Of a stretch of 64,000 nucleotides of DNA, positions 1 through 64,000 are shown piece by piece. The DNA lies in NCBI GenBank assembly GCA_016218545.1, contig JACRDQ010000038.1, positions 66,986-130,985 of the forward strand. The letters are read 5' to 3'. This DNA comes from Elusimicrobiota bacterium. Its GTDB lineage: Bacteria > Elusimicrobiota > Elusimicrobia > UBA1565 > UBA9628. The notes under the pieces are model-generated. The model was not told the DNA's origin and searched no databases. It was given only the letters and a program-made list of their open reading frames with translations. The position numbers and the translations under genes were made by a program. Within the stretch, counting starts at the first letter, position 1. The number at the start of each line of letters is the position of its first letter.

Positions 1-75
1 AGCGGGGCCCATGAAGCCGGGACGAAGCTCTCTGACGCCGTCATCGGCGTCCGCGCGGCGCCGGCCTCGGGCGAC

Positions 76-2670
76 GTGGAGGGGGCCGCGGTCTCCGCGG
101 CGCCCCGGACGGGCTTGCAGCCCGCCCAGCTCAAGAAGATCGACCCGGCCACGCGCCCCTATTCCCCGTGGCGGCTCTCGACCTTCCTCCAGGACCCCGA
201 GAAGTACGCCATGCTCTTCATCTTCGGCGCGGACGACCAGGCTTTCCGCGAGGTGCGGGGCTACGAGCTCCTCGTGGGCGACGCCGTGCACCAGGCCTTC
301 GAATCCGTCTACAAGAGGGTCCAGGCCGGGACCCCGGGCAAGGACATCAAGCTTGACGAGGCCCTCGCGGTCTACGCCAAGGTCTTCGACGAAGGGCACA
401 AGTCCGGCGGCTACACCGAGCGCTCCGGCTGGAAGGCTTCGGAGTACAAGCGCCGCGGCACGGACTACATCAAGACCCGCTTCGGGCGGCTGGCTCCGTT
501 CGAGAGCCAGGGCAAGGTCCTCGCCATCGAGGAGCGCGTGTTCTGGACCATGAAGGACCCGGCCACGGGCAAGTCCTACGACTTCAAGGGCCGCATCGAC
601 CGCCTCATGCTCAAGGGCGACACGGTCTACATCCGCGACTGGAAGACCCACTTCGCGCCCCCGACCCTGACCCAGCTCGAGCGCGACGACTTCCAGCTGG
701 GGCTCTACGCCTTGGGCCTGGTCCGCACCCGGCCGGACCTGGTGAAGGGCCGCAAGCTCGTCATCGCCTGGGACTTCAAGGAGTTCACCCAGGAGATCGT
801 GGTGGACGAGGCCTATCTGGCCCGGACCGAGGCCCAGGTCCTCGACATCCTGCGCCGCATCGAGGTCTTCACCGCCCGCGTCGAGGCGGAGAAGCCCGAG
901 TGGTTGAAGCGCCTCGGCCCCGACTCCAACCCGGCGGGCGCGGCCCGCGCCCGCGCCGCGGTCGACGAGCTGGGGAAGATGCGCGATGGGATGGACGCCA
1001 AGGCCTCGGAGCTGCGCGCCTTGCGGCGCGAGTACAAGAACAAAGAGGAGGGCGTGACGCGCTACGCTCTGAGGATGAAGCAGTCCCAGGTCAAGGGCAA
1101 GCGTTATACCCTCGACGTCGCCAAGACCAAGGAAGAGGCGGCCCTGCCGACCAAGACCGACGACCTCGAAGGCTATGAGGAGGTCGTGCGCATCTTAAAG
1201 GAAGGCGGGGCCTGGGACAGCCTCTCCAGTCTGGACGCGGCCTCGGTCCGGAAGGCCGTGGAAGCCCTGGGCGGCGACGACCACCAGGCTTTCGAGAAGC
1301 TCAAGGCCCTCATCAAGTCCGGGCATCTCAACGAGGTCGAGACCTATCTCAAGAACGCCAAGGCCTCGGGCGGCGGCGTGGTCAGGCCCAAGATCGAGCG
1401 CGACGCGATCGCTCCCGATTCCCAGCCCGGCGTGCTCTCCCCGACCCAGCTCGACGTCTTCCTTCGGGACGAGACCGAGTACGCCGAGCGCTACATCGTG
1501 CGCATGCGCGAGGAAGGCCCCAAGGCCATGGGCACCCTGGCCGGCTCCGTCATCCACGGGACCATGGAGCAGCTCTACGTCTGGATCAAGGGCGGCCGCG
1601 AAGTCGCGGACATCCACTACAACGACCTCATGAAGTTCTTCGACGCCCGGTGGGAAGAGGAGAAGGCCCAGGGCGCGTACGTCCCGGACAAGGGCGTCTC
1701 CGAGGCCGATTACATCAAGGGCTCCAAGGAGTATGTGAAGGCCAAGTGGGACAAGCTCTACCCCTTCGACCTGGGCCGGCCCGTGTTCCTCGAGAAGAGG
1801 ATGTTCTTCACCCTCACGGACCCCAAGACCGGCAGGACCTACAAGTTCCAGGGCATCCCGGACCGTGTCATGATCGAGGGCGACACCGTGGTCATCCGCG
1901 ACTGGAAGTCCCATTATAAGGAGCCGACCGCGGCAGAGGTCAAGGCCAAGGACTACCAGCTCGGCCTCTACGTCCTGGCCCTCAGGCAGCTCTACCCGGA
2001 CCTCATGAAAGGCCGCAAGGCGCGGCTCGTCTGGGACTTCAAGAGCAAGGAGGTCGTCATCGACGTGGACGACCAGTACCTCCAGGGCCTGGAGAAGAGG
2101 CTCTTCGCGGTCCTGCGCAGGATGGACTCCTTCAAGGCCAAGGTCGAGTCCCAGCGCGAGAAATGGGAGGAGGAGCTTGGCCTCGTCACCGTGCCCAGGA
2201 CCAAGAAAGCCGCGGCCGACGCCGTAGACGGCCTGGGCAGGCTGGCGGACAAGATCGTGGCCCTTGAGGACGCTCTGGCCCCCCTCAAGGAGAAGGAGGC
2301 CGCCCTGGAGACCGAGGTCGCCGCCTTCAGCAGCCAGACCGGCTGGGTCCGGGTCCACGGTTCCGAGTACAGTTCCAAGCTGGTCAAGCGCGGCAATGTC
2401 GCGGTCCCGACCAAGGGACGCGAGCGCCAGGCCTACGACCAGGTGACCGCCATCCTCAAGGCCGCCGGGGTCTGGGAAAAGTACTCGAGCCTGGACTACT
2501 CGGCGCTCAGGAAGGCCCTGGCCGACCCCGATCACCCTGACCGGGCCGTGCTCGAGAAGCTCGAGCCGCTCCTCAAGGACATCGACAACGTCAAGGTCAA
2601 GCTCAGCAAGACCCTGAAGAAGGACAAGCCCAGGAAGAAGAAAGCATCAGGCAGGAAAGCCTCGAAGTAG
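76..2670 (+). CDS. Tandem-duplicated PD-(D/E)XK (RecB-like) nuclease-domain protein, about 864 aa. The reading frame is open back to base 1, so the gene may be 5'-partial.
   Basis: Two repeated modules each carry a GDAVHQAFE-like motif, an acidic residue, then hhDWKT/S (YIRDWKTH, VIRDWKSH) and QLGLY. This matches the RecB-family PD-(D/E)XK motifs II-III and QhxxY. Each module is followed by a coiled-coil linker and a repeated 'ILKxxGxWxxxSSLD..RKA' segment. The C-terminus is Lys-rich. No stop codon in frame between position 1 and 76. Confidence 0.55.
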   Translation: MEGAAVSAAPRTGLQPAQLKKIDPATRPYSPWRLSTFLQDPEKYAMLFIFGADDQAFREVRGYELLVGDAVHQAFESVYKRVQAGTPGKDIKLDEALAVYAKVFDEGHKSGGYTERSGWKASEYKRRGTDYIKTRFGRLAPFESQGKVLAIEERVFWTMKDPATGKSYDFKGRIDRLMLKGDTVYIRDWKTHFAPPTLTQLERDDFQLGLYALGLVRTRPDLVKGRKLVIAWDFKEFTQEIVVDEAYLARTEAQVLDILRRIEVFTARVEAEKPEWLKRLGPDSNPAGAARARAAVDELGKMRDGMDAKASELRALRREYKNKEEGVTRYALRMKQSQVKGKRYTLDVAKTKEEAALPTKTDDLEGYEEVVRILKEGGAWDSLSSLDAASVRKAVEALGGDDHQAFEKLKALIKSGHLNEVETYLKNAKASGGGVVRPKIERDAIAPDSQPGVLSPTQLDVFLRDETEYAERYIVRMREEGPKAMGTLAGSVIHGTMEQLYVWIKGGREVADIHYNDLMKFFDARWEEEKAQGAYVPDKGVSEADYIKGSKEYVKAKWDKLYPFDLGRPVFLEKRMFFTLTDPKTGRTYKFQGIPDRVMIEGDTVVIRDWKSHYKEPTAAEVKAKDYQLGLYVLALRQLYPDLMKGRKARLVWDFKSKEVVIDVDDQYLQGLEKRLFAVLRRMDSFKAKVESQREKWEEELGLVTVPRTKKAAADAVDGLGRLADKIVALEDALAPLKEKEAALETEVAAFSSQTGWVRVHGSEYSSKLVKRGNVAVPTKGRERQAYDQVTAILKAAGVWEKYSSLDYSALRKALADPDHPDRAVLEKLEPLLKDIDNVKVKLSKTLKKDKPRKKKASGRKASK

Positions 2671-2691
2671 GCGCGGGCGCGTCGCAGTCAT

Positions 2692-2721
2692 CCCCGGATC
2701 CCTGTTGACCAGGCTCCGGGG
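2692..2721 (+). terminator. Candidate stem-loop after the nuclease gene (CCCCGGA ... TCCGGGG, 16-nt loop)
   Basis: A 7-bp inverted repeat lies 22 nt after the stop codon at 2670 and is followed by gctgcgtttcggg. No strong U-tract. Confidence 0.25.
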
Positions 2722-2801
2722 ATGCTGCGTTTCGGGTGGGCAAGGCTGTTTCATGACTCTCGTCATACTTTCCCCTGGCGTTTGTGGTCTACTATAAAGG
2801 A

Positions 2802-3707
2802 ATGGTGCCAAGACCCTGGTCCCTGCTCCTCATCCTCGGCCTTGCCGGGTGCGGGAAGGATGAGGCCATTCCCACGGTCATCCTCTCGGACAAGGCTGTA
2901 GTGGAGAAGCCCGCCTTGCCTAGGGGAGAGGAACTGCGCTTCTCCGCGCCGGCCAGGCTCTCTCCCAAGAAGGCTTACAGCGAATACCAGGCGCTCTTCA
3001 GTCATGTGGCCAGGAGCCTGGGCAAGCGCGGTCACACCGTGACCCGCGAGACCTACGCGGAGAGCCTTTCCCTGCTGGAGCACCGCGAGATCGACGTTGC
3101 CTATCTCTGCGCCGCCAGTTATGTGATCGGCAAGTCCAAGTTCGGGGCCGAGATCCTTGCCGTGCCCGTGGTCAAAGGCAGGGCAGCGGACGCCTCCTGC
3201 CTCATCGTCCATAAGGAAAGTCCGGTCATGCGCTGGGAAGACCTCAAAGGGAGGTCCTTCGCGTTCACCGACCCCGACTCCAACGCAGGGTGGCTCGTGC
3301 CCGTGGACTTGCTCGCCTCCAAGGGCGTCTCCCCCCAGGTCTTCTTTTCCAAGACCATCTACACGCGCGCCCATGACAACTCGGTCAAGGCCGTGGCGAG
3401 CGGCCTGGTGGACGCCGCGGCCATTCATTGCAACGTGCTCGACGAGGTCCTAGAGGAGGCTCCATCGGCGGCGTCCCGGGTGCGGGTGGTCTGGAAGTCG
3501 GCGCATTTCGCCATGCCGCCCATCGCGGTCCATCCCGGGCTCGACCCTGCCTTGAAGGCGCGCCTGCGCGAGGCCTTCCTCGCCCTGCATCGGGCCCCGG
3601 AAGGCGCCAGGCTCCTGCGCAAGGCCGGAATCGAGCGCTTCACGGTGATAGACGACTCCGCCTACGAACCGATCCGCAGGATGCGCGCTGCCGTGGACCG
3701 GAGATGA
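2802..3707 (+). CDS. PhnD-like (phosphonate-type) ABC substrate-binding lipoprotein, with no cognate permease or ATPase nearby; a likely sensory co-receptor
   Basis: Start at the second Met. It is preceded by an aaagga RBS and gives the lipoprotein signal MVPRPWSLLLILGLAGCG. The body resembles the PhnD/SsuA periplasmic-binding fold (VAYLCAASYV, FAFTDPDSNAGW, RVVWKS). The stop overlaps the start of the downstream kinase gene. Confidence 0.65.
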   Translation: MVPRPWSLLLILGLAGCGKDEAIPTVILSDKAVVEKPALPRGEELRFSAPARLSPKKAYSEYQALFSHVARSLGKRGHTVTRETYAESLSLLEHREIDVAYLCAASYVIGKSKFGAEILAVPVVKGRAADASCLIVHKESPVMRWEDLKGRSFAFTDPDSNAGWLVPVDLLASKGVSPQVFFSKTIYTRAHDNSVKAVASGLVDAAAIHCNVLDEVLEEAPSAASRVRVVWKSAHFAMPPIAVHPGLDPALKARLREAFLALHRAPEGARLLRKAGIERFTVIDDSAYEPIRRMRAAVDRR

Positions 3708-5131
3708 TGGCTGCGCGGCGCGCAGGGGGGCTGAGCATCAGGGGCAGGCTCCTCCTGGGGTCCGCCGGGGTCATCCTGCTCTTCGGAGGTCTTGTGCTGG
3801 CAGGGCTCTACCGGGCTATGCTCGGCTTGTTCATGGAGGAGCTGGTCCGCAGGGGGTACGCCATCGCGGACACCCTGCTGGAGCCGTCCCAGAATCTCCT
3901 CCTGACGGAGGACTCCTTCGCGCTCCAGCAGGTCCTCCAGTCCTCGCTCAGCCGCCACCATGACGTGCGCTACGCGTTCGTGGCTGATGCCGAAGGCAGG
4001 GTCGTGTCTCATACGTTCATGGGAGGCTTCCCCAAAGGGCTTGACCGGGCGGTGCTGCTGGACCCCGGAGAGGCATCCCGCTCCCGTCCCGTGCGCACCG
4101 AGGAGGGCTTGATCTACGACGTGGGCGTGCCCTTGCAGGGCCTGGGGAGCATCCATGTGGGGATGCGGTCCGCCGAGGTCGCCCGCCGCGTCGTCAGGGA
4201 CACCATGGGCTGGGGCAGCACCGCCGCAGGGGCGCTCATGCTGGGCGCGGTGGTCATCTGGTGGCTGACCGGCCGCCTGGCCGCGCGCCTGAAGGATCTG
4301 GTGGGAGCGGCGGAGGAGGTGGGCGCGGGCAGGCTCGACGCGGTCGTGCAGGACCGCGGGGAGGACGAGGTGGGGCGCCTGGCCAGGGCCTTCAATGCCA
4401 TGACGCGGGACCTCAAGGAATACCAGGCCCGGGCCCTGAGGGCCGGGAAGCTCGCCGCCATCGGCGAGCTCGCCTCTTGCGTGGCCCATGAGATCAACAA
4501 CCCCCTCAATACGATGGGGGTTTGCGCCCAGGCCCTTCTTGAGCGGGCATCGAGCCCGGAGCTGCGCGCGTCCGCCGAGTTCTCCGACTTCCCGGAATAT
4601 CTCAAGACCATCGACAGCGAGGTGAGCCGCTGCAAAAGGATCACGTCCGAGCTCCTGCTCTTCGGACATCCGCGCGAGCCCCGCCTGGAGCCCGTGGACC
4701 TCAATGAGCTCGTCTCGGAGTCCCTCGGACTGCTCGAGCACAGGCTCCGGGGCGCGGAGGCGGCGGTGGAGACGGTCCTGGCCCCGGGGTTGCCGAGGCT
4801 CCATGCCGACTCGGACCAGCTCAAGCAGGTCCTCCTCAATCTCGTGGGAAACGCCCTCGATCACATCAGACCCGGCGGTCAGGTCCGGATCGCGACGGCC
4901 AAGCATGGCCGGGAGCTGGCCTTGAGCGTCACCGACGACGGGCCGGGCATCCCGCCCGAGCATCGCGACAAGGTCTTCGACCTCTTCTTCACCACGAAGA
5001 AGGCCGGCGCGGGCTCGGGGCTCGGCTTGGCGATCTGCCAGAGGATCGTCGACAGCCACGGGGGCCGCATCGCGGTCGAGAGCCGGCCGGGCCGGGGCGC
5101 TGTCTTCACCGTTTCCCTTCCCATCCGCTGA
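3704..5131 (+). CDS. Sensor histidine kinase with TM, HAMP, HisKA and HATPase domains
   Basis: The ATG at 3704 overlaps the upstream stop codon (gagATGAtgg). There is a TM region and a HAMP-like segment. The H-box is ELASCVAHEINNPLN. The ATPase N, G1 and G2 boxes are present (NLVGNALDHI, DDGPGIP, GSGLGLAICQ). The longer ORF given in the track (from 3428) is an out-of-context upstream extension. Confidence 0.8.
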   Translation: MMAARRAGGLSIRGRLLLGSAGVILLFGGLVLAGLYRAMLGLFMEELVRRGYAIADTLLEPSQNLLLTEDSFALQQVLQSSLSRHHDVRYAFVADAEGRVVSHTFMGGFPKGLDRAVLLDPGEASRSRPVRTEEGLIYDVGVPLQGLGSIHVGMRSAEVARRVVRDTMGWGSTAAGALMLGAVVIWWLTGRLAARLKDLVGAAEEVGAGRLDAVVQDRGEDEVGRLARAFNAMTRDLKEYQARALRAGKLAAIGELASCVAHEINNPLNTMGVCAQALLERASSPELRASAEFSDFPEYLKTIDSEVSRCKRITSELLLFGHPREPRLEPVDLNELVSESLGLLEHRLRGAEAAVETVLAPGLPRLHADSDQLKQVLLNLVGNALDHIRPGGQVRIATAKHGRELALSVTDDGPGIPPEHRDKVFDLFFTTKKAGAGSGLGLAICQRIVDSHGGRIAVESRPGRGAVFTVSLPIR

Positions 5132-5262
5132 GGGGCGTTCCGCCCAAGTCGGATTCAAGTCATCTTCTTTCCTTGAGGGCCGTCATTCTTATCATCCATG
5201 GCGTTTGGGACAATGTGCTCAATCGGAGCGGCGCCGGGAAGGCCGCTGGGATGGGAGGAGCG

Positions 5263-6165
5263 ATGAACGTGATGTCGACGCGCATGAGGATGTCAGGCTC
5301 GATCGTCATTTTGGGATTGGCGCTGGGGGTCGTGCCGGTGGCCTTCGGCGCGGAGGCTCCGGCTGCCGCCGGGACCGAGAAGTGCCAGTCATGCCACGCG
5401 GACGTCGCCAAGGCGTTCGGGTCGACCAAGCACGGCAAGGCCGCCTACTACGGCGTGCAGGGAGCCGGCTGCGTGTCGTGCCACGGCGAAAGCGAGAAGC
5501 ACGCGGGCTCCGGGGATAAGGCGGACGCCTTCAACCCCGCGAAGGCCGACCCCGAGAAGGTCAACGAGACCTGCCTGGAGTGCCACAGCAAGACCAAGGC
5601 CCTGATGTTCTGGAATGGGAGCGCCCACTCGAACAACGAGCTCGGCTGCGTCGCCTGCCATTCGGTCCACGGCGGGAAGGACAAGCTCCTCAAGGCCGCG
5701 GACGACAAGGCCGTGTGCTTCACCTGCCACAAGAACGTCCGGGCCGCGATGTTCGCCCGCTCCAAGCATCCGATGCGGGATTCCTCCAATCCCAAGGGCG
5801 AGGGCAAGATGACGTGCGCCTCCTGCCACAACCCGCACGGCTCCGAGTCCGAGAAGCTCATCAGCGCGAAGTCCGTCAACGACAAGTGCTATGAGTGCCA
5901 CACGGAGAAGAAGGCCCCGCTCCTCTGGGAGCACTCCCCGGTCAAGGAGGACTGCCTCACCTGCCACGCCGCTCACGGCGCGGCCAATGACAAGCTCCTC
6001 ACGGTCCGCCCTCCCAGGCTCTGCCAGTCGTGCCACATGCAGGGGCGCCACCAGAGCGGCACCTTGGACGTCAACTCCGTGTACGCGATCGGCAGGTCCT
6101 GCTTGAACTGCCATCCGATGGTGCACGGCTCCAACAGCCCGTCGGGCCCCGTCCTTCAGCGGTGA
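5263..6165 (+). CDS. Periplasmic decaheme c-type cytochrome of the MtrA/MtoA/PioA family
   Basis: Ten CXXCH motifs are present: CQSCH, CVSCH, CLECH, CVACH, CFTCH, CASCH, CYECH, CLTCH, CQSCH and CLNCH. The mature part is about 300 aa, which is MtrA/MtoA size. An N-terminal signal peptide is present (MNVMSTRMRMSGSIVILGLALGVVPVAFGA). The start could equally be 5248. Confidence 0.85.
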   Translation: MNVMSTRMRMSGSIVILGLALGVVPVAFGAEAPAAAGTEKCQSCHADVAKAFGSTKHGKAAYYGVQGAGCVSCHGESEKHAGSGDKADAFNPAKADPEKVNETCLECHSKTKALMFWNGSAHSNNELGCVACHSVHGGKDKLLKAADDKAVCFTCHKNVRAAMFARSKHPMRDSSNPKGEGKMTCASCHNPHGSESEKLISAKSVNDKCYECHTEKKAPLLWEHSPVKEDCLTCHAAHGAANDKLLTVRPPRLCQSCHMQGRHQSGTLDVNSVYAIGRSCLNCHPMVHGSNSPSGPVLQR

Positions 6166-6217
6166 CCGGGGTCGACGCTGAAAGATCATGACCTATAGAA
6201 AAGGAAGGGTGGATACC

Positions 6218-8656
6218 ATGGAGGCTACAATGAGAGGTAAGGGCATGAGCCGCAAGACATTCCTTGGGGCCCTGCTGGCCGTCGCGCTCGCCACGGGTGC
6301 CCAGGCGGCCAATGACGTCATGGACGGCAAGCTCACGGTCGCAGTCGACGCCCAGGTGGGCGTCCAGGCACGGCAGACCGACGACTCCGTCGAGAAGTTC
6401 AACGAGTACCGCGACGTCCAGACGGGCTTCTTCCTCGACGACTTCCGCTTCTCCGCCGATGGGACCGATAGCCCGTACTATGTCGGGTTCAGGGCAAGGC
6501 ATGCGCTCCGGGCCGACGAGACCTATAAGCTCGGTTTCGGCCGGCACGGGCAATACGGCGTGCGCTTCTCCTATGACAGCCTGCCGCACAACTTCGCGCA
6601 AGGCAAGCTGCTCTACAGCGGCGTGGGGACCGGGGACCTGGTCATCGCGGACCAGCTCCAGGCGGACCTGCAGGCTCTCGAGCAGACCGAGAACGACCGC
6701 GACGCCGCGGCCAACAAGGTCAATCCCCTCGTGGACGTCACGGGTGAGGACGCCCTGACCAAGGGCATCGTGGACGGCCTCTACTCGACCAGGGACTTCA
6801 CGGTCCTCAAGCTCAAGAGGGAGAAGGCCAGCCTGGCCTTCGACTACGACGTCGCCAACGACGTCAAGACCTGGATGAAGGTCTCCCACGAGAAGCGCGA
6901 CGGGGCCAGGACCATCAATGCCGGCTCCTACGAGCGGTGGGATCAGGGCGCTGCCGGCTTGACCCACCTCAAGGACCTCTTCACCATCTCGGGCGCGGAG
7001 CTGGCTGAGCCGGTGGACTACAGGACCATCGTGTTCGCGGTCGGAGCCGGCGTCTATAAGAAGGCTTGGCTCGCGGACGCGGAATACTCGTTCACGGACT
7101 TCAACAACGACTACTCGGCCTTGCGCTGGGACAATGCCCTGAGGAGCACGGACGAGATCGGCAGGACCGCGGCGGCGGGCGGGGCCACGCTCGGCAACAA
7201 CTACAACAGGGGCCGGTTCGTCCGGGGCCAGCTCGGCCTTCCGCCGGACAGCCAGTCCCACCAGGTGAACTTCAACGGCTCGGTGGAGCTTCCCCTGCAC
7301 AGCAGGTTCGCGGCCAGCCTGGGTTACGGACTGATCGAGCAGAACCAGGCCTTCAACCCGTTCTCGCTCAACACGGCGATCTCTCCCAGGGCCGGCCTGG
7401 ACGTGACCAACCCGGCCGCGCTCCCGGAGAGCGGTCTCCACGGCGCGGTCACGACCCTGACCCAGAGCTACGTGCTCTCGAGCAAGCCGATCGAGAGCCT
7501 TTCTCTCGCGGCGAAGTACCGCTTCTACAAGTACAAGAACGACACCAGGAGGATCTCGCTGCCCGGCTACGCGGCCTGGGGAGAGAGCGATTGGCGCACC
7601 GTCAGGAGCGACGCGGGCACGGCCGTGCAGAACGACACGCTCGGGTTCACGAAGCACACTGTGGACTTCTCGGCCGACTACAAGGTCGCCAAGCCCCTGA
7701 CCGTGGGCGTGGAGACCGGCGTCGAGTACTGGGATCGCGACGAGGTTCGGGTGGACAAGACCAAGGAGTTCAGCGTGGGCGGCAGCTTCATCTACAGGCC
7801 CGCGGACTTCGCGAGCTTCAAGGCCGCCTACAAGTTCGCCAAGCGCACGGACACGGGCTATATCGAGGGAGCGGTCAAGAAGAACCCGGAGGCCGCCGGC
7901 TTGCGGAACTTCGACTGGGCCGAGCGCACGCGCAACAAGGCCGACGGCAGGCTCCTGCTCTACCCGTCCGACTCCGTTTCCGTGGGCTTCTCCGGCCAGT
8001 TCCAGCGCGACCAGTTCGCCAAGGACACCCGGTTCGGGCTCAAGTCGGTCGAGGCGTCGAACGGGTCCGTGGACGTCTCCTACAGCCCGTCCGAGACGCT
8101 GAACATGTTCGCGAGCTATACCCGGGAGCACCGGCGGAGCAAGATCAAGAATGGGGCCAAGGACGATGCCTTCAACGCGGCCGGGCCTCTAGACGACAGC
8201 TTCACGACCAGCAACTTCAATCCGTACAACGAGTGGAACAGCAACATCTCCGAGGACGTGGACACCCTGGGGTTCGGGGCCAACGTGGCGGTCATCCCGG
8301 AGAAGCTCGAGCTCGACGCGAGCTACAACTTCTCCCACTCGAGGACCGACACCTATACATATAATCCGAACGGCCAGGCGAAGCTCGGCAACGGCGAGGC
8401 CAAGGACTGGCCGCTCGTCAAGAACAGCCTGCACGAGATCAAGGCCGACCTGGGGTACAAGTTCACCAAGAGCATCAAGGCAGGGACTCGCTACATGTAC
8501 GAGGGGTTCCACCTGACGGACTTCGCTTGGGAGAACCTCCAGCCTTACATGCCCGGCTACAGCGCGGAGAACTCGACCCGCTATCTCTTCGCGGACGCGA
8601 CCTACCGGAATTACGACTCGCACGTCGGGATGGTGTACCTGAACTATTCGTTCTGA
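6218..8656 (+). CDS. MtrB/PioB/MtoB-family outer-membrane beta-barrel, about 810 aa. It would be the porin partner of the upstream decaheme cytochrome.
   Basis: The gene follows the decaheme gene after about 50 nt. Signal peptide ...FLGALLAVALATGAQA. The body is Tyr/Gly/Asp-rich with alternating amphipathic strands and ends in ...YLNYSF, the C-terminal Phe typical of outer-membrane proteins. The size matches PioB/MtoB. Start is ambiguous between 6188, 6218 and 6230. Confidence 0.6.
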   Translation: MEATMRGKGMSRKTFLGALLAVALATGAQAANDVMDGKLTVAVDAQVGVQARQTDDSVEKFNEYRDVQTGFFLDDFRFSADGTDSPYYVGFRARHALRADETYKLGFGRHGQYGVRFSYDSLPHNFAQGKLLYSGVGTGDLVIADQLQADLQALEQTENDRDAAANKVNPLVDVTGEDALTKGIVDGLYSTRDFTVLKLKREKASLAFDYDVANDVKTWMKVSHEKRDGARTINAGSYERWDQGAAGLTHLKDLFTISGAELAEPVDYRTIVFAVGAGVYKKAWLADAEYSFTDFNNDYSALRWDNALRSTDEIGRTAAAGGATLGNNYNRGRFVRGQLGLPPDSQSHQVNFNGSVELPLHSRFAASLGYGLIEQNQAFNPFSLNTAISPRAGLDVTNPAALPESGLHGAVTTLTQSYVLSSKPIESLSLAAKYRFYKYKNDTRRISLPGYAAWGESDWRTVRSDAGTAVQNDTLGFTKHTVDFSADYKVAKPLTVGVETGVEYWDRDEVRVDKTKEFSVGGSFIYRPADFASFKAAYKFAKRTDTGYIEGAVKKNPEAAGLRNFDWAERTRNKADGRLLLYPSDSVSVGFSGQFQRDQFAKDTRFGLKSVEASNGSVDVSYSPSETLNMFASYTREHRRSKIKNGAKDDAFNAAGPLDDSFTTSNFNPYNEWNSNISEDVDTLGFGANVAVIPEKLELDASYNFSHSRTDTYTYNPNGQAKLGNGEAKDWPLVKNSLHEIKADLGYKFTKSIKAGTRYMYEGFHLTDFAWENLQPYMPGYSAENSTRYLFADATYRNYDSHVGMVYLNYSF

Positions 8657-8826
8657 GCCCGCCCAGGCGGGCAGATTCGCCGGTGCGGCCTGGGGCTCGC
8701 GAGAGCGGGCCCCAGGCTCCGGGGTCCCCCAGGAGCGCCCGTCTTCCGAATCCGGAAGAGCCGGCTCCTCTCTTTTCCAGCCGCGGCCGGACTCGGGATT
8801 TGCCGTCCGGCCTCTGAACGGGTATA

Positions 8827-10191
8827 GTGTCCATGGATGAAGAGCGCGGGTGGTACGGCGTGAGGAAGCTCTCGGTCCTCGTCGTCGACGACGAGGAGGG
8901 CTTCTGCCGCTGCCTCGGCAAGGAGTTCGGCCGCAAGGGCTACGCTGTCTCAGCCGCGCATGACGGCAAGGCCGCCTTGGAGGCCCTCGCGAAGGCCCAG
9001 GCGGACGTCATGCTGCTCGACGTCGTCCTTCCCCGGTTGAGCGGCACGGAGGTCCTCAAGAGGGTCCGGCGGGACCATCCGCGCACCCAGGTCATCATGC
9101 TGACCGGAAACGCCACGGTCGAGACCGCCATCGAGTCCATGAAGCAGGGCGCCTTCGACTACCTGACCAAGCCCGTGAACCTCGCGGAGCTCTGCCTGGT
9201 GGTGGAGAGGGCCTTCGAGGCGACGCGGGTCCGCGCGGAGAACGAGGCCTTGCGCTGGGAGCTGGGCCGGAGGACGAGGTTCGACGAGTTCGTGGGCAAG
9301 CACGCCTCCGTCGTGGAGATCAGGAAGATGGTCTCCAGGGTCGCGGAGACCGACTCTCCGGTCCTCATCTGCGGCGAGACCGGCACGGGCAAGGAGCTGG
9401 TGGCCCGGATGCTCCATCACGAGAGCAGGCGGTCCAAGGCCCGCTTCCTCGCGGTCAACTGCGCCGCGTTCCAGGAGAACCTGCTCGAGACCGAGCTTTT
9501 CGGCCACGAGAAGGGCGCGTTCACGGACGCCGGGGCGCGCAAGCCCGGCCTGGTGGAGCTGGCGGACGGCGGGACCCTTTTCCTCGATGAGATCGGGAAC
9601 ATGAGCCCCGCGGTCCAGGCCAAGGTCCTGCGCCTGCTCGACGCCGGGGAGTACCGCAGGGTGGGCGGCACCGACGACCTGAAGAGCGCCTGCCGCGTGG
9701 TCAGCGCCACCAACCAGGACCTCGGCAAGGCCATCAAGGACGGCCGTTTCCGGGAGGACCTCTACTACAGGCTCAACGTCGTGATGATCAAGACCCCGCC
9801 CCTGCGCGAGCGCAGGGAGGACGTGCCCCTGCTCGTGGAGCACTTCCTCGACAAGGTGCATGCCTTGCAGACCCGGGGCCGCAAGACCATGAGCCGTCCT
9901 GCCCTGGACCTGATCCTGGGCCATCCCTGGCCGGGGAACGTCCGGGAGCTCGAGAACGCGGTGGAGCGGGCCGTCATCCTGTCCGAGGGCTCGGTCATCG
10001 AGCCCTCGGCCCTGTGCCTGCCGTGCCTGGAGGCGGGGCGCAGCGTGGGCGACGCTCTGGCCGATGTCGAGAAAGCCCACATCCTCGCTGTGCTCGGCCG
10101 CACCGGGGGGAACAAGAGCCAGGCGGCGGCCATCCTCAAGGTCGACGTCAAGACGGTCTACAACAAGCTCAAGGAATTCGGGATCGCGTAG
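8827..10191 (+). CDS. Sigma54-dependent response regulator of the NtrC family (REC, AAA+ and Fis-type HTH domains)
   Basis: A receiver domain is present (VLVVDDEEGF..., D in LLDVVLP). The Walker A motif is GETGTGKE. GAFTGA-type and ESELFGHEKGAFTDA segments are present. The C-terminal HTH is AAILKVDVKTVYNKLKEFGI. Confidence 0.85.
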   Translation: MSMDEERGWYGVRKLSVLVVDDEEGFCRCLGKEFGRKGYAVSAAHDGKAALEALAKAQADVMLLDVVLPRLSGTEVLKRVRRDHPRTQVIMLTGNATVETAIESMKQGAFDYLTKPVNLAELCLVVERAFEATRVRAENEALRWELGRRTRFDEFVGKHASVVEIRKMVSRVAETDSPVLICGETGTGKELVARMLHHESRRSKARFLAVNCAAFQENLLETELFGHEKGAFTDAGARKPGLVELADGGTLFLDEIGNMSPAVQAKVLRLLDAGEYRRVGGTDDLKSACRVVSATNQDLGKAIKDGRFREDLYYRLNVVMIKTPPLRERREDVPLLVEHFLDKVHALQTRGRKTMSRPALDLILGHPWPGNVRELENAVERAVILSEGSVIEPSALCLPCLEAGRSVGDALADVEKAHILAVLGRTGGNKSQAAAILKVDVKTVYNKLKEFGIA

Positions 10192-10223
10192 GGAATATTT
10201 CCACTGTCCGTGGAAATATTCCC
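10191..10223. promoter_or_regulatory. Perfect 14-bp inverted repeat GGGAATATTTCCAC-N5-GTGGAAATATTCCC. It is a candidate enhancer (UAS) for the adjacent sigma54 activator and/or a terminator.
   Basis: Read directly. It begins at the stop codon of the NtrC-like gene. It lies about 100-130 bp upstream of the candidate -24/-12 promoter at 10323-10338. Confidence 0.45.
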
Positions 10224-10322
10224 GGCCGCTTGGGCGCGCCAGCGCCGGGCCTCCCCTTCGTTCCGCCGGTTTCTCGTCGGAGACCGGGCCAGCCCGGTCT
10301 CCCCGGTCTTCGGTCATCCCAT

Positions 10323-10338
10323 TGGCAGGATTGATGCC
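10323..10338 (+). promoter_or_regulatory. Candidate sigma54 (-24/-12) promoter TGGCAG-gattg-ATGC upstream of the FNR-like gene
   Basis: The sequence ttGGcaggattgaTGCca has GG and GC spaced exactly as in the TGGCAC-N5-TTGC consensus. A GGAGG RBS lies at 10355-10359 and the ATG is at 10371. Confidence 0.35.
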
Positions 10339-10370
10339 AGTATCGAAGATGACCGGAGGCATCATCAACC

Positions 10371-11138
10371 ATGGGATACGACAGGACTGCCGCGCCTAAA
10401 TTCGTCTGCCCTCAGCCCGCTTCAGCCGGCTGCGCGGCCTGCACCTGCGAGAAGCGCTGTTTCCTCGGCCTTCTGGACCCGGACCAGCGCCGACGCTTCA
10501 GGGCCGAGAGGATCCACCGGCTCTACCGGTCCAGGCAGATCATCTTCAGCCCAGGGGACGCGCCGCAGGGCCTCATGATCCTCTGCCGCGGCTCGGTCCG
10601 GATCGCCTTCACCACGGAGCAGGGCCGCCAGGTCACGGTGGGCTACGCTTCCTGCGGGGAACTGCTGGGCGAGGCGGCCTATGTGGCAGGCAAGCCGCAC
10701 GCCTTCACGGCCGAGGCTCTGGGGGACTCCTTCGTGAGCTTCCTTCCCAAGGCCCTCTCGGACGAGCTCCTGGCGGAATCTCCCAAGCTGGCCCGCCGCG
10801 TGGCCGAGGACTCCTGCGGAAGGTACTGCGCGACCGCCAAGCTCGCGTCCAACTGGATCCTCAAGTCCGCCGACGCCAAGCTGGCCGAGTTCCTCCTTTC
10901 GGATGAGGCTGGAGCGGTCCCGGACATGCCCTGCAAGCCCCATCAGCGCCTGAGCCGGAAAAGCCTTTCCGAGCACGTGGGACTTGCGCCTGAGACCGTG
11001 ATCCGGAGGCTCAGCGACTTCAAGAGGCGCGGCCTGGTCCGGTTCGCGGGCAAGGCCGTGGAGATCGTTGACCGCGGAGCGCTCGCTGCCGTGGCCTCGG
11101 ACCACGGCCAGGCCGCCGCCTCGGCGATCTGGACCTAG
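10371..11138 (+). CDS. CRP/FNR-family transcription factor with an N-terminal Cys cluster (FNR-like redox sensor)
   Basis: The N-terminus is CPQPASAGCAACTCEKRC, with five Cys in a C-x7-C-x2-C-x-C-x3-C arrangement. A cNMP-binding beta-roll follows (IIFSPGDAPQGLMILCRGSVRI). The C-terminal HTH is SRKSLSEHVGLAPETVIRRLSDF. Confidence 0.8.
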   Translation: MGYDRTAAPKFVCPQPASAGCAACTCEKRCFLGLLDPDQRRRFRAERIHRLYRSRQIIFSPGDAPQGLMILCRGSVRIAFTTEQGRQVTVGYASCGELLGEAAYVAGKPHAFTAEALGDSFVSFLPKALSDELLAESPKLARRVAEDSCGRYCATAKLASNWILKSADAKLAEFLLSDEAGAVPDMPCKPHQRLSRKSLSEHVGLAPETVIRRLSDFKRRGLVRFAGKAVEIVDRGALAAVASDHGQAAASAIWT

Positions 11139-11259
11139 CGGGGCCTTTTGAGCCGGCTCAGCCTCTCCAGAACCTCGGTCCAGGCCGGCCGGACTCCCTC
11201 GTCCTGGAACCTCAAGCACCCGGTCTGCGTGAAGCGCGGCAGCAAGGTGCCGGACTTAT

Positions 11260-11300
11260 CCACAAACTCTTCTTACGAGGAGTTTGTGGCTGACTTTCTG
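11260..11300. terminator. Bidirectional rho-independent terminator candidate between the convergent FNR-like and PLD genes
   Basis: CCACAAACTC-(10-nt loop)-GAGTTTGTGG is a perfect 10-bp stem. It is followed by ctgactttctg and sits in a locally AT-richer patch. Confidence 0.45.
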
Positions 11301-11373
11301 CGGGCGTCTTGGCCGGGGTGGCGGTGGCAGGGTCCTCAGGGACCCTTTGGCCCGTCCTCGCCAAGCCATCCCG

Positions 11374-14300
11374 CTATCGGGAGGCTCCCACGGGGACGGC
11401 GGGGCTCGCGGATTCCAGCGGCGAGCCTGAATCGTTGTGAGGGGGCGCCCGGGCCGCGATGCCGCGGGGCTTGGGCTTGCGCTTGGGGGGCGCCGGCTTC
11501 CAGCCCTGGAGCCAGAGGCGCTGGAAGTAGACGGTGTAGCCCGCCAGGGTGGCGTCGTCGTCGAAGAAGTTGGCGTTCTCGAAGGAGTTGTTCTCGGCGT
11601 TGGGGGAGTAGTTGAAGGAGCCGGTCTCGAGGAACTTCCCGTCGACCATCATGAGCTTGTTGTGCATCTTCTCGAACATGGGGTCGCCGTCTTCCCCGCG
11701 CGGGCCCTGGATGAGGCGGGTGTCGAAGCCGTGCCAGGCGAACCAGTCGTCGATCTTGGAGACCTTGGACTGGGAGTAGTCCATCACGATGCGGATGGCG
11801 ACCTCGGGCCGGTTGTTCTTGACCTCGAGGAGGGCGTCCGCGATGGCCTGGGAATAGAAGCTGAACATCGCGATCTCGATGGAGACCTTGGCGGCCTTGA
11901 TGGCCCGGATGAGGGCGGCCTCGATCGCGCCCTGCGGGGAGAAGAGCTGGCGCGGGAAGGCCTCATTGCCCAGCTTGATGGGCTGGTCCGTGTCCTGGGG
12001 CGGGGGAGGGTACTCGGGCCTGCGCAAGTGCGTGCCCGAGGCCTCGCCGGCGTCCTGGGCCTCCTGCATGGACCGCAGGGTCCGGGCCAGGATCTCGTCG
12101 AGCTTGGCCATGTCGATGTCCTCGGCCAGGCCGCGCATGTACTGGAAATACTTCAGGTGGGCCGCCACCCGGCCCGCGTCCTTGGTGAAGATGAAGTTCT
12201 CGAAGTGGCTCTGCTCGGCCACGTCGGTCAGGTTGTAGGAGCCGAAGCCGACGAGCCCGTCGTCGACCACCATGATCTTGTTGTGCATGACCCCGCTGCG
12301 CTTGCCGCGCAGGATCTTGACGTCGAATCCCTCCTTGATGAGGGCCACGACCTGGGGCTTGGGCTTCCTGGGCTGGTCCTCGTGGTTGATGCCCGAGGTG
12401 TAGACATGGTTGCGGTCGAGCACGAGCTCGACCTTGACCCCGCGGGTCTTGGCCCGGCGCAGGGCCTCGAGGATGGACTCGGAGGTGAACTCGTAGAGGG
12501 CCAGGCGGATGGTCTTCTTGGCCGCGTCGATGGCCTTGATGATGTTGGGGGCGATGGGGTGGTCCGGCAGGAGCGCGTAGGAGGGCAGTTGGGCGCCGTT
12601 GAAATCCACGATGGGCGCGGCCGGGAGGTCCGGGAGGTCCGGCGCCGGCGGGGTGGGCTTGGGCGGCGGAGGGTTGAGGATGTCGTGCAGGAGCTCCTCA
12701 TCCGTGGGGAGGACGGGCAGCTGCGCGGGCTTGGCGAACGCCTGCGCGATCTTGAACATGTGCTCGAAGGCGAAGGAGAAGGCCGCGGCGTCGGTCTTGT
12801 CGTCGAGGAAGTGCGCGTTCTCGTAGTTGTCCACCGAGGCGCGCTTCGTCCAGTTGGCCGAGCCGGTCTCGACGATCCTGCCGTCGAGGATCATGAACTT
12901 GTGGTGCGTCTTCTCCGCCATGGGGAAGTCGCTGTCCGGGTTGGGGCCGGCCAGGGTCTTGACCGCGATGCCCTTGCTCGCCAGCCACTGGACGAACGGG
13001 CCGAAGTACTCCGAGGTGGACTGGCTCTCGTCCATCACCATGCGGACCTTCACCCCGCGCTCATGGGCGCGGACCAGGGCGTCCGTGATCCTGCGCGAGC
13101 GCAGGGCGAACATGGCCACGTCCACGGACTTCTTGGCCGCGTCCAAGCCCTTGACCACCGCGTCCTCGAACGCGGTGCCGTCGGGCATGAAGAGGATGGC
13201 GGGCAGGGCCGTGCCGTTCAAGTCCACGGTCCCGGCCTGGGTCCCGGCCGGGGGCTTGGCCGGGGTCTGCGGCCAGGAGTGCTCCCTGGCCTGGGCGAAG
13301 GGCACGCTGATGCCCAGGAGGTAGTCGTAGTACTCTTTGAGGGCCCAGACCCGGCTCTTCTGCGTGGTGAAGAGGGCGTTCTCGTAGTGGCTGTTCTCTG
13401 AGGTGAAGGAGTAGTTGTAGGAGCCGAACTGCGCGAGCCTGCCGTCGAAGATGGCGAACTTGTTGTGGTTGATGCCGTAGGCCGTCACCCCGCGCAGGAC
13501 GCGCAGGTCGTAGCCGTCGCGGATGAGGCTCCAGAGCTCGTTGGAGCGGCGCATGCGGTAGGCCGCGTCCGGGTCGTTCTTGGGGAAGACGTTGGAGTAA
13601 TCGACGATGAGTTGGATCTTGACCCCGCGGCGCTTGGCCCGGGCCAGGGCGTCCATGACGGCCCGGTTCTTGAACTCGTAGAGGGCCAGGCGGATGGTCT
13701 TGCGGGAGGCCTTGATGGCCTTGACGATCTCGTCTTCGACCGGGACATTGGGCCGCAGGGCCACGGAGGGGAACTCTTTGTTGTTGAAGGTGACCGTGCG
13801 GACCGGATAGTCCGCGCCGCCGCCGTCGTCCGAGTTGGAGGCAGGCTCCTCGGCCTTGGCCCTGCCCCTGCCCGCGGTCTCGTAGTCGAGCCCGGCGGAC
13901 TCGTAGTCGAGCCCTGCGGCCTCGTAGTCGATGGGGCTGGCGGCCAGGTCCGCGCCGGCGACCGCGCCTGCGGCCGCGCTCTCGGCGCCGAGCTTGAAAT
14001 CGAAGCTGCGGTCCGCGTACTCCTTCTGGCCCTGCAGGTCCGCGGCCTTGGGCTCGGCGAAGGGGACCTCGGCCGAGAGGCGCTCGAAGGCGCCGCGTCC
14101 CGCCTCCTCGGAGCCGGCCGCTTCCTGGGTCTTGACCGGGGTCTTGGAGACCGACAGGACGGAGGACGGCAGCGAGGTCTCGGGAGTCGCGAAGCTTCGG
14201 CCTGCCTCCGGTGCCGCGGGGAGGGCGGGCTGGGCCAGGACGGGCAGGCCCGGCTGCGCGGTGTCGGAGAGAGCGGGAGCGGCCACGCTGTTGACGCTCG

Positions 14301-14493
14301 GGGCGAGGAAGCCCGAGCCGCCGGTGAGCCGGTCGAGCCGCAGGTCCATGGCCGGGGCCGACATGGACACCGGGACCGCGGGGATGGCGTTGTTGCCGGA
14401 CGGCAGGCTCACGGCTCGGATCTGCTGGGCCAGCCCCGACGAGGGCGTGGTCCAGAGGATGATGGCGAGCGCCCAGAGCGCTGCGCGAGGCAT
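11374..14493 (-). CDS. Secreted PLD-superfamily protein with four HKD motifs (two complete catalytic units), 1039 aa
   Basis: Signal peptide MPRAALWALAIILWTTPSSGLAQQ, then a Pro/Ala/Leu-rich low-complexity leader. Four HxK(x4)D(x6)GSxN motifs are present: HNKFAIFDG..GSYNYS, HHKFMILDG..GSANWT, HNKIMVVDD..GSYNLT and HNKLMMVDG..GSFNYS. Confidence 0.8.
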   Translation of the reverse strand: MPRAALWALAIILWTTPSSGLAQQIRAVSLPSGNNAIPAVPVSMSAPAMDLRLDRLTGGSGFLAPSVNSVAAPALSDTAQPGLPVLAQPALPAAPEAGRSFATPETSLPSSVLSVSKTPVKTQEAAGSEEAGRGAFERLSAEVPFAEPKAADLQGQKEYADRSFDFKLGAESAAAGAVAGADLAASPIDYEAAGLDYESAGLDYETAGRGRAKAEEPASNSDDGGGADYPVRTVTFNNKEFPSVALRPNVPVEDEIVKAIKASRKTIRLALYEFKNRAVMDALARAKRRGVKIQLIVDYSNVFPKNDPDAAYRMRRSNELWSLIRDGYDLRVLRGVTAYGINHNKFAIFDGRLAQFGSYNYSFTSENSHYENALFTTQKSRVWALKEYYDYLLGISVPFAQAREHSWPQTPAKPPAGTQAGTVDLNGTALPAILFMPDGTAFEDAVVKGLDAAKKSVDVAMFALRSRRITDALVRAHERGVKVRMVMDESQSTSEYFGPFVQWLASKGIAVKTLAGPNPDSDFPMAEKTHHKFMILDGRIVETGSANWTKRASVDNYENAHFLDDKTDAAAFSFAFEHMFKIAQAFAKPAQLPVLPTDEELLHDILNPPPPKPTPPAPDLPDLPAAPIVDFNGAQLPSYALLPDHPIAPNIIKAIDAAKKTIRLALYEFTSESILEALRRAKTRGVKVELVLDRNHVYTSGINHEDQPRKPKPQVVALIKEGFDVKILRGKRSGVMHNKIMVVDDGLVGFGSYNLTDVAEQSHFENFIFTKDAGRVAAHLKYFQYMRGLAEDIDMAKLDEILARTLRSMQEAQDAGEASGTHLRRPEYPPPPQDTDQPIKLGNEAFPRQLFSPQGAIEAALIRAIKAAKVSIEIAMFSFYSQAIADALLEVKNNRPEVAIRIVMDYSQSKVSKIDDWFAWHGFDTRLIQGPRGEDGDPMFEKMHNKLMMVDGKFLETGSFNYSPNAENNSFENANFFDDDATLAGYTVYFQRLWLQGWKPAPPKRKPKPRGIAARAPPHNDSGSPLESASPAVPVGASR

Positions 14494-14670
14494 ACTATAG
14501 GATAGGCCCGAGACGGGGGTCCGGGTGAGGGCATTCAGGCCCAGGAAAGGGGAGGCATCGGGCCCCTCCCGGCCTGGGGCCTAGGGCCTAGTGAGGGTGT
14601 AGCCCCGGGCCGTGACCTCGGTGCAGGTCCTGCGGCATTTGATACCATGAGAGGACGCGAGGAGGCATGA

Positions 14671-15240
14671 ATGGGACTCTTTGATCTGCTGAAGGGACTG
14701 CTGGGCGGCGGGAGCGACAAGGGCAAGGTCGAGCCCGCCTTCATCCAAGGCGAGAGCGGCCAGGTCATCGTGCACCGGCATTCAGGCTTCCGGTTTCCGC
14801 AGGACGTGAGCGAGTATGTGGGCGTGGGCCCCACCCAATACGACGAGAAGGGCCTCGACGTCTCGGTGGGCTATAACCATGCCAAGCTCATGGGCCTGGC
14901 CGTGACCGTCTATGTCTATCCCGATTCCGGGGGGCCTGGGTCCCTGGCCGGACAGTACGAGGGGTGCAAGGCCGAGGTCAGCGGAGCGCACGCGAGCGTC
15001 AAGGTCCTTTCCGAGGAGGTCCTCTCCGGGGCTCCGAACGGGACCCAGACCGAGGGGCGCAAGGCCTTGTTCTCCTTTGAGGACGAGCTCGGTGGCATCA
15101 ATCTCTCCTCCCTGTCGGAGCTCTGGCTCTTCTCCCACAAAGGCTTCTTCATCAAGTTCCGCGCCAGCTACCCGGATTCGATGAAGCCGCACGCGCCGCA
15201 GGCCGTGGTCGGTCTTATTAAGGAACTTAGTTGGCCCTGA
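14671..15240 (+). CDS. Hypothetical protein, 189 aa
   Basis: ORF with a plausible start and no recognisable motifs. It is convergent with the giant CPBP fusion gene. Moderate GC, about 62%. Confidence 0.35.
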   Translation: MGLFDLLKGLLGGGSDKGKVEPAFIQGESGQVIVHRHSGFRFPQDVSEYVGVGPTQYDEKGLDVSVGYNHAKLMGLAVTVYVYPDSGGPGSLAGQYEGCKAEVSGAHASVKVLSEEVLSGAPNGTQTEGRKALFSFEDELGGINLSSLSELWLFSHKGFFIKFRASYPDSMKPHAPQAVVGLIKELSWP

Positions 15241-15286
15241 GTGCCGTCGCCTATCTGCCGCCAGGGCCCGAGGCTCTCAAGTCCTC

Positions 15287-18200
15287 TTACAGCGGACCAG
15301 CGTCTTCAAAAGTGCCTTTTCGTATTTTGTCTTCCTGATCCAGGTAGTCCAACAAGGTCTTGTGAGTCTCTATCCAAGGATGGGCCACCCGCTGTTCGGA
15401 CAAATCTCTTCTGGCAGCGATGTTCGCGATCGTACTTTTCCGCAATCCAGCCCTGAGCAGGCGGCGTAGGAGTGGAGAGTTGTCGCGACCATGCACGTAT
15501 TCTTTTCTCAGACCCGCGAAGAATGCCTCATCCAAACAGCCGAAGACAGCATCGAAATATGCCTTCTTCAGGCCGCACCGGGCGCTCAAGATTTCCAATT
15601 GATTCCATATGTATTCTTCCGCTTTTTCCAATTCCAGCTGGCTCAGGCTTCCCGCGGCGATGCCTTGCAGGGCGGCATGGAGGGTCTGCTTGGCCTTTCT
15701 TTCCGAAGTCTGCCACTCCACGAGTTGTTGGATATGGCCGCTGATGGTATCGCTACGGAGGATCTGGGTCCGTTTGCGTGCATATTCAGGCAGCGGCTTG
15801 GCGTAAGAAAAAGCCAACGCCACGGTTCGGTCCACCCGCCTTCGATTCACTCCTGCCAGCCGCAGAAGCCCCAGATCGAACTCATGAAATGCGTCGTCCC
15901 CATAGGGGCCGATCTTGCCGCCCTTGACCTCGCCTCCCTGGGTGGCGTAGTGAACCAAAGCCGTGGTCAAGGAATGGGTCAGATAACTCGCCTGATTATT
16001 GTCGTTCTCCGCGCTGCCTCGATAGGCGCTTAGCAGAAGGTCGAACACCGCGGGGATGACGAGGATTTTTGAGCCGACGTTCCAAAACCTGAATCCCGCT
16101 TCTTTCAAGGCCCCAGGCATGATCTGTGGATCCAAGCCCAGGGCCCGCCACAAACGCGCCACATCCCTTTTTGTGAATGAGACTTCTCCTATCTTGCGTC
16201 TTAGGGGAACCATCCCCTTGAGCACCGTGTCCCGGCCGGCATAGGTCAACAGCAACTCCGTGTTCTGCGAAATGATCGCATTCTGATGATTCCACAAGAT
16301 GGCCCGCATGATGGTCGCGGGATCTGCCTGTTCCTGCTGGATCCGATCGTACTGCTCCGTTTGTAGCCAGTATCTGATGCGGATAAGATCCGGGGCGGCC
16401 TGATAGCGGAAGAACATCCCCGGATTGATGTCTCGGATGGAGCGGCTATACAGGTTGCGGGTATAGTCGTCCGCGCGCAGGATTTCGGCCATCGCCTCAT
16501 AGGGCAGGCGGCGGGTCAAGTCTTCGGGGAGGTTGAGATAGAAGTTCAGATGTTCGAAATCCAATTGTTCGTCGTTGGAGGAGATCGCCTTGGCGATAGG
16601 TGAGAGGCCGGCGGGCTGGTTCAGCATCCTGTGAGCTTGGCGGAAATCAGGCATCTGCATCAAGCCCTTGATCACATGATCCGACATGCTGCCGCTGACG
16701 CCCGCAGCCTTCATGGATTTGATCGCCGCACCCAGGAGCCGCGACAAGCCCGCGTGAAACCAGAAATCAGCTCGTTGGTCGGCATCGGGAGCGGCCGAAA
16801 GCATGTCCAAAAGGGAATCGGGGGAATCCCGCGGCAAGCCCGCCTTGAACAAAGAGGGACCTAGCTTGAGGAACGCAGCGACGGCCGTTGGAGGATCGTG
16901 ATGTTTCGCCAAATGAAAGACGAGGTAGATGCCGTCGCCGTACAAGCTGCTCCCCCATCGGGCCTTGGCCGAGATCAGGGTATGAAGGGCTGTGGCGCTG
17001 GCCGCGGCATCAGGACGTCGACTGAGCGAGACCAAGGCATCGGACATATGGGGGTCATGAGAGACTACACTCAAGGAAACCATGAGTTCGCGCAGGGCCG
17101 CAGCGTCAGACTTGGGATCAGGCCCGGCGGCCACGGACGAGAGCATGTCGATCGCGGTTTGTTGCGACACGTCGGTAGCGACCCGATACATGGCCGCTAA
17201 AGGCTCAGCGGCGCCGTCGTGAAGGAGTCGCCTCAAATCGATCTGAGGCTGGCCGGCCAATGCGCGCAGAGCCGCCCCTGTTTGGCCGTTATCGAGGCCG
17301 GCTTGTCTAAGGATGGCGGCGACTTGCCCCACGGCCTGGGTTGGGGCGATGTCGCCCAGAACCAGCGGGGCGCCGCCATCCGTGGGCATCATGTCGTTGA
17401 TTGCGGAATCAAGGAAGCGGCTGCTCGCAGCGTCCTCGTTGCCCGTACGGCGGGATTCCGTGACGCGAGCATCGAGCAGCCGGAGAGAATCTACGGCCAC
17501 AGGCGCGTCCGCAGCTTGCGCTTGCTCAGGCGGGACAACGGCTTGACGTCCGCCGCCAGCGTATGGTCTTAGGAGGGCGTAGAGCGTCAGGCTGAAGGCC
17601 AGCGGCAGGCTGACGGCCATGGCGGCGGGCCAGAGCACCAGGGGGCCGAAGACCAGCCCCGCTGCTGCGAGGAGGGCCCATCCGGACACGGGGTTGGCCG
17701 GCCGTTCCTTGCCGAGCATGCTCCTCAGGGACGCCGCCGCGGCGGCGAGCCCCACCGCGGCGATGCCCAGGGTCGCGGCCCTCCCCGCCGGGGCGAAGAG
17801 CAGGCCCGCCATGGCCATGGCGAACCACATGCCGTTGTAGAAGGCGTGGTGCGTGATGGAGCCCGCCAGCCCGTGCTTCTCGAAGACCCATGAGAGCATC
17901 AGGGAGCCCGCGAGCCTCAGGCCGAAGAGGAGGGGGTCGGAGGTCTCGTGCAGGGCCACGAAAACGAGCGAGCTCGCCAGGGCCGCGACCCCGAAGGCGC
18001 CCCGGCTCCAGAACTTCGAGACGACCTTCTTGAGGCCGCCCTGCAGGAACTGCCGGAACAGGAGCTCCTCGAGGACCGGGGCCATGACCGACACGGAGAA
18101 GAGGAGGCTGGCGATCTCGCTGATTCCCATGCCTGGGCCGAACACCGGGCCCTGGTAGTTCGAATGCGGGACGTAGCCCAGGGCGCCTGCGAGGGCCTTG

Positions 18201-18913
18201 GTGCCCATGATGAAGGCCACGGTCAGGAACGCGGTGACGTAGCCGACCTTGGCCGCCTTGGAGAACCCCTGGCCGCGGTGGAGGTCCTCGATGGGGTCTT
18301 TCTCGTTGCTCACGGCCGAGAAGAGGGGGCGGTCGAGTCCAGGTCCGGCCGCGCGCGCAGACGCCTGGCTGCCCTGGACCGGGACGCCGGGCTCGGCGAG
18401 TCCGGGGAGGACGGGCTGGCCGTCGAAAACCGCGGCTAGGCCGCCTGTCAAGGACTCCGACGGAAGGGCCTTGGCCCGTACAGGAAGGACCTCAACGGCC
18501 GCTTCCGCCAGGCCTTTCGCGATGCCTCTCTCGATGCCCGGGACCGGGCTTGCCAGGCCGAGCTGGGATGCCGGGCCAGGCAAGGCTGAAGGGAGTGCCT
18601 GAGGGAGGTCGGGCAGCGGCAGGAGCGGGGCCACGGGCAGGTCCGGTGCCGGGGCCTGGAGGAGCGTTCCGCCTGGCAGGTCCGGCCTGATGGCCGGGGC
18701 TGGGGGCAGGCCAGCCTGGACCTGGAAAGAGGACGGCTGGCCGGCCTGTCCGAGGTCGGCTCGGGCCGTGGTCCTGGGAAGGATGACGGGAAAGGCGGAG
18801 GACGCGGCTCCGGCCGCGGTCACGGCCCTGACCTGGGCCAGGACGGCCGGGGGAAGGACCAGGCCGTGCAGGAGAGCCGCGCATAGCAAGACGGCGGCGG
18901 CTCGCCGGATCAC
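15287..18913 (-). CDS. Giant fusion protein of 1208 aa. It has a signal peptide, an LP-rich leader, a CPBP (CAAX/Abi) intramembrane metalloprotease domain, and a C-terminal domain of about 750 aa with unknown function and anomalously low GC.
   Basis: The CPBP motifs are present: EELLFRQ (the EExxxR motif), FVALHE (the FxxxH motif) and ITHHAFYNG (the HxxxN motif), together with multiple TM helices. The C-terminal domain occupies coordinates 15287 to about 17540. Its GC is about 50-62% against about 70% in the flanks, as counted in 60-nt windows. It has no recognisable motifs. Confidence 0.7.
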   Translation of the reverse strand: MIRRAAAVLLCAALLHGLVLPPAVLAQVRAVTAAGAASSAFPVILPRTTARADLGQAGQPSSFQVQAGLPPAPAIRPDLPGGTLLQAPAPDLPVAPLLPLPDLPQALPSALPGPASQLGLASPVPGIERGIAKGLAEAAVEVLPVRAKALPSESLTGGLAAVFDGQPVLPGLAEPGVPVQGSQASARAAGPGLDRPLFSAVSNEKDPIEDLHRGQGFSKAAKVGYVTAFLTVAFIMGTKALAGALGYVPHSNYQGPVFGPGMGISEIASLLFSVSVMAPVLEELLFRQFLQGGLKKVVSKFWSRGAFGVAALASSLVFVALHETSDPLLFGLRLAGSLMLSWVFEKHGLAGSITHHAFYNGMWFAMAMAGLLFAPAGRAATLGIAAVGLAAAAASLRSMLGKERPANPVSGWALLAAAGLVFGPLVLWPAAMAVSLPLAFSLTLYALLRPYAGGGRQAVVPPEQAQAADAPVAVDSLRLLDARVTESRRTGNEDAASSRFLDSAINDMMPTDGGAPLVLGDIAPTQAVGQVAAILRQAGLDNGQTGAALRALAGQPQIDLRRLLHDGAAEPLAAMYRVATDVSQQTAIDMLSSVAAGPDPKSDAAALRELMVSLSVVSHDPHMSDALVSLSRRPDAAASATALHTLISAKARWGSSLYGDGIYLVFHLAKHHDPPTAVAAFLKLGPSLFKAGLPRDSPDSLLDMLSAAPDADQRADFWFHAGLSRLLGAAIKSMKAAGVSGSMSDHVIKGLMQMPDFRQAHRMLNQPAGLSPIAKAISSNDEQLDFEHLNFYLNLPEDLTRRLPYEAMAEILRADDYTRNLYSRSIRDINPGMFFRYQAAPDLIRIRYWLQTEQYDRIQQEQADPATIMRAILWNHQNAIISQNTELLLTYAGRDTVLKGMVPLRRKIGEVSFTKRDVARLWRALGLDPQIMPGALKEAGFRFWNVGSKILVIPAVFDLLLSAYRGSAENDNNQASYLTHSLTTALVHYATQGGEVKGGKIGPYGDDAFHEFDLGLLRLAGVNRRRVDRTVALAFSYAKPLPEYARKRTQILRSDTISGHIQQLVEWQTSERKAKQTLHAALQGIAAGSLSQLELEKAEEYIWNQLEILSARCGLKKAYFDAVFGCLDEAFFAGLRKEYVHGRDNSPLLRRLLRAGLRKSTIANIAARRDLSEQRVAHPWIETHKTLLDYLDQEDKIRKGTFEDAGPL

Positions 18914-18920
18914 GTTCAGG

Positions 18921-21900
18921 TCACTCCTTCGCGGCCTTCTCGACGGCGTTCTCAGGCAGTCCGGGCATGCGCTTGGGCGCGTTCCAGAAGGCCAGGGCCG
19001 CGATGCCGTAGGCGATGCCGATGGGCACCAGGAGCGCGGGGAAGGCCGTGGTCAGCATCCCGGCTCCGAGGGAGAGCAGGCCGTAGCCCATGGAGGTCGA
19101 GGTGTTGACGAAGGAGCCGGAGGTCCCGAAGACCTTGCCGAGGTCGGACTTCTTGGTGCTCGTCTGCATGTAGGTGTTGAAGGACACGATGGCAGGGCCG
19201 CTGAACATGCCGTAGATCAGCATGGTCAGGAAGAGCGCGGTCTGCACGCTCATGAAGGGGATGAGGCCCGGCATGGTCCAGACGAGGAAGGGCAGCCACA
19301 CGGCCAGGAGGCCCAGGCCGAGGAACTTGATCCAGCCCTTCTGGGTGATGTGGTTGGCGAGCCACATGAGCCCGGCTGCCGCGGCCACCGCGGCCGCTGC
19401 GGCGAGGATGCTGCCGGGCACCAGGCCCGTGTAGACCCAGGTGGCGGCCAGGGCGAGGACTCCGCCCTGGATGAGGCGCTGGGCCGGGAACTTGCCGATC
19501 AAGGGGATGCGGATGTCCGGCAGCTTGACCTGCGAGGAGTTGGCGATGAGGGTGCCGAAGAAGACCGCGCCGGTGAGCTTGCCCAGGAGCATGGCCTTGC
19601 CTGCCTGGCCCACCAGGGTCACGGCCATGAGGGGCAGGGCGAAGTTCTGGAACGGGTAGGTCACCGCGGCCTGGAGCGAGGAGAAGAGGATGGTCGAGAA
19701 CTGGCGCAGGGTCCAGCGCTTGCCCTCGGACGAGAGAGCCTTGGTCTGCTCGGCTCGCTTGGCCAGGACCGCTTCGAGCTCCGCGGCGCGGGCTTCCCAG
19801 CCTTGGGCCTTCTCCGCCTTCACGCGCTCGAGCTCGGCGCGGTCCACAAGGTCTGCCGCCGCGTTCTCCTTGAGGGTGAGCGCGAGCTCCTTCTCGCGCT
19901 CTGAGACCTCGCGGGTGTCGCCGCGCCGCACCGCGCGCACCGTGTCCGTGTTCCAGACCCAGTAGAAGAGGGCCAGGGCGATGGGGATGGGAGAGTGCAG
20001 GAAGGAATAGGCCGCGATCGAGGCTCCGAAGAGGAGGGCTTCCTTCCAGTATTTGCGGAGGAAATCCGGGATCAGGGCCTTGAGCGCGGGCTTGCCGCCC
20101 TGCTTGACCGAGTCGAGCCAGGCCTTGACCCGGGACTTAAGGGTCTGGGGGGTCCCGGCGGCCGCGTTCGTGGGCGGCGTGTCGTTGGGCATGGAGAACC
20201 AGAGGTAGGGGGCCAGGAGCAGGCCGTGCACCCCGGCGGAGATGAGGAAGGCGATCATCGGGTTCCACTTGTCGATGATGGAGCCGATGCCCAGGATCAG
20301 GCCCAGGATCGCCTGCATGGACACGTAGTGGACCGAGCCCAGAGCCATCACGGTGCCCTGGTGCTTGCCCGCCAGCCTCCTTATGTAGGCGTTCTCCGTG
20401 GTCATGATGGCGGAGAGCACCCAGCCGTTGGCGATGGAAGACAGCAGCAGGGTCCAGAAGTTGAGGATGCCGAAGTAGGCGAAGGCAGGCAGCATCAGGG
20501 TCAGGACCGCGCGCACCACCATGTTGATGACCATGGAGTTCCGGGCCGAGAGCTTGTCCGCGAGGTTGCCGTTCAAGGGGCCGGTGGCGATGGCGGCCAG
20601 GGGGCCGAGGGCCATGAGCACGCCGTAGACGGTCCAGCCCACGGCCGGGGCGGCGAGGAAGGGGTAGGCGATGGAGGTCAGGATGAAGCTCGCGATGGAG
20701 AAGGTGCGCGAGATGAAGAGCGCCTTGACCGCGCCTTTGTTGAAGTCCGAGACTGGAGCCGCGGCCGCGCCTTTGAGGATCTCGGTGGAGGCAGGGCCGC
20801 CCTCGGTCGGCCAGACGAAGGTGTTGTCGAGCCTGGGGTCCGCCTTGCCGCCCACGGAGATGGCGAGCGCGCCCTGGGCGGCCTTGAGCATGTTGCGGTC
20901 CGTCACGCGGGAGCCGAAGAACTGGTCGCCCACGATGAGCAGCTTGGAGACCGGGGTTTCCTTGCCGTTGAAGCGTCCCAGCCAGCCTGCGAGCTTGGAG
21001 AAGAGCTTGCCCCTGATCCCCATGCCGGCCAGGTCGCGCATCCTGCCGATGTAGCCCAGGTGGGTCCTCAGCCATTCGACTCCGATGGCCTTGTCGACCT
21101 TGGAGAGCGAGATGTAAGGAGGGAGGGTCGGGTCCTTGGCCATGCGGCCGATGACCTCGACGTCCACGCCCCGCGCCTTGAGCTCGGCCTGCATGAGCTC
21201 GGCCGCGGCCCTGACCTCGGCCTCGGCCGTCCCGACTGGAAGGGGCCGGAAGTAGCCGTCCTTGGAGAGCTCCTCCTCCCTGCCGTTGAAGATCACGCTG
21301 CCGTACTTCTCCTTCACGGCCTGGCCCGCGGCCTTGATGGCGTCGGTCTCCGAGGCCTGCCAGGAGACGGACACGTCGCGCACGAGGCTGGGCTCGGCCT
21401 TGGCGTCATAGAGGACGGCGCGGGTGCCTTTGGAGGAGACGACGCCCAGGACTCCCTTTTGCTCCGGCGTCATGCCGGATAAAGACTGGAGGATGGTGAC
21501 CTCCTTGGGGTTCTCGGAGGCGTCCGGCCGGTCCGTGAGGATGACGGGCTGGATGCCCGCGTCAGCCGCGGTCTTGAGGGCTTCTGCGGTCTCGGGCGCG
21601 ATGGGCTTGGTCCAGGGAGCCAGGGTGTCGTCGTAGTCGAAGATGGCCAGGGAGGGCTTGTTCTGGGAGAGCTTGGCCAAGATCTGCTGCGCGTGGCCGG
21701 GGCTTACGGGCCGCAGGCTCAGGATCACGCCCCGGCCGGCCAGGGCGCGGAGGGCCTGACGGTGGACCTCGTAGTCCGAGGCTCCGCCCCGGGGATTGGA
21801 GTCCGCGATGCGGCGCAGGGACGCTTCGGTCTCGGCGCCGGGCTGGGAAGCGATGGAGTCCACGGCCTTCTTGCGGTCGTTCTCCGCCTTGGCGGAGTCC

Positions 21901-22526
21901 ACGGCCACGGCCTCGAGCTCCGGGACCGAGACGGTCCGGGGTTGGCTCGCGGCCAGGGAGCCCTGGCTGGCGTCGGCAGGGGAGAAGACCGGGGCAGGGC
22001 CGGAGACGTCGCCCACGGCAGCGGTCTTGCCTGAGAAGAGGTCGGAGAGGACGGTCTGGCGCTCGCCCGCGTCCTTGGCTTGCGTGAGCTTCTCGACGCC
22101 CTGGTCGAGGACCTCGCGGGTCGAGGCAGGCAGGCCGTCCTGGGCCTGGGGCGCCGCGGTGAGGCCCATGACCGGGAGCGGCAGAGCGGGGACCTCGGCG
22201 AAAGGCGCGGCTACGGGGGCTGAGAACGGGACCGCGCTGTCCGGAGCGCCGGAAGGGAGGACCGAGCCGACGGAAGGGGTGACGGCAGGAGAGCCCAGGG
22301 TGGGCAGTCCAAGGCCGGAGGGGAGGCTGGGATTGAACTGCAGGGGGAGATTGCCGATCCGGGAGGGGACCACGCCGATGGGCACGGCCACAGGAGCCTT
22401 GCCCGTCTGTCCGGCGGAGATGGTCTGGCCGAAGGCGCGATAGCCCTCGAAGCCCGGAGACAAAGCGATGAGCGCGGCGCTGAGGATGCCGGCCGTGACC
22501 CGTTTCATGAATCCCCCTTGCGTCAT
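18921..22526 (-). CDS. Giant fusion protein of 1201 aa. It has a signal peptide, an LP-rich leader, a HAD-superfamily phosphatase domain, and a 12-TM MFS transporter domain carrying an internal coiled-coil insertion.
   Basis: HAD motif I is FDYDDTL and motif IV is IVGDQFFGSRVTD. Two blocks of 6 TM helices are present with MFS-like loops (LNGNLADKLSARNS..., ...FSGPAIVSFNTYMQT). GGGGGA RBS + ATG at 22526, with a TACAAT -10 box about 25 nt upstream. Confidence 0.65.
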   Translation of the reverse strand: MTQGGFMKRVTAGILSAALIALSPGFEGYRAFGQTISAGQTGKAPVAVPIGVVPSRIGNLPLQFNPSLPSGLGLPTLGSPAVTPSVGSVLPSGAPDSAVPFSAPVAAPFAEVPALPLPVMGLTAAPQAQDGLPASTREVLDQGVEKLTQAKDAGERQTVLSDLFSGKTAAVGDVSGPAPVFSPADASQGSLAASQPRTVSVPELEAVAVDSAKAENDRKKAVDSIASQPGAETEASLRRIADSNPRGGASDYEVHRQALRALAGRGVILSLRPVSPGHAQQILAKLSQNKPSLAIFDYDDTLAPWTKPIAPETAEALKTAADAGIQPVILTDRPDASENPKEVTILQSLSGMTPEQKGVLGVVSSKGTRAVLYDAKAEPSLVRDVSVSWQASETDAIKAAGQAVKEKYGSVIFNGREEELSKDGYFRPLPVGTAEAEVRAAAELMQAELKARGVDVEVIGRMAKDPTLPPYISLSKVDKAIGVEWLRTHLGYIGRMRDLAGMGIRGKLFSKLAGWLGRFNGKETPVSKLLIVGDQFFGSRVTDRNMLKAAQGALAISVGGKADPRLDNTFVWPTEGGPASTEILKGAAAAPVSDFNKGAVKALFISRTFSIASFILTSIAYPFLAAPAVGWTVYGVLMALGPLAAIATGPLNGNLADKLSARNSMVINMVVRAVLTLMLPAFAYFGILNFWTLLLSSIANGWVLSAIMTTENAYIRRLAGKHQGTVMALGSVHYVSMQAILGLILGIGSIIDKWNPMIAFLISAGVHGLLLAPYLWFSMPNDTPPTNAAAGTPQTLKSRVKAWLDSVKQGGKPALKALIPDFLRKYWKEALLFGASIAAYSFLHSPIPIALALFYWVWNTDTVRAVRRGDTREVSEREKELALTLKENAAADLVDRAELERVKAEKAQGWEARAAELEAVLAKRAEQTKALSSEGKRWTLRQFSTILFSSLQAAVTYPFQNFALPLMAVTLVGQAGKAMLLGKLTGAVFFGTLIANSSQVKLPDIRIPLIGKFPAQRLIQGGVLALAATWVYTGLVPGSILAAAAAVAAAAGLMWLANHITQKGWIKFLGLGLLAVWLPFLVWTMPGLIPFMSVQTALFLTMLIYGMFSGPAIVSFNTYMQTSTKKSDLGKVFGTSGSFVNTSTSMGYGLLSLGAGMLTTAFPALLVPIGIAYGIAALAFWNAPKRMPGLPENAVEKAAKE

Positions 22527-22574
22527 GCCTATATTGTATAGGACGACCCATGGAAGGGGGTTGGGCCTTCGGGG

Positions 22575-22595
22575 TTGTTCGGAGCGGTTATTGGA
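22575..22595 (-). terminator. Candidate terminator hairpin GGACCCAG-gcgct-CTGGGTCC after the gene for the lipoprotein with HEAT repeats
   Basis: An 8-bp perfect stem lies about 25 nt downstream of the stop at 22621. No clear U-tract. Confidence 0.3.
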
Positions 22596-22620
22596 CCCAG
22601 GCGCTCTGGGTCCAGGCGGC

Positions 22621-25600
22621 CTACTTGGGTAGCTGCGCTGCCGCGTAGGCTGCCGCGGCTCGGACGGAGGGAGACGGGTCGGTCGTGGAGAGCTTGGACA
22701 GGACTCCTCTGAACCGCTTCTTGCTCTCCGAGAGCGCGCCTTGCACGGCGAACATCGCGGCGCAGCCCGCTCCCCGGACTTCGGGAGCGCGGTCTTTCAG
22801 GCAACGGGCAAGGAGCGCTACGGTCTCCGGGTCCCAGGAAAGGGCTGAGGCTTTGCAGGCCGCGGAACGCACGCGGCGCTCCGGAGACGAGAGCGCGGAG
22901 GCCACGGCTTGCAAGGCTCCAGGGCCCATGCGGCCAAGGCCGCTGGCAGCAGCGTCCCTCCTCTTGGCGTCCTTGGCCTTGAGATGGGAGGTCAGGAAAG
23001 AGGAGTCCTCGGGCCTGCCCACGGCTCCAAGGGAGGCCAGGCCTGCGTCGGCCACGTCCGGGTCCGGGTCCGCGGAAACGACCTTCAAAAGCTCGGCTGC
23101 CCGGTCTCGGAGCCGCCTTGCGGACTCGAGCTCGGCCTTCAGGCCTGAGGAGCGCTCCGGCTGGGCTTCGAGCAGGTCCAGGAACAGGGTCAGCGCTTCC
23201 TTGGGAAGGGGCTCGTTGGGGCCTGGGAAGCGGTGGACCAGGAGGCCGCGCTCGTCCGCGGTGAGCTGGCCCGCGAGCGACAGGGCGGACATCACGTCCG
23301 CGGCCCTCTTCCAGCCCATGCGCTTGATGAGCTCTTCGGCGGCGTCTGAGGAGACCGCGACCTCGAAGAAGCGGAGCCTGCCCGGCTCATCCCCCTGCTC
23401 CTGGCTGAAGAGGTGGCCCAGGGCTCCGGCCGCTTCCCTGCGCACGCGCCAATCCTCGTCCTTGAGCGCGGCCTCCAGCATAGGAAGAGCGTCTTGCGCC
23501 TTGGCGTACCTGGCGCTCTGGAGGATGAGGCTCCGGAGGGTGCCGCCGGTCTTGTCGAAGCTCCCCTTCGCCCAATCCAGGACCTGGGGACCGAAGCCCG
23601 CGAGCAGGACCCTCAGCCAGAGGTACTCGTCGAAGCGCTCCGCTGACAGGGCGGCCTCGAGGTGCGCAAGGTCCTGATCAGGGGTGCGGAAGAGCTCGGC
23701 TAAGGCCATCCTCGGGACGCCGCTCTCGAGGCTGAACGAGGAGGTCACGTGGAGGAGCCCGGCCACGCGCTCCGCTCCGGTTTTCTGGAGCGCGGCTTCG
23801 AACATGCGGCTGAGTTCCGCTCTCTCTTTCTCCACCGCTGCTGCGTGGTCTATGGCCGGCCAGTCCGCTGAGGCCAGGGTGAGCTTGGGGTCCAGGATGA
23901 GCCCGGACCTGGACACGACCGCGCCCCAGGGGCTCAGGGCCAGGCCGTGCGCCCGGGTCTCGGCAGGGAGCGCGGAGAGGCCCAGCCTGTTGTCCTTGCC
24001 CTCGACCGAGGCCAAGCCGTAGCCTGGAGCAGCCCGCTTGTGGAAGCCTGTGCCGAACTCGGGCAGGAGGAGCTTGTTGCGGTCTCCGGTGACCGCGGCC
24101 AGGCCGTGGCCGTTGGCGTCTCCCCGTCCCGTGCCCCAGTCCGCGCGGGCGGTGTTGTCGTCGCCGTGGAGCTCCCAGAAGCCCGCGCCGTAGTCCCAGC
24201 CGAACGCCGGTCCCACGCCCCAATTGACGAGAGCGTTCGAGCTGCCTGCCACGCTCAGGACCCCGACCGCCGCGTGGATGCCCGAGCCCTGAGCGTAGCG
24301 CCTGGCCTTGAGGCGGTTCCGGTCTCCGCGGACGAAGAGCGCTCCGATGCCGTGCCAGTAGCCGCTGCCCTGGCCGAAATAGTTGGCGACGATGCTCCCG
24401 TCCTCGGTCGCCACATGGGCCAGCCCGGCGCCCCCGCCTGCGAAGGCTCGGCGGCCGTAAGCCGCGCCTTGGCACATGCTGAGCGCTGCTTGAGCCTCCC
24501 TCGGGTCCGGATAGCGCAGTCCGCACTGGAGGTCCGCCCTCGCGCCTTGGTGGCGGAAGACTCCCGCGCCCTGGGTGAACCCGTAGCCCTGGGCTGAGAG
24601 GTCCGCCTCGAACGACGCGTCCTCTCCTTTGGACCAGAGCACCCCTGCTCCGAAGGCTCCGGCGGCCTGGCTGAAGCGGCCGCCTCGGAGCACGTTCGCT
24701 TTCCCCTCGATGGTGAGCCCGCCCACGCCGAAGAGCCCGGAGCCCAGGGAGAAGTCTCCGCCCGAGAGCTTCTTGGCGCCCGCGGGGTTGGGAAGGAAGA
24801 GCAGGCCCACGCCGAAGATGCCGCTGCCTCCGGTGGGTCCTCCGCTTGGGTCCTGGACCGTCACGTCCTCAGCCAGGTCGATGACCACCTTGACCTCGCC
24901 CTCTCCTGCGGCGGCGACCGGGCCCTGGTAGACGCTCTTCCTGCCGAGGTGGATGAGGAGAGCCACGCCCTTGAGCTCGCCTGCGGTGAAGGTGCGCTCT
25001 CCGGGGCCGACCAGGAGGGCCTCTCCGAAGGGGAGCTTCCAGCGCTTCTCCGCCACGCTGGACCTGGCCGCCGCCTTGCGCAGGGCAGGCAGGTGGGAGC
25101 CGGACACCGCGCAGAGCAGGAAGCTCCCGGCCTCGAGCAGCTGGCTGAGGCGGAACCGCGCCATGGCGGCGTAGACCGCGGGCTCGGAGCGCGGCCCGTT
25201 CTCGCTGGTGACCGCGGCCTTGACCTCCTGGAGGGCGGCGAGCCTCTCGGGTCCTGTCAGGGAGTCCGCCGCCTCCAGCACCGCGGCGCGCGCGATGTCC
25301 ATGTCCCAGAGGATGCGCGCGATGGCCACGCGGAGGTCCGGGGCCAGGCCCAGGCTCTCCGGCGCCATGGAGTGGCGGAACTCCCTGGCCAGGGTCCCGG
25401 CCGGGGCGCCCAGGACCTGCCGGCCCACGCCGAGGAGTCCGCAGGCGTCCTCGGAGCGGCGCAAGCCCTCCTTCCAGCGGCCGGCCGAGGCAGGCAGGGA
25501 GAGCGGGTCCTTGAGGAGCCCTTCGGCTTCGGGCAGGGCCATGGCCGTGTCCCAGCGGGAAGGACGGAGGTCGAGGTCCGAAGCCGAGGCTTCCGCGGCC

Positions 25601-25713
25601 TTGGCCGCGGCCGAGAGCGCTGCGGTGACCGGGCGGGGCTTGGGCCGGGCGGTCTCGCCGCAGAGGGCGAGGGAGGGGAGGAGGAGCGTCAGGCAGAGAG
25701 CGGCCCGGCGCAT
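22621..25713 (-). CDS. Large lipoprotein of about 1030 aa with a central Gly-rich repeat region (beta-helix-like) and C-terminal HEAT/PBS-lyase-type repeats
   Basis: The internal Met at 25713 gives a lipobox LLLPSLALCGE. The longer ORF from 26022 is an Arg-rich extension that overlaps tolB and is not used. Repeats of the form xGxGxFG / YAQGSG are present. The C-terminus shows ...PEVRGAGCAAMFA..., ...PSVRAAAAYAAAQL (HEAT-like). The gene starts 11 nt after the tolB stop. Confidence 0.55.
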   Translation of the reverse strand: MRRAALCLTLLLPSLALCGETARPKPRPVTAALSAAAKAAEASASDLDLRPSRWDTAMALPEAEGLLKDPLSLPASAGRWKEGLRRSEDACGLLGVGRQVLGAPAGTLAREFRHSMAPESLGLAPDLRVAIARILWDMDIARAAVLEAADSLTGPERLAALQEVKAAVTSENGPRSEPAVYAAMARFRLSQLLEAGSFLLCAVSGSHLPALRKAAARSSVAEKRWKLPFGEALLVGPGERTFTAGELKGVALLIHLGRKSVYQGPVAAAGEGEVKVVIDLAEDVTVQDPSGGPTGGSGIFGVGLLFLPNPAGAKKLSGGDFSLGSGLFGVGGLTIEGKANVLRGGRFSQAAGAFGAGVLWSKGEDASFEADLSAQGYGFTQGAGVFRHQGARADLQCGLRYPDPREAQAALSMCQGAAYGRRAFAGGGAGLAHVATEDGSIVANYFGQGSGYWHGIGALFVRGDRNRLKARRYAQGSGIHAAVGVLSVAGSSNALVNWGVGPAFGWDYGAGFWELHGDDNTARADWGTGRGDANGHGLAAVTGDRNKLLLPEFGTGFHKRAAPGYGLASVEGKDNRLGLSALPAETRAHGLALSPWGAVVSRSGLILDPKLTLASADWPAIDHAAAVEKERAELSRMFEAALQKTGAERVAGLLHVTSSFSLESGVPRMALAELFRTPDQDLAHLEAALSAERFDEYLWLRVLLAGFGPQVLDWAKGSFDKTGGTLRSLILQSARYAKAQDALPMLEAALKDEDWRVRREAAGALGHLFSQEQGDEPGRLRFFEVAVSSDAAEELIKRMGWKRAADVMSALSLAGQLTADERGLLVHRFPGPNEPLPKEALTLFLDLLEAQPERSSGLKAELESARRLRDRAAELLKVVSADPDPDVADAGLASLGAVGRPEDSSFLTSHLKAKDAKRRDAAASGLGRMGPGALQAVASALSSPERRVRSAACKASALSWDPETVALLARCLKDRAPEVRGAGCAAMFAVQGALSESKKRFRGVLSKLSTTDPSPSVRAAAAYAAAQLPK

Positions 25714-25724
25714 GGGACGCCCCG

Positions 25725-27023
25725 CTAGCGCGACCAGTCCGGGGTCGAGCTGGCTCCCGGAGCGTCGAGGAGCCGGTGCGGGGCCGAGCCGTCCGCGTCC
25801 ATGACGTAGACCTCGGGCCTTCCGCCGCGCGTGGTCACGAAGGTCAGGAAGCGGCCGTCGGGCGACCAGGAGGGGTCCTCGTTGGACCCTTCGCCGTGGG
25901 TGAGCTGGCGGACCTGGTTGCCGGTGACGTCCACGAGGAAGATGTCGATGGGGTCCTTGGGCCGGCTGCGGCCGGCGAAGGCGATCCACTCGCCGGTCGG
26001 AGACCACGAGGGGGAGTCGCACCAGTTCATGCGCGTGAGCTTCTTGGCGCGCTGGGTGGTCATGTCCAGGATGTAGACCTGCGGGTTGCCGGAGCGGTCG
26101 GACACGAAGGCGACTTGGCTTGCGTCCGGGGAGAAGGTCGGCGAGGTGTCCACCCCGGTGTGGTTGGTGAGCCTCGTGATGGAGCCGTCCGCGATGCCTT
26201 TGACGTAGATGTTCGGATGCTTCTGGCGCGAGAGGGTCATGAGCATCTGGTTGCCGTCGGGGGAGAAGCCGCCCGCCACGTTGAGGCCCTGCTCGTTGGA
26301 AAGGACCCGGGACTTGCCGGTCGCCAGGTCCAGCAGGAAGAGGTCGGGGTTGCCGTCCCTGTAGGAGGTGTAAGCCACGGTCTTGCGGTCAGGGCTCAGG
26401 CGCGGCAGCAGCGAGATGGCGCGGTGGTTCGTCAGGCGGCGGAGGTTGGCGCCGTCGTAGTCGGCCAGGTAGATCTCCTTGTTCCCGGTCTGACGGTTGG
26501 CGAAGGCGAGCTGGGAGTGCGCGATGCCGATCTTGCCGGTCAGGGCTTTGACGAGGTCGTCGGAGACGCGGTGCGCCAGGGAACGCCAGAACTGGGCGTC
26601 CTGCTGGTAGTAGCGGTCGAAGACCTGCTCTCCGGAGTTGAGGTCGGTCAGGGAGACCGTGAGGCTCACCTTCGGAGCCGCGCTGCCGGCTCCGGGGGCC
26701 GCGGCCTTGGCCGTCAGGATCCACCCGGCGCCGCGCAGCTTCCACTCCCGGCTGACCGCGGAGACCTGGCCGCCGTCGGGCGTGGGGCCGTCCTCGACGA
26801 TCCTGAAGTAGCGCGAGAACATGAGGTCCGCGCGGATGACCTCGCGCGTCTGCTGGGCCATGGCAGCGTCCTGGACCGAGCCCGGGTCATTGGCCGTGAA
26901 GGGGGGCAGCCCCAGGGGCAGGGCCTGGCCCGCCGAGGAGCCGGCGAGGCTGATGTAGACGTCCGCGGCCGAGGCCGGGACCGCGAGCAGGCCGGCGCAG
27001 AGCAGGGAGGCCAGGCCCGTCAT
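25725..27023 (-). CDS. tolB: TolB periplasmic beta-propeller protein
   Basis: The N-terminal TolB domain is followed by repeated SPDG blades (FSPDGNQML, FSPDASQVAFVSDRSGNPQVYI, WSPDGRFLTFVTTRGGRPEVYVMDADGS). Confidence 0.85.
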   Translation of the reverse strand: MTGLASLLCAGLLAVPASAADVYISLAGSSAGQALPLGLPPFTANDPGSVQDAAMAQQTREVIRADLMFSRYFRIVEDGPTPDGGQVSAVSREWKLRGAGWILTAKAAAPGAGSAAPKVSLTVSLTDLNSGEQVFDRYYQQDAQFWRSLAHRVSDDLVKALTGKIGIAHSQLAFANRQTGNKEIYLADYDGANLRRLTNHRAISLLPRLSPDRKTVAYTSYRDGNPDLFLLDLATGKSRVLSNEQGLNVAGGFSPDGNQMLMTLSRQKHPNIYVKGIADGSITRLTNHTGVDTSPTFSPDASQVAFVSDRSGNPQVYILDMTTQRAKKLTRMNWCDSPSWSPTGEWIAFAGRSRPKDPIDIFLVDVTGNQVRQLTHGEGSNEDPSWSPDGRFLTFVTTRGGRPEVYVMDADGSAPHRLLDAPGASSTPDWSR

Positions 27024-27835
27024 GAGCGGCCCTTGCGCTGGGGCCGCTCGGCGGGAAGCTTGCGCAGGTGCTCGGCCGCGGCCTTGGCCTCGGGGCTCTT
27101 GGGGAAGTCCAGGGGGATGGATTCGAGGTACTGCTTGGCCTCCGAGATGTTCCTCCTGAGCCGGATGAGGCAGAGCGCGTACATGAGGCGCGTGGACGGC
27201 GTCATCTTGCTGTTGGGGAAGCGCTCCAGGGCGGTCGCGAACTGCCGGCCCGCGGCCTCCCAGCGGCCCATCCCGAAGTAGGCCTCGCCGAGGTTGTAGA
27301 CCGCGACGTCGATGAGCGAGCCCGTGGGAAAGCGCGCCGCGTACTCCTCGAAGCCCTTGGCGGCGAGCTCGTAGTCCTTCTTGGCGAGCCGCACCTCGGC
27401 GGTGAGGAAGAGCTCGGTGGGGGAGGTGCCGGCGCCGACCTGGGCCACCTTGCGCTCCATCTTCTGCATGTCCTTCTTCTGCTGCTCGACGTCCTCCTTG
27501 AGGGACTCGCCCAGGGCGGAGACCTTCGTGGAGATGCCGGTGCCGACGTTGGCGACGCCGGAGCTCACGTCGTCGATCTTGGAGCCGAGGCGCTCCATGT
27601 CGCCGCGCAGGTCCTTGACGGTCTCGGTGAAGACGCCGAGGTCGGTGTGGAGCTGCTTCATCTCGACGATCATGTCGGCCTGGTTGGTCTGCATGGAGCC
27701 GATCGTCTTCTTGAGCTCGAGGACCTGGAACTTGAGCTCGTCGGCCTGGTTCTCAAGCGAGATCACGTCCCGCTGGGTCGCGACGCATCCGGTGAGGAAG
27801 GAGACCGCGGCCGCCAGGAAGAGGGCGCGCCTCAT
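27020..27835 (-). CDS. cpoB: CpoB/YbgF Tol-Pal-associated TPR/coiled-coil protein
   Basis: Begins at the internal Met MRRALFLAAAVSFLTGC. A coiled-coil region is followed by TPR repeats (AVYNLGEAYFGMGRWEAAGRQF). The 472-aa ORF in the track is a fusion artefact with the pal frame. Confidence 0.7.
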   Translation of the reverse strand: MRRALFLAAAVSFLTGCVATQRDVISLENQADELKFQVLELKKTIGSMQTNQADMIVEMKQLHTDLGVFTETVKDLRGDMERLGSKIDDVSSGVANVGTGISTKVSALGESLKEDVEQQKKDMQKMERKVAQVGAGTSPTELFLTAEVRLAKKDYELAAKGFEEYAARFPTGSLIDVAVYNLGEAYFGMGRWEAAGRQFATALERFPNSKMTPSTRLMYALCLIRLRRNISEAKQYLESIPLDFPKSPEAKAAAEHLRKLPAERPQRKGRS

Positions 27836-28389
27836 CGGTTCTCTCCGGCCTTGGCCGCGCGCCTGCGAACCTGGGTCTCGCCCCGGCGGTTCTTGGACCA
27901 GCAGTCCTCGGAGGACTCGTCGCAGACCGGCGACTCCTCGCCGTAGGAGATGGTGGCCAGGGACCCGCCGGACACGCCCAGACGGATGTAGTACTCGCGC
28001 ACGCCCTTGGCCCGGTTCTGGCCCAGGGAAAGGTTGTATTCGATGGTGCCGCGCTGGTCGCAGTGTCCCGCCACGAGCACCTCGAGCTCCGGGTGCTCCT
28101 TGATATACTCCGCGTTCTTCTTGAGGGCCTCGAGGGAAGCGTCCGTGAGGGCGTAGCTGTCGTAGTCGAAGTAGACGACGGCGAGCTCCGGGGTGGACAC
28201 GAACTCGGTGCCGCGGATGCTGGCCTCGGTCACGTCCACGCCCGGGGTGTAGGCCGGAGACTCCAGCCCGGAGCCCGCCCCGGCCGCATCGCCGGACTTG
28301 GAGCCTTTCTTGCGCTTGGCCGTGGAGCAGGAGCAGAGCCCTCCGCAGACGACCGCCAAGGCCAGACCGATGGTGAGAATCCGCTTCAT
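27832..28389 (-). CDS. pal: Peptidoglycan-associated lipoprotein Pal (OmpA-like)
   Basis: The lipobox is LAVVCGGLCSCS. The OmpA-C domain is present (VLVAGHCDQRGTIEYNLSLGQNRAKGVREYY). The stop overlaps the cpoB start (ATGA). Confidence 0.85.
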   Translation of the reverse strand: MKRILTIGLALAVVCGGLCSCSTAKRKKGSKSGDAAGAGSGLESPAYTPGVDVTEASIRGTEFVSTPELAVVYFDYDSYALTDASLEALKKNAEYIKEHPELEVLVAGHCDQRGTIEYNLSLGQNRAKGVREYYIRLGVSGGSLATISYGEESPVCDESSEDCWSKNRRGETQVRRRAAKAGENR

Positions 28390-28541
28390 ATGAGTCGACC
28401 TCCAGGAAATTGCGCCTTACGCGCGAATTAGGCGACATATGATAGCAAAATCTTGGAAGAGCCTTGGGTCCTTGGACCTAGGCCCGGCTGGGCCCTCCGT
28501 CGCTGTCCGCCGGGGATCTCCGCGGCTAGACTTATAGATAG

Positions 28542-29855
28542 ATGAACATCATGCTGGCCGCGGCGGTCCTGGCCCTGAACCTCGTCTGCGTCCGCATGGC
28601 ATCTGCGGACGAGGGACGCTGGGCGCAGGCCATGGCCGCGGCCGCAGGGGCGGCGGCCCTGCCCGGGTCATTCGACGGCATCCGGATCCCGGGCGGAGCG
28701 GCCCCCATGCTCCCCTTGCCGCGGTTGCCGGTCTTCCGGGCCGCTCCTCCGGCGGGGACCGTTCCGACGGAGGTCGCGTTCAACGGGATCACGCTTCCCC
28801 GGAGCGCGTTCACCAGCAGGGAGTCGCTCAGCGGGCACCTCGTCCGGGCCATCGACGCCGCGAAAGGCAGCCTCAAGCTCCTGCTCTACGACCTCAGCCT
28901 CGAGGACGTGGCCGCCGCGCTCCAGCGCGCCGCTTCGCGCTCTCCGTCGGTCGAGATCATGGTCGTGCTCGACCAGGGACACGTCTTCCCCAGGCGGGGC
29001 CGCAAGGCCAATGCCGTCATCACCAGGCTCCTGGCCGACCCCCGGATCCAGGCCAGGATCGTGGCGGGCTTAGGCGACTTCGGCCTCATGCACAACAAGA
29101 TCGCCGTGTTCGACGGGGTCCTGGTCAAGACGGGCTCGTTCAACTGGACGAAGTCCGCGGAGAAGTCGAACTACGAGAACGCGGTCTTCTTCGACGACGC
29201 CGAGCGCGTGGCGGCCTTCAGCGCCTATTTCGACTGGGTCTGGGCCTTGTCCGGCCCTCCCGACGCGCCCCGGCCTCCGCCCACGGTCGAGGGCGCCCCG
29301 CCCGAGGACGCCTCCCCCGGCGTGGAGTTCCACGGCGCCCGCCTGCCCGCCGCGGCCTTCTCGCCCAAGGGCGGCACGGCCGGCCGCCTGCTCGACGCCA
29401 TCGCTATCTCGAGGGAGTCCATCGACGTCGCGATGTTCAGCTTCACGAGCAAGACGCTCGCCGAGGCCCTGGCCGAGCGCAAGGCCGCGGGCGTGCGCGT
29501 GCGGGTGGTCCTGGACCGCAAGCAGTCGCGCAACGCCAACAGCGTGCTGGCCTACCTCCGCTCGCGGGGCGTCGACGTCGCGGTCATGGACGGCAAGACC
29601 AAGGCGGGCGTCCAGCACAGCAAGTACGCGGTCTTCGACGGCGCGGTCGTCGAGACGGGCTCTTACAACTGGACGGTCAACGGCGAGTCCTACAGCTTCG
29701 AGAACGCGGCCTTCCTCTCCGACCCGGGCTGCGTGGCGGGCTTCCAGGCGGACTTCGAGACGCTCTGGAGCCTGGGCCGCAAGGAGCTCCCGGCCTCCCT
29801 GGCTGCCTCGGATGGTCCTCAAGAGGACCCGTCTGAAGGCGCCGGAACCGACTAG
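28542..29855 (+). CDS. Secreted PLD-superfamily protein with two HKD motifs
   Basis: A signal peptide is present, together with an LPLPRLP leader. The two motifs are HNKIAVFDGVLVKTGSFNWT and HSKYAVFDGAVVETGSYNWT. Confidence 0.8.
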   Translation: MNIMLAAAVLALNLVCVRMASADEGRWAQAMAAAAGAAALPGSFDGIRIPGGAAPMLPLPRLPVFRAAPPAGTVPTEVAFNGITLPRSAFTSRESLSGHLVRAIDAAKGSLKLLLYDLSLEDVAAALQRAASRSPSVEIMVVLDQGHVFPRRGRKANAVITRLLADPRIQARIVAGLGDFGLMHNKIAVFDGVLVKTGSFNWTKSAEKSNYENAVFFDDAERVAAFSAYFDWVWALSGPPDAPRPPPTVEGAPPEDASPGVEFHGARLPAAAFSPKGGTAGRLLDAIAISRESIDVAMFSFTSKTLAEALAERKAAGVRVRVVLDRKQSRNANSVLAYLRSRGVDVAVMDGKTKAGVQHSKYAVFDGAVVETGSYNWTVNGESYSFENAAFLSDPGCVAGFQADFETLWSLGRKELPASLAASDGPQEDPSEGAGTD

Positions 29856-30268
29856 GCCGGCTCTTCCGGCTTGCCGGTCTCGAGGCTCCCGTCGCTCTTC
29901 TCCCCCGAGAGCATCGCCTTGACGGTCTTCCTGAAGGCGTCGAGGTGGATGGGCTTGGGCAGGAAGCGGGAATCGGTGGAGTCCGTGATCTCCGCCATGA
30001 TGGTCTCGGGCGAGGCCTCGCCGCTCATGAAGAGAATGGGGGTCGTCCTGCTGGCCTCGTTGCGGCGCAGGGACTCGTAGAGGTGCGCGCCCGTGGTCTG
30101 CGGCATGTGGTAGTCGAGGATCACGAGGTCGGGCTTGAGCTGACGGACCTTCTTCATCCCCTCCACCGGGTCTCCGGCGGAGTCGGCCTCATGGCCGTCG
30201 TGCCGGAGGACCTCCAGCAGGAGGGAAACGATCTCGAAATCGTCGTCGATGATGAGGATCTTGGCCAC
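29852..30268 (-). CDS. Stand-alone CheY-like receiver protein
   Basis: The receiver signature is MAKILIIDDD...DLVILDYHMP...FLPKP, with conserved D/D/K residues. Confidence 0.8.
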   Translation of the reverse strand: MAKILIIDDDFEIVSLLLEVLRHDGHEADSAGDPVEGMKKVRQLKPDLVILDYHMPQTTGAHLYESLRRNEASRTTPILFMSGEASPETIMAEITDSTDSRFLPKPIHLDAFRKTVKAMLSGEKSDGSLETGKPEEPA

Positions 30269-30280
30269 GAGTGGTGCGTA

Positions 30281-31303
30281 TTATACTAACCCGGCAGGAC
30301 GAAGGGAAGCGTCTGTATGGGATGAGGCGCGGTTCCAGATGAGGGCCAGGGGGCGGCCCGAGGAGAGGACCGTGGAGAGCTCGCGTGGGGCTGCCCCGCG
30401 GGACGCGCCCTTCTTCTTGGCGGCTTTCATGCGGAACATCCGGGTGTCGGCCTCGTTGATGAAGTCCGAGACGGACTGGTCGTGTCCGAGGGTCGCGACG
30501 CCGAAGCTGAAATCGAGCCCGTCGAGTTCGGGGTTGGCGCGGGCCCCTGCCACGATCCTCTCGGCCACGCGGCGCGCTTTCTCCGCGGGCAGGCCGGGCA
30601 GGAGGATGACGAACTCGTCGCCGCCGTAGCGGTAGGCCGAGTCCACGCCCCGCCGCACCTTCTCCATGATCGCGCCTGCGAAGACCTTGAGGACGCGGTC
30701 GCCTTCGAGGTGGCCCTTGAGGTCGTTGAGTGCCTTGAACCCGTCGAGGTCGATGACCACGATGGAGAGCTTGTAGCGCTGGCGTCTGGCGCGGCCCGCT
30801 TCCTGGACGATCCGTTCCTGGAAATGGCGCTGGTTGTGCAGACCGGTCAGGTTGTCCGTGATGGAGAGCTCGCGCAGGCGCCGCTCGAGCTCGATGCGGT
30901 CCGTGATGTCCTTGGAGATCCCCAGGGTCCCGATGACGCGGCCTGAACGGTCCTTGAGCAGGGAGGCCGACATGCTCACGTGGATGAGCCCGCCCGCCTT
31001 GGTCTTGAGGGCCATCTCGTAGTTGGCGACGCTGCCCTGCTTCCTCAGGACGCCCATGATGGCCTTGGCCTCGGTCAGGCCTCCGGCATAAAAGGAATGG
31101 GCGGGCTGGCCCATGGCCTCCCGCGCCGGGACTCCCAGCATCCTCTCCGCCCCGGGGCTGAAATAGATGATGCGGCCGTTGGTGTCCGTGGTGCAGATGG
31201 CGTCGGAGGTGGAGGTGACGATGGCCTCGAGGTATTCCTTGGCGCGCACGAAATCCGCGGACAAGTGGACCAGGGGCGTCGGCTCCATGTCGCGGATCGG
31301 CAT
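30281..31303 (-). CDS. PAS-GGDEF diguanylate cyclase
   Basis: A PAS fold is at the N-terminus. The GGDEF domain has active site RYGGDEF and the upstream DNLTGLHNQRHF motif. Confidence 0.85.
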   Translation of the reverse strand: MPIRDMEPTPLVHLSADFVRAKEYLEAIVTSTSDAICTTDTNGRIIYFSPGAERMLGVPAREAMGQPAHSFYAGGLTEAKAIMGVLRKQGSVANYEMALKTKAGGLIHVSMSASLLKDRSGRVIGTLGISKDITDRIELERRLRELSITDNLTGLHNQRHFQERIVQEAGRARRQRYKLSIVVIDLDGFKALNDLKGHLEGDRVLKVFAGAIMEKVRRGVDSAYRYGGDEFVILLPGLPAEKARRVAERIVAGARANPELDGLDFSFGVATLGHDQSVSDFINEADTRMFRMKAAKKKGASRGAAPRELSTVLSSGRPLALIWNRASSHTDASLRPAGLV

Positions 31304-31382
31304 ACAGAGAGTTTAACGGTCGGGGGGGAGGGAGGCCAGGGGCCTAGGGCCTTGGCACCCCGTAGGTCCTTTGACCCTGTAT

Positions 31383-31475
31383 GGGGTCAGACCCTGACAT
31401 TGGAAAATCTGACATTGACGTTGGGATGTCGAGCGTGTCCCAATGTCAGATTTTCCAATGTCAGGGTCTGACCCC
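31383..31475. repeat. 93-bp perfect palindrome (35-bp arms, 23-nt spacer) containing four TGACATTG half-sites. It would serve as a terminator for the upstream receiver gene and/or an operator upstream of the PAS-GGDEF gene.
   Basis: Left arm GGGGTCAGACCCTGACATTGGAAAATCTGACATTG (31383-31417) is the exact reverse complement of 31441-31475. Each arm carries a direct repeat CTGACATTG..(N6)..CTGACATTG. Confidence 0.9.
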
Positions 31476-31488
31476 TATCTACGGCGAC

Positions 31489-31872
31489 CTATTTCTTTCG
31501 GTGCTCTTCGAGGGCGAAGATGTGCTCGATCTTCGCCTTGAGGTCCTCGACGCTCACGGGCTTGGCCAGGTAGTCCACCGCGCCGAAGAGGAGCGCGTCG
31601 TTGACCGTGGCCGCGTCGGCCAGGGCGCTGACGATGAGGATGGGGATGTGGCCGGTCTTGGCGTTGGTGCGGATCTCCCGGGTCAGGCTGATGCCGTCCA
31701 CCCCGGGCATCATGACGTCCATGAGGATGAGGTCGGGCAGGTGTTCCGTGAGGCTCGCCCGGGCGGATTCGGCGTCTTCGACGGTGGCGATCTTGTACCC
31801 GAAGATGGGCAGCCCCTGTTCGTAGAAGTCCCGCATGGACGGGTCGTCGTCGATGGCGAGGATCGTCTTCAC
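31489..31872 (-). CDS. Stand-alone CheY-like receiver protein (GTG start)
   Basis: The protein reads VKTILAIDDDPSMRD...LILMDVMMPGVDG...YLAKP. A GGAGGG RBS precedes the GTG at 31872. The longer ORF in the track is an out-of-context extension. Confidence 0.7.
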   Translation of the reverse strand: MKTILAIDDDPSMRDFYEQGLPIFGYKIATVEDAESARASLTEHLPDLILMDVMMPGVDGISLTREIRTNAKTGHIPILIVSALADAATVNDALLFGAVDYLAKPVSVEDLKAKIEHIFALEEHRKK

Positions 31873-32360
31873 GAGCCCTCCGTGATCCAAGAGTCCAGGC
31901 TGAGCGGGGTCCGCGGCCGCAGGAGGAGCCAGAGGCAGCATCCAGCCAGGGCGGCGTCCAGGAAGATGGTCTGGCCGGGGGCCAGGTGCAGGCCAAAGCC
32001 GAAGCAGCCGCAGTCGGCCAGTTCGAAGCCCCGGCTGAAGGTGGAGAGCAGGGCCGTGATGAACGCGCTGAAAAGGGCCAGGCCGGCCGCGGCGGACCAG
32101 CGGGTGAGCCAGCCGAAGACGAGGGCGAAGCCCGCGAGGACCTCGGCCCACGGCAGGAGGGTCGCCAAGGGCGGGACCAGGGCCTGGGGCAGGAGGGCGT
32201 AGGCCTCGATGGCCGCGGCGAACTCCTGCGCAGGGGCCGATGCCTTGGCCGCGCCGGAGAAGGCCAGGGTCGCGCCCACGAGGACCCGGGCAGTCAGGCC
32301 CAGCCAGTCGGTCCAGGGCCGGCCTTGAGGCAGAGGAGGGGGGGAGAGTCTGCGGGTCAT
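31869..32360 (-). CDS. DoxX/MauE-like polytopic membrane protein (probable thiol-oxidoreductase partner of the upstream DsbA-like protein)
   Basis: Begins at internal Met MTRRLSPP. It is about 160 aa with 4 TM helices and a CGCFG motif (ELADCGCFGFG). There is an ATGA overlap with the DsbA-like gene. Confidence 0.5.
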   Translation of the reverse strand: MTRRLSPPPLPQGRPWTDWLGLTARVLVGATLAFSGAAKASAPAQEFAAAIEAYALLPQALVPPLATLLPWAEVLAGFALVFGWLTRWSAAAGLALFSAFITALLSTFSRGFELADCGCFGFGLHLAPGQTIFLDAALAGCCLWLLLRPRTPLSLDSWITEGS

Positions 32361-33004
32361 CGGTCCTTGCGCTTCCTCTCGATCCACATGGAGCCCAGGG
32401 TGGAGAGCTGGCGCGAGCCCACGAAGCGCCTGCCGGCCACGAAGAAGGTCGGAGTGGCGGAGACGTTCCTGGACTTGGCTTCGGCCATGTCCAAGACCAC
32501 GGCCGCGTCCACGGCCGGGTCCTGGATGCAGGCTTCGAAGGTCTTGGCGTCCAGGCTCAGGTCCGCGGCGTACTTGAGGAACCAGGACTTGGGCGGCGCT
32601 CCGTTCCCGCGAGGGACCCATTCACCCTGCCGTTCGAAGAGCCGGTCATGGTACTGCCAGAAGGCGCCTTGGCGGCCGGCGCACTCCGCGGCCGCTGCCG
32701 CGGCCCTGGCCGAGTGGTGCATCCGTTCCAGGGGGAAGTGCTTGAACTGCAGGCGGACGTCCTTGCCGTAGGCGGCAAGCATGGACTTCACGGTCCCGTG
32801 CGCCGCGCTGCAGGCCGGGCACTCGAAATCCGAGAACTCGACGATGAGGATGGAGGCTCCCGGGTCGCCGGTCTGCCTGTAAGGCGGGGGCTCGGAGGAA
32901 GCGGATTTGACGGTCTTGGACGCGGCCAGCACGCAAAGGGCCGAGACGGCCGCGATCGCGGCTCCGCTCAGCAGGGTGCGCCCCTTTCTGGAGGCCGGCA
33001 GCAT
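32357..33004 (-). CDS. DsbA-like thioredoxin-fold thiol:disulfide oxidoreductase (CPAC active site), possibly leaderless
   Basis: Start at Met14 (MLPASRKG...), because the first 13 codons of the track ORF lie inside the 57-bp hairpin at 33035-33091. A signal peptide is present and the active site is FECPACSA. The start codon is immediately preceded by the -10 sequence TTATAAT. Confidence 0.65.
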   Translation of the reverse strand: MLPASRKGRTLLSGAAIAAVSALCVLAASKTVKSASSEPPPYRQTGDPGASILIVEFSDFECPACSAAHGTVKSMLAAYGKDVRLQFKHFPLERMHHSARAAAAAAECAGRQGAFWQYHDRLFERQGEWVPRGNGAPPKSWFLKYAADLSLDAKTFEACIQDPAVDAAVVLDMAEAKSRNVSATPTFFVAGRRFVGSRQLSTLGSMWIERKRKDR

Positions 33005-33010
33005 GCCGCT

Positions 33011-33039
33011 ATTATAACAGTTGATGACGCCGGTGTCAG
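33011..33039 (-). promoter_or_regulatory. Sigma70-like promoter CTGACA-N17-TATAAT (extended TGtTATAAT) placed for a leaderless DsbA-like transcript
   Basis: On the minus strand the sequence reads CCTGACACCGGCGTCATCAACTGTTATAATAGCGGCATG. The -10 ends 6 nt before the ATG. The -35 lies within the right arm of the 57-bp palindrome. Confidence 0.4.
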
Positions 33040-33091
33040 GCATTCGAAAGATCCGAAAACCTTTGGTTTTCGGATCTTTCGAATGCCTGAC
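33035..33091. repeat. 57-bp perfect hairpin (27-bp arms, 3-nt loop). It would serve as a terminator for the subtilisin gene and overlaps the -35 of the DsbA-like promoter.
   Basis: GTCAGGCATTCGAAAGATCCGAAAACC-ttt-GGTTTTCGGATCTTTCGAATGCCTGAC, read directly. It lies immediately downstream, on the minus strand, of the S8 protease stop at 33100. Confidence 0.9.
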
Positions 33092-33099
33092 GCCAGCAA

Positions 33100-34329
33100 T
33101 CAGCGGACCAGCTTGGCCGCGTCCACGAGGCCGGCGCCCTGCTCTTCCGCGGGAACGTCCGGGAAGGGGGTCGCGCCGGCCTTGAACAGGGCTCGGACCT
33201 TCTCCGGCCCGTCTGCGGCCTTGGCAGCCACGGCCAGGGCGGCGAGCCCGGCTGCGTGAGGGCAGGCCATGGAGGTGCCGGAGAGCGACCGGTAGAGCCC
33301 GCCCGGGAAGGTGGATGGGATGGCCACGCCCGGGGCGATGAAGTCGACTTCAGGCCCCCGGCTGGAGAAGTACGCGACCTTGTCTCCCGCGTCCGAGGCC
33401 GCGATGGCGATGGCCTGCGGGTAGGCGGCGGGGTATCCCACCGCTCCCCCGGAGTTCCCGGCCGCGGCCACGAGGATGAGGCCCGCCTTGGCCATGGCTT
33501 CCACCGCCGCCTGGAGCGCCTCGTTGCCCCGGGAGGCGCCGAGGCTCATGTTGACGACCTGCATCTTGTTCGTCACCGTCCATTCCATGCCCGCGATGAC
33601 GTCGCTGAAATTGCCGCTGCCGTCCTTGTCGAGCACCTTGACCCCGTAGAGGGCCGCCTCCGGGGCGACGCCGACCACGCCGGCCGCGTCGTCTCGGGCC
33701 GCGATGGTGCCGGATACGTGGGTGCCGTGTCCGTTGTCGTCCTTGAAGTTCTTCGGGTCCTCCTTGTCGATGGCGCTCCAGCCCCCGGCCACCGCCCCCT
33801 TGAGGTCCGGGTGGTCGAAGTCGATCCCGGTGTCGATGACCGCCACCTTGACGCCCTTGCCCTTGGTGACGGACCAGGAGGCCGGAGCGTTGACGCGGAT
33901 GACGCCCCACGGCGCGTCCTGCCCGGCGGTCGGGGCGGGTGCCGCAGGGGAGGTCTCCAGCCTTCCTTTGAGGAACTCCGTCATGGCCGGCCAGGGGACC
34001 TCGTTGACCGCGGCAGGGGCTCCTTTGAGCCAATCGATGCGCGGGTCGTCCACGACGTTGAGGACGTCGCCCCGGGACTTGAGCCTGGCCTCGGCGGACT
34101 GCAGGAGGCTTGAGCCCGCGCGGATGACCACCGCGTTGATGAGGCGCAACTCCCGCACCACGACCCCTCCTGACTGCGAGGCGATGGCGACGCGCGCGCT
34201 GGGCGCGACGCTCCCCTTGAAGACCACGATGCGCTGGGAGGCCGACCCCATGGCATCGGCGGCGAGAGCGGGTCCGCGGAACCCCATGAAAACGGCTGCG
34301 ACGACGAGCCAGCGTGCGGCTCGTACCAT
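33100..34329 (-). CDS. Secreted subtilisin-like serine protease (peptidase S8) with an N-terminal propeptide
   Basis: The catalytic triad motifs are VAVIDTGID (Asp), HGTHVSGTIAA (His) and GTSMACPHAAGLAAL (Ser). A signal peptide is present (MVRAARWLVVAAVFMGFRGPALA). Confidence 0.9.
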   Translation of the reverse strand: MVRAARWLVVAAVFMGFRGPALAADAMGSASQRIVVFKGSVAPSARVAIASQSGGVVVRELRLINAVVIRAGSSLLQSAEARLKSRGDVLNVVDDPRIDWLKGAPAAVNEVPWPAMTEFLKGRLETSPAAPAPTAGQDAPWGVIRVNAPASWSVTKGKGVKVAVIDTGIDFDHPDLKGAVAGGWSAIDKEDPKNFKDDNGHGTHVSGTIAARDDAAGVVGVAPEAALYGVKVLDKDGSGNFSDVIAGMEWTVTNKMQVVNMSLGASRGNEALQAAVEAMAKAGLILVAAAGNSGGAVGYPAAYPQAIAIAASDAGDKVAYFSSRGPEVDFIAPGVAIPSTFPGGLYRSLSGTSMACPHAAGLAALAVAAKAADGPEKVRALFKAGATPFPDVPAEEQGAGLVDAAKLVR

Positions 34330-34451
34330 AGAAACCTCCTGTGTGACCCGCGCTCGGGCGCGGGGGAGACTCGGCGCTACATGGATGATGGCCGAGAGTA
34401 TAGCACAAAAGGAGGGAAGAAAGACCTACACGCGGCTAGGTCTTTTGGCCC

Positions 34452-35123
34452 CTAGAAGAGCCCCAGGAAGCGGTCTTCGTACTCCTCGAAGAGGCCGTAC
34501 TCGCGCAGCTTGTCCCCAAGCCGTTCCCTGGCCGCCGGGTCGGCCGAGGCCGCGGCGAAGAGCCCCGAGATCTCGCGCCGCCGGGCCTCGGCGGCCTTGC
34601 CTTCCGGGTCGAAGAGGCCGCGGCGCTCGAGGTCGCGGACGTGGACCGGGAAGGACCGCGCCGCCTCCTCGAGGGTCAGCTTCATGAGCGCCAGGGCCCA
34701 CCCCTTGTCCGGGCAGCGCAGCACCGCGGCGTGCGGGTCCTCGGAGCGCTCGACCTCGGCCAGGACGCGCTCGAGGACCGCGGGCAGCCTCTCGGAGACC
34801 ACGGTGGCGGCGAAGCCATCGTTCTTGAAGTTGTACTCGAGGACCCTGAGGAGGTCGCGGTAGGCGGCGTTCACCCAGCCCTCGAACTCGGCGGCCGTGT
34901 CGCCGAAGCCCTGGAACCGCTCCTTGAAGGAATCGGGCGTCACGATCTGCGGCCTCTCGGACACGACCGAGCCGCGGCGCACGCGCGTGCGGCCGGGCGC
35001 GTCCTCCAGAGGCGAGACCAGCCTGTAGGAGATGCGGGTGGCGCCGAAGGTCGAGAGCAGCCTGCGCGGGGAGCGCAGGACCTCGGTCCGCCGCAGGAGG
35101 GACTGGATGGCCGAGGGGTCCAT
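34452..35123 (-). CDS. Hypothetical protein, 223 aa
   Basis: ORF with an ATG start, divergent from the radical SAM gene. No recognisable motifs. Confidence 0.35.
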   Translation of the reverse strand: MDPSAIQSLLRRTEVLRSPRRLLSTFGATRISYRLVSPLEDAPGRTRVRRGSVVSERPQIVTPDSFKERFQGFGDTAAEFEGWVNAAYRDLLRVLEYNFKNDGFAATVVSERLPAVLERVLAEVERSEDPHAAVLRCPDKGWALALMKLTLEEAARSFPVHVRDLERRGLFDPEGKAAEARRREISGLFAAASADPAARERLGDKLREYGLFEEYEDRFLGLF

Positions 35124-35162
35124 GGGTTTGGTATGATGTGCTCCGACGGAGGATTATACAAC

Positions 35163-36137
35163 ATGGGCGTGGACCTTAGATTCGTGGCGACGGGGGCCAA
35201 GAGGGTCGTGGACTCGCGGCCTTTCTACGTGCAGATGATGGTGACGGACGACTGCAACCTCCGCTGCGCTTATTGCGACGAATACAACGCCGGCTCCCCG
35301 CTGCCTCCCCTCTCCGAGCTCATGGCGCGCGTCGACAAGCTCGACGCTCTGGGCGCGCTGGTCTACGACCTGCTCGGGGGCGAGCCCCTCCTGCACCCCG
35401 GCGTCGCCGAGCTCGTGGGCCGCGTCAAGTCCAAGCGGGGCGGTTCCAACCTCTGCACCATCATCACCAACGGGTTCCTCCTGACGCGCGACAACATCCG
35501 CGCCCTCAACGACGCTGGCCTGGATTTCATGCAGGTCTCGGTGGACTCGGTCGCGCCCACCGCGGCGTCGCAGAAATCCCTCAAGACCGTCATGCCGCGC
35601 CTGCGCCTGCTGGCGGAGGAGGCGAAGTTCACGGTGGAGGTCCAGACCGTGCTCTGCGAGTCCACCGCGGACTCCTACGACGAGTTCCGCTCCCTGATGA
35701 AGGACCTCCCCTTCTCCTTCGGGTTCTCGGTCCAGCACGGCCCCGGGGGCCGCATCGCCATCCAGGGGAAGAAGTACCTCGACCTCCTCGGGCGCTACGG
35801 CGTCTTCGAAGGCGTCAACTTCTACGGCAGGCACATCGAAGAGATGCTCCAGGGGGACTTCTCCCGGCCCTGGAAGTGCCTGGCCGGGTTCAAGTTCCTC
35901 TACGTGAACGCCGCGGGCGAGGTCCAGTGGTGCGGCCAGCAGCGGGCCGAGAAGCGGCCCTTGGCCGCGCTGGCCCCCGCGGACCTCAGGACCAACGACC
36001 GGCACAAGCCTTGCGAGCCCGGCTGCTCGCTCGGCTGCGTGCGCCTGGTCTCCCACACCCTGGGCCAGCCCGTGAAGACCTTCGGCGCGAGCGTGCGCCT
36101 CCTGCTGGCCGCGGTCCTGCCGAAGAAGAAGGAGTAG
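35163..36137 (+). CDS. Radical SAM enzyme with a C-terminal Cys-rich (SPASM/twitch-like) region; possible peptide or protein maturase
   Basis: The CxxxCxxC cluster is TDDCNLRCAYCDE, located about 30 residues from the N-terminus. The glycine-rich SAM motif is LLGGEPLL. Further Cys residues sit in the C-terminal third (WKCLAGF..., VQWCGQQ, KPCEPGCSLGC). The upstream 170 codons of the track ORF are rejected. Confidence 0.7.
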   Translation: MGVDLRFVATGAKRVVDSRPFYVQMMVTDDCNLRCAYCDEYNAGSPLPPLSELMARVDKLDALGALVYDLLGGEPLLHPGVAELVGRVKSKRGGSNLCTIITNGFLLTRDNIRALNDAGLDFMQVSVDSVAPTAASQKSLKTVMPRLRLLAEEAKFTVEVQTVLCESTADSYDEFRSLMKDLPFSFGFSVQHGPGGRIAIQGKKYLDLLGRYGVFEGVNFYGRHIEEMLQGDFSRPWKCLAGFKFLYVNAAGEVQWCGQQRAEKRPLAALAPADLRTNDRHKPCEPGCSLGCVRLVSHTLGQPVKTFGASVRLLLAAVLPKKKE

Positions 36138-36250
36138 TCTCCGGGGCGGCGGTCCCGGCCCGCGGAAGAATCCTCGTCCATCCGGGCGCGTTCTGTGGTA
36201 TGATAGACCTAGTCGCAGACTAGGCCCAAAGGCCCAGGAGGTACCCCTCG

Positions 36251-37159
36251 ATGAGAAGAGCCGCACTCGTCATCCCGGCCGCAGTCATGGCGTTCGCCCT
36301 GCTGGCGGCCACGGTCCGCGCCGAAGCCCCTGCGTTGGATTTCGACCAGGGCGTCAACGCCTCGGACGTCCTGAAGGCGGCCAAGGCGGCGGCGGCTGAC
36401 TCGAAGGTCGGCAAGGACGTGGTCGTCCGGCCGCTCTACCGCCGCTACGACCGCGACTGCGTCAACTTCACGATCGGCGCCGACGACGCGCCTCAGACCG
36501 AGGCCGTGTGGCTGCGCAGCACCGAGTGGGTGCAGGAGTGCCACCCGACGGGTCCCAACGGCGCTCAGACCTGCTATGACCGGCCGGGCTATACCTACAG
36601 GGAGCGCGCCTCCGTGGCCATCCGCGACCGCGGCCGGCTCTTCCCGTGGGAGTACGACAGCTTCGACGTCTGCCTCGAGGGCCCGTGGCTCAACATCTGG
36701 TCCCGCGAGACCGCCTACGAGTACAAGACCGTGCGGGGCGGGACGTACAACGGCGGCTTCGTGCTCTCCCCGGTCAAGAAGCTCCGCATGAAGCCCGACC
36801 CCGCCGGCATCCGCGTCCAGGCTCTGAGCCCGCAGCTGGCCGCGCTCTTCCGCGACAAGTGGGCCTCCTACTACGCGGGCGAGACCGTCGTGCTCTCGCT
36901 CAAGCTGCGCAAGTCCGTGCCGGGCTGGTTCGACGCGACTTTGCTCGAGCGTGAGCTCTCGTTCGCCGCCGCCGAGACCTACGGGGTGGACTTCATGGCC
37001 TTCGCCGGCGAGTTCTCGCAGAAGCTCGAGGCGGGCAAGCCCTACTACGTCGAGTACTCCTTCAAGAGGCTCAGCAAGATCTCGACGGACAAGCTCCAGA
37101 AGGCGGGGGAGTCCGACAAGGTCGTCTATCAGCCGGCCGCCGCGGCCCTGGGCCGTTAG
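36251..37159 (+). CDS. Secreted hypothetical protein, 302 aa, with 4 Cys
   Basis: The signal peptide is MRRAALVIPAAVMAFALLAATVRAEA. There is no homology recognisable by eye. Confidence 0.4.
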   Translation: MRRAALVIPAAVMAFALLAATVRAEAPALDFDQGVNASDVLKAAKAAAADSKVGKDVVVRPLYRRYDRDCVNFTIGADDAPQTEAVWLRSTEWVQECHPTGPNGAQTCYDRPGYTYRERASVAIRDRGRLFPWEYDSFDVCLEGPWLNIWSRETAYEYKTVRGGTYNGGFVLSPVKKLRMKPDPAGIRVQALSPQLAALFRDKWASYYAGETVVLSLKLRKSVPGWFDATLLERELSFAAAETYGVDFMAFAGEFSQKLEAGKPYYVEYSFKRLSKISTDKLQKAGESDKVVYQPAAAALGR

Positions 37160-37229
37160 CTCCGGCGGGAAGGCCGCAAAACGAAAGGCCCCTCCGGGCC
37201 GAGCCCGGAGGGGCCTTCCCGTCCCCGCC

Positions 37230-37553
37230 TCAGAGCAGGGGCGCGAAGAAGGTCCCGAGCCGGATGCTGATGATCTTGGTCTTCTCTCCGAGGTCCCTGC
37301 AGTAGGCGATGCTCACCAGGTCCGCCATGGGGGGCAGTCCGCCCGTGAGCCCGGCCTCGTATTGCCTGACCGCGATCAGGTAGCGCCGCGTGGCCACGCA
37401 CTCGTTCCAGAGCCCGCCGCCCCTGACCTTGGCCACGCAGAAGGAAAGCTCTTCCTTAGGTAGGTCCTTGGCCGGGTCGAGGGACGAGGCGGCCAGGGCC
37501 GCGGCCGGCAGGAGCAAGGCTGAGACCAGGAAGATCGAGAGGAATCGGTTCAT
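37230..37553 (-). CDS. Small secreted 3-Cys protein (about 107 aa). Paralog of the 40168-40452 gene. Divergently paired with TPR-STK #1.
   Basis: Start at internal Met MNRFLSIFLVSALLLPAAALA (signal peptide), preceded by a GGAGGTG RBS. The shared pattern with the paralog is F-C-x-x-K-V...GG...E-C...(about 22)...C. Confidence 0.5.
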   Translation of the reverse strand: MNRFLSIFLVSALLLPAAALAASSLDPAKDLPKEELSFCVAKVRGGGLWNECVATRRYLIAVRQYEAGLTGGLPPMADLVSIAYCRDLGEKTKIISIRLGTFFAPLL

Positions 37554-37576
37554 GATGCCACCTCCGTCGTTCCACA

Positions 37577-37624
37577 CCAGTATAACAGGGGTTTCTTGAC
37601 TTTTCAAGGGTGAGGGGATACACT
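37577..37624. promoter_or_regulatory. Back-to-back promoter module, copy 1. On the minus strand it gives an extended -10 TGTTATACT for the small gene. On the plus strand it gives TTGACT-N17-TACACT for TPR-STK #1.
   Basis: CCAGTATAACAGG at 37577-37589. TTGACT at 37596-37601 and TACACT at 37619-37624, with an exact 17-nt spacer. ATG at 37641. Near-identical modules occur at 40491-40539 and 42940-42968. Confidence 0.6.
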
Positions 37625-37640
37625 TCTCGTAGAGGCCCCT

Positions 37641-40100
37641 ATGACCACCCCGCTGCCGCTCGTCCTCGCCGCTCTCATCGGACTCTCCGGCCCGTGCGCG
37701 GCGCAGGGCGGGTCTTCTCCGGGTCCGGGCGACATCCCCGAGGACGTCCTGGAGTTGGTCGGCGGAGACGTCCCGGCGGAGACCACGGTCGAGCTCCCGG
37801 AGGAGGCCAAGGACCTCCCTCCTGAGCAGGACGTGACCTTCGATCCGAAGGAGAGGGAATCCTGGCAGGGCTGGGTGGCCTTCGAGACCTCGGCCAAGGA
37901 GAAGCTCAAGCGCCTGGAGTCTTTGAGCGACGAAGAGCTCTCCGGCCTGGAAGCCGAGATCATCAGGTTCACGGGCCAGGGCGTCAAGGACAAGGTCCTT
38001 TCCGGAGCGATCAACAAGCTCAACGAGCGCATCATCCAGCTGAGGAACACGCGGGCGCAGGAGGTCGCCGCCAAGCCGCCGACGACCCAGGCGGAGGCGG
38101 AGCAGCGCAACCGGCTGGACCGCGTCAGCGGGATGTTCGGCGAGATGTACAAGGGCATGGCCGTCCAGGAGATGAGGACGGACCCCCAGAGCCCTGAAGG
38201 CTTCTCCAGGTACGGTTTTGCGCTCGTCATGGAGGGGAAATACCGGCAGGCCGCGCCGGTGCTCGAGCGCGCCGTGCGGCTGGGGGCCAAGGACAGCCGG
38301 ACCTTCTCATCCTACGGCACCGCGGCCTTCCACCTCGGCGACTTCGCCCTGGCGCGCAGCGCAGCCGGCCGCGCGTTGAAGATCGACCCGCAGAACGACG
38401 CGGCCTTCGCGGTGATGCGGCTCTCCGAGGGCAAGAACCCGGCGGTGACCCTGCCCTCGGTCCTGACCGGAGGAGGGAGCGGGGAGGGGGTCTTCTCCGC
38501 GGCCGCCGGGAACGAGGCCGTGTCCGGAGCTCCTTCGGTGCAGGCCGGGGCTCAGCCGGCAGCGGCCGGCCGGGCTCCCATGGTCCTGAGGTCCCCGGAA
38601 GCGGGAAAGTCCTCCGCGTTCGCCAAGGAGGCTGCCGCGGCCCTGGCGGTCAAGGATTATCTCAGGGCCATCGAATCCGCGACCAGGGCCATCGAGGCCA
38701 ACGACGGCAATGCCCAGGCATGGAACTACCGCGCCATCGCGAACAGCAAGCTCGGCCGCTACGATGCCGCGGTCAGGGACGCGAGCCACGCCCTGGCCCT
38801 GGCGCCCAAGAATCCCGCGGCTCTCCACACCCGGTCCTGGGCCTTGAACAAGCTGGGCCGCTTCCAGGAGGGGCTGACGGACGCCGATGAGGTCCTGGCG
38901 CGGGAGCCGGACAACGCCTTCGCCCTGCAGAACCGCGCCTTCTCCCTGGCCGGGCTCGGGGACCGCAGGGGCATGCTCGCCGCGCTCAAGCGCGCGGCCG
39001 AGATCGAAAAGCGCTTCCAGGCCCGCTACGAGAAGGCCGTCCAGGTCCCCGAGAACGCGGACGTGCTCTTCCTCTTCGACCAGGACCCCGGGCTCAAGCC
39101 CGGGACCGCCCCTGAGGCCGAGGCCGGAGCCAAGGCCGGGCGGGGCCTCCTCATCCCGATCCTGGCCGGGGCCGGATTCCTGGCCGCCCTGGCCGCGGCG
39201 CTCTCCCTGGCCCGGTGGTGGAAGACCTCCTCTTCGGGCCTCGGCGCGTCCGGGAACGGCGGGGGCGCGGTCCTGCGGGCCAGGGGCGAGGCCGGTGCGT
39301 TCTGGAAGAAATACAAGCTGGTGCGCGAGGTCGGCAACGGCGGCATGGGCGTGGTCTACGAGGCCGAGGACACCTCCCTGGGACGGCGCGTGGCGATCAA
39401 GAAGATGCGCGACGAGATCCGGCTCGACCGCAAGGAGCGCGAGCGCTTCCTCCAGGAGGCCCGGACCGTGGCCTCGCTCCGGCACCCGAACATCGTGGAG
39501 ATCTACTCCATCGTCGAGGACGCAGGAGAGGTCTACCTCGTCTTCGAGTTTGCGGAAGGCAAGACCCTCCACGAGGTCCTCTCCGACGGCGCTCCGCTCC
39601 CCTTCGACGCGGCCCTGCGCGTGCTCAAGGACGCGTGCGAGGCCGTGGACTGCGCCCATCGCGCCAGGATCGTTCACCGGGACATCAAGCCCTCGAACAT
39701 CATGGTCACGGACAGCGGGCCGGCCAAGGTCATGGATTTCGGGGTGGCGCGGCAGGCCAAGGACGCGGCCACCAGGAGCACCGCGACCTCGGTGGCGGGC
39801 ACGCCTCCGTACATGGCTCCCGAGTCCGAGCAGGGCACGGTCGGGCCCCGGGGGGACGTCTACGGCCTGGCCGTGGTGTTCTACGAGATGCTGACCGGAA
39901 AGCTGCCTTTCGCCGGGACCGGGGCCGGCATGCTGCTCAACAAGATGAACCGCAAGTTCGACGCGCTCTCCCAGGCTGCGCCGGGCCTGCCCGCGGGCAT
40001 CGACGCGGTGATGTCGCGGGCCCTGGCTCCGGAGCCTGGCGAGAGGTTCAAGACCGCGGGAGAGTTCCTCGCCGCGGTCCAAGGGCTCAAGGCGTCCTGA
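37641..40100 (+). CDS. Receptor-type Ser/Thr protein kinase #1: signal peptide, extracytoplasmic TPR domain, TM helix, cytoplasmic Hanks-type kinase domain
   Basis: TPR repeats are present (AWNYRAIANSKLGRYDAAVRDASHALALAP...). The TM helix is LLIPILAGAGFLAALAAALSLA. Kinase motifs: VGNGGMGVVYEA, AIKKM, HRDIKPSN, DFGVAR, PPYMAPE. Confidence 0.85.
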   Translation: MTTPLPLVLAALIGLSGPCAAQGGSSPGPGDIPEDVLELVGGDVPAETTVELPEEAKDLPPEQDVTFDPKERESWQGWVAFETSAKEKLKRLESLSDEELSGLEAEIIRFTGQGVKDKVLSGAINKLNERIIQLRNTRAQEVAAKPPTTQAEAEQRNRLDRVSGMFGEMYKGMAVQEMRTDPQSPEGFSRYGFALVMEGKYRQAAPVLERAVRLGAKDSRTFSSYGTAAFHLGDFALARSAAGRALKIDPQNDAAFAVMRLSEGKNPAVTLPSVLTGGGSGEGVFSAAAGNEAVSGAPSVQAGAQPAAAGRAPMVLRSPEAGKSSAFAKEAAAALAVKDYLRAIESATRAIEANDGNAQAWNYRAIANSKLGRYDAAVRDASHALALAPKNPAALHTRSWALNKLGRFQEGLTDADEVLAREPDNAFALQNRAFSLAGLGDRRGMLAALKRAAEIEKRFQARYEKAVQVPENADVLFLFDQDPGLKPGTAPEAEAGAKAGRGLLIPILAGAGFLAALAAALSLARWWKTSSSGLGASGNGGGAVLRARGEAGAFWKKYKLVREVGNGGMGVVYEAEDTSLGRRVAIKKMRDEIRLDRKERERFLQEARTVASLRHPNIVEIYSIVEDAGEVYLVFEFAEGKTLHEVLSDGAPLPFDAALRVLKDACEAVDCAHRARIVHRDIKPSNIMVTDSGPAKVMDFGVARQAKDAATRSTATSVAGTPPYMAPESEQGTVGPRGDVYGLAVVFYEMLTGKLPFAGTGAGMLLNKMNRKFDALSQAAPGLPAGIDAVMSRALAPEPGERFKTAGEFLAAVQGLKAS

Positions 40101-40167
40101 CCGGGCTCGAGACAAAGAGGAAGCCCCCGGCGCGAGCCGGGGGCTTCCTCTTCGGCGCGGACCCGGG

Positions 40168-40452
40168 CTAGTTCTTCAGCACGATCTTCATCAAGGCTTG
40201 GCGGGCCTTGCCCGACTCAGCCTCGTTCTGGCAGAAGTCCCACCTGAAACCCTTGGGGAGGTTGCCTTGGTCGAGCAGGAAGCGCTCCGTGTCCATGCAT
40301 GCCTCGATGAGCGTCTGCTTCTTCGCGGCGTCTCCTCCGGCGAGGCGCTCTGCGACCTTGGGACAGAAGGTGTTTCCCGGCTCCCTTTGGCCCTGGGCGT
40401 AGACGATGCCGACGGTCACGGTCGTCAAAATGAGCGCGATGAGTTTTCTCAT
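40168..40452 (-). CDS. Small secreted 3-Cys protein (94 aa). Paralog of 37230-37553. Divergently paired with TPR-STK #2.
   Basis: The signal peptide is MRKLIALILTTVTVGIVYAQG. Cys residues are at FCPKV, EACMD and DFCQN. GGAGAGGAGGG RBS. Confidence 0.5.
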   Translation of the reverse strand: MRKLIALILTTVTVGIVYAQGQREPGNTFCPKVAERLAGGDAAKKQTLIEACMDTERFLLDQGNLPKGFRWDFCQNEAESGKARQALMKIVLKN

Positions 40453-40490
40453 AATCCCTCCTCTCCCAAGCAGGGAGTCAGCATTTCAAT

Positions 40491-40539
40491 CCCAGTATAA
40501 CAGGACCTCCTTGACAAATCAAGGGGGGGGCTGTACACT
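40491..40539. promoter_or_regulatory. Back-to-back promoter module, copy 2 (CCCAGTATAACAGG; TTGACA-N17-TACACT)
   Basis: TTGACA at 40511-40516 and TACACT at 40534-40539. ATG at 40555. The same architecture as copy 1. Confidence 0.6.
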
Positions 40540-40554
40540 AGGGATGGAGCGACC

Positions 40555-42906
40555 ATGAACCGCCTGAAGGCCTCGGCGCTTGCGCTGGCCTTGACCTCCT
40601 CTCTCTGGCTTCCCTCGGTCGTCCTCGTCGCCGAGGAGGACGCCGCGGGCGAGGATGAAGGCGACGTGGTGCGCGCGGTCCGCATCCGCGAGCTCATCTG
40701 GGGCGAGGTGCAGATCGAGGGCGACGTGACGCAGTACGTCACCCAGCTGCGCACGGAAATCAAGAGTTTGGAGGACAAGCAGCTCCGCGAGGACCTCCTG
40801 GTCGAGCTCGGCAAGAAGTTCGGCATGCCCGGCGACACCAGCCCCAGGCCCGAGGGAGGGGGGCCCAAGCCGGGCGAGTCAGGGTTCTCCGAGACCGTGG
40901 TGCTGGGGCTCAGGCGGAACATGCTGCCCGAATGGCGGCAGAACTCGCCCAACAACCCGGTGGCCTGGGCGGAGAACGGCTACCTCGACTGCTCGCTCCA
41001 GAACTACCGGGCCTGCCTGGCGAACCTCGGCCGGGCCATCGACCTCGGCATCAAGGACCCCAAGGCCTACGCGACCTACGGGAGCGCGGCCCACAATCTC
41101 GGCGACTACAAACTCGCCTTGAAGGCGGCCTCCGCGGCCTTGAAGCTCGACCCCGGGCACGAGGGCGCGCACGCGGTCTACAAACTCTCCGAGGGCAGGG
41201 TCTCCACGGTCGAGCTCCCGTCCTCCCTGCACGGCGACATCTTCGGAGGAGCTCCGGCCCTCCCGGCCGAGCCGGCCGCGGTGGACGCGCCTCCGCCGGC
41301 GCAGGCCGCGGGGGCCGTGGTGCCCGGGCGCGAGGCGGGCCCGGCTCCGGTCGTGCCCCAGGAGACCCAGCGCCGCATGACCGCGGCCGAGGTCGAGCGC
41401 TCCGCGGTCTTCACCCGCCAGGCCGCGGCGTCGCTGGCCGTGCGCGACTACGTGCAGGCCCACGAGGCGGCCAGCCGCGCCATCCAGATCAACCTTCGCA
41501 ACGCGCAGGCCTGGAACTACCGAGCCATCGCGAACAACAAGCTGGACCGCTACCAGGACGCGGTCTACGACGCGAGCTTCGCCTTGAACCTCGCTCCCGG
41601 GAACGCGGCGGCGCTCCAGAGCCGTTCGTGGGCCCACAACAAGTCCGGCAAATACCAGGAGGCGCTGGCGGACGCCAACTTCACCCTGGAGCGCGAGCCC
41701 GGCAACGCCTTCGCCTTCCAGAACCGGGCCTTCGCTCAGGCCGGGCTCAAGGACCGCGTGGGCATGCTGGAGTCCCTCAAGCGCTCCGCCGAGCTCGACC
41801 CCAGGTTCAAGCAGCGCTACGACGCGGCGCTCCAGGCGCCCGCGAGCGGCGACATCCTCTACCTCTTCGACGAGGAGTCCTCGGCCGGCAAGGCGGCTCC
41901 TCCGGCCTCGCCCGAGCGCATGCGCAAGCGCTTCCTCACCCTCTCGGCCGCGGTCGTCTCAGGGGGCCTGCTCATGGCCTTGGGCCTGCTGCACATCGTG
42001 TCCTCCGCCTGGAGGGAGAAGGTCCGCTCCACGGTCCGCCGGGTGCTCGGCGTGCCCACGCCCTCCTCCGGCCCCTCGGACCCGGCGACCGGGTCTCCTG
42101 CGAGCGGGGGCTTCTGGGGGCAGTACCGCCTCATCCGGGAGGTGGGCTTGGGAGGCATGGGCGTGGTCTACGAGGCGGTGGACACCGCACTCGACCGCCG
42201 GGTGGCCATCAAGAAGATGCGCGACGAGATCCGTCTCGACCGCAGGGAGCGCGAGCGCTTCCTCCAGGAGGCGCGGACCGTGGCCTCGCTCAAGCACCCC
42301 AACATCGTGGAGATCTTCTCGATCGTGGAGGACGGCGGGGACGTCTACCTCGTCTTCGAGTTCGCGGACGGCCGCACGCTATCAGCCCTGCTCGAGGAGG
42401 CCGGGAAGCTCCCCTTCGAGAAGGCCAAGGCCGTGCTCAAGGACGCGTGCGAGGCCGTGGACTGCGCCCACCGGCACAAGGTCGTGCACCGGGACATCAA
42501 GCCCTCGAACATCATGGTGACCGAGAGCGGAGCCGTGAAGGTCATGGACTTCGGTGTGGCGCGGCAGGCCAAGGAAGCGGCCACCAAGGTGATGACGAAC
42601 ACCGTGGCGGGCACCCCGCCTTACATGGCGCCTGAGGCGGAGCAGGGGACGGTCGGGCCCCAGTCGGACGTCTACGGGCTCGGGGTCGTGTTCTATGAGC
42701 TCCTCAGCGGGGAACTCCCGTTCGCAGGGCACGGGGCGGGCATGCTCCTCAACAAGCTCAACGGCAAGTTCATTCCCCTGTCCCAGGCGGCGTCCGGCCT
42801 GCCGACAGGCATCGACGCTGTGATGGCCCGGGTCCTGTCTCCGGACCCTGCCAAGCGCTATAAGAGCCCTACGGAGTTCTTCCAAGCTGTCCAAGGCCTT
42901 TCCTGA
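40555..42906 (+). CDS. Receptor-type TPR Ser/Thr protein kinase #2
   Basis: Same architecture as #1. The kinase domain is about 85% identical by eye (IKKMRDEIRLDRRERERFLQEARTVASLKHPNIVEIFSIVEDGGDVYLVFEFADG...). Confidence 0.85.
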   Translation: MNRLKASALALALTSSLWLPSVVLVAEEDAAGEDEGDVVRAVRIRELIWGEVQIEGDVTQYVTQLRTEIKSLEDKQLREDLLVELGKKFGMPGDTSPRPEGGGPKPGESGFSETVVLGLRRNMLPEWRQNSPNNPVAWAENGYLDCSLQNYRACLANLGRAIDLGIKDPKAYATYGSAAHNLGDYKLALKAASAALKLDPGHEGAHAVYKLSEGRVSTVELPSSLHGDIFGGAPALPAEPAAVDAPPPAQAAGAVVPGREAGPAPVVPQETQRRMTAAEVERSAVFTRQAAASLAVRDYVQAHEAASRAIQINLRNAQAWNYRAIANNKLDRYQDAVYDASFALNLAPGNAAALQSRSWAHNKSGKYQEALADANFTLEREPGNAFAFQNRAFAQAGLKDRVGMLESLKRSAELDPRFKQRYDAALQAPASGDILYLFDEESSAGKAAPPASPERMRKRFLTLSAAVVSGGLLMALGLLHIVSSAWREKVRSTVRRVLGVPTPSSGPSDPATGSPASGGFWGQYRLIREVGLGGMGVVYEAVDTALDRRVAIKKMRDEIRLDRRERERFLQEARTVASLKHPNIVEIFSIVEDGGDVYLVFEFADGRTLSALLEEAGKLPFEKAKAVLKDACEAVDCAHRHKVVHRDIKPSNIMVTESGAVKVMDFGVARQAKEAATKVMTNTVAGTPPYMAPEAEQGTVGPQSDVYGLGVVFYELLSGELPFAGHGAGMLLNKLNGKFIPLSQAASGLPTGIDAVMARVLSPDPAKRYKSPTEFFQAVQGLS

Positions 42907-42939
42907 ACCCTAATTTTCGGTAAAGAATGTTGTTCCAGC

Positions 42940-42968
42940 TTGACAAACCAGCCACCTCCCTATACACT
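42940..42968 (+). promoter_or_regulatory. Promoter copy 3, TTGACA-N17-TACACT, upstream of TPR-STK #3
   Basis: TTGACA at 42940-42945 and TACACT at 42963-42968. ATG at 43018. There is no divergent small gene here. Confidence 0.55.
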
Positions 42969-43017
42969 TATCACAGGGCGTGACCCGAGTTTTTGCCGGG
43001 TAGGAAGAGGAACTGCC

Positions 43018-45831
43018 ATGAACTTGAGAAATGCTTCGTTTTGCATGATTTTCATCGTTTGCCAGGCAGCGACGTTTAGCCTGGCCCAGGAAACTGCGTC
43101 CAAACAGGAGAGCGCGTCTCCCCAGAGTCTTCAGCTTGCCATGGAAGCCGCCTTCCCTCCTGCTCCGCACCGGGTGGTGGAAAGTCCGGATGGAGACACG
43201 GCGGCGGCCCTCCTGGCTACGGCTCCGAGCGGGGCCACCCTGGCCGAGGCCAACTTGCAGGTCCAACAGGCGAACAAGAAGGAGGGCAGGCGAGGGCGCA
43301 ACCCGGATCTGCCGCAGGTCATCGACGGCTTCTTCAAGAGAGGCACCTACGCGGAATTCGACAACATCCTCCAGAATTCCGACGATACAGGGGTCAAGTT
43401 CGGGATCTGGCAGCTGGTGCGCGGGTCCTACGGCTTCGCCAAGACCGAGAACGCGGTCAAGGACGGGGAGCTGGAGAAGGGCTCTGCCGAGTATGAGGGC
43501 GCGATCACCAGAGTCCATGGGCAATTCCGCACAGGGCTTGACGCTATCGACGGCAAACCCGTGCCCCAACTCGAAGGGACGCAGGGGCATGGCGGGGTGG
43601 ACAGGCGCAGGAGCCCGGAGTCTCGTCACGAGTACGGCCAGGCGCTGGGCAAGCTCCCGGACGGCCTTCAGCCGAGCAGTGAGTCTCTGGGAGCAGTGAC
43701 CACCAAGGACAAGAATGGGACGGACCAGATCGCCGGCTCCATCGAGGCGGCCAAGGCCTTGGTGGACACGACCGTGTCCGGAGTCCGCCAGGCGCTCGAG
43801 ACCAAGCTCGACTACGTGTTCGTGAGGGTCTGCGGAGGCCTTCCCAGCGCAGGGCAGGCGTGCGGCGGCAGTGAGACGCCCAAGCCCCCCACGCCTCCTG
43901 TCCCCGGCCCCGGCCCTGTTCCTGACCCGGTCCCCACCCCCACTCCTGGCCCTGTCGAGGATGGCCAGGGACAGCTCGACCAGGGGAACCCCCGGCAGGC
44001 TGCCGAGACCTTCGACCGGGCCATCGAGCGCGATCCATGGGACGTGCGAGCCATCGCGGGCAGGGCCCAGGCCAGCTATATGATGGGCGACTACCGCTTG
44101 GCGACAGGATTCTCCAAGGCCGCGCTGTCGCACGAGCCGGGCAACCAGGCCGCCTTCGCCACCTTGCGGCTTTCCGAGAACCGCTCTCCGAAGGCGTCGG
44201 CCTCCGCCGCGAGCGCTGCCGCGGCTGCTGGAGGAGGGAACGCCGAGCTTTTCGCCGCGAGCGCGGTCACCGGGGCGGGCGCTTCCTCGGGCTTCAAGCT
44301 GGATGCGACCCGGCCTGAGGCGGTCCAATCAGCGGCCCAGGTCAAGCTTGCCGAGAAGGCCCTGCGGGTCGGGGATTTCGCCGCTGCGCGGTCCTACTCG
44401 ACCCGCGCCCTGGAGCTCAACCCGAAGAACGGGCAAGCCCTCTTCTACCGCTCCGTGGTCAATGCCAATGGCCGCGACTATGCCGGTGCCCTGGCGGATG
44501 CCGAGGCCGGGCTCGCCCTGGTGCCGAACAATGCAGCGCTTCTCAATTCCAAGGCCTTCGCCCTCAACCGGATGGGAAAGTACAAGGACGCCTTGGCCGC
44601 TTCCGAGGCCGCCCTGCTCGTCAACCCCAGGGACGCCTCGGCCCTGGCCAACCGCGCCTACGCGGTGGGCGGGCTGGGGGACAGGGCCGCCATGCTTGAG
44701 AACCTGCGCGCCGCGGCCTCCATCGACCCGAGGTTCCAGTCCAGCCTCGAGTCCGCCCTGCAGATGCCCGATGACTCGGACCTGCTCTTCCTCTTCCCCG
44801 GCGAGGCCGGGCCGGCCCACGCCCGTTCGGGCGCGGTGCCCGAGCGCGGCAAGAGCCGGAGCCTGCGCACCCTCGGCTTGGCCGTGGTGGGCGTGCTGCT
44901 CGCGGCCGGTCTCTTCGCCTTCGCCACCGGAGGCCGCAGGGACGCGGCCCTCCCGGCCGCGGCCGGCAACGTCCCGGCCCCGGCCGACGGGCCCGTCCCG
45001 CAGCAGGGCGTGAGCACCCTGCTGCGCAACCAGTACGAGATCATCCGCCAGATCGGGGCCGGAGGCATGGGCGTGGTCTTCGAGGGCCTCGACCGCGCCC
45101 TCAGGCGCAAGGTGGCCATCAAGAAGATGCGCGAGGAGATCCGGCTCAACGCCAAGGAGCGGGAGCGCTTCCTCACCGAGGCCAAGACCGTGGCCTCCCT
45201 GCACCACCCCAACGTGGTCGACATCTACTCCATCGTGGAGGACGACGACGTCTACCTGGTCTTCGAGCACGTCTCCGGCGCCACGCTCCACGAGCGCATC
45301 CACCGCGACGGGCCCCTGCCCCTGGCCGAGGCCGTGGCCGTGTTCCAGGGCATCGCCGCGGCCCTGGACGCGGCTCATGGCCGCGGCATCATCCACCGCG
45401 ACCTCAAGCCCTCCAACGTCATGATCGACGAGGAGGGCAGCGCGAAGGTGATGGACTTCGGGGTGGCCCGGGTCGCCAAGGACGCGGCGGGCAGGTACTC
45501 GATGACCAACACCGTGATGGGGACGCCGCCCTACATGGCGCCGGAGCAGGAGACCGGGGTCGTGCGCAAGGAGGGAGACGTCTACTCCATGGCGATCTGC
45601 CTCTACGAGACCCTGACCGGGCAGCAGCCCTTCGCGGGCATGGGCGCGGGCATGCTCCTCAACAAGATGAACGCGTCCTTCGCTCCGGCGACCAAGACGA
45701 ATCCTGTCCTGCCCCAAGGCATCGACGCTGTCTTCTCCAAGGCGTTCGCGGCCGACCCGGATAAGCGCTACGCCTCGGCGGGCGAGTTCATGAAGGCCGT
45801 AGAAGCCGCGGCCGGGGTCCCGAAGGCGTGA
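43018..45831 (+). CDS. Receptor-type TPR Ser/Thr protein kinase #3
   Basis: Signal peptide MNLRNASFCMIFIVCQAATFSLAQE. A longer extracytoplasmic region with a Pro-rich stretch and TPRs is followed by a TM helix and a kinase domain (IGAGGMGVVFEG, HRDLKPSN, DFGVAR, PPYMAPE). The 42940 TTG start given in the track is rejected. Confidence 0.8.
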   Translation: MNLRNASFCMIFIVCQAATFSLAQETASKQESASPQSLQLAMEAAFPPAPHRVVESPDGDTAAALLATAPSGATLAEANLQVQQANKKEGRRGRNPDLPQVIDGFFKRGTYAEFDNILQNSDDTGVKFGIWQLVRGSYGFAKTENAVKDGELEKGSAEYEGAITRVHGQFRTGLDAIDGKPVPQLEGTQGHGGVDRRRSPESRHEYGQALGKLPDGLQPSSESLGAVTTKDKNGTDQIAGSIEAAKALVDTTVSGVRQALETKLDYVFVRVCGGLPSAGQACGGSETPKPPTPPVPGPGPVPDPVPTPTPGPVEDGQGQLDQGNPRQAAETFDRAIERDPWDVRAIAGRAQASYMMGDYRLATGFSKAALSHEPGNQAAFATLRLSENRSPKASASAASAAAAAGGGNAELFAASAVTGAGASSGFKLDATRPEAVQSAAQVKLAEKALRVGDFAAARSYSTRALELNPKNGQALFYRSVVNANGRDYAGALADAEAGLALVPNNAALLNSKAFALNRMGKYKDALAASEAALLVNPRDASALANRAYAVGGLGDRAAMLENLRAAASIDPRFQSSLESALQMPDDSDLLFLFPGEAGPAHARSGAVPERGKSRSLRTLGLAVVGVLLAAGLFAFATGGRRDAALPAAAGNVPAPADGPVPQQGVSTLLRNQYEIIRQIGAGGMGVVFEGLDRALRRKVAIKKMREEIRLNAKERERFLTEAKTVASLHHPNVVDIYSIVEDDDVYLVFEHVSGATLHERIHRDGPLPLAEAVAVFQGIAAALDAAHGRGIIHRDLKPSNVMIDEEGSAKVMDFGVARVAKDAAGRYSMTNTVMGTPPYMAPEQETGVVRKEGDVYSMAICLYETLTGQQPFAGMGAGMLLNKMNASFAPATKTNPVLPQGIDAVFSKAFAADPDKRYASAGEFMKAVEAAAGVPKA

Positions 45832-45885
45832 ACAGGTTCGGGGCCTGGGGGAAGGGAGGGGCGCAGATTTTGTACAATAGCAGTA

Positions 45886-45935
45886 GGAAATCCTGATGAA
45901 AAGGATTTCCTTCCTGAACGCTCTGCGTTCAGGAA
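45886..45935 (+). terminator. Two adjacent hairpins between the STK #3 gene and ssrA
   Basis: GGAAATCCT-gatgaaa-AGGATTTCC (45886-45910) and TTCCTGAACG-ctctg-CGTTCAGGAA (45911-45935). No U-tract. Confidence 0.35.
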
Positions 45936-45942
45936 GGCATAT

Positions 45943-46293
45943 GGGGGTGAATAGGTTCGACAGCTGCCTCTAGGTCGTTGGCAGCAGGCCCTGGTTGGTC
46001 AGCGCCAGGATAAAAGCCGACCAAAACAACAAAAGCCAACTCACAGTTGGCCTGGGCCACCGCCTAATAAGCGCGTAGCCTACGCCGGTCCCTGACACCT
46101 GCTGGGGGAGCGCCGGCGTCATGAGCAGGCTGGACGGCCGCACCGCGCGTTTCGTCGGGGCGGACGTCGAGAACAAAACGGAACAACTCGGGAGCACCTG
46201 TCCGCCGGTTTTCCCGGGTCGTGCCGGCGGACTAAGCCTGTAGCGGCCGCGGCGGGAGACGGTTGGACTCGAGTGCGATTCTCGACACCTCCA
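45943..46293 (+). ncRNA. ssrA: tmRNA (transfer-messenger RNA, ssrA). Predicted tag ORF GCC AAC TCA CAG TTG GCC TGG GCC ACC GCC TAA TAA (ANSQLAWATA**).
   Basis: The 5' end is GGGGGUGAAUAGGUUCGACAG. The 3' end is GGACUCGAGUGCGAUUCUCGACACCUCCA. The acceptor stem GGGGGUG pairs with CACCUCC and includes a G3:U70 wobble. A 5-bp T-stem (UCGAG/CUCGA) with a 7-nt loop abuts the acceptor strand. The discriminator is A and CCA is not encoded. The A-rich tract ACCAAAACAACAAAA precedes the resume codon, and there is a double stop UAAUAA. Total length is about 351 nt. Confidence 0.85.
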
Positions 46294-46297
46294 AGAT

Positions 46298-46336
46298 TTC
46301 CGCGGGAGCCCGAAAGGGCTCCCGCGGAGCTATTTG
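46298..46336 (+). terminator. Rho-independent terminator of ssrA (GNRA-looped hairpin followed by a T-rich tract)
   Basis: TTCCGCGGGAGCCC-gaaa-GGGCTCCCGCGGAG then CTATTTG, starting 5 nt after the tmRNA discriminator. Confidence 0.6.
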
Positions 46337-46351
46337 ATACAATGAACATCG

Positions 46352-47668
46352 GTGTTTGACTACCGCTTCGTCACCCTGCTCGGCGCGACCCTGGTCTTCG
46401 CCCCGCTGTCGGTCCTCTTCATCTTCATCTCCGGCATGGGTCCGGGCCTCTTCCCTCTCTACGGGCTCATCTTCCTCTGGTGCGACTACCGCAGGGAGGC
46501 CGAGGCGCACGTCATCTTCCTCTTCATGGTGACCACCGCCGGGGTCGTGCTCGCGGCCTCCGCCGCAGCGCAGCGGAACGTGCTCGGAGCCGAGATCCTC
46601 GGGATGTGGATCCTGGTATGGGCCCTGGGCCTCCATCACCGGCGGGGCGCCGATGTCCTGCACGAGGCCCGGGAGGAGATGGCCAAGCTGGCCGGGTCCC
46701 TGCGGGACGACGAGTCCGAGTTGACGCGACTCAACGCCTATCAGGCGAGCGCCGCGGTCCAGATCGGCCTGCGCCAGGACCTCACCGAGAGCGCGCGCAG
46801 CCTGGGCTCGACGCTCGACGGCCGCGAGGTCCACGTCCGATTGAACGGCATCCTCTGCGCGCGCTTTGCGGGCAGCAGGGTGCGCATCCAGGCCTGGGCT
46901 TCGGGGGACCCCCTGCTCGAGTTGGCGATGAAGGCCGGGACCGTGGCCCTGGTCAAGGACACGGCCACGGACGCGCGCTTTTCCTCGGGCGGGGCGGGCT
47001 TCCGCTCCGGGATGGCGGCCCCGCTGAAGGTCATGCGCCAGTCCGCGGGCTTCGTCAAGGTCGAGTCGGACCAGGCCGGCGCGTTCGGCACGCAGGAGGT
47101 CCAGTCCCTGGACCTCATCACCACCATGGCGTCCCTGAGCCTGGAGAACATCCGGCTCTACGAGACCGTGCAGGAGCAGGCCACGCACGATCCGCTGACC
47201 GGGCTCTTCAGCCACCGGGCCTTCCAGGCCAGGCTGCACGAGGAGCTCCTCCGCGCCGGACGCAGCCAGACCCCGGTGTCCTTCATCCTCTGCGACGTGG
47301 ACCACTTCAAGACCTACAACGACCGCTACGGCCACCAGGCCGGAGACTCCCTGCTCAGGTCCGTGGCGTCCATGCTCGCGTCCTTCGCCCGGCCGGTGGA
47401 CTTCCCGGCCCGCTACGGCGGAGAGGAGTTCTGCCTCGTGCTGCCGAGCGTCCCGCTCGCCGAGGCCCTGGACCTGGCCGAGCGCCTGCGCGCCCGCGTC
47501 GAGGCCGAATCTTTCGTTTTCCAGGGCGTCAAGACCGGGGCCACGATGAGCCTGGGCGTGTCCGCTTTCCCCCAGGACGCCACCACCGCCAGCCAGATCG
47601 TGCGCGTGGCCGATGAGCGGCTCTACCGCGCCAAAGCCGGGGGCCGCAACAGGGTGGCGGGGGTCTGA
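46352..47668 (+). CDS. Membrane GAF-GGDEF diguanylate cyclase #1 (GTG start)
   Basis: It has 3-4 N-terminal TM helices, a GAF-like region and a GGDEF domain with RYGGEEF and DPLTGLFSHRAF. Its stop overlaps the start of the next GGDEF gene. Confidence 0.75.
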   Translation: MFDYRFVTLLGATLVFAPLSVLFIFISGMGPGLFPLYGLIFLWCDYRREAEAHVIFLFMVTTAGVVLAASAAAQRNVLGAEILGMWILVWALGLHHRRGADVLHEAREEMAKLAGSLRDDESELTRLNAYQASAAVQIGLRQDLTESARSLGSTLDGREVHVRLNGILCARFAGSRVRIQAWASGDPLLELAMKAGTVALVKDTATDARFSSGGAGFRSGMAAPLKVMRQSAGFVKVESDQAGAFGTQEVQSLDLITTMASLSLENIRLYETVQEQATHDPLTGLFSHRAFQARLHEELLRAGRSQTPVSFILCDVDHFKTYNDRYGHQAGDSLLRSVASMLASFARPVDFPARYGGEEFCLVLPSVPLAEALDLAERLRARVEAESFVFQGVKTGATMSLGVSAFPQDATTASQIVRVADERLYRAKAGGRNRVAGV

Positions 47669-48945
47669 TGCTGGAGCTCGCCTTCCTTTCCTTGGCTCCG
47701 GCCGCGGGCCTGCTGGCCGCCTATCCCCGCCGGGTCTCGGGCGCGGTCTTCGCGGCCGCGGTCGCCCTGGCGGGTTCGGCCGCCGCTTTCGTCCTCTACG
47801 CGCCCGGCGACCGGCCCCTCGCACTCGGGGTCGGGCTCTGGAGCGTGGCGGGCTCGCTCTACGCCATCCACCTCTCCCGCAGGGAGCTGCGCGAGCACGG
47901 CCACGTCAGGGACAAGGTCGCCCAGCTCCGGGCCCGCCGCGTGGACACGGCCAAGGCCGTGGCCGAGGCCCGGTCCCGCAGCGAGGAGACCCAGCGCAAC
48001 CACAAGGAATCCACCGCCCTCTACGCCATGGTCAAGGGCCTCTCCGCGGCCATCTCCTGGGACGAGATCAAGCCGAGGCTCGAGGCCGCGGTGGACCAGT
48101 ATCTCGGGGTGTCGGGCTTCGCCCTGTACGTGGCCGGGATGCGCGGCGAGGACGATTTCCAGCCCCTGGCCGGCCGCAACCTGGCGGGCTCGCCCGGGAG
48201 CGCCTGGGCGACCCTGGGCCGCCGCCTGCAGGAGGCGGCCCTGAGCCCCTGGCAGGCCCACATCCTCGACCGGCCGGAGAAGGCCCTGTGCGTCCCGGTG
48301 CTCGACAACGCCGAGCTCCTCGGCGTCCTCTACCTGCGCCTGCCCGACGCCGCGGACCCTCGCGCCCTGCTGGGCAAGGCCTCCGCTTTCGCCGGAGAGG
48401 TGGCGTTCGCCTTCCGCAGGGTGAAGCTCTTCCAGGAGATGGAGCGGCTCTCCCAGATCGACGGCCTCACCGGCGTCCACCGCCGCGGGAGCTTCGACGA
48501 GCGCCTCCGCGACGAGACCGTGCGCTCCAGGACCTTCAAGACGACCTTCTGTCTGCTCATCCTCGACATCGACCATTTCAAGAGCCTCAATGACCGCTAC
48601 GGCCACCCCTTCGGCGACCAGGTCCTCCGGCGCATCGGCGAGGTCCTCAACCACTCCTTCTACGAGACAGATTTCGTCGCGCGCTACGGCGGAGAGGAGT
48701 TCGCGGTCATCCTGCCCCGGGCCCAATACGACGGGGCCCGCCGCAAAGCGGAGGCCGTGCGCACCGCCATCGAGTCCGAGTCGTTTGCGATCGCCCTGGA
48801 TACGGTCCGGGTGACGGTCTCGATCGGCGTGGCGCACTTTCCGAGGGACGCGGCGACCCCTGAGGAGCTCGTCTCCCAGGCGGACCAAGCGCTCTACCGG
48901 GCCAAGAGCCTGGGGCGCAATAGGGTGGTGGAGTTCACACGATGA
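47668..48945 (+). CDS. Membrane GAF-GGDEF diguanylate cyclase #2 (paralog)
   Basis: Same architecture as #1, with RYGGEEF and IDGLTGVHRRGSF. There is an ATGA overlap with sppA. Confidence 0.75.
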   Translation: MLELAFLSLAPAAGLLAAYPRRVSGAVFAAAVALAGSAAAFVLYAPGDRPLALGVGLWSVAGSLYAIHLSRRELREHGHVRDKVAQLRARRVDTAKAVAEARSRSEETQRNHKESTALYAMVKGLSAAISWDEIKPRLEAAVDQYLGVSGFALYVAGMRGEDDFQPLAGRNLAGSPGSAWATLGRRLQEAALSPWQAHILDRPEKALCVPVLDNAELLGVLYLRLPDAADPRALLGKASAFAGEVAFAFRRVKLFQEMERLSQIDGLTGVHRRGSFDERLRDETVRSRTFKTTFCLLILDIDHFKSLNDRYGHPFGDQVLRRIGEVLNHSFYETDFVARYGGEEFAVILPRAQYDGARRKAEAVRTAIESESFAIALDTVRVTVSIGVAHFPRDAATPEELVSQADQALYRAKSLGRNRVVEFTR

Positions 48946-49979
48946 CCGAGAATAACGACTCAGGACCGCAGCCGCAACACCCGGAGCACCCGACGGATCA
49001 TCACGTCGCCGGCTCCAGGCGCGTCAAAAGGCGCCTCATGCTCGCCGTCGTCGGGCTCTACGTCCTGTCCCTGGCCGCGGCCGCCGTGGTCGCGGTCCGG
49101 GCGCCGCTGGGCAAGAAGGGCGCCAAGGACGGGGATGATTCCGTGCTCGGGCTCACCTCCAAGGAGACGGTGGGCTGGGTCTCCATCCACGGCGCCATCT
49201 ACAACGACGGTCCCCGCACCTGGGACCGGGGCGCCTACCAGTGGGCGCGCCGCATCCGCCTGATGGCCGAGACCAAGGGGGTCAAGGCCATCGTCCTCGA
49301 CATCAACTCCCCGGGCGGGAGCGTGGGCGCTGTCCAGGAGCTCTACAGCCAGATCAAGCGCGTGCGCAAGGAGTTCAACATCCCCGTCGTGGCGCTCTTC
49401 GGAGACATCGCGGCCTCGGGCGGGTACTACATCGCGGCGGCCTGCGACCGCATCGTCGCCCACCCCGGGTCGCTGACGGGCTCGATCGGCGTCATCTTCA
49501 GCGTCGACAACGTGGAGGGCCTCTTCAGCAAGATCGGCTACAAGAGCGAGCCCATCAAGTCCGGCCAGCACAAGGACATCGGGTCCTGGTCCCGGACCAT
49601 GACCAAGGAGGAGCGCGAGATCCTCCAGAGCATCATCATGGACGCCTACGACCAGTTCCTCACCGCCATCAGCACGGGCAGGAACATGCCCATGGAGAAG
49701 CTCCGGCCCCTGGCCGACGGCAGGATCTACACCGGCAACCAGGCCCTGGAGGCGGGGCTCGTGGACGTCATCGGCGACGCCGAAGACGCGGTGGAGCTGG
49801 CGGCCAAGCTCGGCCACATCGTGGGCAAGCCCAAGGTCAAGCGCGAGCCCGACACCCGGCAGATGTTCATGGACCTCTTCGAGTCGCGCGCCGGAGCCGG
49901 CGTCAAGAGTCCGATCGAGTGGCTGACCGGCCTCGGGGTCCGGGCCGGGCTCGAGTACCGCTGGACGGGCGGGCTATGA
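48942..49979 (+). CDS. sppA: Signal peptide peptidase SppA (S49, 36K type)
   Basis: TM anchor is present. The S49 core is IVLDINSPGGSVGA...GDIAASGGYYIAAACDRIVAHPGSLTGSIGV. Confidence 0.8.
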   Translation: MTENNDSGPQPQHPEHPTDHHVAGSRRVKRRLMLAVVGLYVLSLAAAAVVAVRAPLGKKGAKDGDDSVLGLTSKETVGWVSIHGAIYNDGPRTWDRGAYQWARRIRLMAETKGVKAIVLDINSPGGSVGAVQELYSQIKRVRKEFNIPVVALFGDIAASGGYYIAAACDRIVAHPGSLTGSIGVIFSVDNVEGLFSKIGYKSEPIKSGQHKDIGSWSRTMTKEEREILQSIIMDAYDQFLTAISTGRNMPMEKLRPLADGRIYTGNQALEAGLVDVIGDAEDAVELAAKLGHIVGKPKVKREPDTRQMFMDLFESRAGAGVKSPIEWLTGLGVRAGLEYRWTGGL

Positions 49980-50557
49980 TGAGCGCGGCCGAGGTCGTCT
50001 TCGACTACTTCGAGGACCATACCCGGAGCGCGGACAGCGTCAGGCACTCCCGGCCCGCGGCCCTGGGCCTGCTGTGCTTCGCGCTCACCGGGGTGAGCGT
50101 CTTCATGGCCCAGGCCGTCCTGGGCAGGCTCGCCCCGTTCTCGCTCTCCGTGACCTCCATGGTCCTCATGGCCATCTGGGAGATCGTGCTGGGCCTGGCC
50201 TTCACGGCCATGCTCCACCTCGTCATGGAGTTCGAGGGCATCCAGGGCAGCGCGGCCTCCCTTTTCGCGCTCATGGGTCTGGCGAGCCTGGTGTGGGCAC
50301 TGACCGTGCCCCTGGCCCTGATCCTGAGGCTCGTGGCCCCGGGCAACGGCTGGCTGGCCACGGCGGCCTTCACCCTGGTGGGGCTGCTCAGCCTGGGCTA
50401 CAAGGCGCGGAGCATCCAGGACAACTACCAGGTGGGCGCGGCCCGGGCGTGGATCACCCTCTTCGTGCCCTACGCCGCCGTGGTCGTGGCGGCCCTGCTG
50501 GTCTTCGCCGTGGCCATGGTGACCATGTTCCGGCAGATCCTCCAGTGGGTGTCATGA
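49976..50557 (+). CDS. Polytopic membrane protein (Yip1-like, 5 TM)
   Basis: The ATG overlaps the sppA stop. It is hydrophobic throughout. The domain assignment is tentative. Confidence 0.4.
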   Translation: MMSAAEVVFDYFEDHTRSADSVRHSRPAALGLLCFALTGVSVFMAQAVLGRLAPFSLSVTSMVLMAIWEIVLGLAFTAMLHLVMEFEGIQGSAASLFALMGLASLVWALTVPLALILRLVAPGNGWLATAAFTLVGLLSLGYKARSIQDNYQVGAARAWITLFVPYAAVVVAALLVFAVAMVTMFRQILQWVS

Positions 50558-51288
50558 GGGAACCTCTCCCCAAGACCTTCCAGGGACTCCCCGTGGTCAG
50601 CGCCGGGGTCATGCGCCTGCTCGACCGCGCCGCGACCGAGCGCTTCAAGATCGCGGAGCTCGCGCTCATGGAGAACGCGGGCAAGGGCGTGGCCCTGCGC
50701 GCCCTCGAGTTCCTCCAAGGGCCCCTGGCCAAGGCTCCGGACCAGGCCTCGGTGGTGGTCTGCTGCGGCCGGGGAGCCAACGGCGGCGACGGCCTCGTGG
50801 CCGCGCGCTTCCTCAAGGAGGCCGGGGCCAAGGTGCGCGTCTTCATCTGCCCTGCCAAGGACGGCGGCTATCCGGTCTCGGTGGCGGCCAACCTCGAGCG
50901 GCTCAAGGCCGCAGGCGTCTCGGCCGAGCCCGTGGAGACGACCGAGCCCCTGGCCGCGGCGCTCAAGGACGCGCACCTGCTGCTCGACGCCCTTCTGGGG
51001 ACCGGGGCCAGCGGCAAGCCCACCGGCACGATCCGGCAGATCATCCAGGCCGTGACGCGCTCCAAGGTCCCTGTCCTGGCCGTGGACGTGCCCTCCGGCA
51101 TCCATCCCGACACCGGCTACCACAGCGGCGTGTACGTGACCGCCGCGGTGACGCTGACCCTCGGCCTGGCCAAGAGGGGCCTGGTGGCCCCGCACGCCAA
51201 GAAGTACGTGGGCGGCCTGGAGGTCCTCGATATCGGCTACCCGCCGGAGCTCATCCGGGAGGTGGCTCGTGCCCAGGAGATCCCTTAG
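50554..51288 (+). CDS. nnrE: NAD(P)H-hydrate epimerase (YjeF N-terminal domain protein)
   Basis: The diagnostic segment is VVVCCGRGANGGDGLVAARFL...LLDALLGTGASGKP...VLAVDVPSG. The ATG overlaps the upstream stop. Confidence 0.65.
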   Translation: MREPLPKTFQGLPVVSAGVMRLLDRAATERFKIAELALMENAGKGVALRALEFLQGPLAKAPDQASVVVCCGRGANGGDGLVAARFLKEAGAKVRVFICPAKDGGYPVSVAANLERLKAAGVSAEPVETTEPLAAALKDAHLLLDALLGTGASGKPTGTIRQIIQAVTRSKVPVLAVDVPSGIHPDTGYHSGVYVTAAVTLTLGLAKRGLVAPHAKKYVGGLEVLDIGYPPELIREVARAQEIP

Positions 51289-51943
51289 AGCGCCAAGGCC
51301 CTCCCAGGTTTCTTTAGGCGCTCTTAGCCTCCTTCTGGCCGCGGGCCTGCTCGCCGCCTGCGGCAAGTCCCCTGCCCCGGCCGGAGACGGCAAGACCCCC
51401 TTCAAGCCCCGACCGGGCGCGCGCTTCGCGGTCTTGAAGACCTCCAAGGGCACGATCAAGGCCATGCTCTACGCCAGGGAGGTCCCGGCCACGGTCGCCG
51501 TGTTCACCGGGTTGGCCGAGGGGACCAGGGTCTGGACCGACCCGAAGACCGGCAGGAAGGTCTCGGGAAAGCGCTACTACGACGGCTTGACCTTCCACCG
51601 CGTCGTCCCCGGCTTCATGATCCAGACCGGAGACCCCACGGCCAAGGGCGGCGGTGGGGCGGGCTTCACCTTCAAGGACGAGTTCCGCAAGGACCTCAAG
51701 TTCGACCGGCCCGGCATGCTGGGCATGGCCAACTGGGGTCCTGACACCGGCAACGGGCAGTTCTTCATCACCCTGGCCTCCAGACCGGACCTCAACGGCA
51801 TGCATACCGTCTTCGGCGAGGTCATCAGCGGGCTCTCGGCGGCCCATGCCATCGCCGAGGTCCCGCGGGACGAGTTCGACAGCAAGGACAAGCCCTTAAA
51901 GCCCGTGTACCTGGAGTCGGTGACGGTCAAGGACAAGCCATGA
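51269..51943 (+). CDS. Cyclophilin-type peptidyl-prolyl cis-trans isomerase, lipoprotein
   Basis: The lipobox is LLAACG. The cyclophilin core is GLTFHRVVPGFMIQTGDP...MANWGPDTGNGQFFITL. Confidence 0.8.
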   Translation: MPRRSLRAPRPSQVSLGALSLLLAAGLLAACGKSPAPAGDGKTPFKPRPGARFAVLKTSKGTIKAMLYAREVPATVAVFTGLAEGTRVWTDPKTGRKVSGKRYYDGLTFHRVVPGFMIQTGDPTAKGGGGAGFTFKDEFRKDLKFDRPGMLGMANWGPDTGNGQFFITLASRPDLNGMHTVFGEVISGLSAAHAIAEVPRDEFDSKDKPLKPVYLESVTVKDKP

Positions 51944-52536
51944 TCAAGACCCTGCGCTTTTGTTTCCCCGCGTCCCTCCTGCTCCCGTTCTGCGGCTGCC
52001 TGGGGGTGGAGAGCTACACCCTGACCCTGGATTGGGGCGCCCTGCAGGGGGAGTTCGTCTACCACGACATCGTCTCCACCGAGTCCGCGGAGGGCAAGGT
52101 CGCGGAGGATTTCGCGGAGCTCAAGAAGATGCTGGCTGAACCGAACATCCCGTTCGAGATTTCCGAGACCTCCGGCGTCCTGAAGGTCACGGACAAGGAG
52201 CTGTTCCGGGAGGGGGATGCCCTCTCCGGCCGGGTCCGCTTCCAGCTCCTCTGCGCGTCATGGGGGTGCGCCAAGGAGGCGGTGCTGAGGGCGATTCTCG
52301 ATGAGTCGTGCTCGGCCGGAAACGGCGAGGTCTTCCTCGTGCTGGACCGGAAGGGGAGTCTGCGGACCGACGGCAGCGTGCTCGACACCAAGAAGAGCCG
52401 CGTCGTGGTCTGGCCGGAGGACGCCAAGGTCTTCACCCTGACCGTGAAGAGCGCCGACTCCTCGTGCCGCGGCAAGTGCCGTTCTCTCCTCCATCTCTGG
52501 CTCAAGGACCCTGCGGGGGCAGGTTCGTTGCATTGA
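51940..52536 (+). CDS. Hypothetical lipoprotein, 198 aa
   Basis: The lipobox is LPFCGC. Start overlaps the upstream stop. No other motifs. Confidence 0.4.
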   Translation: MIKTLRFCFPASLLLPFCGCLGVESYTLTLDWGALQGEFVYHDIVSTESAEGKVAEDFAELKKMLAEPNIPFEISETSGVLKVTDKELFREGDALSGRVRFQLLCASWGCAKEAVLRAILDESCSAGNGEVFLVLDRKGSLRTDGSVLDTKKSRVVVWPEDAKVFTLTVKSADSSCRGKCRSLLHLWLKDPAGAGSLH

Positions 52537-52570
52537 CCCATAGAAGAAGGGACGATTTGGAGGTCTAGTC

Positions 52571-53932
52571 ATGCAGGTTCTCTGCCTCAATTGCGGAAGC
52601 TCCTCTTTGAAGTACCGCCTCTACGACTGGGACAAGAAGGAGACCAAGGCGACCGGTCTGGTGGAGCGCGTGACGGTCGGGGGCTCCTACATCGTGCATC
52701 AGGTCCCCGGCAGGGACGACCTCAAGATCGCGCAGGAGTGCCCTGACCACAAGGTGGCCATCAAGCTCATCATGGACACCCTGGTCCATAAGGAGCACGG
52801 CGTCCTCGACGACGTCAAGAACATCACGGCCGTGGGGCACCGGGTCGTGCACGGGGGAGAGAAGTTCGCCAAGTCGGTCCGGATCGATCGTGAGACCCTC
52901 GACACCTTCCGCAAGCTCTCGGACCTGGCCCCCCTCCACAATCCGCCGAACATCCTCGGCATCGAAGCCGCGCAGGCGCTGATGCCCAAGATCCCGCACA
53001 CCGCCATCATGGATACGGCCTGGCACCAGACCATGCCCAGGCAGGCCTTCATGTACGCCCTGCCCTACACCTGGTACGAGAAGTACGGGGTGCGCCGGTA
53101 CGGCTTCCACGGCACCTCGTTCCTCTTCAACGCCAAGCGCGCCGCGGTCCTCCTCAAGAAGGACCCCTTCAAGTGCAACCTCATCATCGCGCACATCGGC
53201 AACGGCGCTTCCATCAACGCGGTCAAGGACGGCGTCTCCTTCGACACCAGCATGGGCCTGACCCCGCTCGAGGGCCTGGTCATGGGGACCAGGGCCGGGG
53301 ACCACGACGCGGCCATCGACTTCTACATCATGGGCAAGGAGAATCTCGGCCCCCGCGAGCTCGACAGCATGCTCAACAAGAAGTCGGGCGTGCTGGGCAT
53401 CACCGGCAAACTCACGGACCGCCGGGACGTCGAGGAGGCCGCGGCCAAGGGCGACGAGCGGGCCAAGCTCGCCATCGAGGTGGAGTCCTACCGCGTCCGC
53501 AAGTACGTGGGCGCCTACGCCGCGGCCATCGGCGGCGTCGACGCCGTGGTCTTCACGGCCGGGGTCGGCGAGATGGGCGACGTCCTGCGCGGCCGCGCCA
53601 TGGAGGGCCTCGAGTACATGGGGGTCAAGCTCGACCCGGAGAGGAACAAGGCCGCCAAGACCCGCAACGCCGAGTGCGAGATCTCGGCCAGGGACTCGAA
53701 GGTGAAGGTCTTCGTCATCCCCACCGACGAGGAGCGCGTCTTCATCGAGGACACCGTGGCCCTCTGCGAGGACAGGTACGACATCCACACCAAGTTCACC
53801 TACAGGTTCCAGAACCCGGCCTACCGCAACACCCTGCGCGACCTCGCGTTCGCCAAGGAGCTGGTCAAGAAGCCCTGGCTCCTGGAGACGGCCTGCCTGC
53901 CCCCGCCCGAGACGGCGAAGGTCAAGGTCTAG
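52571..53932 (+). CDS. ackA: Acetate kinase with a C-terminal extension of about 50 aa
   Basis: The N-terminus is MQVLCLNCGSSSLKYRLYD. Acetokinase motifs are spread throughout (RVVHGGEKF, GFHGTSF, IIAHIGNGAS). The AGGtctAGtcATG RBS. No pta is adjacent. Confidence 0.8.
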   Translation: MQVLCLNCGSSSLKYRLYDWDKKETKATGLVERVTVGGSYIVHQVPGRDDLKIAQECPDHKVAIKLIMDTLVHKEHGVLDDVKNITAVGHRVVHGGEKFAKSVRIDRETLDTFRKLSDLAPLHNPPNILGIEAAQALMPKIPHTAIMDTAWHQTMPRQAFMYALPYTWYEKYGVRRYGFHGTSFLFNAKRAAVLLKKDPFKCNLIIAHIGNGASINAVKDGVSFDTSMGLTPLEGLVMGTRAGDHDAAIDFYIMGKENLGPRELDSMLNKKSGVLGITGKLTDRRDVEEAAAKGDERAKLAIEVESYRVRKYVGAYAAAIGGVDAVVFTAGVGEMGDVLRGRAMEGLEYMGVKLDPERNKAAKTRNAECEISARDSKVKVFVIPTDEERVFIEDTVALCEDRYDIHTKFTYRFQNPAYRNTLRDLAFAKELVKKPWLLETACLPPPETAKVKV

Positions 53933-54001
53933 CCTCCTGCTCGTGTCCTAGAGCTCTTCGCAAGAGCTTGCAGGAATCATCGCCAGGCTGAGCCGGGCCG
54001 G

Positions 54002-54991
54002 TCAGTCGCTGGAAGGCCTGCCGCCGCGGGACGCCGTCGGCCGCAGCTTCCTGTTCAGCAGTTCGGGGAGAATATGGTCGGCGATCGTCTGCGCAAAAAG
54101 CCGCCGGCCAGCCGCGTTTGGATGTCCATCTCCTGGGATCTGATAGGCGCTCCGACGATAAGCTTTGAGGGACAGGCCGCTGCCCATCATCCCCCATTTC
54201 AAGCCCTCCGGCAGGACGTCCTTGATGTCGTGGCGCGGGGCCCAAGGAGGGAAAGTCTCCTCATAGAAGTTGAAAAACCATATGCTCGTGCCGTTCTTTC
54301 GCTGATCGGCGAGCAACTGTCGCGCCCCCGCCCTCAATCCCGCGTCACCCTCGGGCGAGAACCTGAAGAAGGAGAGCAGCTTGAACACTTCGACCTGATA
54401 ATAGTTGATGAGCCAGCGGCCCAGGGGGTGGGCGAGCATCGACGTCAGGAACGGAGACGCCTTGATCTGGAGGACTCGGTAGTTCATGTCCCACGGCAGC
54501 GTCCGCGGTTGTCCGAAGATGACGACATCCGGGCCGTATCGGCGGCCGTATCTCGCATAGGTCTTGAAGTTCGAAAGGGTGTAGTTGCCGGGCAAGCCGA
54601 AATTGAAGACCTCGACTTTCCCGCCGGGCAGTCTTTCCTGAAGTATCCTCTCGAGGTTCTCGGCCAGGGAGTCTCCCGCCGGGGCGCCGATCCCGAAGAC
54701 GTTGGAATCGCCGAACAGCTGCACCCGGACCACGGAGGGATGGGAGCGCTCGACGGGGTGCTCCCTCCCGCGAAAACCCAAAGAGTTCATGACGATCTCA
54801 AGCGGTCGTTCATCGTCAAGGTTGGTTTTTTGCAGATACCTATAATGTCTGCGAAAGCGGCAGACCTCCTGGTCGGAGCAGTCGAAAGAGTCGAATCTCT
54901 CCGCCACGTGCCATTGCCACCTTTTGACCGGCGCGAGGAGCCAGATGACGAGGATGCCGATGGAGATGAACACGATCCGTCGGAGGACCAT
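54002..54991 (-). CDS. SGNH/GDSL-family hydrolase, membrane-anchored
   Basis: An N-terminal TM helix is present. Block I is FGDSNVFG and block V is GDGHPN. Confidence 0.55.
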   Translation of the reverse strand: MVLRRIVFISIGILVIWLLAPVKRWQWHVAERFDSFDCSDQEVCRFRRHYRYLQKTNLDDERPLEIVMNSLGFRGREHPVERSHPSVVRVQLFGDSNVFGIGAPAGDSLAENLERILQERLPGGKVEVFNFGLPGNYTLSNFKTYARYGRRYGPDVVIFGQPRTLPWDMNYRVLQIKASPFLTSMLAHPLGRWLINYYQVEVFKLLSFFRFSPEGDAGLRAGARQLLADQRKNGTSIWFFNFYEETFPPWAPRHDIKDVLPEGLKWGMMGSGLSLKAYRRSAYQIPGDGHPNAAGRRLFAQTIADHILPELLNRKLRPTASRGGRPSSD

Positions 54992-55099
54992 GCCCTATGA
55001 TACCATGAGTCCGCGACGCCCTGCACGACTGACCGCCTCGGGCCCGACATGCGTCGCAGCCGAGTATGACGCACCCTCCGTATTGTTATAATCCGGTCC

Positions 55100-56143
55100 A
55101 TGAAGGCAAGAATCGCTCTCGTCGTGCTCTCCTGCGTCCTGAGCCTCGCGACCGGCTGGGTCCTCAGCCGGGGCGGGACCGCGGAAAGCAAGAGCCCGGG
55201 CCGCAAGGTCCTCATCGGCTTCTCCATGGACACGCTCAAGGAGGAGCGCTGGCAGCACGACCGCGATTACCTGGTCGCCAAGGCCAGGGAGCTCGGGGCC
55301 GACGTCCTGGTGCAGGCCGCCAACTCCGACGACACCCGGCAGATCGCGGACGTCCAGGCCCTGCTCTCGCGCAAGGTCGACGTGCTCATCATCGCCCCGC
55401 ACAACGGCGCGGCCATGGCCAAGGCCGTGGACATGGCCCACGAGGCCGGGGTCCCCGTGATCTCCTACGACCGGCTCATCACGGGGAGCGACCCGGACCT
55501 CTACATCTCCCACGACGCCGTCAAGGTCGGGGCGGAGCAGGCGCGCTTCATCACCGCCAAGGTCAAGCCCGGCCGCCCCATGCGGATCATCCGCATCTTC
55601 GGCGCCAAGACGGACAACAACGCTCACCTCCTCAAGCGCGGGCAGGACGAGGTCCTCGCGCCCTGCCTGGAGAAGGGGAGCGTGAGGATCGTGCACGAGG
55701 ACTGGGCCGAGAACTGGAAGCCCGAGAACGCCAAGAAGATCGTCAACGCGGCCATCACGCGCTTCGGCGGCGGCTTCGACGCCGTGATCGCGGCCAACGA
55801 CGGCACGGCCGGGGGCGCCATCCAAGCCCTGACCGAGGAGGGCCTGGCCGGCAAGGTCATCGTGACCGGCCAGGATGCCGAGCTCTCCGCCTGCCAGCGG
55901 GTGGCGCGGGGCGCACAGGCCATGACCATCTACAAGTCCATCTCGGCCCTGGCCGGCCGCACCGCCCAGACCGCGGTGGCCATGGCGACGGGCAGGCCCG
56001 TCATCGCGGGCGCAAGCGTAGACAACGGCAAGATCCAGGTGCCCGCCGTCCTGCTCGACGTGGTCACGGTCACCAAGGACAACATCGAGGAGACCGTGGT
56101 CAAGGACGGCTTCCACAAGCGCGAAGAGGTCTTCGGCCGCTGA
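55100..56143 (+). CDS. xylF: Sugar (D-xylose-type) ABC transporter substrate-binding protein
   Basis: Signal peptide is present. It has a periplasmic-binding-protein type I fold with XylF-like segments (VDVLIIAPHNGAA, VISYDRLI, DAVIAANDGTAGGAIQAL). Confidence 0.75.
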   Translation: MKARIALVVLSCVLSLATGWVLSRGGTAESKSPGRKVLIGFSMDTLKEERWQHDRDYLVAKARELGADVLVQAANSDDTRQIADVQALLSRKVDVLIIAPHNGAAMAKAVDMAHEAGVPVISYDRLITGSDPDLYISHDAVKVGAEQARFITAKVKPGRPMRIIRIFGAKTDNNAHLLKRGQDEVLAPCLEKGSVRIVHEDWAENWKPENAKKIVNAAITRFGGGFDAVIAANDGTAGGAIQALTEEGLAGKVIVTGQDAELSACQRVARGAQAMTIYKSISALAGRTAQTAVAMATGRPVIAGASVDNGKIQVPAVLLDVVTVTKDNIEETVVKDGFHKREEVFGR

Positions 56144-57678
56144 TGGCGCCCCCGAGGCTCTCGGCACGGTCCATCACCAAGAGGTTCCCCGGGGTCACGG
56201 CTCTGAGGGAGGTGAGCTTCGATCTCAAGGCCGGCGAGATCCACGCCCTCTGCGGCGAGAACGGGGCGGGCAAGTCCACGCTCATCAAGGTCCTCTCCGG
56301 CATCCACCCGGCGGGGTCCTACGAGGGAGAGCTCGGCATCGACGGCGCCCCGGCCGCCTTCGAGTCCGTGGCCGACGCCGAGGCGGCCGGCATCGCGGTC
56401 ATCTACCAGGAGCTGGCCCTGGTCCCGGAGATGACCGTGGCCGAGAACATCTTCCTGGGGGCCGAGCCGGTCTCGGGCCTGCTCATCGACTGGGACCGGG
56501 TCTACCGCGACTCCAAGGCCCTGCTTGAGCGCTTCGGGCTCGAGCTGGACTGCTCGGCGCCGACCAAGTCCCTGGGCATGGGGCGCCGCCAGCTCATCGA
56601 GATCCTCAAGGCCCTGCGCAAGGAGACCCGCATCCTCATCCTCGACGAGCCCACGGCGGCGTTGAGCGAGGCCGAGGTGGCCTCGCTCCTGGACATCCTG
56701 CGCGACCTGAGGAGCCGCGGCATCTCCTGCGTCTACATCTCCCACCGCCTCGACGAGGTCTTCGCCCTGGCGGACCGGGTCACGGTCCTGCGGGACGGCT
56801 CGAGCGTGACCACCCTCGACGTCGCGGCCGCGGACAAGGCCTCGGTCATCCGGCACATGGTGGGCCGCGAGATCACGGACCTCTACCCCAGGCGCGCCCC
56901 GGCCCCGGGCGAGACCCTGCTCCGGGTCGAGGACTTGAGCGTCTCGGGCCCGGAGGGGGAGGGCGCGCTGGAGGGTGTGAGCTTCTCGGCTGCCGCGGGC
57001 GAGGTCCTCGGCATCGGCGGGCTCATGGGCTCGGGCCGCAGCGAGCTCCTCATGCACATCTTCGGCGCCTGGGGCCGCCGCACGGCCGGGACGGTGGAGC
57101 TCTCGGGCCGGCCCCTCGCGGCCGGGCCGCGGGCCTGCCTCGACCGGGGCCTGGCCCTGGTGACCGAGGACCGCAAGCGCTGCGGCCTCTTCCTGGACCA
57201 GGAGGTGGGCTTCAACCTCTCGCTCTCGGCCGTGGGCGGCTTGACCCGCCACGGCCTCATCGACGAGCAGGCCGAGCACCGGGCCAACGAGAGCGCGGCC
57301 GCCTCCCTGCGGGTGAAGGCCCCCAGCCTTGAGACCAGGGTGGGGACCCTCTCGGGCGGCAACCAGCAGAAGGTCGTCATCGGCAAGGCGCTCATGACCT
57401 CCCCCAGGGTGGTATTCCTCGACGAGCCCACCCGGGGCATCGACGTGGGCGCCAAGATCGAGGTCTACGAGATCGTCAACCGGCTCACCGCCGAGGGCAA
57501 GGCCGTGGTCCTCGTCTCCAGCGAGCTCCCCGAGCTCATGGGCATGAGCGACCGCATCGTGATGCTGCACGAGGGCAGAGTGGGCGGCGTCTTCAAGAGG
57601 GGCGAGGCGGACCAGGAGCGTCTCCTGGCCGCGGCCATGGGACACGCGGGCTCGCCCGCGCAGGGGGGGAAGGGATGA
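56143..57678 (+). CDS. xylG: Sugar ABC transporter ATP-binding protein (duplicated ABC domains)
   Basis: The ATG overlaps the xylF stop. Walker A is GENGAGKST. The ABC signature LSGGNQQKV and a second NBD are present. Confidence 0.8.
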   Translation: MAPPRLSARSITKRFPGVTALREVSFDLKAGEIHALCGENGAGKSTLIKVLSGIHPAGSYEGELGIDGAPAAFESVADAEAAGIAVIYQELALVPEMTVAENIFLGAEPVSGLLIDWDRVYRDSKALLERFGLELDCSAPTKSLGMGRRQLIEILKALRKETRILILDEPTAALSEAEVASLLDILRDLRSRGISCVYISHRLDEVFALADRVTVLRDGSSVTTLDVAAADKASVIRHMVGREITDLYPRRAPAPGETLLRVEDLSVSGPEGEGALEGVSFSAAAGEVLGIGGLMGSGRSELLMHIFGAWGRRTAGTVELSGRPLAAGPRACLDRGLALVTEDRKRCGLFLDQEVGFNLSLSAVGGLTRHGLIDEQAEHRANESAAASLRVKAPSLETRVGTLSGGNQQKVVIGKALMTSPRVVFLDEPTRGIDVGAKIEVYEIVNRLTAEGKAVVLVSSELPELMGMSDRIVMLHEGRVGGVFKRGEADQERLLAAAMGHAGSPAQGGKG

Positions 57679-58802
57679 ACGGAAAGGTCGAATTGAGGGA
57701 TTTCTCCCTGCTCATCGCCCTGGTCCTCATCGGCGGCTTCTTCGCGCTCATGTCGCCGCAGTTCCTGAGCGCCAGGAACATGGCCATGCTGACCATCGAG
57801 CTCTCCATCACCGCGGTCCTGGCCCTGGGGATGCTCCTCGTCATCCTTCCCGGGCACATCGACCTCTCGGTCGGCAGCGGGGTGGGCCTGGTCGGCGGCA
57901 TCGCGAGCGTCCTGGTCTTCCAGGCGCAGTGGCCGGCCGCCCCGGCCATGGGCCTGGCCCTGGCCGTGGGCGCCCTGCTCTGGCTCCTCATGGGCTTCGT
58001 CATCGTGCGGGAGAAGATGCCCGCCTTCATCATCACCCTGGGCGGCCTCCTCGTGTTCAAGGGCGCCTTCTGGCTGGTCATCAGGAACGCCACGGTGCCG
58101 GTGGCCCCGGGCGGCGAGACCAACCTCTACGCGGCGCTGACCACCTACTACCTGCCGCCCTGGGCCGGGGGCCTGCTCATGCTGGCTTGCTTCGCCGGCC
58201 TGGCAGGGGCCAAGGTGCGCTCGAACCTGCGGCGCAAGGCCTTCGGCTTCGAGGCCGAGGACTGGGAGATGGCCTTCCTCAAGCTCTTCGTCACTGGCCA
58301 GCTCATGCTCCTCTTCACCGTGGTGATGAACCAGTTCCGCGGCATCCCGCTCACCGCCGTCATCCTGGGGGCCGTGGCCCTGGCCGTGACCGTGGTGACC
58401 GAGCACACGCCCTTCGGCCGCTACCTCTACGCCATCGGCGGCAACGAGGAGGCGGCCGTCATCTCGGGCGTGCCCGTCAACCGCGTCATCATCGCGGCCT
58501 ACGGCATCCTGGGCGCCATCGTGGCCCTGACCGGCTTCATGCAGACCGCCTACTCCGGAGCCTCGACCACGACGGTGGGCGACCTTATGGAGCTCGACGC
58601 CATCGCGGCCTGCGTCATCGGCGGCACCAGCCTCAAGGGAGGCAGGGGCTCGACTTCGGGCGTGCTCTTCGGGGCGCTCATCATGGCCGTGCTCTTGAAC
58701 GGGATGACCCTCCTGGCCGTCTCGCCGGAGTTCAAGTTCATCGCCCGCGGCGCGGTCCTGGCCCTGGCGGTGTGGATGGACGTGCGCCTCTCCCGGGACT
58801 GA
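57675..58802 (+). CDS. xylH: Sugar ABC transporter permease
   Basis: The start overlaps the xylG stop. It is 10-TM hydrophobic, with branched-chain/monosaccharide permease-like loops (IGGTSLKGGRGS). Confidence 0.75.
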   Translation: MNGKVELRDFSLLIALVLIGGFFALMSPQFLSARNMAMLTIELSITAVLALGMLLVILPGHIDLSVGSGVGLVGGIASVLVFQAQWPAAPAMGLALAVGALLWLLMGFVIVREKMPAFIITLGGLLVFKGAFWLVIRNATVPVAPGGETNLYAALTTYYLPPWAGGLLMLACFAGLAGAKVRSNLRRKAFGFEAEDWEMAFLKLFVTGQLMLLFTVVMNQFRGIPLTAVILGAVALAVTVVTEHTPFGRYLYAIGGNEEAAVISGVPVNRVIIAAYGILGAIVALTGFMQTAYSGASTTTVGDLMELDAIAACVIGGTSLKGGRGSTSGVLFGALIMAVLLNGMTLLAVSPEFKFIARGAVLALAVWMDVRLSRD

Positions 58803-58902
58803 AAGTCCGGCCGAGCCGCCGCGCTTCTCCAGTCTGAACTAGAGAGGGTATGCCAGCCAGGCATGGAAGCCTGACCGCTGTCTTGACGGCGGATCGAATC
58901 CG

Positions 58903-61074
58903 TCAGCGGTCGACCCGCGCCGGGAGAGGCCCGGCTTCAAGGCGATAGACCTGGACCCAGGAACGGTCATTCGGCAGGTCGTGCGCGTGGTTGAAGATCA
59001 ACTCCGCCTTGCGCTTGAGCAAGTCCTCATACGTTCGCCTGGGCTCCGGGCCCAGACCCTCCAGCCATCGCTGGTAATGCTCCGAGCCCGCGTTGACCAA
59101 CAGATGCGTGATGCCTGTCCGGCTGAGACCGGCCAGAAGCTCGTCCGCGTCCGCGGAAGAGGCGGCCAGGTCCGCCGCCGGATTGACGTCGAACATCGAG
59201 GCGGTGACGAACTTCCGCTCGCAATAGAATCCGCGTTCCTCTCCGATGAACAGGACGGTCGCGTCCCGAGGGAGGTTCTCATTGACGAAGCGCGCTCCCG
59301 CGTAGTACGGCGCCTTGTATGACGGGTGCTCATGGAGCAAGTAGTCGGTTTTGGCGGCGCGGCTGAAAGTGACCTTCCATGTGCCGGGCTGCGCCAGCAT
59401 CAAGAAGGCCCTGGTCATCGAGATCGTGATGGCGCAGTAGAAGACCCCGGCGGTCAGGAGCCGAAGGGGACGCGGCAGGTCGATGAGCCAGATCGCGCTG
59501 GCCACGAGGATGCAATAGATCGGAACGGCCGGAAGGACGAATCTGGACAGGGTGCTGTGGAGCGCCCAGGCCAGCCAGATGCCGGCCAGGAGCATCAGCA
59601 GGGCACGGTGCCGCGTCGACCTCCACCGGGCCAGGAGGAGCCACGGCAATCCGATCTCCAGCACCGGGCCGACATAGCCGTCCATGGCGTGCGCGGCGGG
59701 ATCCCATAGGCCGGCGATCAGCTCCTTGAAGCCGGGCCACGTGGTGAAGGCGAGGACGATGTCCCGGGCATGAGCGTCCGCCTTCAACCCGGCCACGTCC
59801 GCGGAGACGCTGGCGTTGAAGAGCGCGCCGAGGAACGGGTAGGTGGGATCATGATAGAAGAACCAGTTCTTGATGAGCCACGGACTGGACGCCAATGCGG
59901 CGCTTCCAAAGAAGATTCCAAGCTCCTTGCCCAGGGCTCTCAGCTCGAATCTTTCCGTCCGCAGGCGCCTGTAGGCCAGGGGCAAGGCCAAGACCGGCAC
60001 ATAGAGGCCCGCGTTGTACTTCGCGCCGAAGGCCGATCCCGCAAGCAAGCCCGACAAGAGCAGCAGGCCCGCATCGCCGGCATGATCGTCCCGCTGCGCC
60101 ACCTCGACATTGAGAAGGCCGGCAAGGAGGAGATAGAACGTCATGGACAACTCGACCTTCGCCACCGAGCTCGCGAAACAGACCAGCGGGGCCGAATAGA
60201 ACAACAGGGCAGCCAGGAGCGCCACCCTCCGGTCCCCGAACTTCCTGCACCATGAGTAGATCGCCGCCGCGATCGAAACCCCGAACCCGTAGTGGATCAG
60301 TTTCGCTAGCGTCTCCGTGCCCAAGGCGAGTCCCAGCCCGTAGAGCATCTCGGTCCCGAAAGGGACGCCCGAGTAGACCATGTTCGGGGTCGGTACGATC
60401 CGGTGATGGAGCAGATAGAGCTTGGGCAGCGCCAGGTGGTAGACGAGACTGTCGTAGAAGTATTCCGGACCCAGAGCGAAGATGAGATTCAGTAGGACGA
60501 ATGACGCCAACAGGAAGAAGCCGGCCAAGTCCCACGCAGTGACCTCGTTGAGCCGCTCCAAGACATGAACGTCCTTGACCCGGCCGATCATGGCGCGGCC
60601 ATGCAGCATCGTCCCTATCGCGAGCGGGAGGAGGAGCAGAGCGATCATGACCGGCTTCGTCCAGAACCCTCCCAACCCAAGGAACAGAAGGGCCAGGGAA
60701 AGCAGGCCGAAACCCAGTCCCAACGCCCTCAGGTCCCTGCCCCAAGCCTCTCCCTGGTCGATCCTCGCCGAATCGAGGACCATCCGCCCCAGAGCCAGGG
60801 CGGAAGCGAAGATGACGACAGCCCAGGCCATATCATGCAGGTTCGCCGGCAGGGCCTTTGAAGGGAACGAACCCAGCAACCCATAGAAGATCTTGACGAC
60901 CTGGATGTCATCCCCGAAGCGCGTGGTGTAGAAGGAGAACAGGAAGCCCTTGGACCAAGTCAGCATCCAGCCGTACACTCCCGCGAGCACCGCGAGCGTG
61001 AGCGGCAGGGAAAACCTTCGCGCAGGAGGATCGGCGCCTGGAAGAGCAGCCCCAGCCGGGCTTGCGGCTGTCAT
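58903..61074 (-). CDS. GT-C fold polytopic membrane glycosyltransferase (ArnT/PMT-like)
   Basis: It has more than 12 TM helices and a conserved first-loop acidic motif (TRFGDD), followed by a large C-terminal soluble domain. Start chosen at Met27 (MTAASP...) because it forms an ATGA overlap with the upstream caspase-like ORF. Confidence 0.5.
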   Translation of the reverse strand: MTAASPAGAALPGADPPARRFSLPLTLAVLAGVYGWMLTWSKGFLFSFYTTRFGDDIQVVKIFYGLLGSFPSKALPANLHDMAWAVVIFASALALGRMVLDSARIDQGEAWGRDLRALGLGFGLLSLALLFLGLGGFWTKPVMIALLLLPLAIGTMLHGRAMIGRVKDVHVLERLNEVTAWDLAGFFLLASFVLLNLIFALGPEYFYDSLVYHLALPKLYLLHHRIVPTPNMVYSGVPFGTEMLYGLGLALGTETLAKLIHYGFGVSIAAAIYSWCRKFGDRRVALLAALLFYSAPLVCFASSVAKVELSMTFYLLLAGLLNVEVAQRDDHAGDAGLLLLSGLLAGSAFGAKYNAGLYVPVLALPLAYRRLRTERFELRALGKELGIFFGSAALASSPWLIKNWFFYHDPTYPFLGALFNASVSADVAGLKADAHARDIVLAFTTWPGFKELIAGLWDPAAHAMDGYVGPVLEIGLPWLLLARWRSTRHRALLMLLAGIWLAWALHSTLSRFVLPAVPIYCILVASAIWLIDLPRPLRLLTAGVFYCAITISMTRAFLMLAQPGTWKVTFSRAAKTDYLLHEHPSYKAPYYAGARFVNENLPRDATVLFIGEERGFYCERKFVTASMFDVNPAADLAASSADADELLAGLSRTGITHLLVNAGSEHYQRWLEGLGPEPRRTYEDLLKRKAELIFNHAHDLPNDRSWVQVYRLEAGPLPARVDR

Positions 61075-61791
61075 GCCGTCGCCAGGCCGGTTCTTTTCCC
61101 GCCAGCGTTTCTTGCCCATTGATGATGGAAAGGCCAGAAGATCCCTGGCCATGTCGCGGATTCGACCGCCATCTCAGCGACGCGGGCACCGAGACCATTG
61201 GAGGAGTCTCTCTCCACGATGATCTTCTTCGCGCGGCAACCATGCATTATATCACGAAGCAACGGCATCCGAGGCACAGTGCTCTCGGGAAAAGGTCTTC
61301 GGCCGGGATAACCCTGCTTCAGGCGGATCCAGACCTGGCCGGCCTTGGGGCCCAGAGCGTCCCGCGAGGGCGAGATGGCGGGCGTCTGCTCCACGTTGAG
61401 CTTGCGCGCCTCGCGCTCCATGGAGGAGAGGACGAAGTCGTATATCTCCCTGGTCGTCACCCGGCCGTCCTTGTCCGCGTCAGCCCCGCCTCGCAGGGCC
61501 TTGAGGAGGAAGTAGGTCAGCATCCCGTGCTCCGCGTCCGGGAAGTGGGTCGAGAGCTGGTCGGAGCCCGTGGCCGCGAGGACCATGGTGTTCGAGCCCG
61601 CTGCCGCGGCCCGAGAAGCAGGCGTCGAGCAAGACCGTGACGTCCTTGGTCGGGAGGCCGTCGAGGTGGGCGTAGAGCTTCTTCAAGGGGAAGGCGGTCT
61701 CGTCGGTGTAGGCCGGGTCGCCGCTGTAGGGCAGGATGAAGCCTTCGCCGGTCTCGGGGTTGGGCGCGCCGTAGCCCGCGAAGTACACCAT
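61071..61791 (-). pseudogene. Degraded caspase-like (peptidase C14) gene. It is split by a frameshift near 61580-61600. The p20 N-terminal half is missing and the catalytic His position is Tyr.
   Basis: Frame A reads MVYFAGYGAPN...KDVTVLLDACFSGRGSG. That contains the caspase Cys box DACxSG, but the segment corresponding to FYFSGHG reads YFAGYG. Frame B continues MVLAATGSDQLSTHFPDAEHGMLTYFLLKAL..., a typical caspase p10-side segment. It ends with an ATGA overlap onto the GT-C gene. There are no caspase-like residues upstream in any frame. Confidence 0.45.
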
Positions 61792-62126
61792 GACGCGGCT
61801 GTCCCTGAAGGGTTGATGTCCTCCTTCCCCGGAAGGGGCTGAAAGGCCCGGCGCACCCGGGCTTTGCCCTAGCCACCTGACCGCCCTCGGAAAACCAGCC
61901 CTCCACTTCCCTAATCCCGGCCCCCAGGGGGCTTTTCTCATGGTCAACCGCAACCCAAGAACACGCACTGCGGAGAAGGCCGGCGCCGCGCACGCCGAGA
62001 TCCTGGCCCGCCACGGCATCCCCTCGGGCCGCTCGCCGGACCTGGGCTGAGCCGGCCCGTCGCCTTCGCGGCGCGCCCGGCCCATCGCGCTTGACGGGGG
62101 TCGGCCGCGCTGGCTATACTTTCGCC

Positions 62127-62513
62127 ATGAGCCCCCCCGAGAAGGAGAAGGCCAGGGTCCTGGTCATCGACGACGACAAGAACCAGCGGAACATGCTGTC
62201 CTTCGCCCTGCGGGACCGGGGCTACCAGATCGTGGCGGTCGAGTCCGGCGAGCGGGCCCTCCAAGAGGCCGCCTCCGGGACGTTCGACCTGGCCATCTGC
62301 GACATCATGATGCCGGGCCTCGGCGGGGTCGAGACCTTGAAGCGCCTCCGGGAGCTCCAGCCGGGCCTGAAAGTCGTCATGGCCACGGGCTACGCGACCG
62401 CGGAGACGGCCCTCAAGTCCATGAGGCTGGGCGCCGTCAACTACCTGGCCAAGCCCTACGAGCTCAAGGACCTCCTCTCGGTGCTCGAGGCCGCGCTCGC
62501 GCGCGGTCCATGA
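62127..62513 (+). CDS. CheY-like receiver protein
   Basis: The signature is ARVLVIDDDKNQ...DLAICDIMMPGLGG...YLAKP. The stop overlaps the kinase start. Confidence 0.8.
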   Translation: MSPPEKEKARVLVIDDDKNQRNMLSFALRDRGYQIVAVESGERALQEAASGTFDLAICDIMMPGLGGVETLKRLRELQPGLKVVMATGYATAETALKSMRLGAVNYLAKPYELKDLLSVLEAALARGP

Positions 62514-63820
62514 GGCTCGGCCGCAAGAGCTTCCTCCTCTTCCTCGCGGTGGTGCTCCCTCTGGGCTGGCTGATCCACCGCCACACGCTCGAGGCCGTGC
62601 GCGCGGCCATGCTTCGGAACATCTCGGCCCCGGCGAGGTCCGGCGCCGGGCAGGCGGGCCGGTCGGCCGCCATCGGCCTGGCAGCGGCCGACCGCAAGGT
62701 CCTGCGCGAGTACCTCAAGGGCTGCCTGGAGGGGTTCGGGGCGGACTATGCCGCGGCGGTCGACGCGGAGGGACGCGTCGTCGCCAGGACCTCCGGGGAA
62801 TTCCCGCTCGCCTTCGAGGGCGAGTTCCACCGGGGCCCGGCCGCCCCGGTCCAGGGCGTCGCCTCGCGTCAGGTCGCGGCCGGGGGCGCCGGCTACCTGG
62901 AACTGGCCCTCCCCGCGCCGGCCGGCCGCGGGCCGGGCGGCTCCCTGATCCTGGGCTTCTCCCTCAAGGAAGTCGCGGCCACCGAGGCGCGCGTCTCCGA
63001 GAGCTTCCTCGCCTTCGCCGCGGCCGCGGTGGGGGCGGCCGCGGCCGTCTACGGGGTCCTGCTGACCATGCTCAGCAGGCGCGAGGACGAGCTCGTCAGG
63101 AAGGACCGCATACTCCTGCAGTCCGAGAAGCTCTCCGCGCTGGGCAGGCTCGCGGCCGGGATCGCGCACGAGATCAACAACCCGCTCGGAAGCATCCTCG
63201 TCTTCGCCCAGGCCGCGGAGGAGAAGGTTCCCGCGGACCACCCCCTGTCCGAGCCCCTGAAGGCCATCGCGGAGGAGGCCCTGCGCGCCAAGAAGCTGGT
63301 CGCCGACCTCCTCGCATTCTCGCGCCGCGGCGGGCCGGAGCCTGAGTCCTTCCTCCTAGACGAAGCCCTGAAGGCGGCCCTGACCATGGTGGAGGCCCAG
63401 GCGCGGCTCAAGGGCGTCGAGCTCCGGCTCGAGCCCGGGTTCGGCGGGGAGCTCCGAGGTCACCGCGGACAGGTCCAGCAGGCCGTCGTCAACCTCGGCA
63501 ACAACTCCCTCGACGCCATGCCCAAGGGCGGCGCCCTCACGGTGCGCACGAGACGTTCGGCGGACGGCCGGAGCGCGGTCGTGGAGGTGGAGGACACCGG
63601 GTGCGGCATCCCGCCCGAGCTCCATCAGTGGGTCTTCGAGCCTTTCTTCACCACCAAGGAGGTCGGCCAGGGGACGGGGCTCGGGCTGGCGCTCGTCCAC
63701 GAGATCGCTTCCCGCCACGGCGGGTCCGTCGATTTCAAGAGCGCCCCCGGCCGGGGGACGGTCTTCAGGATGACCTTGCCGCTGGCTCCCCCGTCCTCCG
63801 GGGGCGGCGCCTGGGCATAG
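62510..63820 (+). CDS. Sensor histidine kinase
   Basis: N-terminal TM helix. A second hydrophobic segment (FLAFAAAAVGAAAAVYGVLL) follows the sensor region. The H-box is IAHEINNPLGSIL. The HATPase boxes are NLGNNSLDAM, DTGCGIP and GTGLGLALV. Confidence 0.8.
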   Translation: MRLGRKSFLLFLAVVLPLGWLIHRHTLEAVRAAMLRNISAPARSGAGQAGRSAAIGLAAADRKVLREYLKGCLEGFGADYAAAVDAEGRVVARTSGEFPLAFEGEFHRGPAAPVQGVASRQVAAGGAGYLELALPAPAGRGPGGSLILGFSLKEVAATEARVSESFLAFAAAAVGAAAAVYGVLLTMLSRREDELVRKDRILLQSEKLSALGRLAAGIAHEINNPLGSILVFAQAAEEKVPADHPLSEPLKAIAEEALRAKKLVADLLAFSRRGGPEPESFLLDEALKAALTMVEAQARLKGVELRLEPGFGGELRGHRGQVQQAVVNLGNNSLDAMPKGGALTVRTRRSADGRSAVVEVEDTGCGIPPELHQWVFEPFFTTKEVGQGTGLGLALVHEIASRHGGSVDFKSAPGRGTVFRMTLPLAPPSSGGGAWA

Positions 63821-64000
63821 TCTTCCGGCTGGAAGCTCCCTGCCCAAGCGTTGCTCCAAGCGCTCCGCCGGCTCCCGCAGGGGTGTCCCCGCGGGAGCCG
63901 GCGGCAGGGTGCGGCCGCAACTCCCCACAGTGCCATGCCGAAGTCGTCTTCTGGCTGAGCACCTTCCATATGAGCGGGTCGACGCCCTCGACCTTCGAGC

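Follow-up and report, generated by a model that had tools for sequence, protein, structure and literature searches.

A long palindromic repeat beside a diguanylate cyclase gene in Elusimicrobiota is probably a dispersed element of the REP/REPIN type

In the 64-kb stretch of Elusimicrobiota DNA analysed here as a whole (hereafter the window), the gap between a receiver-domain gene and a PAS-GGDEF diguanylate cyclase gene is occupied by a 93-bp palindromic element, which raises the question of whether such a structure serves the genes on either side, as an operator or a transcript terminator would, or is a mobile repeat that landed between them. The receiver/PAS-GGDEF gap measures 185 nt, at the coordinates that the original prediction had claimed. 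The genes of the cluster all lie on the minus strand, with the order MauE/DoxX, receiver, palindrome, PAS-GGDEF and second receiver gene, and the element is situated 14 nt past the receiver stop codon and 80 nt ahead of the PAS-GGDEF start codon. The features of the locus are listed below.

30281 to 31303, minus strand: PAS-GGDEF diguanylate cyclase gene, downstream of the element
31304 to 31380, minus strand: conserved block before the PAS-GGDEF gene, recognised by five-genome alignment and motif enrichment
31383 to 31475, no strand assigned: palindromic repeat of 93 bp, a copy of family A, recognised by its arms, its folding and near-identical copies in JBAZSR01 loci
31383 to 31417, plus strand: left arm, GGGGTCAGACCCTGACATTGGAAAATCTGACATTG, from inverted-repeat detection
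31383 to 31394, plus strand: stem foot GGGGTCAGACCC, with AT before it, mirrored at 31464 to 31475, from family comparison
31394 to 31417, plus strand: direct repeat CTGACATTG-N6-CTGACATTG, mirrored at 31441 to 31464 on the minus strand
31418 to 31440, no strand assigned: centre, forming the hairpin loop, 23 nt, ACGTTGGGATGTCGAGCGTGTCC, from comparison across copies
31441 to 31475, plus strand: right arm, exact reverse complement of the left arm, from inverted-repeat detection
31489 to 31872, minus strand: receiver-domain gene, start GTG, stop TAG
31869 to 32621, minus strand: MauE/DoxX gene, its stop overlapping the GTG with which the receiver gene starts
33029 to 33097, no strand assigned: second long palindrome, of family D, GCCGGTGTCAGGCATTCGAAAGATCCGAAAACC, with 33-nt arms that are 94% complementary

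The element had been described as a 93-bp perfect palindrome, which is accurate for its arms (31383-31417 and 31441-31475, complementary at 35 of 35 positions, or 100%, and 23 nt apart) and inaccurate for the centre of the window copy, whose 23 nt are not palindromic. Each arm carries the direct repeat that had been read from the sequence, and the four sites are indeed identical, with the correction that the repeated motif is a 9-mer rather than an 8-mer. The 9-mer CTGACATTG begins at 31394 and 31409 on the plus strand and at 31441 and 31456 on the minus strand; these are its only matches in the 64-kb window, where 0.33 would be expected and none of 100 shuffles reaches four, and the complete 35-nt arm is likewise found at this single locus of the window. 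The very stable RNA hairpin that had been predicted is borne out by folding, which gives -72.9 kcal/mol (z = -12.1) for RNA of the element region on the coding (minus) strand and -44.1 kcal/mol (z = -14.0) for single-stranded DNA. A search of Rfam 15 with the element returned no match at the gathering score; the best hits, to animal microRNA precursor models, reach a sub-threshold 40.2 bits against a gathering score of 57 and are generic matches to long hairpins. As a separate observation on the composition of the window, the hexamer TGTCAG is depleted (10 occurrences against 23 expected), and codon bias at about 90% GC3 is, at a guess, the probable cause.

Further copies of the element were found outside the window. 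A genome-collection scan with CTGACATTG-N6-CTGACATTG yielded at least 117 loci, mostly unrelated 15-bp tandem or coding repeats; among the matches listed are nine contigs of a single Elusimicrobiota metagenome-assembled genome, JBAZSR01 (66-71% GC), which holds at least nine copies, namely at least eight full-length family A copies (L016, L021/L129, L029, L043, L066, L088, L091 and L108) and one variant (L016:5190-5270). The arms of the JBAZSR01 copies differ from those of the window by 0-3 mismatches, with none in four of the 16 complete full-length arms, one in six, two in two and three in four. The centre measures 22-24 nt in seven of nine full-length copies (that of the window and six of the eight in JBAZSR01), the remaining two having centres of 62 and 82 nt, and its sequence is essentially unrelated between copies (mean best match 9.1, against 8.1 +/- 0.3 in shuffles). 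The neighbouring genes, which include Ser/Thr kinases, a glycerol kinase, ABC transporters, a T2SS ATPase, an epimerase, a ferredoxin and mevalonate-pathway genes, are functionally unrelated from copy to copy. All copies are intergenic or overlap final codons, often lying 2-21 nt past a stop codon, and they are found between co-directional, convergent and divergent genes. A metagenome scan with a 21-mer retrieved only one locus, which is unrelated and non-palindromic. An assembly artefact was considered and rejected, because the element recurs in independent assemblies with its flanking genes intact.

The family A palindrome is also not the only one of its kind. A stem foot, RTGG(G/T)GTCA(G/C)AC, is common to at least five palindrome families (A, B, C, D and F), whose stems differ and most of which have a short internal direct repeat of their own:

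Family A: arm GGGGTCAGACCCTGACATTGGAAAAyCTGACATTG, internal repeat CTGACATTG, twice
Family B: arm GGGTGTCACACCTCAACTTATGGAACTTATT, internal repeat AACTTAT, twice
Family C: arm GGTGTCAGACGTTAAG, no internal repeat seen
Family D: arm GGTGTCAGGCATTCGAAAGATCCGAAAACC, internal repeat CGAAA, twice
Family F: arm GGGGTCAGATCTTGAGATTTGAGTTTTCAC, internal repeat TTGAG, twice

The second long palindrome of the window, the family D copy at 33029-33097, has the same kind of foot and lies 2 nt past the stop codon of the S8 peptidase gene. When the foot is read as RTGG...CCAY (NTGG|GGTCAG), 4 of the 19 arms have GTGG and 9 have ATGG, and the window copy has GTAG 3 nt ahead of the stem on the minus strand. 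In one case, an A copy was seen to carry family C within its centre. In an 84%-identical relative, a Logan contig ends in GGGGTCAGGTCTGGACATCAGG, located 8 nt past the stop codon of the glycerol kinase gene; the contig end is an A-like foot, and JBAZSR01 has a canonical A copy at exactly this site. Permissive sites are thus held by different family members in related genomes.

Comparison with orthologous loci shows that the element is not kept in place. The PAS-GGDEF protein is 100% identical to an NCBI protein assigned to an Elusimicrobia/Elusimicrobiota MAG, its close homologues are all from Elusimicrobiota, and four syntenic loci were compared with the window: L118, L120, L121 and L122, with protein identities of 86%, 83%, 78% and 72%, respectively, and about 73-81% identity at the DNA level. 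The four loci have a common gene order (radical SAM, S8 peptidase, DsbA-like, MauE, receiver, PAS-GGDEF, receiver, PLD, OmpA, YfiO and TolB). In the receiver/GGDEF gap of L120 and L121, the alignment reveals no palindrome, just short "solo foot" remnants (GGGCCTGACCCC and GGCGTCAGACCTGACACC, respectively). The gap of L118 is occupied by a different perfect palindrome, of family B (GGGTGTCACACCTCAACTTATGAAACTTATTC / tgc / reverse complement), whose downstream boundary falls within 1 nt of that of the window element, and the gap of L122 contains another G-rich repeat that includes GAGTAGC. Across genomes, the occupants of this one gap are A, B, E and solo feet. L118 probably represents the JBAZSR01 organism, since it and one JBAZSR01 contig come from a common JGI sample (3300037810). 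These comparisons show that the element is multi-copy, sits between unrelated genes, and has been gained and lost between related genomes, as had been foreseen in the original prediction for its alternative reading, a small structured mobile repeat: at least nine further copies lie beside unrelated genes in JBAZSR01, and the element is absent or replaced at the orthologous loci. That mobile-repeat alternative is supported.

How the element enters a site can be read from its flanks and from pairs of filled and empty sites. No target-site duplication was detected at eight copies, at all the boundaries and lengths checked; the 5-bp flanks differ at eight of eight copies (TGTAT and TATCT in the window, for example), and the bases outside GGGG...CCCC, usually (A/G)T...A(T/C), merely extend the inverted repeat. 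After the phosphoesterase gene, the filled site L129 contains a complete family A unit that is extra relative to the 34-nt site L131, and the AT-rich centre of that copy has no counterpart in the empty site; the phosphoesterase ORF of L129 extends 15 nt into the A arm and stops at a TGA within it. In the L129 mevalonate operon (JBAZSR01), family B lies between the isopentenyl-phosphate-kinase-type and metallophosphoesterase genes, which are separated by 14 and 4 nt in two relatives without family B. The family D palindrome of the window is absent from the orthologous L121 site, and the window has no counterpart of the family C copy in L121. The filled/empty pairs (family A at L129/L131, B and D) show no target-site duplication. 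The element was inserted as a complete unit with its centre included, as the L129/L131 pair shows, and the idea that the centre is trapped target DNA was rejected because of the same pair; comparison of the window centre with the "empty" L121 site gave p = 0.034 only, and comparison with L120 gave nothing. In three of eight A copies, a perfect tandem duplication of 12-14 nt has its end exactly at GGGGTCA|GACC, which points to this position as a possible cut site.

The arms vary in concert. When eight A copies are aligned, 97.6% of the cells of the stem are paired, the arms of every copy are complementary at 33-35 of 35 positions, and each of the three variable positions inside the stem has changed in both arms so that pairing is retained, one of them being CG in four copies and UA in the other four. 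Two stem positions change jointly in L021. Covariation as high was reached in just 4-5 of 500 shuffles, and shifted registers reduce the pairing to 23-49%. Family B arms behave likewise, both reading GAAAC in L118 and GGAAC in L021 and L043. Because the arms co-vary, it is the hairpin, or the inverted doublet, that is kept as a unit. The variant L016:5190-5270 keeps four CTGACAT motifs with 7-nt linkers that are not complementary (GGCGCAT vs GGAAGAC); since each linker resembles a different A subfamily, this copy looks, from its sequence, like a hybrid arm pair.

On balance, we consider that the element is probably a non-autonomous dispersed repeat of the REP/REPIN type, closest to the "double-foot" long REPs, in a high-GC uncultured Elusimicrobiota clade. 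The nearest described systems are REPINs, double-foot long REPs and the RAYT (TnpA_REP) transposases (Bertels & Rainey, PMC3116915, PMC3337134; Quentin et al., PMC6006769). A REPIN joins highly conserved units into an inverted doublet, with spacers that favour certain lengths and of which no two are identical (PMC3337134); similarly, the element consists of two highly conserved inverted units that form a long hairpin, and its spacer has preferred lengths and an unconserved sequence. Like REPs and REPINs, it is extragenic, dispersed and multi-copy, lacks any detected target-site duplication, and belongs to one of several families per genome, with most elements made up of arms of one family. As in REPs, its foot is G-rich, resembling GTGG...CCAC, and solo remnants occur at some sites. 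Double-foot long REPs have GT[AG]G at the 5' end and C[TC]AC at the 3' end, and the REP rule places GT[AG]G 0-2 nt from the stem foot, with basal stems of 7-20 nt (PMC6006769). Several features were counted against this reading: the commonest foot of the element is ATGG rather than the canonical GT[AG]G, its stems are perfect and, at 33-37 bp, beyond the 7-20 nt of that rule (PMC6006769), its arms carry family-specific short direct repeats of a kind more typical of the sites that transposases bind in DDE transposon ends, and there is a single copy in the 64-kb window. The presence of different families at one orthologous site in related genomes is a further difference from REPs.

By analogy with these systems, an HUH/Y1 (RAYT-like) transposase encoded elsewhere in the genome would act on the element in trans and move it as a single-stranded DNA hairpin, and such an enzyme would recognise the conserved foot together with the stem and cut near GGGGTCA|GACC. 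In a difference from REP/RAYT systems, a search with E. coli RayT (tblastn and phmmer) found no RAYT/Y1 transposase in 168 kb of Elusimicrobiota sequence, which amounts to a few percent of a genome; given this coverage, it is on analogy that we consider a RAYT-like enzyme probably responsible for moving the hairpin. RAYT subclass 2.4 occurs in various phyla (PMC6006769). A limited full-text search of the literature for Elusimicrobia together with palindromic repeats returned nothing relevant, the string GGGGTCAGACC matched only irrelevant eukaryotic primers, and the portion of one HUH-endonuclease survey covered by a term lookup does not mention Elusimicrobiota. The element forms a new family within a known kind of element, and its phylum is one for which these limited literature checks showed no such repeats.

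Among the alternatives, an unlikely one with several points in its favour is that of a classical MITE, that is, a deletion derivative of a DDE transposon (of a Tn3-family-like one, for example), in which the arms would be terminal inverted repeats, the CTGACATTG motifs would be transposase-binding sites and a full-length element elsewhere would provide mobilisation. The terminal inverted repeats are indeed perfect, 35-37 nt long and equipped with internal direct repeats, presence or absence varies between relatives, and the variant L016:5190-5270 keeps its four motifs while its linkers differ. Transposons of the Tn3 family have 38-bp inverted repeats, and a 5-bp target duplication defines their insertion. 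In a resemblance that was also counted against the REP/REPIN reading, the outer 15 nt of the arm agree at 12 of 15 positions with the Tn3-family inverted repeat, which we take to be GGGGTCTGACGCTCA...; the likeness to Tn3 elements and TIMEs comprises the outer end GGGGTC.GAC and GGAAAA in mid-arm, and the arms of family C end in ACGTTAAG, presumably like the inner end of the Tn3 repeat. However, family A lacks the inner TAAG, neither the eight copies nor the filled/empty pairs show a flanking direct repeat of 5 bp or of the other lengths checked, and the unrelated centres are unexpected for recent copies of one master MITE. Furthermore, no longer element with these ends was encountered (blastn against plasmids and phages gave no match, a viral scan gave 0 matches, and JGI metagenome contigs were also scanned), nor was a Tn3-type transposase found in these sequences, and there is no transposase of any sort beside any copy. 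Membership among Tn3-derived elements was rejected because the 5-bp duplication is missing at all copies, and the likeness is kept as a resemblance. A second comparison is offered by the Correia elements (CREE/NEMIS) of Neisseria, which are palindromic, about 100-150 bp long and bounded by long terminal inverted repeats, lie near genes and are co-transcribed with them, and form hairpins that can affect mRNA processing and termination; their TA target is duplicated and their interior is conserved. The window element resembles them as a palindromic, hairpin-forming repeat with long terminal inverted repeats near genes, and differs in having a hypervariable centre and no duplication seen.

A more speculative reading, to which we give little credence, departs further from the REP/REPIN type and takes the families as an undescribed hairpin superfamily defined solely by the stem foot, with interchangeable stems, that would spread by foot-specific cutting and rejoining at GGGGTCA|GACC. 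It would explain why families differ at the same site, why duplications end at GGGGTCA|, how a hybrid arm pair could arise, and why the loops are hypervariable in sequence and fixed in length. If it were true, an occupied site could pass from one family to another, each such event would bring a new loop, and the enzyme might be no RAYT at all.

Of its two readings, the original prediction had named first an operator for a dimeric or tetrameric regulator; in its broader form, this reading takes the four CTGACATTG motifs and the two palindromic tips as a protein-binding array (an operator or a nucleoid-protein site) through which such a regulator would control the PAS-GGDEF gene or a regulon. 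The 2+2 inverted layout of four identical 9-mers is what such an array might look like, the near-constant length of the centre would keep the motif spacing fixed, and the variant L016:5190-5270, which retains the motifs despite its non-complementary linkers, has a receiver gene on one side and a histidine kinase gene on the other. Conservation, however, extends beyond the motifs to all 35 of 35 arm positions, and CTGACATTG occurs nowhere else in the window. Both outcomes that had been named in advance as refuting the operator, copies at many intergenic sites and absence from orthologous loci, were observed: at least nine copies occupy unrelated intergenic sites in JBAZSR01, some between convergent genes and some inside the mevalonate operon, and two of four orthologous loci (L120 and L121) are without the element, the other two (L118 and L122) having other, unrelated palindromes in its stead, while the block adjoining the gene is kept in all. 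Since copies sit at unrelated sites and the element is absent from orthologous loci, the operator reading fails, and we consider a regulatory array of this kind very unlikely; the element is not a dedicated operator of the cyclase gene.

A better regulatory candidate lies next to it. About 77 nt adjoining the PAS-GGDEF gene are conserved in five of five genomes, whether or not the palindrome is there, and because the block at 31304-31380 is present in all five, it is probably, to judge from the alignment, the native promoter or control region of that gene. It contains GGGTC-AAAG-GACC, CCAAGGCCCTAGGCCCCTGG and, 6 nt ahead of the ATG, a -10-like TAAACT. Across the window, the motif CCAAGGNCCYWGGNCC shows enrichment, with 20 occurrences against 5.7 expected.

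The weakest alternative, a terminator or attenuator of the DsbA-MauE-receiver operon that evolved locally, with a hairpin selected in place, can draw on the start of the element 14 nt past a stop codon, on its very stable RNA hairpin and on the many copies and sibling families that lie 2-21 nt past stop codons, and is nevertheless highly improbable, because no U-tract follows the stem on either strand (the coding strand continues AUACAGGG and the other UAUCUACG), the same 35-nt arms recur at other loci of another genome, copies lie between divergent genes or at places where stop and start codons are just 4-14 nt apart in relatives, and the element is absent from orthologous sites. The element thus resembles a Rho-independent terminator in being a stable stem-loop just past a stop codon, and differs from one in its missing U-tract, in a stem several times longer than usual, and in the recurrence of the identical sequence at unrelated loci and in non-terminator positions. 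The original prediction had correctly set the element apart from a plain intrinsic terminator, and simple terminator and promoter scans reported nothing at the element.

As a dispersed repeat of the REP/REPIN type, the window copy would have entered the short spacer that separates the receiver stop codon from the conserved block probably serving the PAS-GGDEF gene as promoter, and the sole effect likely to follow locally would be at the 3' end of the DsbA-MauE-receiver transcript, where it would form a very stable hairpin. Such a putative transcript-end hairpin, which is at most what the element is locally, might bring about partial termination or insulation, block exonucleases or provide an RNase III site. 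In annotation, the palindrome should not be taken for a c-di-GMP control element.

Elements of this kind enter very tight spots: one lies between genes of the mevalonate operon, a phosphoesterase gene takes its stop codon from another, and GAGGTG of an element is found 10 nt before a start codon. They can therefore alter gene ends and operon expression. They are also likely to break short-read assemblies, one Logan contig ending inside such an element, and might be of use as strain markers. Several co-resident families with one foot would offer a compact system for studying how the enzyme recognises its substrates, and the presence of these repeats would extend REP/REPIN-like elements to uncultured, high-GC groundwater Elusimicrobiota.

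The second long palindrome of the window belongs to family D, a sibling of palindrome families A and B:
33029-33097, family D palindrome, 33-nt arms (94% complementary) and a 3-nt loop

Only 2 nt separate it from the stop codon of the S8 peptidase gene, the ATG of the DsbA-like gene (33004) lies about 25 nt beyond it, and it contains CGAAA as an internal direct repeat and a foot, GGTGTCAGGC, of the same kind as in the other families. The orthologous site in the 78%-identical relative (L121) lacks this palindrome, and no further copy of family D was found among all fetched loci. In the 72%-identical relative (L122), the gaps that hold families D and A in the window are occupied by two copies (4135-4223 and 5796-5900) of a distinct, G-rich palindromic repeat with GAGTAGC (GGGGGGCGAGTAGCGGGGGGC and its complement), which, because of its GTAG, looks like a more canonical REP. 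A short-read Logan contig from an 84%-identical relative (L132) stops within an A-like foot, GGGGTCAGGTCTGGACATCAGGACA (2949-2973), 8 nt past the glycerol kinase stop codon, at a position orthologous to a family A copy in the related MAG JBAZSR01 (L043). This contig end suggests that these palindromic repeats break assemblies, and the shared position suggests that different families reuse the same sites.

Two further elements lie in the JBAZSR01 locus carrying the mevalonate operon (L129):
9932-9999, family B element, between two mevalonate-operon genes
10928-11020, family A element

The gap filled by the family B element measures only 4-14 nt in relatives, and the element places GAGGTG 10 nt ahead of the next ATG. 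The metallophosphoesterase gene, for its part, ends within the family A element, from which its last five codons and its stop codon derive.

At other JBAZSR01 loci, perfect tandem duplications are present at the left flanks of family A copies:
L016, 3207-3230, 12-nt duplication
L091, 4549-4576, 14-nt duplication
L108, 2859-2886, 14-nt duplication

In each, the duplicated stretch joins 5-7 nt of flanking sequence to the element's first 7 nt, and all three duplications terminate precisely at GGGGTCA|GACC, an end that may mark a cleavage site.

The 21-mer GGGGTCAGACCCTGACATTGG occurs once, in non-palindromic form, in an organism with 57% GC represented in JGI metagenomes (L123-L127; e.g., L123 5514-5534), and its likeness to the foot motif may reflect either a relationship or chance. 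It lies approximately 30 nt downstream of a TTGACG and is directly followed by a strong hairpin that, with its T-run, resembles a terminator. The locus looks like a candidate small RNA gene.

With regard to possible promoter signals, the motif CCAAGGNCCYWGGNCC (allowing up to two mismatches) occurs 20 times in the window versus 5.7 ± 2.6 expected, and is concentrated at a few places:
14570-14592
14932-14947
28460-28485
31333-31358, within the conserved block upstream of PAS-GGDEF
37144-37159

The probable divergent TPR/PLD gap is among the places of clustering, and the motif may represent a clade-specific promoter or operator element.

The 250-aa MauE/DoxX ORF, as listed mechanically (31869-32621), overlaps the DsbA-like gene (32357-33004). 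Since its orthologues measure 162-163 aa, the true start probably lies near 32360, coupled to the DsbA-like stop codon. Two -10-like boxes precede start codons:
33004-33025, minus strand, TGTTATAAT, ahead of the DsbA-like ATG
31304-31315, minus strand, TAAACT, ahead of the PAS-GGDEF ATG

Alignments A2 (DsbA-like) and A1 (PAS-GGDEF) show both boxes to be conserved across four or five genomes. Their conservation, together with a distance of only 6-7 nt to the start codons, suggests that mRNAs in this lineage may be leaderless.

Follow-up and report, generated by a model that had tools for sequence, protein, structure and literature searches.

In Mycobacterium, Streptomyces and Deinococcus, the -10 box of genes with leaderless mRNAs ends some 6-7 nt upstream of the initiation codon. 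Among dispersed sequences, Correia elements have a terminal -35-like hexamer that can create promoters, and uptake sequences (DUS/USS) are lineage-specific and occur as inverted pairs in terminators. REPINs have conserved ends, diverse hairpin-forming spacers, A/T flanks and centre-excised remnants (PMC3337134), and REP/REPIN elements are mobilised by RAYT transposases (PMC3337134; PMC3116915). REPs are partial terminators and stabilisers of upstream mRNA (bioRxiv 10.64898/2026.03.23.713779), and REPIN-RAYT systems are described as vertically inherited and lineage-specific (bioRxiv 10.1101/2022.05.22.493013). The QMITEs of Coxiella are 150-400 bp long and have direct repeats of 7-11 nt (PMC5896051).

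Here, we describe a locus of an Elusimicrobiota bacterium (assembly GCA_016218545.1) at which a predicted leaderless promoter adjoins a long hairpin. The DNA analysed, referred to from here on as the window, is the 64,000-nt stretch at positions 66,986-130,985 of the forward strand of contig JACRDQ010000038.1, and coordinates are those of the window.

Results

Layout of the locus

On the minus strand, a gene for a subtilisin-like serine protease is followed by the hairpin and then by a gene for a DsbA/thioredoxin-like protein with a signal/anchor peptide and a CPAC motif (Table 1). Because the start of the next gene, which encodes a MauE/DoxX membrane protein, overlaps the stop codon of the DsbA-like gene (ATGA), we regard the two as one operon. 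An NCBI protein of 215 aa is 100% identical to the DsbA-like product, and its annotated start is the ATG at 33004. Further, an independent Logan assembly (L001) is 100% identical across 1726 nt, the hairpin included. Comparison of related loci showed that the subtilisin gene is syntenic in L002, L003, L004, L165, and L167 and that the pair of DsbA-like and MauE/DoxX genes is also present in L002, L004, L165, and L167.

Table 1. Features of the subtilisin-DsbA intergenic region and flanking genes, in window coordinates
Feature	Position	Strand	Basis or remark
Subtilisin-like serine protease gene (Peptidase_S8)	33100..34329	-	ORF list; Pfam PF00082, E = 9.5e-59
Subtilisin stop codon TGA	33102-33100	-	ORF list
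DsbA/thioredoxin-like gene, 215 aa, start ATG 33004-33002	32357..33004	-	Pfam Thioredoxin_4 7.7e-26, DSBA 1.2e-16
MauE/DoxX membrane protein gene	31869..32360	-	Start overlaps DsbA stop (ATGA)
Perfect palindrome, 57 bp (27-bp stem, 3-nt loop), dispersed-family copy	33035..33091		Sequence, folding, family comparison
Extended hairpin, 33-nt arms (33029-33061 / 33065-33097), 94% complementary	33029..33097		2 nt past subtilisin stop
Family base motif GGTGTCAGGCAT (minus strand ATGCCTGACACC, includes -35-like CTGACA)	33032..33043	+	Family comparison
Second base-motif copy ATGCCTGACGCC, 1 mismatch vs ATGCCTGACACC	33083..33094	+	Sequence
-35-like CTGACA, 5/6 to TTGACA, within right hairpin arm	33034..33039	-	Promoter scan
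Extended -10 TGtTATAAT (hexamer TATAAT 33016-33011)	33011..33019	-	Promoter scan; orthologue comparison
Predicted transcription start, A of ATG, 7th nt past -10	33004	-	Inferred from geometry and N6 conservation

A predicted leaderless promoter of the DsbA-like gene

Reading along the minus strand, CTGACA, a 17-nt spacer, TGtTATAAT and 6 nt (agcggc) precede the ATG of the DsbA-like gene, exactly as the first-pass annotation had described. This arrangement is the top promoter-like match between 30 and 42 kb of the window (11/12 plus TG), an interval that contains 6 promoter-like sites compared with 0.4 expected. Because the -10 box ends 6 nt before the ATG, the transcription start would fall on its A and the mRNA would be leaderless. 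No GGAG, GAGG or AGGA was found within the 18 nt before ATG 33004 (upstream sequence ...caactgttataatagcggcATG), i.e. there is no Shine-Dalgarno (SD) sequence of these forms at the start codon. The TATAAT-N6-ATG arrangement is kept at L002, L003 and L168, the proteins of which are 71%, 69% and 58% identical to the DsbA-like product, with the extended -10 reading TGTTATAAT in L002 and TGTATAAT in both L003 and L168. Among the matches listed from a contig scan with the DsbA alignment, which were mostly distant loci of other phyla, L005, L006, L007, and L014 were extra Elusimicrobia loci; L007 has TATGAT-N6-ATG, L014 has TACACT-N7-GTG, and the spacing is N9 in L005 and also in L004. In the N-terminal alignment, the homologues are 206-222 aa long and begin with MLPxx, MLPAS... 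being kept.

The same layout recurs beyond the DsbA-like gene. The neighbouring PAS-GGDEF gene has TA..CT-N6-ATG in four lineages, and the distance from TANNNT to start codons in the window peaks at 6 nt, with 6 cases. In 259 kb of pooled DNA from related Elusimicrobia, TANNNT-N6-start occurred 32 times against a background of 5.05 (P about 1e-15), the lineage-wide peak lies at N6/N7, and leaderless-type genes coexist with SD-led ones. Our literature search returned no report of leaderless transcription in Elusimicrobia. Overall, we conclude that the DsbA-like mRNA is very probably leaderless and made from an extended -10 promoter, as had been proposed before, a view supported by the N6 spacing and MLPAS... 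N terminus of the orthologues, the NCBI start, the lack of an SD sequence and the lineage-wide layout; a predicted leaderless layout is common in this high-GC Elusimicrobia lineage. At L165 and L166, the DsbA gene lies 30 nt past the subtilisin gene and has no -10 box, which suggests that the two genes are co-transcribed in some lineages.

We note that TGTTATAMT occurs four times in the window, compared with 0.01 expected, at 33011(-), 37579(-), 40494(-) and 55084(+), and that all four sites precede genes encoding hydrophobic signal-like N termini. The first-pass annotation had already recorded the word for the secreted-protein genes at 37580 and 40494 but overlooked the site at 55084, and it had suggested that secretory genes of the minus strand have a promoter class in common. 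A single divergent promoter module, present in paralogous copies beside TPR-kinase paralogues of 54% identity, accounts for the sites at 37579 and 40494, and the claim of a shared class is therefore unsupported; further, the site at 55084 has plus-strand orientation, and TGnTATAAT is the general sigma-70 extended -10 consensus.

The hairpin beside the promoter

The 57-bp perfect hairpin with its 27-bp stem, first picked out in that annotation, is present as described. Its minus strand (33091..33035) reads GTCAGGCATTCGAAAGATCCGAAAACC-AAA-GGTTTTCGGATCTTTCGAATGCCTGAC, its centre is AT-rich (AAAACCAAAGGTTTT), its stem has a GC content of 48%, and the perfect stem begins 8 nt past the subtilisin TGA. 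The region folds with -69.2 kcal/mol as RNA (z = -11.9; 0 of 200 shuffles as stable) and with -37.2 kcal/mol as DNA (z = -11.6), and both folds include the outer 5-bp helix of the extended hairpin. No U-rich tract lies directly past the stem, which is followed by ACCGGCGUCAUCAAC, and the terminator scan did not list the hairpin; canonical hairpin+T terminators are found elsewhere in the window, at 37185-37217 and 40115-40152. Because it has no U-tract after the stem, the hairpin is not a canonical intrinsic terminator. As to the earlier proposal that transcription of the subtilisin gene ends at the hairpin, the location right behind the stop codon fits and the U-tract is missing in the window copy; we consider a terminator role plausible. 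The hairpin arm has no further occurrence within the window, which holds one copy of the family described below. As a separate observation, a second long palindrome is present at 31383-31475; it has no relatives among the fetched loci and, as we presume, resembles Tn3-family inverted repeats.

A dispersed family of hairpin repeats

Metagenome contigs were scanned with the pattern GTCAGGCATN{25,55}ATGCCTGACACC, which imposes only 9 bp of pairing, and this yielded 71 loci. Of the 67 unique matches, 35 form a stem that runs for 20 bp or more without a gap. The conserved base is a 12-bp motif, GGTGTCAGGCAT / ATGCCTGACACC, whereas stem positions 13-28 vary (entropy 1.3-1.8 bits) and are nonetheless paired in 84-100% of cases, and the loops vary freely. 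The elements measure about 55-78 bp and are essentially all stem. Among the hosts are Elusimicrobia, Planctomycetaceae and a gammaproteobacterium of Legionellales-like affinity, and the 12-bp base is identical in all of them; within one metagenome the inner stem can be common to many intergenic copies (11 Ga0255338 contigs, 9 SDBS01 contigs). By sequence comparison, the 57-bp hairpin belongs to a widespread intergenic hairpin-repeat family that extends over at least three bacterial phyla, a membership that the first-pass annotation had missed.

The copies lie close to gene ends: the median distance from the facing stop codon is 6 nt, the distance is 25 nt or less in 24 of 29 copies, and convergent gene pairs share a single hairpin. 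In low-GC hosts, 11 of 14 copies have an A/T tract on at least one side and 10 of 14 are followed by a T-tract, taken as 4 or more T within 8 nt; in high-GC hosts, just 7 of 21 copies are accompanied by A or T tracts. In L003, T5 lies downstream of the copy, and L115 has a minimal 11-bp version followed by T4 after dnaJ. With regard to orthologous sites, the window and L003 are both filled, and their inner stems are entirely different and perfectly paired in each. L002 has a 10/12 remnant of the motif at this site and a decayed copy at another site, absent from the window, and at the orthologous site of L004 and L167 there is a GC hairpin+T terminator of the ordinary kind. L115 and L169 differ in filled or empty state at three sites, and a nested family copy exists. 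The 12-mer is found almost exclusively in pairs and rarely singly or in coding DNA; the exact solo half-sites among the fetched loci (L109 1390, L159 5630) are half elements and not IS ends, and the window holds no other pair of 12-mers with up to 2 mismatches.

We looked for signs of a mobilising system and of known relatives. About 60 copies were inspected, and no consistent direct repeat indicative of target-site duplication was seen at their flanks, which are often themselves inverted (A-tract/T-tract). An all-against-all BLAST of the ORFs in the 71 loci revealed no recurrent partner protein beside the hairpins, only housekeeping genes, and no transposase was among the 25 most frequent Pfam families of the 141 neighbouring proteins. 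Rfam 15 gave only sub-threshold matches of the family to generic miRNA hairpin models (the sole Rfam match in the window is tmRNA), and a literature search with the motif strings returned unrelated primers only. A phage origin was rejected, as the 9 IMG/VR matches to an 18-nt pattern included none with inner pairing. An adapter or assembly artefact was likewise rejected, given copies in independent assemblies, sensible intergenic positions and contigs with housekeeping genes; we know of no sequencing adapter that the family motif matches.

The -35 hexamer within the hairpin

The -35 hexamer does lie inside the right arm, as had been pointed out; the idea that this overlap is a designed feature was not supported by comparison. 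The L002 locus has neither the hairpin nor the -35, and the distance from CTGACA to the -10 box is 25 nt in L003 and 34 nt in L168. Further, -10 boxes at 16-18 nt from 127 family hairpin ends were not enriched (2 matches per spacer length), and this flat distribution rules out a portable -35 as a general property of the family. The location of the -35 within the hairpin looks incidental, CTGACA being part of the 12-bp base of the family; local selection could also explain why a near-ideal -35 stands exactly 17 bp away.

Discussion

Interpretation of the locus

We propose, with a probability of about 0.62, that the locus consists of two separate adjoining things, a leaderless extended -10 promoter and, beside it, a hairpin of a dispersed family. 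The DsbA-like/MauE operon would have its own promoter of the sigma-70 extended -10 type (TGtTATAAT), from which transcription would begin on the A of the start codon to give a leaderless mRNA. As RNA, the window hairpin would most likely be the 3'-end stem-loop of the subtilisin transcript, where it could serve as a barrier to 3' exonucleases and as a partial, non-canonical terminator or insulator. The CTGACA, which is 17 bp from the -10 in this genome, may strengthen the promoter without being a conserved part of it.

The hairpin could instead be a purely selfish or neutral MITE- or REPIN-like insertion that has no host function and is tolerated in the intergenic spacer, which we regard as possible, if unlikely. 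Variation in presence, absence and decay among close relatives, the nested copy, and the occurrence of many copies within genomes and over phyla speak for such an origin. The perfect pairing retained in the window and L003 despite a full change of inner sequence speaks against it, as do the tight placement behind stop codons, the single hairpin shared by convergent genes and the A/T tracts of copies in low-GC hosts, which give them the form of bidirectional terminators.

A more elaborate scenario, which we offer only as a long shot, is that the hairpins are undescribed small elements or 3'-end modules, the base of which is bound by a transposase-like enzyme that crosses phyla or by a conserved host factor. 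Their arms would be kept complementary by arm-to-arm correction as the sequence drifts, and the window copy would have been co-opted into a leaderless promoter, to which its outward-facing CTGACA would supply the -35 and for which it might also be a cruciform switch.

We consider it improbable that the DsbA-like gene lacks an internal promoter and is read through from the protease gene, with the hairpin serving in processing or stability between the cistrons and with translation from ATG 33043 (228 aa) or internally from 33004. The automatic caller picked the 228-aa ORF on the Logan contig, at L165/L166 only 30 nt and no -10 box separate the two genes, and the lack of a U-tract makes read-through likely. 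However, ATG 33043 falls within the perfect stem, none of the homologues (MLP..., 206-222 aa) has the 13 additional residues, and a consensus extended -10 is found at exactly N6 in four lineages.

An equally doubtful account treats the hairpin as a dedicated subtilisin terminator built to carry the -35 of dsbA, and TGTTATA(A/C)T as a promoter class for minus-strand secretory genes. The near-ideal CTGACA-N17-TGtTATAAT geometry and the signal-like products behind all four TGTTATAMT sites would agree with it. It is opposed by the lack of conservation of the -35 in orthologues, the absence of -10 enrichment at the 127 hairpin ends and the window hairpin having no U-tract and, for the promoter class, by the duplicate origin of two of the four sites, the plus-strand position of one and the generic nature of the word.

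Least probable of all, in our judgement, is action at the DNA level, in which a cruciform formed under negative supercoiling or a protein on the base hides or exposes the -35, so that the dsbA promoter would respond to supercoiling or to the bound protein: the perfect palindrome with its AT-rich centre and DNA hairpin of -37 kcal/mol per strand, the -35 within one arm and the cross-phylum conservation of the base, suggestive of protein recognition, count in its favour, but the -35 overlap is unique to the window copy, most copies are at gene 3' ends remote from promoters, and extended -10 promoters depend little on a -35.

Significance

The promoter part of the locus is ordinary, and its value lies in the comparative evidence that high-GC Elusimicrobia may use leaderless mRNAs widely. 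This matters for the calling of gene starts in uncultured genomes, because the automatic caller made the DsbA-like gene 13 codons longer, with its start within the hairpin. The repeat family is the more interesting result: it consists of tiny, almost all-stem repeats just past stop codons without a known partner enzyme. Mobility of the family would point to a mobilising enzyme not yet recognised or to exchange between phyla, and use by the host as a 3'-end module would point to a sequence-specific factor that acts on hairpins of the terminator type. Either way, terminators, promoters and gene starts can be misannotated in metagenome-assembled genomes that contain such repeats.

Comparison with known systems

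The predicted promoter has its closest counterpart in the leaderless mRNAs of Actinobacteria and Deinococcus-Thermus, where TANNNT likewise lies 6 nt before the ATG of many genes that have no Shine-Dalgarno sequence and are mixed with SD-led ones. Here, the phylum is Elusimicrobia, and the start position is predicted from sequence.

The hairpin can be set beside four classes. DNA uptake sequences likewise form hairpins downstream of genes as inverted 12-mer pairs, but the 12-mer of this family is almost never single. We rejected an uptake sequence for the window, in which GTCAGGCAT was counted 12 times when up to 1 mismatch was allowed, compared with 12.6 expected, and is matched exactly by the two arms alone. 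Intrinsic bidirectional terminators likewise place a hairpin just past the stop codon, and A- and T-tracts flank the low-GC members of the family; however, the window copy has no U-tract, its stem is far longer and less GC-rich than those of the canonical terminators in the window, and ordinary terminators do not have a 12-bp sequence common to several phyla.

The architecture of the family resembles that of REPIN/REP or MITE elements. The MITEs, such as Correia of Neisseria and QMITE1/2 of Coxiella, likewise have terminal inverted repeats whose outermost parts are conserved and an outward-facing -35-like hexamer at the element end, would form a long hairpin RNA if transcribed and are polymorphic in presence between relatives. 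The elements described here are much smaller, show no consistent target-site direct repeats at the flanks inspected and are not known to have a related autonomous IS. They differ from REP/REPIN elements in that the 12-mer GGTGTCAGGCAT is not self-complementary and has no GTAG head, in that no RAYT recurred among the 141 proteins neighbouring family hairpins, and in that the base is common to three phyla. In other respects they resemble REP/REPIN elements, which are likewise intergenic hairpins, multi-copy as this family is in related genomes, with conserved ends and a diverse middle that still pairs, with variable spacing, A/T runs on some flanks and centre-deleted remnants, with orthologous sites kept between relatives, and with placement in 3' UTRs, where roles as terminators or stabilisers have been proposed.

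The hairpin and promoter-like sequence before the DsbA-like gene

Read on the minus strand, the spacer from the subtilisin stop codon to the DsbA-like start is TGA ttgctggc GTCAGGCATTCGAAAGATCCGAAAACC AAA GGTTTTCGGATCTTTCGAATGCCTGAC accggcgtcatcaacTGtTATAATagcggcATG. The inverted-repeat finder returned arms of 33 nt that are 94% complementary, with a core consisting of a perfect 27-bp stem and a 3-nt loop, and folding of the region gave -69.2 kcal/mol (z = -11.9) as RNA and -37.2 kcal/mol (z = -11.6) as DNA. A promoter scan of 30-42 kb detected six sites compared with 0.4 expected, the top one being CTGACA-17-TATAAT with TG (11/12 matches). The hairpin, the CTGACA-N17-TATAAT promoter, and the distances between them are thus all present as the first-pass annotation described them, and the region is identical in an independent Logan assembly. 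The gene upstream encodes a Peptidase_S8 subtilase and the gene downstream a Thioredoxin_4/DSBA protein, followed by a MauE/DoxX gene whose ATG overlaps the DsbA stop; other Elusimicrobia MAGs keep the gene order (223-aa protein, subtilase, DsbA, MauE, response regulator, and PAS-GGDEF).

Table. Positions of the features discussed, in the window and in comparison loci
Feature	Sequence	Position	Strand	Detail
Subtilisin stop TGA	window	33102-33100	minus	from sequence
DsbA-like start ATG	window	33004-33002	minus	from sequence
Second long perfect palindrome	window	31383-31475		35-nt arms (GGGGTCAGACCCTGACATTGGAAAATCTGACATTG), 23-nt center; two direct CTGACATTG repeats per arm; between response-regulator and PAS-GGDEF genes
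Canonical terminators with T-runs	window	37185-37217, 40115-40152
Divergent promoter module with TGTTATACT	window	37579-37624	minus-strand site 37579	beside TPR/Ser-Thr-kinase gene
Divergent promoter module with TGTTATACT	window	40494-40539	minus-strand site 40494	beside TPR/Ser-Thr-kinase gene
TGTTATAAT-N7-ATG	window	55084-55102	plus	before 347-aa protein with N-terminal signal or anchor; no recognizable -35
Starts with TANNNT 5-8 nt upstream, no SD	window	2802(+), 14493(-), 22526(-), 31303(-), 46352(+), 54991(-), 62127(+)		proteins of 1039 and 1201 aa among the products
tmRNA gene (Rfam RF00023, 109 bits)	window	45943-46294	plus	then TACAAT-N8-GTG at 46352
Lower G+C	window	15001-17000		0.57-0.58 vs ~0.68 elsewhere in window
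Heptamer subfamily	L094, L126, L143, L164	11890-11990, 1250-1350, 3390-3480, 200-430 (in order)
Ga0163144 copies	L120, L109	8139-8228, 2515-2600 (in order)
Family hairpin	L160	2345-2422		subtilase gene at 999-2279
Three family sites	L115	690-840, 4224-4251, 5762-5823
Three family sites	L169	6775-7005, 10208-10345, 11830-11996
Site after grpE, before dnaK	L115, L169			L115 nested, outer hairpin wraps inner; L169 inner hairpin alone
Site after dnaJ	L115, L169			L115 11-bp minimal stem + T4; L169 long stem
Site before ftsH	L115, L169			L115 perfect 28-bp stem; L169 decayed right arm alone
Unrelated GC-rich long hairpin (GTCATCCCGCGGCTTGATCGCGGGATC...) + T-tract	L169	8920-9030		between dnaK and dnaJ; absent from L115

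The window contains another long perfect palindrome (31383-31475) that may resemble Tn3-family terminal repeats. It is missing from the same site of L002 (an orthologous DsbA locus), where only GGCCTGACCCCAT, resembling its right end, is seen, and no relatives of it were found among the comparison loci.

The hairpin belongs to a family found in three phyla

Because the hairpin at the same place in the orthologous locus L003 is followed by T5 and shares the outer stem (GGTGTCAGGCAT...ATGCCTGACACC) but differs wholly in its inner stem, metagenome contigs were scanned with the pattern GTCAGGCATN{25,55}ATGCCTGACACC, which itself forces just nine paired positions. The scan gave 71 loci, most of which match on both strands, and thus the hairpin ends are fully symmetric. 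In 35 of the 67 unique matches, the ungapped stem reaches 20 bp or more; stem positions 13-28 showed an entropy of 1.3-1.8 bits and 4-5 pair types each and were 84-100% paired, and the loops have no fixed length (3-20 nt) or sequence. As the control, we searched viral contigs with an 18-nt version of the pattern, and none of the nine matches displayed inner pairing. Copies from one metagenome have a common inner stem (TCCGCTTTTTTCACTTT in 11 Ga0255338 contigs, AACCATACCAACCTTTCT in SDBS01 contigs, and GCCGATCGGACAGTA in Ga0163144 contigs), and the differences between copies are compensatory. In one subfamily, the arms and flanks are tandem (GGYRTCA)n, with GGYRTCA on one side and CCTGACA on the other; about two heptamers of this kind make up the conserved 12-mer. 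In the Ga0163144 copies of L120 and L109, ACTGTCC/GGACAGT appears four times with its orientation alternating: two occurrences are in the flanks and two in the inner stem, so that alternative pairings would be possible.

The Ga0255338 contigs have ~70% DNA identity to window genes and therefore come from Elusimicrobia relatives. DnaK on the SDBS01 contigs is closest to Legionellales-like Gammaproteobacteria, and the permease of L126, the only heptamer-subfamily member with a taxon, matches a Planctomycetaceae entry at 100% identity. With genes called by a crude ORF/GC3 caller, on which these position counts rest, the copies are intergenic, between 32 co-directional, 11 convergent, and 7 divergent gene pairs, and the distance from the facing stop codon to the hairpin in 35 clean copies has a median of 6 nt (≤25 nt in 24/29). 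A- or T-tracts flank 11/14 copies in low-GC hosts and 7/21 in high-GC hosts. In the Elusimicrobia locus L160, a family hairpin with another inner stem lies ~65 nt past a subtilase gene that is one of two tandem copies; the context downstream differs and has no DsbA. No Rfam family matches the hairpin, and a literature search with the family motif strings returned nothing relevant. We conclude that the window hairpin, the notable part of this locus, is a copy of an apparently undescribed family of hairpin repeats that are very small, lie close to stop codons, and span phyla, and whose conserved 12-bp base has no known reader.

Hairpin sites are old and their sequences turn over

Among syntenic Elusimicrobia DsbA loci, the site is filled in the window and L003, with different inner stems; L168 has the end of a family copy (CCCTGACACC), L002 only a 10/12 remnant (AAGCCTGGCACC), and L004 and L167 show terminators of the ordinary GC-rich hairpin+T type. 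Elsewhere, L002 carries a decayed copy that separates TATAAT from ATG at the 223-aa gene, a site at which the window lacks a copy. Two gammaproteobacterial loci, L115 and L169, whose DnaK proteins are 92% identical, share three intergenic sites where family hairpins occur in differing states (see table), and the inner hairpin of the nested L115 pair is orthologous to the single L169 hairpin. From the same sites in different states, we therefore read that the sites are old and the sequences turn over. The unrelated dnaK-dnaJ hairpin of L169, which L115 lacks, suggests that the lineage has another family of hairpin repeats.

The DsbA-like mRNA is probably leaderless, as is common in the lineage

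A 215-aa NCBI protein annotated from an Elusimicrobia MAG is 100% identical to the window DsbA, and the NCBI pipeline therefore uses ATG 33004. The Logan-contig gene caller chose the in-frame ATG 33043, inside the hairpin; this alternative start is disfavored by the NCBI model and by the DsbA homologues, which have 206-222 aa and several of which begin MLPxx. No SD-like word occurs within 18 nt of the DsbA ATG in the window. The pre-start sequence is TGTTATAAT-atgccc-ATG in L002 (71% protein identity), TGTATAAT-atcgcg-ATG in L003 (69%), TGTATAAT-atcgcc-ATG in L168 (58%), and TATGAT-N6-ATG in L007 (39%). It is TACACT-N7-GTG in L014, TATAAT-N9-ATG in L004, and TATCGT-N9-ATG in L005; L167 gives no clear -10 reading, and L165/L166, in which the DsbA gene lies just 30 nt past the protease gene, have no -10. 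The neighboring PAS-GGDEF gene follows the same pattern, with TAAACT-N6-ATG (window, L002) or TATCCT-N6-ATG (L004, L165).

TANNNT boxes were tallied according to how far they lie from an ATG or GTG at the start of a long, high-GC3 ORF. The distance peaks at 6 nt in the window (6 vs ~1.3); with 195 kb from related Elusimicrobia added, the 6-nt bin held 32 boxes and the 7-nt bin 16 (background, 5.05/bin; P ~1e-15). GGAGG-type SDs precede many other window genes, and thus the genome mixes leaderless and SD modes. The absence of an SD, the N6 spacing in orthologues, and the 6-nt peak support the leaderless DsbA-like mRNA proposed earlier, and a leaderless dsbA-mauE mRNA, with a TSS position that we infer, is the best reading of the sequence. 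This layout is an instance of a lineage-wide habit, ordinary for the lineage and not peculiar to dsbA. Our literature search found no report of leaderless transcription in Elusimicrobia; the sole relevant paper mentioning both puts SD usage in the class at ~46%. The plus-strand site 55084 is a second strong leaderless candidate. Among the other starts in the table, 62127(+) belongs to a response regulator gene with TTGACG-N18-TATACT-N6-ATG.

The -35 spacing and the extended -10 word

A -35-like CTGACA 17 bp from the -10 was seen in the window only: the L002 DsbA promoter has nothing -35-like, and the distance from CTGACA to the -10 is 25 nt in L003 and 34 nt in L168. The -35 that had been placed inside the hairpin arm is thus present in the window and is not kept there in these three orthologues, and a test for a general role of family hairpins as a "portable -35" was negative. 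The exact spacing is most plausibly a local coincidence, which may still raise promoter strength.

Four TGTTATAMT sites lie in the window, against an expectation of 0.01. The search recovered the sites 37579 and 40494, on which a shared promoter class for minus-strand secretory genes had been based, and the extra site 55084. The divergent promoter regions at 37579 and 40494 align over ~40 nt (AGTGTA...CCCTTGAnnnGTCAAG...CCTGTTATACTGG), and each back-to-back module sits between a small secreted-protein gene, with a 20-35-nt leader and GGAGG, and a TPR/Ser-Thr-kinase gene. The kinase pair is paralogous (54% identity), and the small proteins are unrelated to one another. The two sites are one module duplicated and, therefore, not independent evidence; with the fourth site on the plus strand, the class is not supported. 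The word is no more than the sigma-70 extended -10 consensus, conspicuous in a 68% GC genome.

Role of the hairpin and comparison with known repeats

The window hairpin begins 2-8 nt past the subtilase stop codon, and no U-tract follows it. From its position and by analogy, it is most likely a 3'-end stem-loop that would limit read-through and protect the upstream subtilase transcript, with the downstream dsbA operon expressed from its own promoter. A role at the DNA level, e.g. cruciform extrusion hiding the -35, seems unlikely. As a comparison for the stem-loop role, E. coli REPs are reported to act as partial terminators and stabilizers of upstream mRNA (bioRxiv 10.64898/2026.03.23.713779).

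REPINs combine conserved ends with spacers that are each different but still form hairpins, and they show A/T flanks and palindromic remnants once the center is excised; the dynamics of the hairpin family are close to those described (PMC3337134). However, the family 12-mer is not a small palindrome and lacks GTAG, the proteins neighboring the family hairpins include neither a recurrent RAYT nor any other recurrent transposase, and no target duplication is visible at their flanks. Further, REPIN-RAYT systems are described as vertically inherited (bioRxiv 10.1101/2022.05.22.493013), whereas the family base is identical in three phyla. We therefore describe the hairpin family as resembling REPINs or MITEs in both behavior and construction and do not assign it to either group.

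Follow-up and report, generated by a model that had tools for sequence, protein, structure and literature searches.

We analyzed a 64-kb stretch of DNA (the window) from an uncultivated Elusimicrobia bacterium and found that three neighbouring open reading frames, K1, K2, and K3, form an array on the plus strand, with two small genes, S1 and S2, divergent from K1 and K2. The features of the locus are as follows.

37183-37218, no strand: GC-rich hairpin in the gap between S1 and a convergent gene for a 302-aa secreted protein (-46 kcal/mol, z -4.2)
37230-37553, minus strand: S1, divergent from K1; encodes a small secreted protein of 107 aa with a signal peptide and 3 Cys
37579-37607, minus strand: S1 promoter, TTGAAA-N17-TATACT (extended TG), -35 box directly against the one of the K1 promoter
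37596-37624, plus strand: K1 promoter, TTGACT-N17-TACACT
37641-40100, plus strand: K1 (819 aa); signal peptide, variable N-terminal region, TPR-A, linker, TPR-B, TM helix 503-521, Hanks kinase 558-815
40115-40152, no strand: GC-rich hairpin in the convergent gap between K1 and S2 (-53.5 kcal/mol, z -5.6), likely a bidirectional terminator
40168-40452, minus strand: S2, divergent from K2; encodes a small secreted protein of 94 aa with 3 Cys
40494-40522, minus strand: S2 promoter, TTGATT-N17-TATACT with extended TG
40511-40539, plus strand: K2 promoter, TTGACA-N17-TACACT
40555-42906, plus strand: K2 (783 aa); signal peptide 1-26, variable region, TPR-A 111-212, disordered linker 213-276, TPR-B 277-427, TM helix 457-482, kinase 520-780
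42908-42924, plus strand: upstream direct-repeat element of K3, CTAAT-N5-GTAAA (first half degenerate, assigned by eye), about -67 to -51 from the predicted K3 start site
42940-42968, plus strand: K3 promoter, TTGACA-N17-TACACT, 33 nt past the K2 stop codon
43018-45831, plus strand: K3 (937 aa); signal peptide, variable region of ~290 aa, TPR-A, linker, TPR-B, TM helix 618-636, kinase 673-918

The K3 reading frame opens at 42940, which is the TTG within the -35 box, and the ATG at 43018 is the first in-frame start downstream of the -10 box. Position 37230, taken as the left edge of the array in a preliminary description of this DNA, is outside any kinase gene and is the stop end of S1; that description mentioned neither S1 and S2 nor the promoters that they share with K1 and K2. 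The hairpins after K1 and after the 302-aa protein gene are strong, and none was found in the K2-K3 gap.

Through Pfam searches, we found that the C-terminal part of K1, K2, and K3 matches Pkinase (PF00069) with 172-184 bits against a cut-off of 31.7. The Gly-loop GxGxxGxV, VAIK, HRD[IL]KPSN, DFG, and APE motifs are present in all three proteins, as the preliminary description had reported for the Gly-loop, HRDxKPSN, DFG, and APE, and the catalytic motifs are mostly invariant or nearly invariant in a family alignment of 40 sequences. The three proteins show the protein kinase fold of Hanks-type Ser/Thr kinases, and their PknB-like kinase domains are intact, with predicted phosphotransfer activity. 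The closest kinase type is bacterial PknA/PknB (PknA, E 5e-51), whereas IRAK4 is matched more weakly (E 6.5e-32), so that membership of the eukaryotic RLK/Pelle (IRAK) group was rejected. None of the NCBIfam models reached its cut-off with K1-K3. The PknB/Stk1 PASTA kinase model (NF033483, PknB_PASTA_kin) gave 284-290 bits against 450, with the match restricted to the kinase part (model positions 3-268 of 563), and this assignment was rejected because the kinase is C-terminal and PASTA is absent. Anti-phage kinase systems (PD-T4-6, mad6, and PglW) were also rejected, since the PADLOC matches cover the kinase domain alone (for example, K1 556-816), partner genes of the systems are absent, and the locus is a conserved chromosomal neighbourhood. 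Among the 79 nearest kinases outside the family, the kinase domain is N-terminal in 64 and C-terminal in just 3, which carry HAMP, PDZ, or CHASE2 sensors. The sensor-TM-kinase order is a minority arrangement in bacteria, and to this extent the receptor-like-kinase logic proposed earlier holds, but the kinase is of PknA/PknB type and a link to eukaryotic RLKs is not borne out.

Several TPR families match the N-terminal half of K1, K2, and K3, and TPR_1, TPR_2, TPR_16, TPR_17, and TPR_19 exceed their Pfam cut-offs, identifying the region as TPR repeats. In the structure model, the TPR part consists of 6 + 9 antiparallel helices (pLDDT >90). Hydropathy analysis showed an N-terminal hydrophobic signal-like segment and exactly one more hydrophobic helix before the kinase in each protein (503-521 in K1, 461-479 in K2, and 618-636 in K3), so that Pfam and hydropathy agree with the order first described (signal-like N-terminus, TPR, single TM helix, Hanks kinase). 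The two-module ectodomain is confined to proteins of the K1-K3 type, the complete ones of which mostly have a C-terminal HRD motif.

The earlier claim of a near-identical promoter before each gene was examined within the window and in other genomes. The word TTGACW-N17-TACACT matches exactly three times in the 64 kb, at 37596, 40511, and 42940, always on the plus strand and each time before one of K1, K2, and K3, and it occurred in 0 of 100 dinucleotide-preserving shuffles of the window (chance expectation 0). The three promoters match the sigma-70 consensus TTGACA/TATAAT at 9-10 of 12 positions with a spacing of 17 nt in 3/3, and stand 15-49 nt before the start codon, in keeping with sigma-70-type sequences. 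The likeness claimed earlier extends to the hexamers and the spacing but not to the whole 48-nt core, which is identical at 36/48 positions between K1 and K2 and at just 18-24/48, chiefly both hexamers, between K3 and either of them. Compared with the orthologues in the MAG L003, the cores are identical at 45/48 (K1), 47/48 including the whole spacer (K2), and 38/48 (K3) positions; the K1 and K2 cores are near-identical despite a difference of 32-60% at synonymous sites between the closest orthologues. A search of other genomes, as had been proposed, showed that the word precedes ~40 family genes in ~25 MAGs. In 556 kb, we counted 29 strict matches to the word; 27 of them stand directly before a family kinase gene, and one (L014, 11923) stands where the kinase array would be, before a truncated reading frame with a kinase-domain match from 12654. 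At 62 near-consensus sites, the -10 box is TACACT in 32 and TAAACT in 11. Approximately 19 family genes carry an in-frame start codon, ATG with a single exception, 6-7 nt past the -10 box, where transcription should begin, which implies leaderless mRNAs and supports the words as real promoters. These results suggest that K1, K2, and K3 each have their own sigma-70-type promoter (TTGACA-17-TAnACT), the use of which is predicted, and the conservation pattern indicates strong purifying selection on the kinase promoters across the family.

To date the array, we compared its neighbourhood in other MAGs. Approximately 41 full-length relatives were found, and the named ones all belong to Elusimicrobia, to which the kinase family appears to be confined. 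The array occupies the same gene neighbourhood with all three genes in L001 and L002 and in part in L003, L004, and L007, and its copy number in other MAGs is 2-4. The kinases fall into an A-type (K1, K2), which forms modules with a small partner gene, and a B-type (K3), which always follows an A-type gene. A simple neighbour-joining tree, built without support values, has separate orthologous clades for K1, K2, and K3. Orthologues of each copy in the same neighbourhood, together with the separate clades, do not support reading the triplication of the preliminary description as a recent one, and indicate that the array is old and stable, not freshly triplicated. By the same comparison, the split between A and B (K3) is judged ancient and the K1/K2 duplication later, yet earlier than the divergence of the sampled array-bearing species. 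The proposal that the promoter was copied with the gene is well supported for K1 and K2, because the small gene, the bidirectional promoter (36/48 core), and the kinase were duplicated as one whole module; for K3 it is plausible, since K3-type promoters in L008 and L010 retain the A-type spacer AATTCAAGGGG.

We consider it probable (about 0.68) that the locus is an old syntenic array in which three paralogous Ser/Thr kinases of the membrane each have a periplasmic TPR sensor and a promoter of their own, with the A/B history described above. Each protein would consist of a cleavable signal peptide, a fast-evolving helical segment, TPR-A, a Pro/Ala-rich disordered linker, TPR-B, the TM helix, and the PknB-like kinase. 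The TPR modules may bind a protein or peptide in the periplasm, and binding may alter the oligomeric state. As in PknB, the kinases would then trans-autophosphorylate the conserved TxT threonines of the activation loop and go on to phosphorylate targets in the cytoplasm. A shared partner site or a dimer contact could be provided by the conserved TPR-B, and TPR-A and the N-terminal segment could provide the specificity of each paralogue.

The small genes bear on a different reading, in which the products of S1 and S2 act on the neighbouring kinases as ligands, co-receptors, or periplasmic inhibitors, and expression of the paired genes is coupled or opposed through the abutting -35 boxes. The S1 reading frame has a GGAGG Shine-Dalgarno sequence and a GC3 of 0.85, and its orthologues are at the same position in L001, L002, and L003; the S2 orthologue in L003 is ~70% identical. 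Small divergent genes precede A-type kinases in 13 genomes, duplicated along with the kinase, and their products all have a signal peptide and share the motif C-x2-(T/S)R-x-(Y/F)(L/I). A C-terminal FFAP(I/L)L tail is kept in 3/4 S1 orthologues (window, L002, L003), and TPR domains typically bind peptides or protein tails. K1/S1 and K2/S2 each have a back-to-back bidirectional promoter with abutting -35 boxes, the core of which, including the spacer, is nearly invariant between orthologues, and many MAGs preserve the -10 word AGTATAACAGG of the S1 promoter ahead of their A-type kinases. Against this reading, B-type kinases were never found with a small divergent gene in the genomes compared, co-variation of the small proteins with the variable kinase segment was looked for and not found, and regulation alone can conserve divergent neighbours. 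The small proteins also have no recognisable fold or family: S1 matches no Pfam or NCBIfam model and its structure model is unreliable (pLDDT 52), BLASTP found no match between S1 and S2, and their profile similarity is marginal (E 0.003 and 0.2). Such a pairing is possible, though we regard it as unlikely.

In an extended form, the A-type unit would be a self-contained ligand-receptor kinase module with S1 or S2 as the cognate periplasmic ligand, co-receptor, or inhibitor, duplication would yield insulated channels, and a GTAAA-type repeat would be the response-regulator entry point for the B-type gene. The GTAAA-like direct repeat at a fixed upstream position is a feature of K3-type promoters, and of the 15 matches to the family-wide upstream element GGnTAAW-N3-6-GGTWAA in 556 kb, at least 14 are at a fixed 32-33 nt before a near-consensus -35 box of the module. 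We hold this extended form to be doubtful; if true, it would be a bacterial counterpart, in logic, of plant peptide/RLK pairs, with transcriptional coupling or a toggle between ligand and receptor. If the small proteins are ligands, the locus would offer a simple model of receptor-kinase/ligand pairs that duplicate and diverge in bacteria; if not, it would be an ordinary though tidy case of retained kinase paralogues.

The periplasmic placement of the TPR sensor in our preferred reading depends on the predicted topology. With two hydrophobic segments, the region between them and the ATP-dependent kinase must be separated by the membrane, and signal-peptide-like N-termini, often with an AxA-type end, were found in most family representatives, suggesting a periplasmic TPR part and a cytoplasmic kinase. 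Since Elusimicrobia are taken as diderm, the sensor would face the periplasm, and the surface receptor of the preliminary description is not supported. The hydropathy pattern is compatible with a type I layout family-wide, yet the Lys/Arg bias at the TM helix is contrary to expectation: counts before and after the helix are 5 vs 3 in K2 and 5 vs 2 in K3, so that the positive-inside rule is not clearly followed, and the K1 signal peptide has no charged n-region. These ambiguous charges would fit a TPR region that is not exported, its N-terminal stretch being no signal peptide, or one that is a periplasmic scaffold placing the kinase in an envelope complex. Diderm-envelope TPR proteins such as PilF/PilW and BamD are scaffolds, and weak NCBIfam similarities to PilW and PrsT were found. 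Set against the two hydrophobic segments and the family-wide signal-like segment, and given that sensor and scaffold roles are compatible, this alternative is improbable.

The ectodomain had been described as diversifying under a conserved kinase, which would fit a recent tandem triplication with diversifying selection driving the ectodomains apart and a growing repertoire of surface receptors. Kinase-domain identity is indeed 75% between K1 and K2, against 13-60% for the ectodomain by segment, but it falls to 57-59% between K3 and K1 or K2, and the ectodomain divergence is non-uniform. Between orthologues, TPR-B is 62-86% and the kinase 69-89% identical, and in the ectodomain-versus-kinase comparison that had been called for, dN/dS is 0.14-0.30 for TPR-B and 0.13-0.34 for the kinase (rough values, as dS is near saturation under strong GC3 bias). 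These values suggest that the ectodomain is a mosaic, in which the membrane-proximal TPR-B is constrained like the kinase and the N-terminal 110-290 residues are unalignable (13-25% identity, even among K1 or K3 orthologues). For the N-terminal segment, the apparent dN/dS >1 arises artificially from the alignment of residues that are not homologous; this segment alone seems to turn over, and relaxed constraint would explain it as well as diversifying selection. Although the changing copy number is also in its favour, recent triplication is very unlikely given the orthologues of each copy in the same order and neighbourhood, the grouping of the tree by orthology, and the constraint on TPR-B, and for the array as a whole it is largely refuted. 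That the promoter words arose by chance, belong to a repeated intergenic element, or serve as operators is hardly tenable: the short palindrome in the spacer, TTGACAAnTCAAGGGG, persists even without a divergent gene (L008 12007, L010 6734), but no chance match is expected, orientation and the short start-codon distance are fixed in ~40 genes, ~19 start codons coincide with the expected transcription start, and the hexamers and 17-nt spacing are invariant while the spacers drift.

Descriptions of bacterial Hanks kinases nearly always give the order kinase-TM-sensor, and few of the signals of these kinases have been identified; the old array of TPR-sensor kinases has the opposite layout. Compared with PknB/PknA/StkP-type receptor kinases, the sensor is first and the kinase last, and the sensor is TPR, not PASTA; the family is compact, apparently phylum-confined, and has a sensor of two TPR modules. 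Its cis-regulation is unusually legible across many uncultivated genomes (near-consensus promoter, leaderless variants, back-to-back divergent promoter, fixed direct repeat), and gives testable predictions on TTGACA-17-TAnACT, start sites, leaderless translation, and ligand-receptor pairing for a phylum in which genetics is almost absent. Membrane STKs of Planctomycetota and myxobacteria that carry periplasmic TPR or WD40 arrays resemble K1-K3 in having a cytoplasmic Hanks kinase, one TM helix, and a predicted periplasmic TPR part, and in lineage-specific expansion by duplication (PMC11032199). Their TPR part is C-terminal (kinase-TM-TPR) and forms long arrays, whereas K1-K3 have two short N-terminal TPR modules behind a signal peptide and form a small stable array with a conserved promoter per gene. 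In cyanobacterial STKs, CHASE2 and FHA are cited as departing from the C-terminal rule (PMC2176072). The CHASE2-, HAMP-, and PDZ-linked STKs share the sensor-then-kinase order with K1-K3, but their sensors are multi-pass or two-TM, unrelated to TPR, and lack the layout of signal peptide and single TM helix.

In RRNPP receptors (Rap/Phr, PlcR/PapR, and others), the TPR receptor gene adjoins a gene for a small secreted product, and K1 and K2 are likewise TPR genes beside genes for small secreted proteins. RRNPP receptors are cytoplasmic proteins of Firmicutes that recognise short peptides after re-import and signal through an HTH or a phosphatase, whereas the TPR part here is predicted to be exported and the neighbours are proteins of 80-140 aa; RRNPP-type membership was rejected because the TPR part follows a signal peptide and is joined to a kinase, without an HTH or phosphatase domain. 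A type I layout, with a signal peptide, a repeat-type ectodomain, a single TM helix, and a C-terminal kinase, is found in receptor kinases of plants and animals (RLK/Pelle-IRAK, receptor tyrosine kinases) and predicted for K1-K3; tandem paralogues are common among the plant and animal kinases, and plant RLKs have small secreted peptide ligands. As the kinase domain here is bacterial, not RLK/Pelle, the resemblance is one of layout, by convergence.

The K1–K3 genes, which encode TPR receptor-type Ser/Thr kinases, are interspersed with two divergent genes for small secreted proteins, S1 and S2. Both small genes had been overlooked in the preliminary description, whose region began at 37230, the stop end of S1. 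The array contains the following features:

37230-37553, minus strand: S1, divergent small ORF before K1, 107 aa
37641-40100, plus strand: K1, kinase ORF, 819 aa
40168-40452, minus strand: S2, divergent small ORF before K2, 94 aa
40555-42906, plus strand: K2, kinase ORF, 783 aa
42908-42924: direct repeat, about -67 to -51 at K3
43018 (ATG start), plus strand: K3, kinase ORF, 937 aa

The K3 ORF opens with a TTG at 42940, itself within the -35 box, and its first in-frame start past the -10 is the ATG. Pfam searches placed a Pkinase domain at the C-terminus of all three proteins (172-184 bits, cut-off 31.7) and multiple TPR families in their N-terminal half. Each protein has the complete set of Gly-loop, VAIK, HRD[IL]KPSN, DFG and APE motifs, a signal-peptide-like hydrophobic N-terminus and exactly one further hydrophobic helix directly before the kinase. 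The ORFs, domains, motifs and hydropathy thus bear out the trio originally described, with signal peptide, TPR array, TM helix and intact kinase.

To model the K2 structure, we used AlphaFold with a 40-sequence family alignment as input (mean pLDDT 81.7). The results showed a signal helix followed by three helices of moderate confidence (residues 35-88), a first TPR module, TPR-A (111-212, six helices), a disordered Pro/Ala-rich linker (213-276), a membrane-proximal module, TPR-B (277-427, nine helices), the TM helix (457-482) and the kinase (520-780). In a fold search with the full-length model, kinase matches dominated, which made it uninformative on the TPR part. A motif D(V/I/L)L(F/Y)LF(D/P) is kept in K1 (470-482), K2 (429-441) and K3 (585-597), about 20-25 residues N-terminal of the TM helix, where model confidence is low. 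Elusimicrobia are taken to be diderm, and the TPR region should be periplasmic, because it is flanked by two hydrophobic segments and the kinase requires ATP. This placement carries two caveats: Lys and Arg are commoner before the TM helix than after it in K2 and K3, and the K1 signal peptide is without a charged n-region.

The sensor-then-kinase order of these proteins is unusual. Among the 79 nearest non-family kinases, the kinase is N-terminal in 64 and C-terminal in three, whose sensors are HAMP, PDZ or CHASE2. Published surveys point the same way: accessory domains of cyanobacterial STKs are C-terminal, with FHA and CHASE2 as exceptions (PMC2176072), and in Planctomycetota STKs the TPR or WD40 arrays, predicted to be periplasmic, form the C-terminal end (PMC11032199). 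Periplasmic TPRs joined to a kinase are therefore already known from Planctomycetota, but K1–K3 differ by the reversed order behind a signal peptide. On the best-supported reading, K1–K3 are old, stably retained paralogues: PknB-like kinases that sense the periplasm and have their domains in reversed order. Each would be an independent transcription unit with a strongly constrained promoter, and K1 and K2 would each belong to a small-protein/kinase module that was duplicated. The TPR modules would, by analogy with PknB-type kinases, perceive a signal, and the kinase would be activated through loop autophosphorylation and then act on downstream targets. A defence-kinase reading was rejected, since PADLOC gave only generic matches to the kinase domain.

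To determine the range of the family, we searched with K2 and found about 41 database proteins matching over the full length or nearly so, the named ones all from Elusimicrobia; further matches were confined to the kinase third. K2 itself is identical to an entry annotated as 'protein kinase' from an Elusimicrobia MAG, encoded on a 284-kb contig. A scan of species-representative genomes gave 33 family loci, mostly in groundwater MAGs, all Elusimicrobia except two titled only 'bacterium'. The K2 ectodomain alone matched 125 sequences below 1e-30 among 1.84 billion representatives. About 42 of these span both TPR modules in one stretch; their N-termini are mostly signal-like, and most complete ones have a C-terminal HRD kinase motif. 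The remaining matches are generic long TPR arrays matching TPR-B only. None of the NCBIfam models reached its cut-off against the kinases, and a literature search found no description of the family.

The preliminary description had reported a promoter word with exact spacing before each kinase gene, and this was confirmed: the 64-kb window has three TTGACW-N17-TACACT sites, one before each kinase gene, and 100 shuffles gave none. It had also proposed a search of other genomes. Across 556 kb, made up of the window and 33 non-redundant loci, the strict form TTGACN-N17-TACACT has 29 sites, 27 of which lie directly 5' of a family kinase gene. At 11923 of locus L014 it precedes an open frame that is truncated and occupies the kinase-array position; a kinase-domain match starts there only from 12654. 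The sole strict site without a tie to the kinase array, at 20141 (+) of L008, lies 6 nt upstream of the ATG of an unrelated small gene (MATKNPRLIVTLEP...). The word is a trait of the inner family only, because it is absent from the more distant arrays L028, L029, L030 and L035 (kinase identity <50%); L030 has up to four tandem kinase genes. The looser pattern TTGACN-N16-18-TAnnnT gave 62 sites, of which 32 carry TACACT and 11 TAAACT. Because these two forms are nearly all 5' of kinase genes, the -10 predicted to be in use at family kinases is TAnACT; that of the divergent small genes is mostly TATACT. Elsewhere in the window, a single further near-consensus site has a TTGACN -35: TTGACG-N18-TATACT at 62091-62120 (+), just 5' of a receiver-domain gene (62091-62513).

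The start codon, whose distance from the promoter is short and fixed, offers the best available substitute for TSS mapping. In about 19 family genes, mostly B-type (the K3 kind, following an A-type gene), an in-frame start codon (ATG, with a single exception) lies 6-7 nt past the -10 (L008 12007, L010 6734, L012 4114, L014 9519, L016 1727, L017 3308, L019 7174, L022 11551, L023 9839 and 11541, L027 5411 and others). Their mRNAs would be leaderless, because the start codon sits where transcription should begin. No window gene is leaderless: the gaps are 16 (K1), 15 (K2) and 49 nt (K3), each with a ribosome-binding site (GAGG, GGAG or GGAAGAGGA).

We then compared the 48-nt promoter cores. L003, the window's closest relative, is identical to it at 45/48 (K1), 47/48 (K2) and 38/48 (K3) core positions; synonymous sites of the closest orthologues are 32-60% different. 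The K1 and K2 cores agree at 36/48 positions, among them those of the divergent -10 word CCAGTATAACAGG and of the spacer TCAAGGG, which shows that the promoter was copied together with the module. The K3 core matches those of K1 and K2 at 18-24/48 positions, with little in common past the hexamers. The proposal that the promoter was duplicated with the gene thus holds for K1 and K2, whereas K3 shares little more than the hexamers; yet B-type promoters of L008 and L010 retain the A-type spacer (11/17 with K2), so a common origin of the K3 promoter with the A-type promoters would fit.

An AT-rich direct repeat, GGnTAAW-N3-6-GGTWAA, is present in B-type promoters and in A-type ones without a tightly abutting divergent promoter. 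Of its 15 matches across the 556 kb, 13 lie 32-33 nt upstream of the -35 of a family kinase promoter. Another lies 5' of the K3 promoter in L003, at the contig end, and the last, in L012, lies 33 nt before the -35 of a divergent small-gene promoter. The repeat may act as an UP-like element or be bound by a response regulator. It is similar to direct repeats of the OmpR/PhoB type, for example the CpxR box (GTAAA-N5-GTAAA), but has a period of mostly 11.

Both S1 and S2 carry a signal peptide and three cysteines, and their ORFs show a Shine-Dalgarno sequence and GC3 of the coding type. A consensus scan found a minus-strand promoter before each (TTGAAA or TTGATT-N17-TATACT, extended TG). Since its -35 directly abuts that of the kinase promoter, K1 and K2 are predicted to lie in back-to-back bidirectional promoter units. 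K3 is without a divergent small partner, and its promoter begins 33 nt past the K2 stop codon. Strong GC-rich hairpins part the convergent pairs upstream of S1 (-46 kcal/mol) and between K1 and S2 (-53.5 kcal/mol), and the K2-K3 gap has no comparable hairpin. A divergent small secreted protein gene is found 5' of A-type kinases in 13 genomes and 5' of B-type genes in none. In L002, two tandem copies of the small gene lie before K2 (9219-9536 and 9533-9844, minus strand; second copy, S2-profile E 2e-9), so small genes are also duplicated independently of the kinases.

The small proteins have a weak motif C-x2-(T/S)R-x-(Y/F)(L/I) in common. S2 is the best outside match of the S1-group profile (E 0.003; reverse search E 0.2) and BLASTP gave no match between S1 and S2; their putative homology is marginal. 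A single-sequence database search with S1 found nothing beyond S1 itself, and a profile search of 5.8 billion proteins found 11 members only, all hypothetical and without annotation. The S1 structure model is unreliable (pLDDT 52). We hypothesise that S1 and S2 are a ligand or co-receptor of the kinases. Across 12 orthologue pairs, small-protein divergence did not co-vary with that of the variable kinase segment (Spearman rho 0.04), which did no better than any other segment. Experimental work would be best directed at the promoter architecture and at the small genes paired with the kinases.

Read as a recent event, the tandem triplication first proposed was largely refuted by gene order and phylogeny. 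L001 and L002 share the order PAS-GGDEF, response regulator, MauE/DoxX, DsbA-like protein, S8 peptidase, hypothetical protein, radical SAM protein, secreted hypothetical protein, small gene, K1, small gene, K2, K3, GGDEF, GGDEF, SppA, which is partly present in L003, L004 and L007. In a neighbour-joining tree of 38 family proteins, K1, K2 and K3 form three orthologue clades. Those of K1 and K2 are sisters, each with the window, L001, L002 and L003 represented, and the K3 clade includes second-position genes from many MAGs. The conserved order and these clades indicate two duplications older than these species: an ancient one separated the A and B types, and a later one K1 and K2. More distant MAGs have two to four copies per array.

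The kinases had also been read as diversifying surface receptors, with similar kinase domains and divergent ectodomains. We compared identity by segment.

Protein identity by segment (K1 versus K2; either versus K3; orthologues)
Kinase: 75%; 57-59%; 69-89%
TPR-B (K2 286-445): 60%; 40-41%; 62-86%
TPR-A: 41%; 34-35%; 46-82%
N-terminal 110-290 residues: 13%; 13-18%; K1 or K3 orthologues 14-25% (their kinases 69-80%), K2 orthologues 30-60%

The contrast between kinase and ectodomain thus stands among paralogues; among orthologues TPR-B is as conserved as the kinase, but the N-terminal part is not. The outcome named in advance as a refutation, ectodomains no less conserved than the kinase domains, therefore applies to TPR-B and not to the N-terminal part. 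Nei-Gojobori estimates, informative for alignable parts only and with dS near saturation (GC3 ~0.9), gave dN/dS of 0.13-0.34 (kinase) and 0.14-0.30 (TPR-B), with purifying selection on TPR-A, TPR-B and the kinase. Values >1 in the N-terminal and juxtamembrane segments are an artefact of aligning non-homologous residues, not positive selection. With TPR-B as conserved as the kinase and these values artefactual, the diversifying-receptor reading is largely refuted.

Downstream of K3 lie two hairpins (45885-45934) and the tmRNA gene ssrA (45943-46294, plus strand; tag peptide ANSQLAWATA), followed by adjacent membrane GGDEF diguanylate cyclase genes (46352-47668 and 47668-48945, plus strand) and an SppA/S49 peptidase gene. 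The GGDEF-GGDEF-SppA block is downstream of the kinase array in 11 other loci. A functional tie between the kinases and the GGDEF pair was considered, but synteny alone is the simpler reading, because the tmRNA gene separates the pair from K3. Upstream, a conserved block (29852-37159) encodes a receiver-only response regulator, PAS-GGDEF, a second receiver protein, a DsbA-like thioredoxin, an S8 subtilase, a 223-aa hypothetical protein, a radical SAM protein with weak MoaA/SPASM-maturase similarity under cut-offs, and a 302-aa secreted hypothetical protein; in L001 and L002 a MauE/DoxX gene also adjoins the DsbA-like gene. Together these genes may form a periplasmic set for disulfide formation or peptide maturation, with relevance to the small proteins, which contain Cys.
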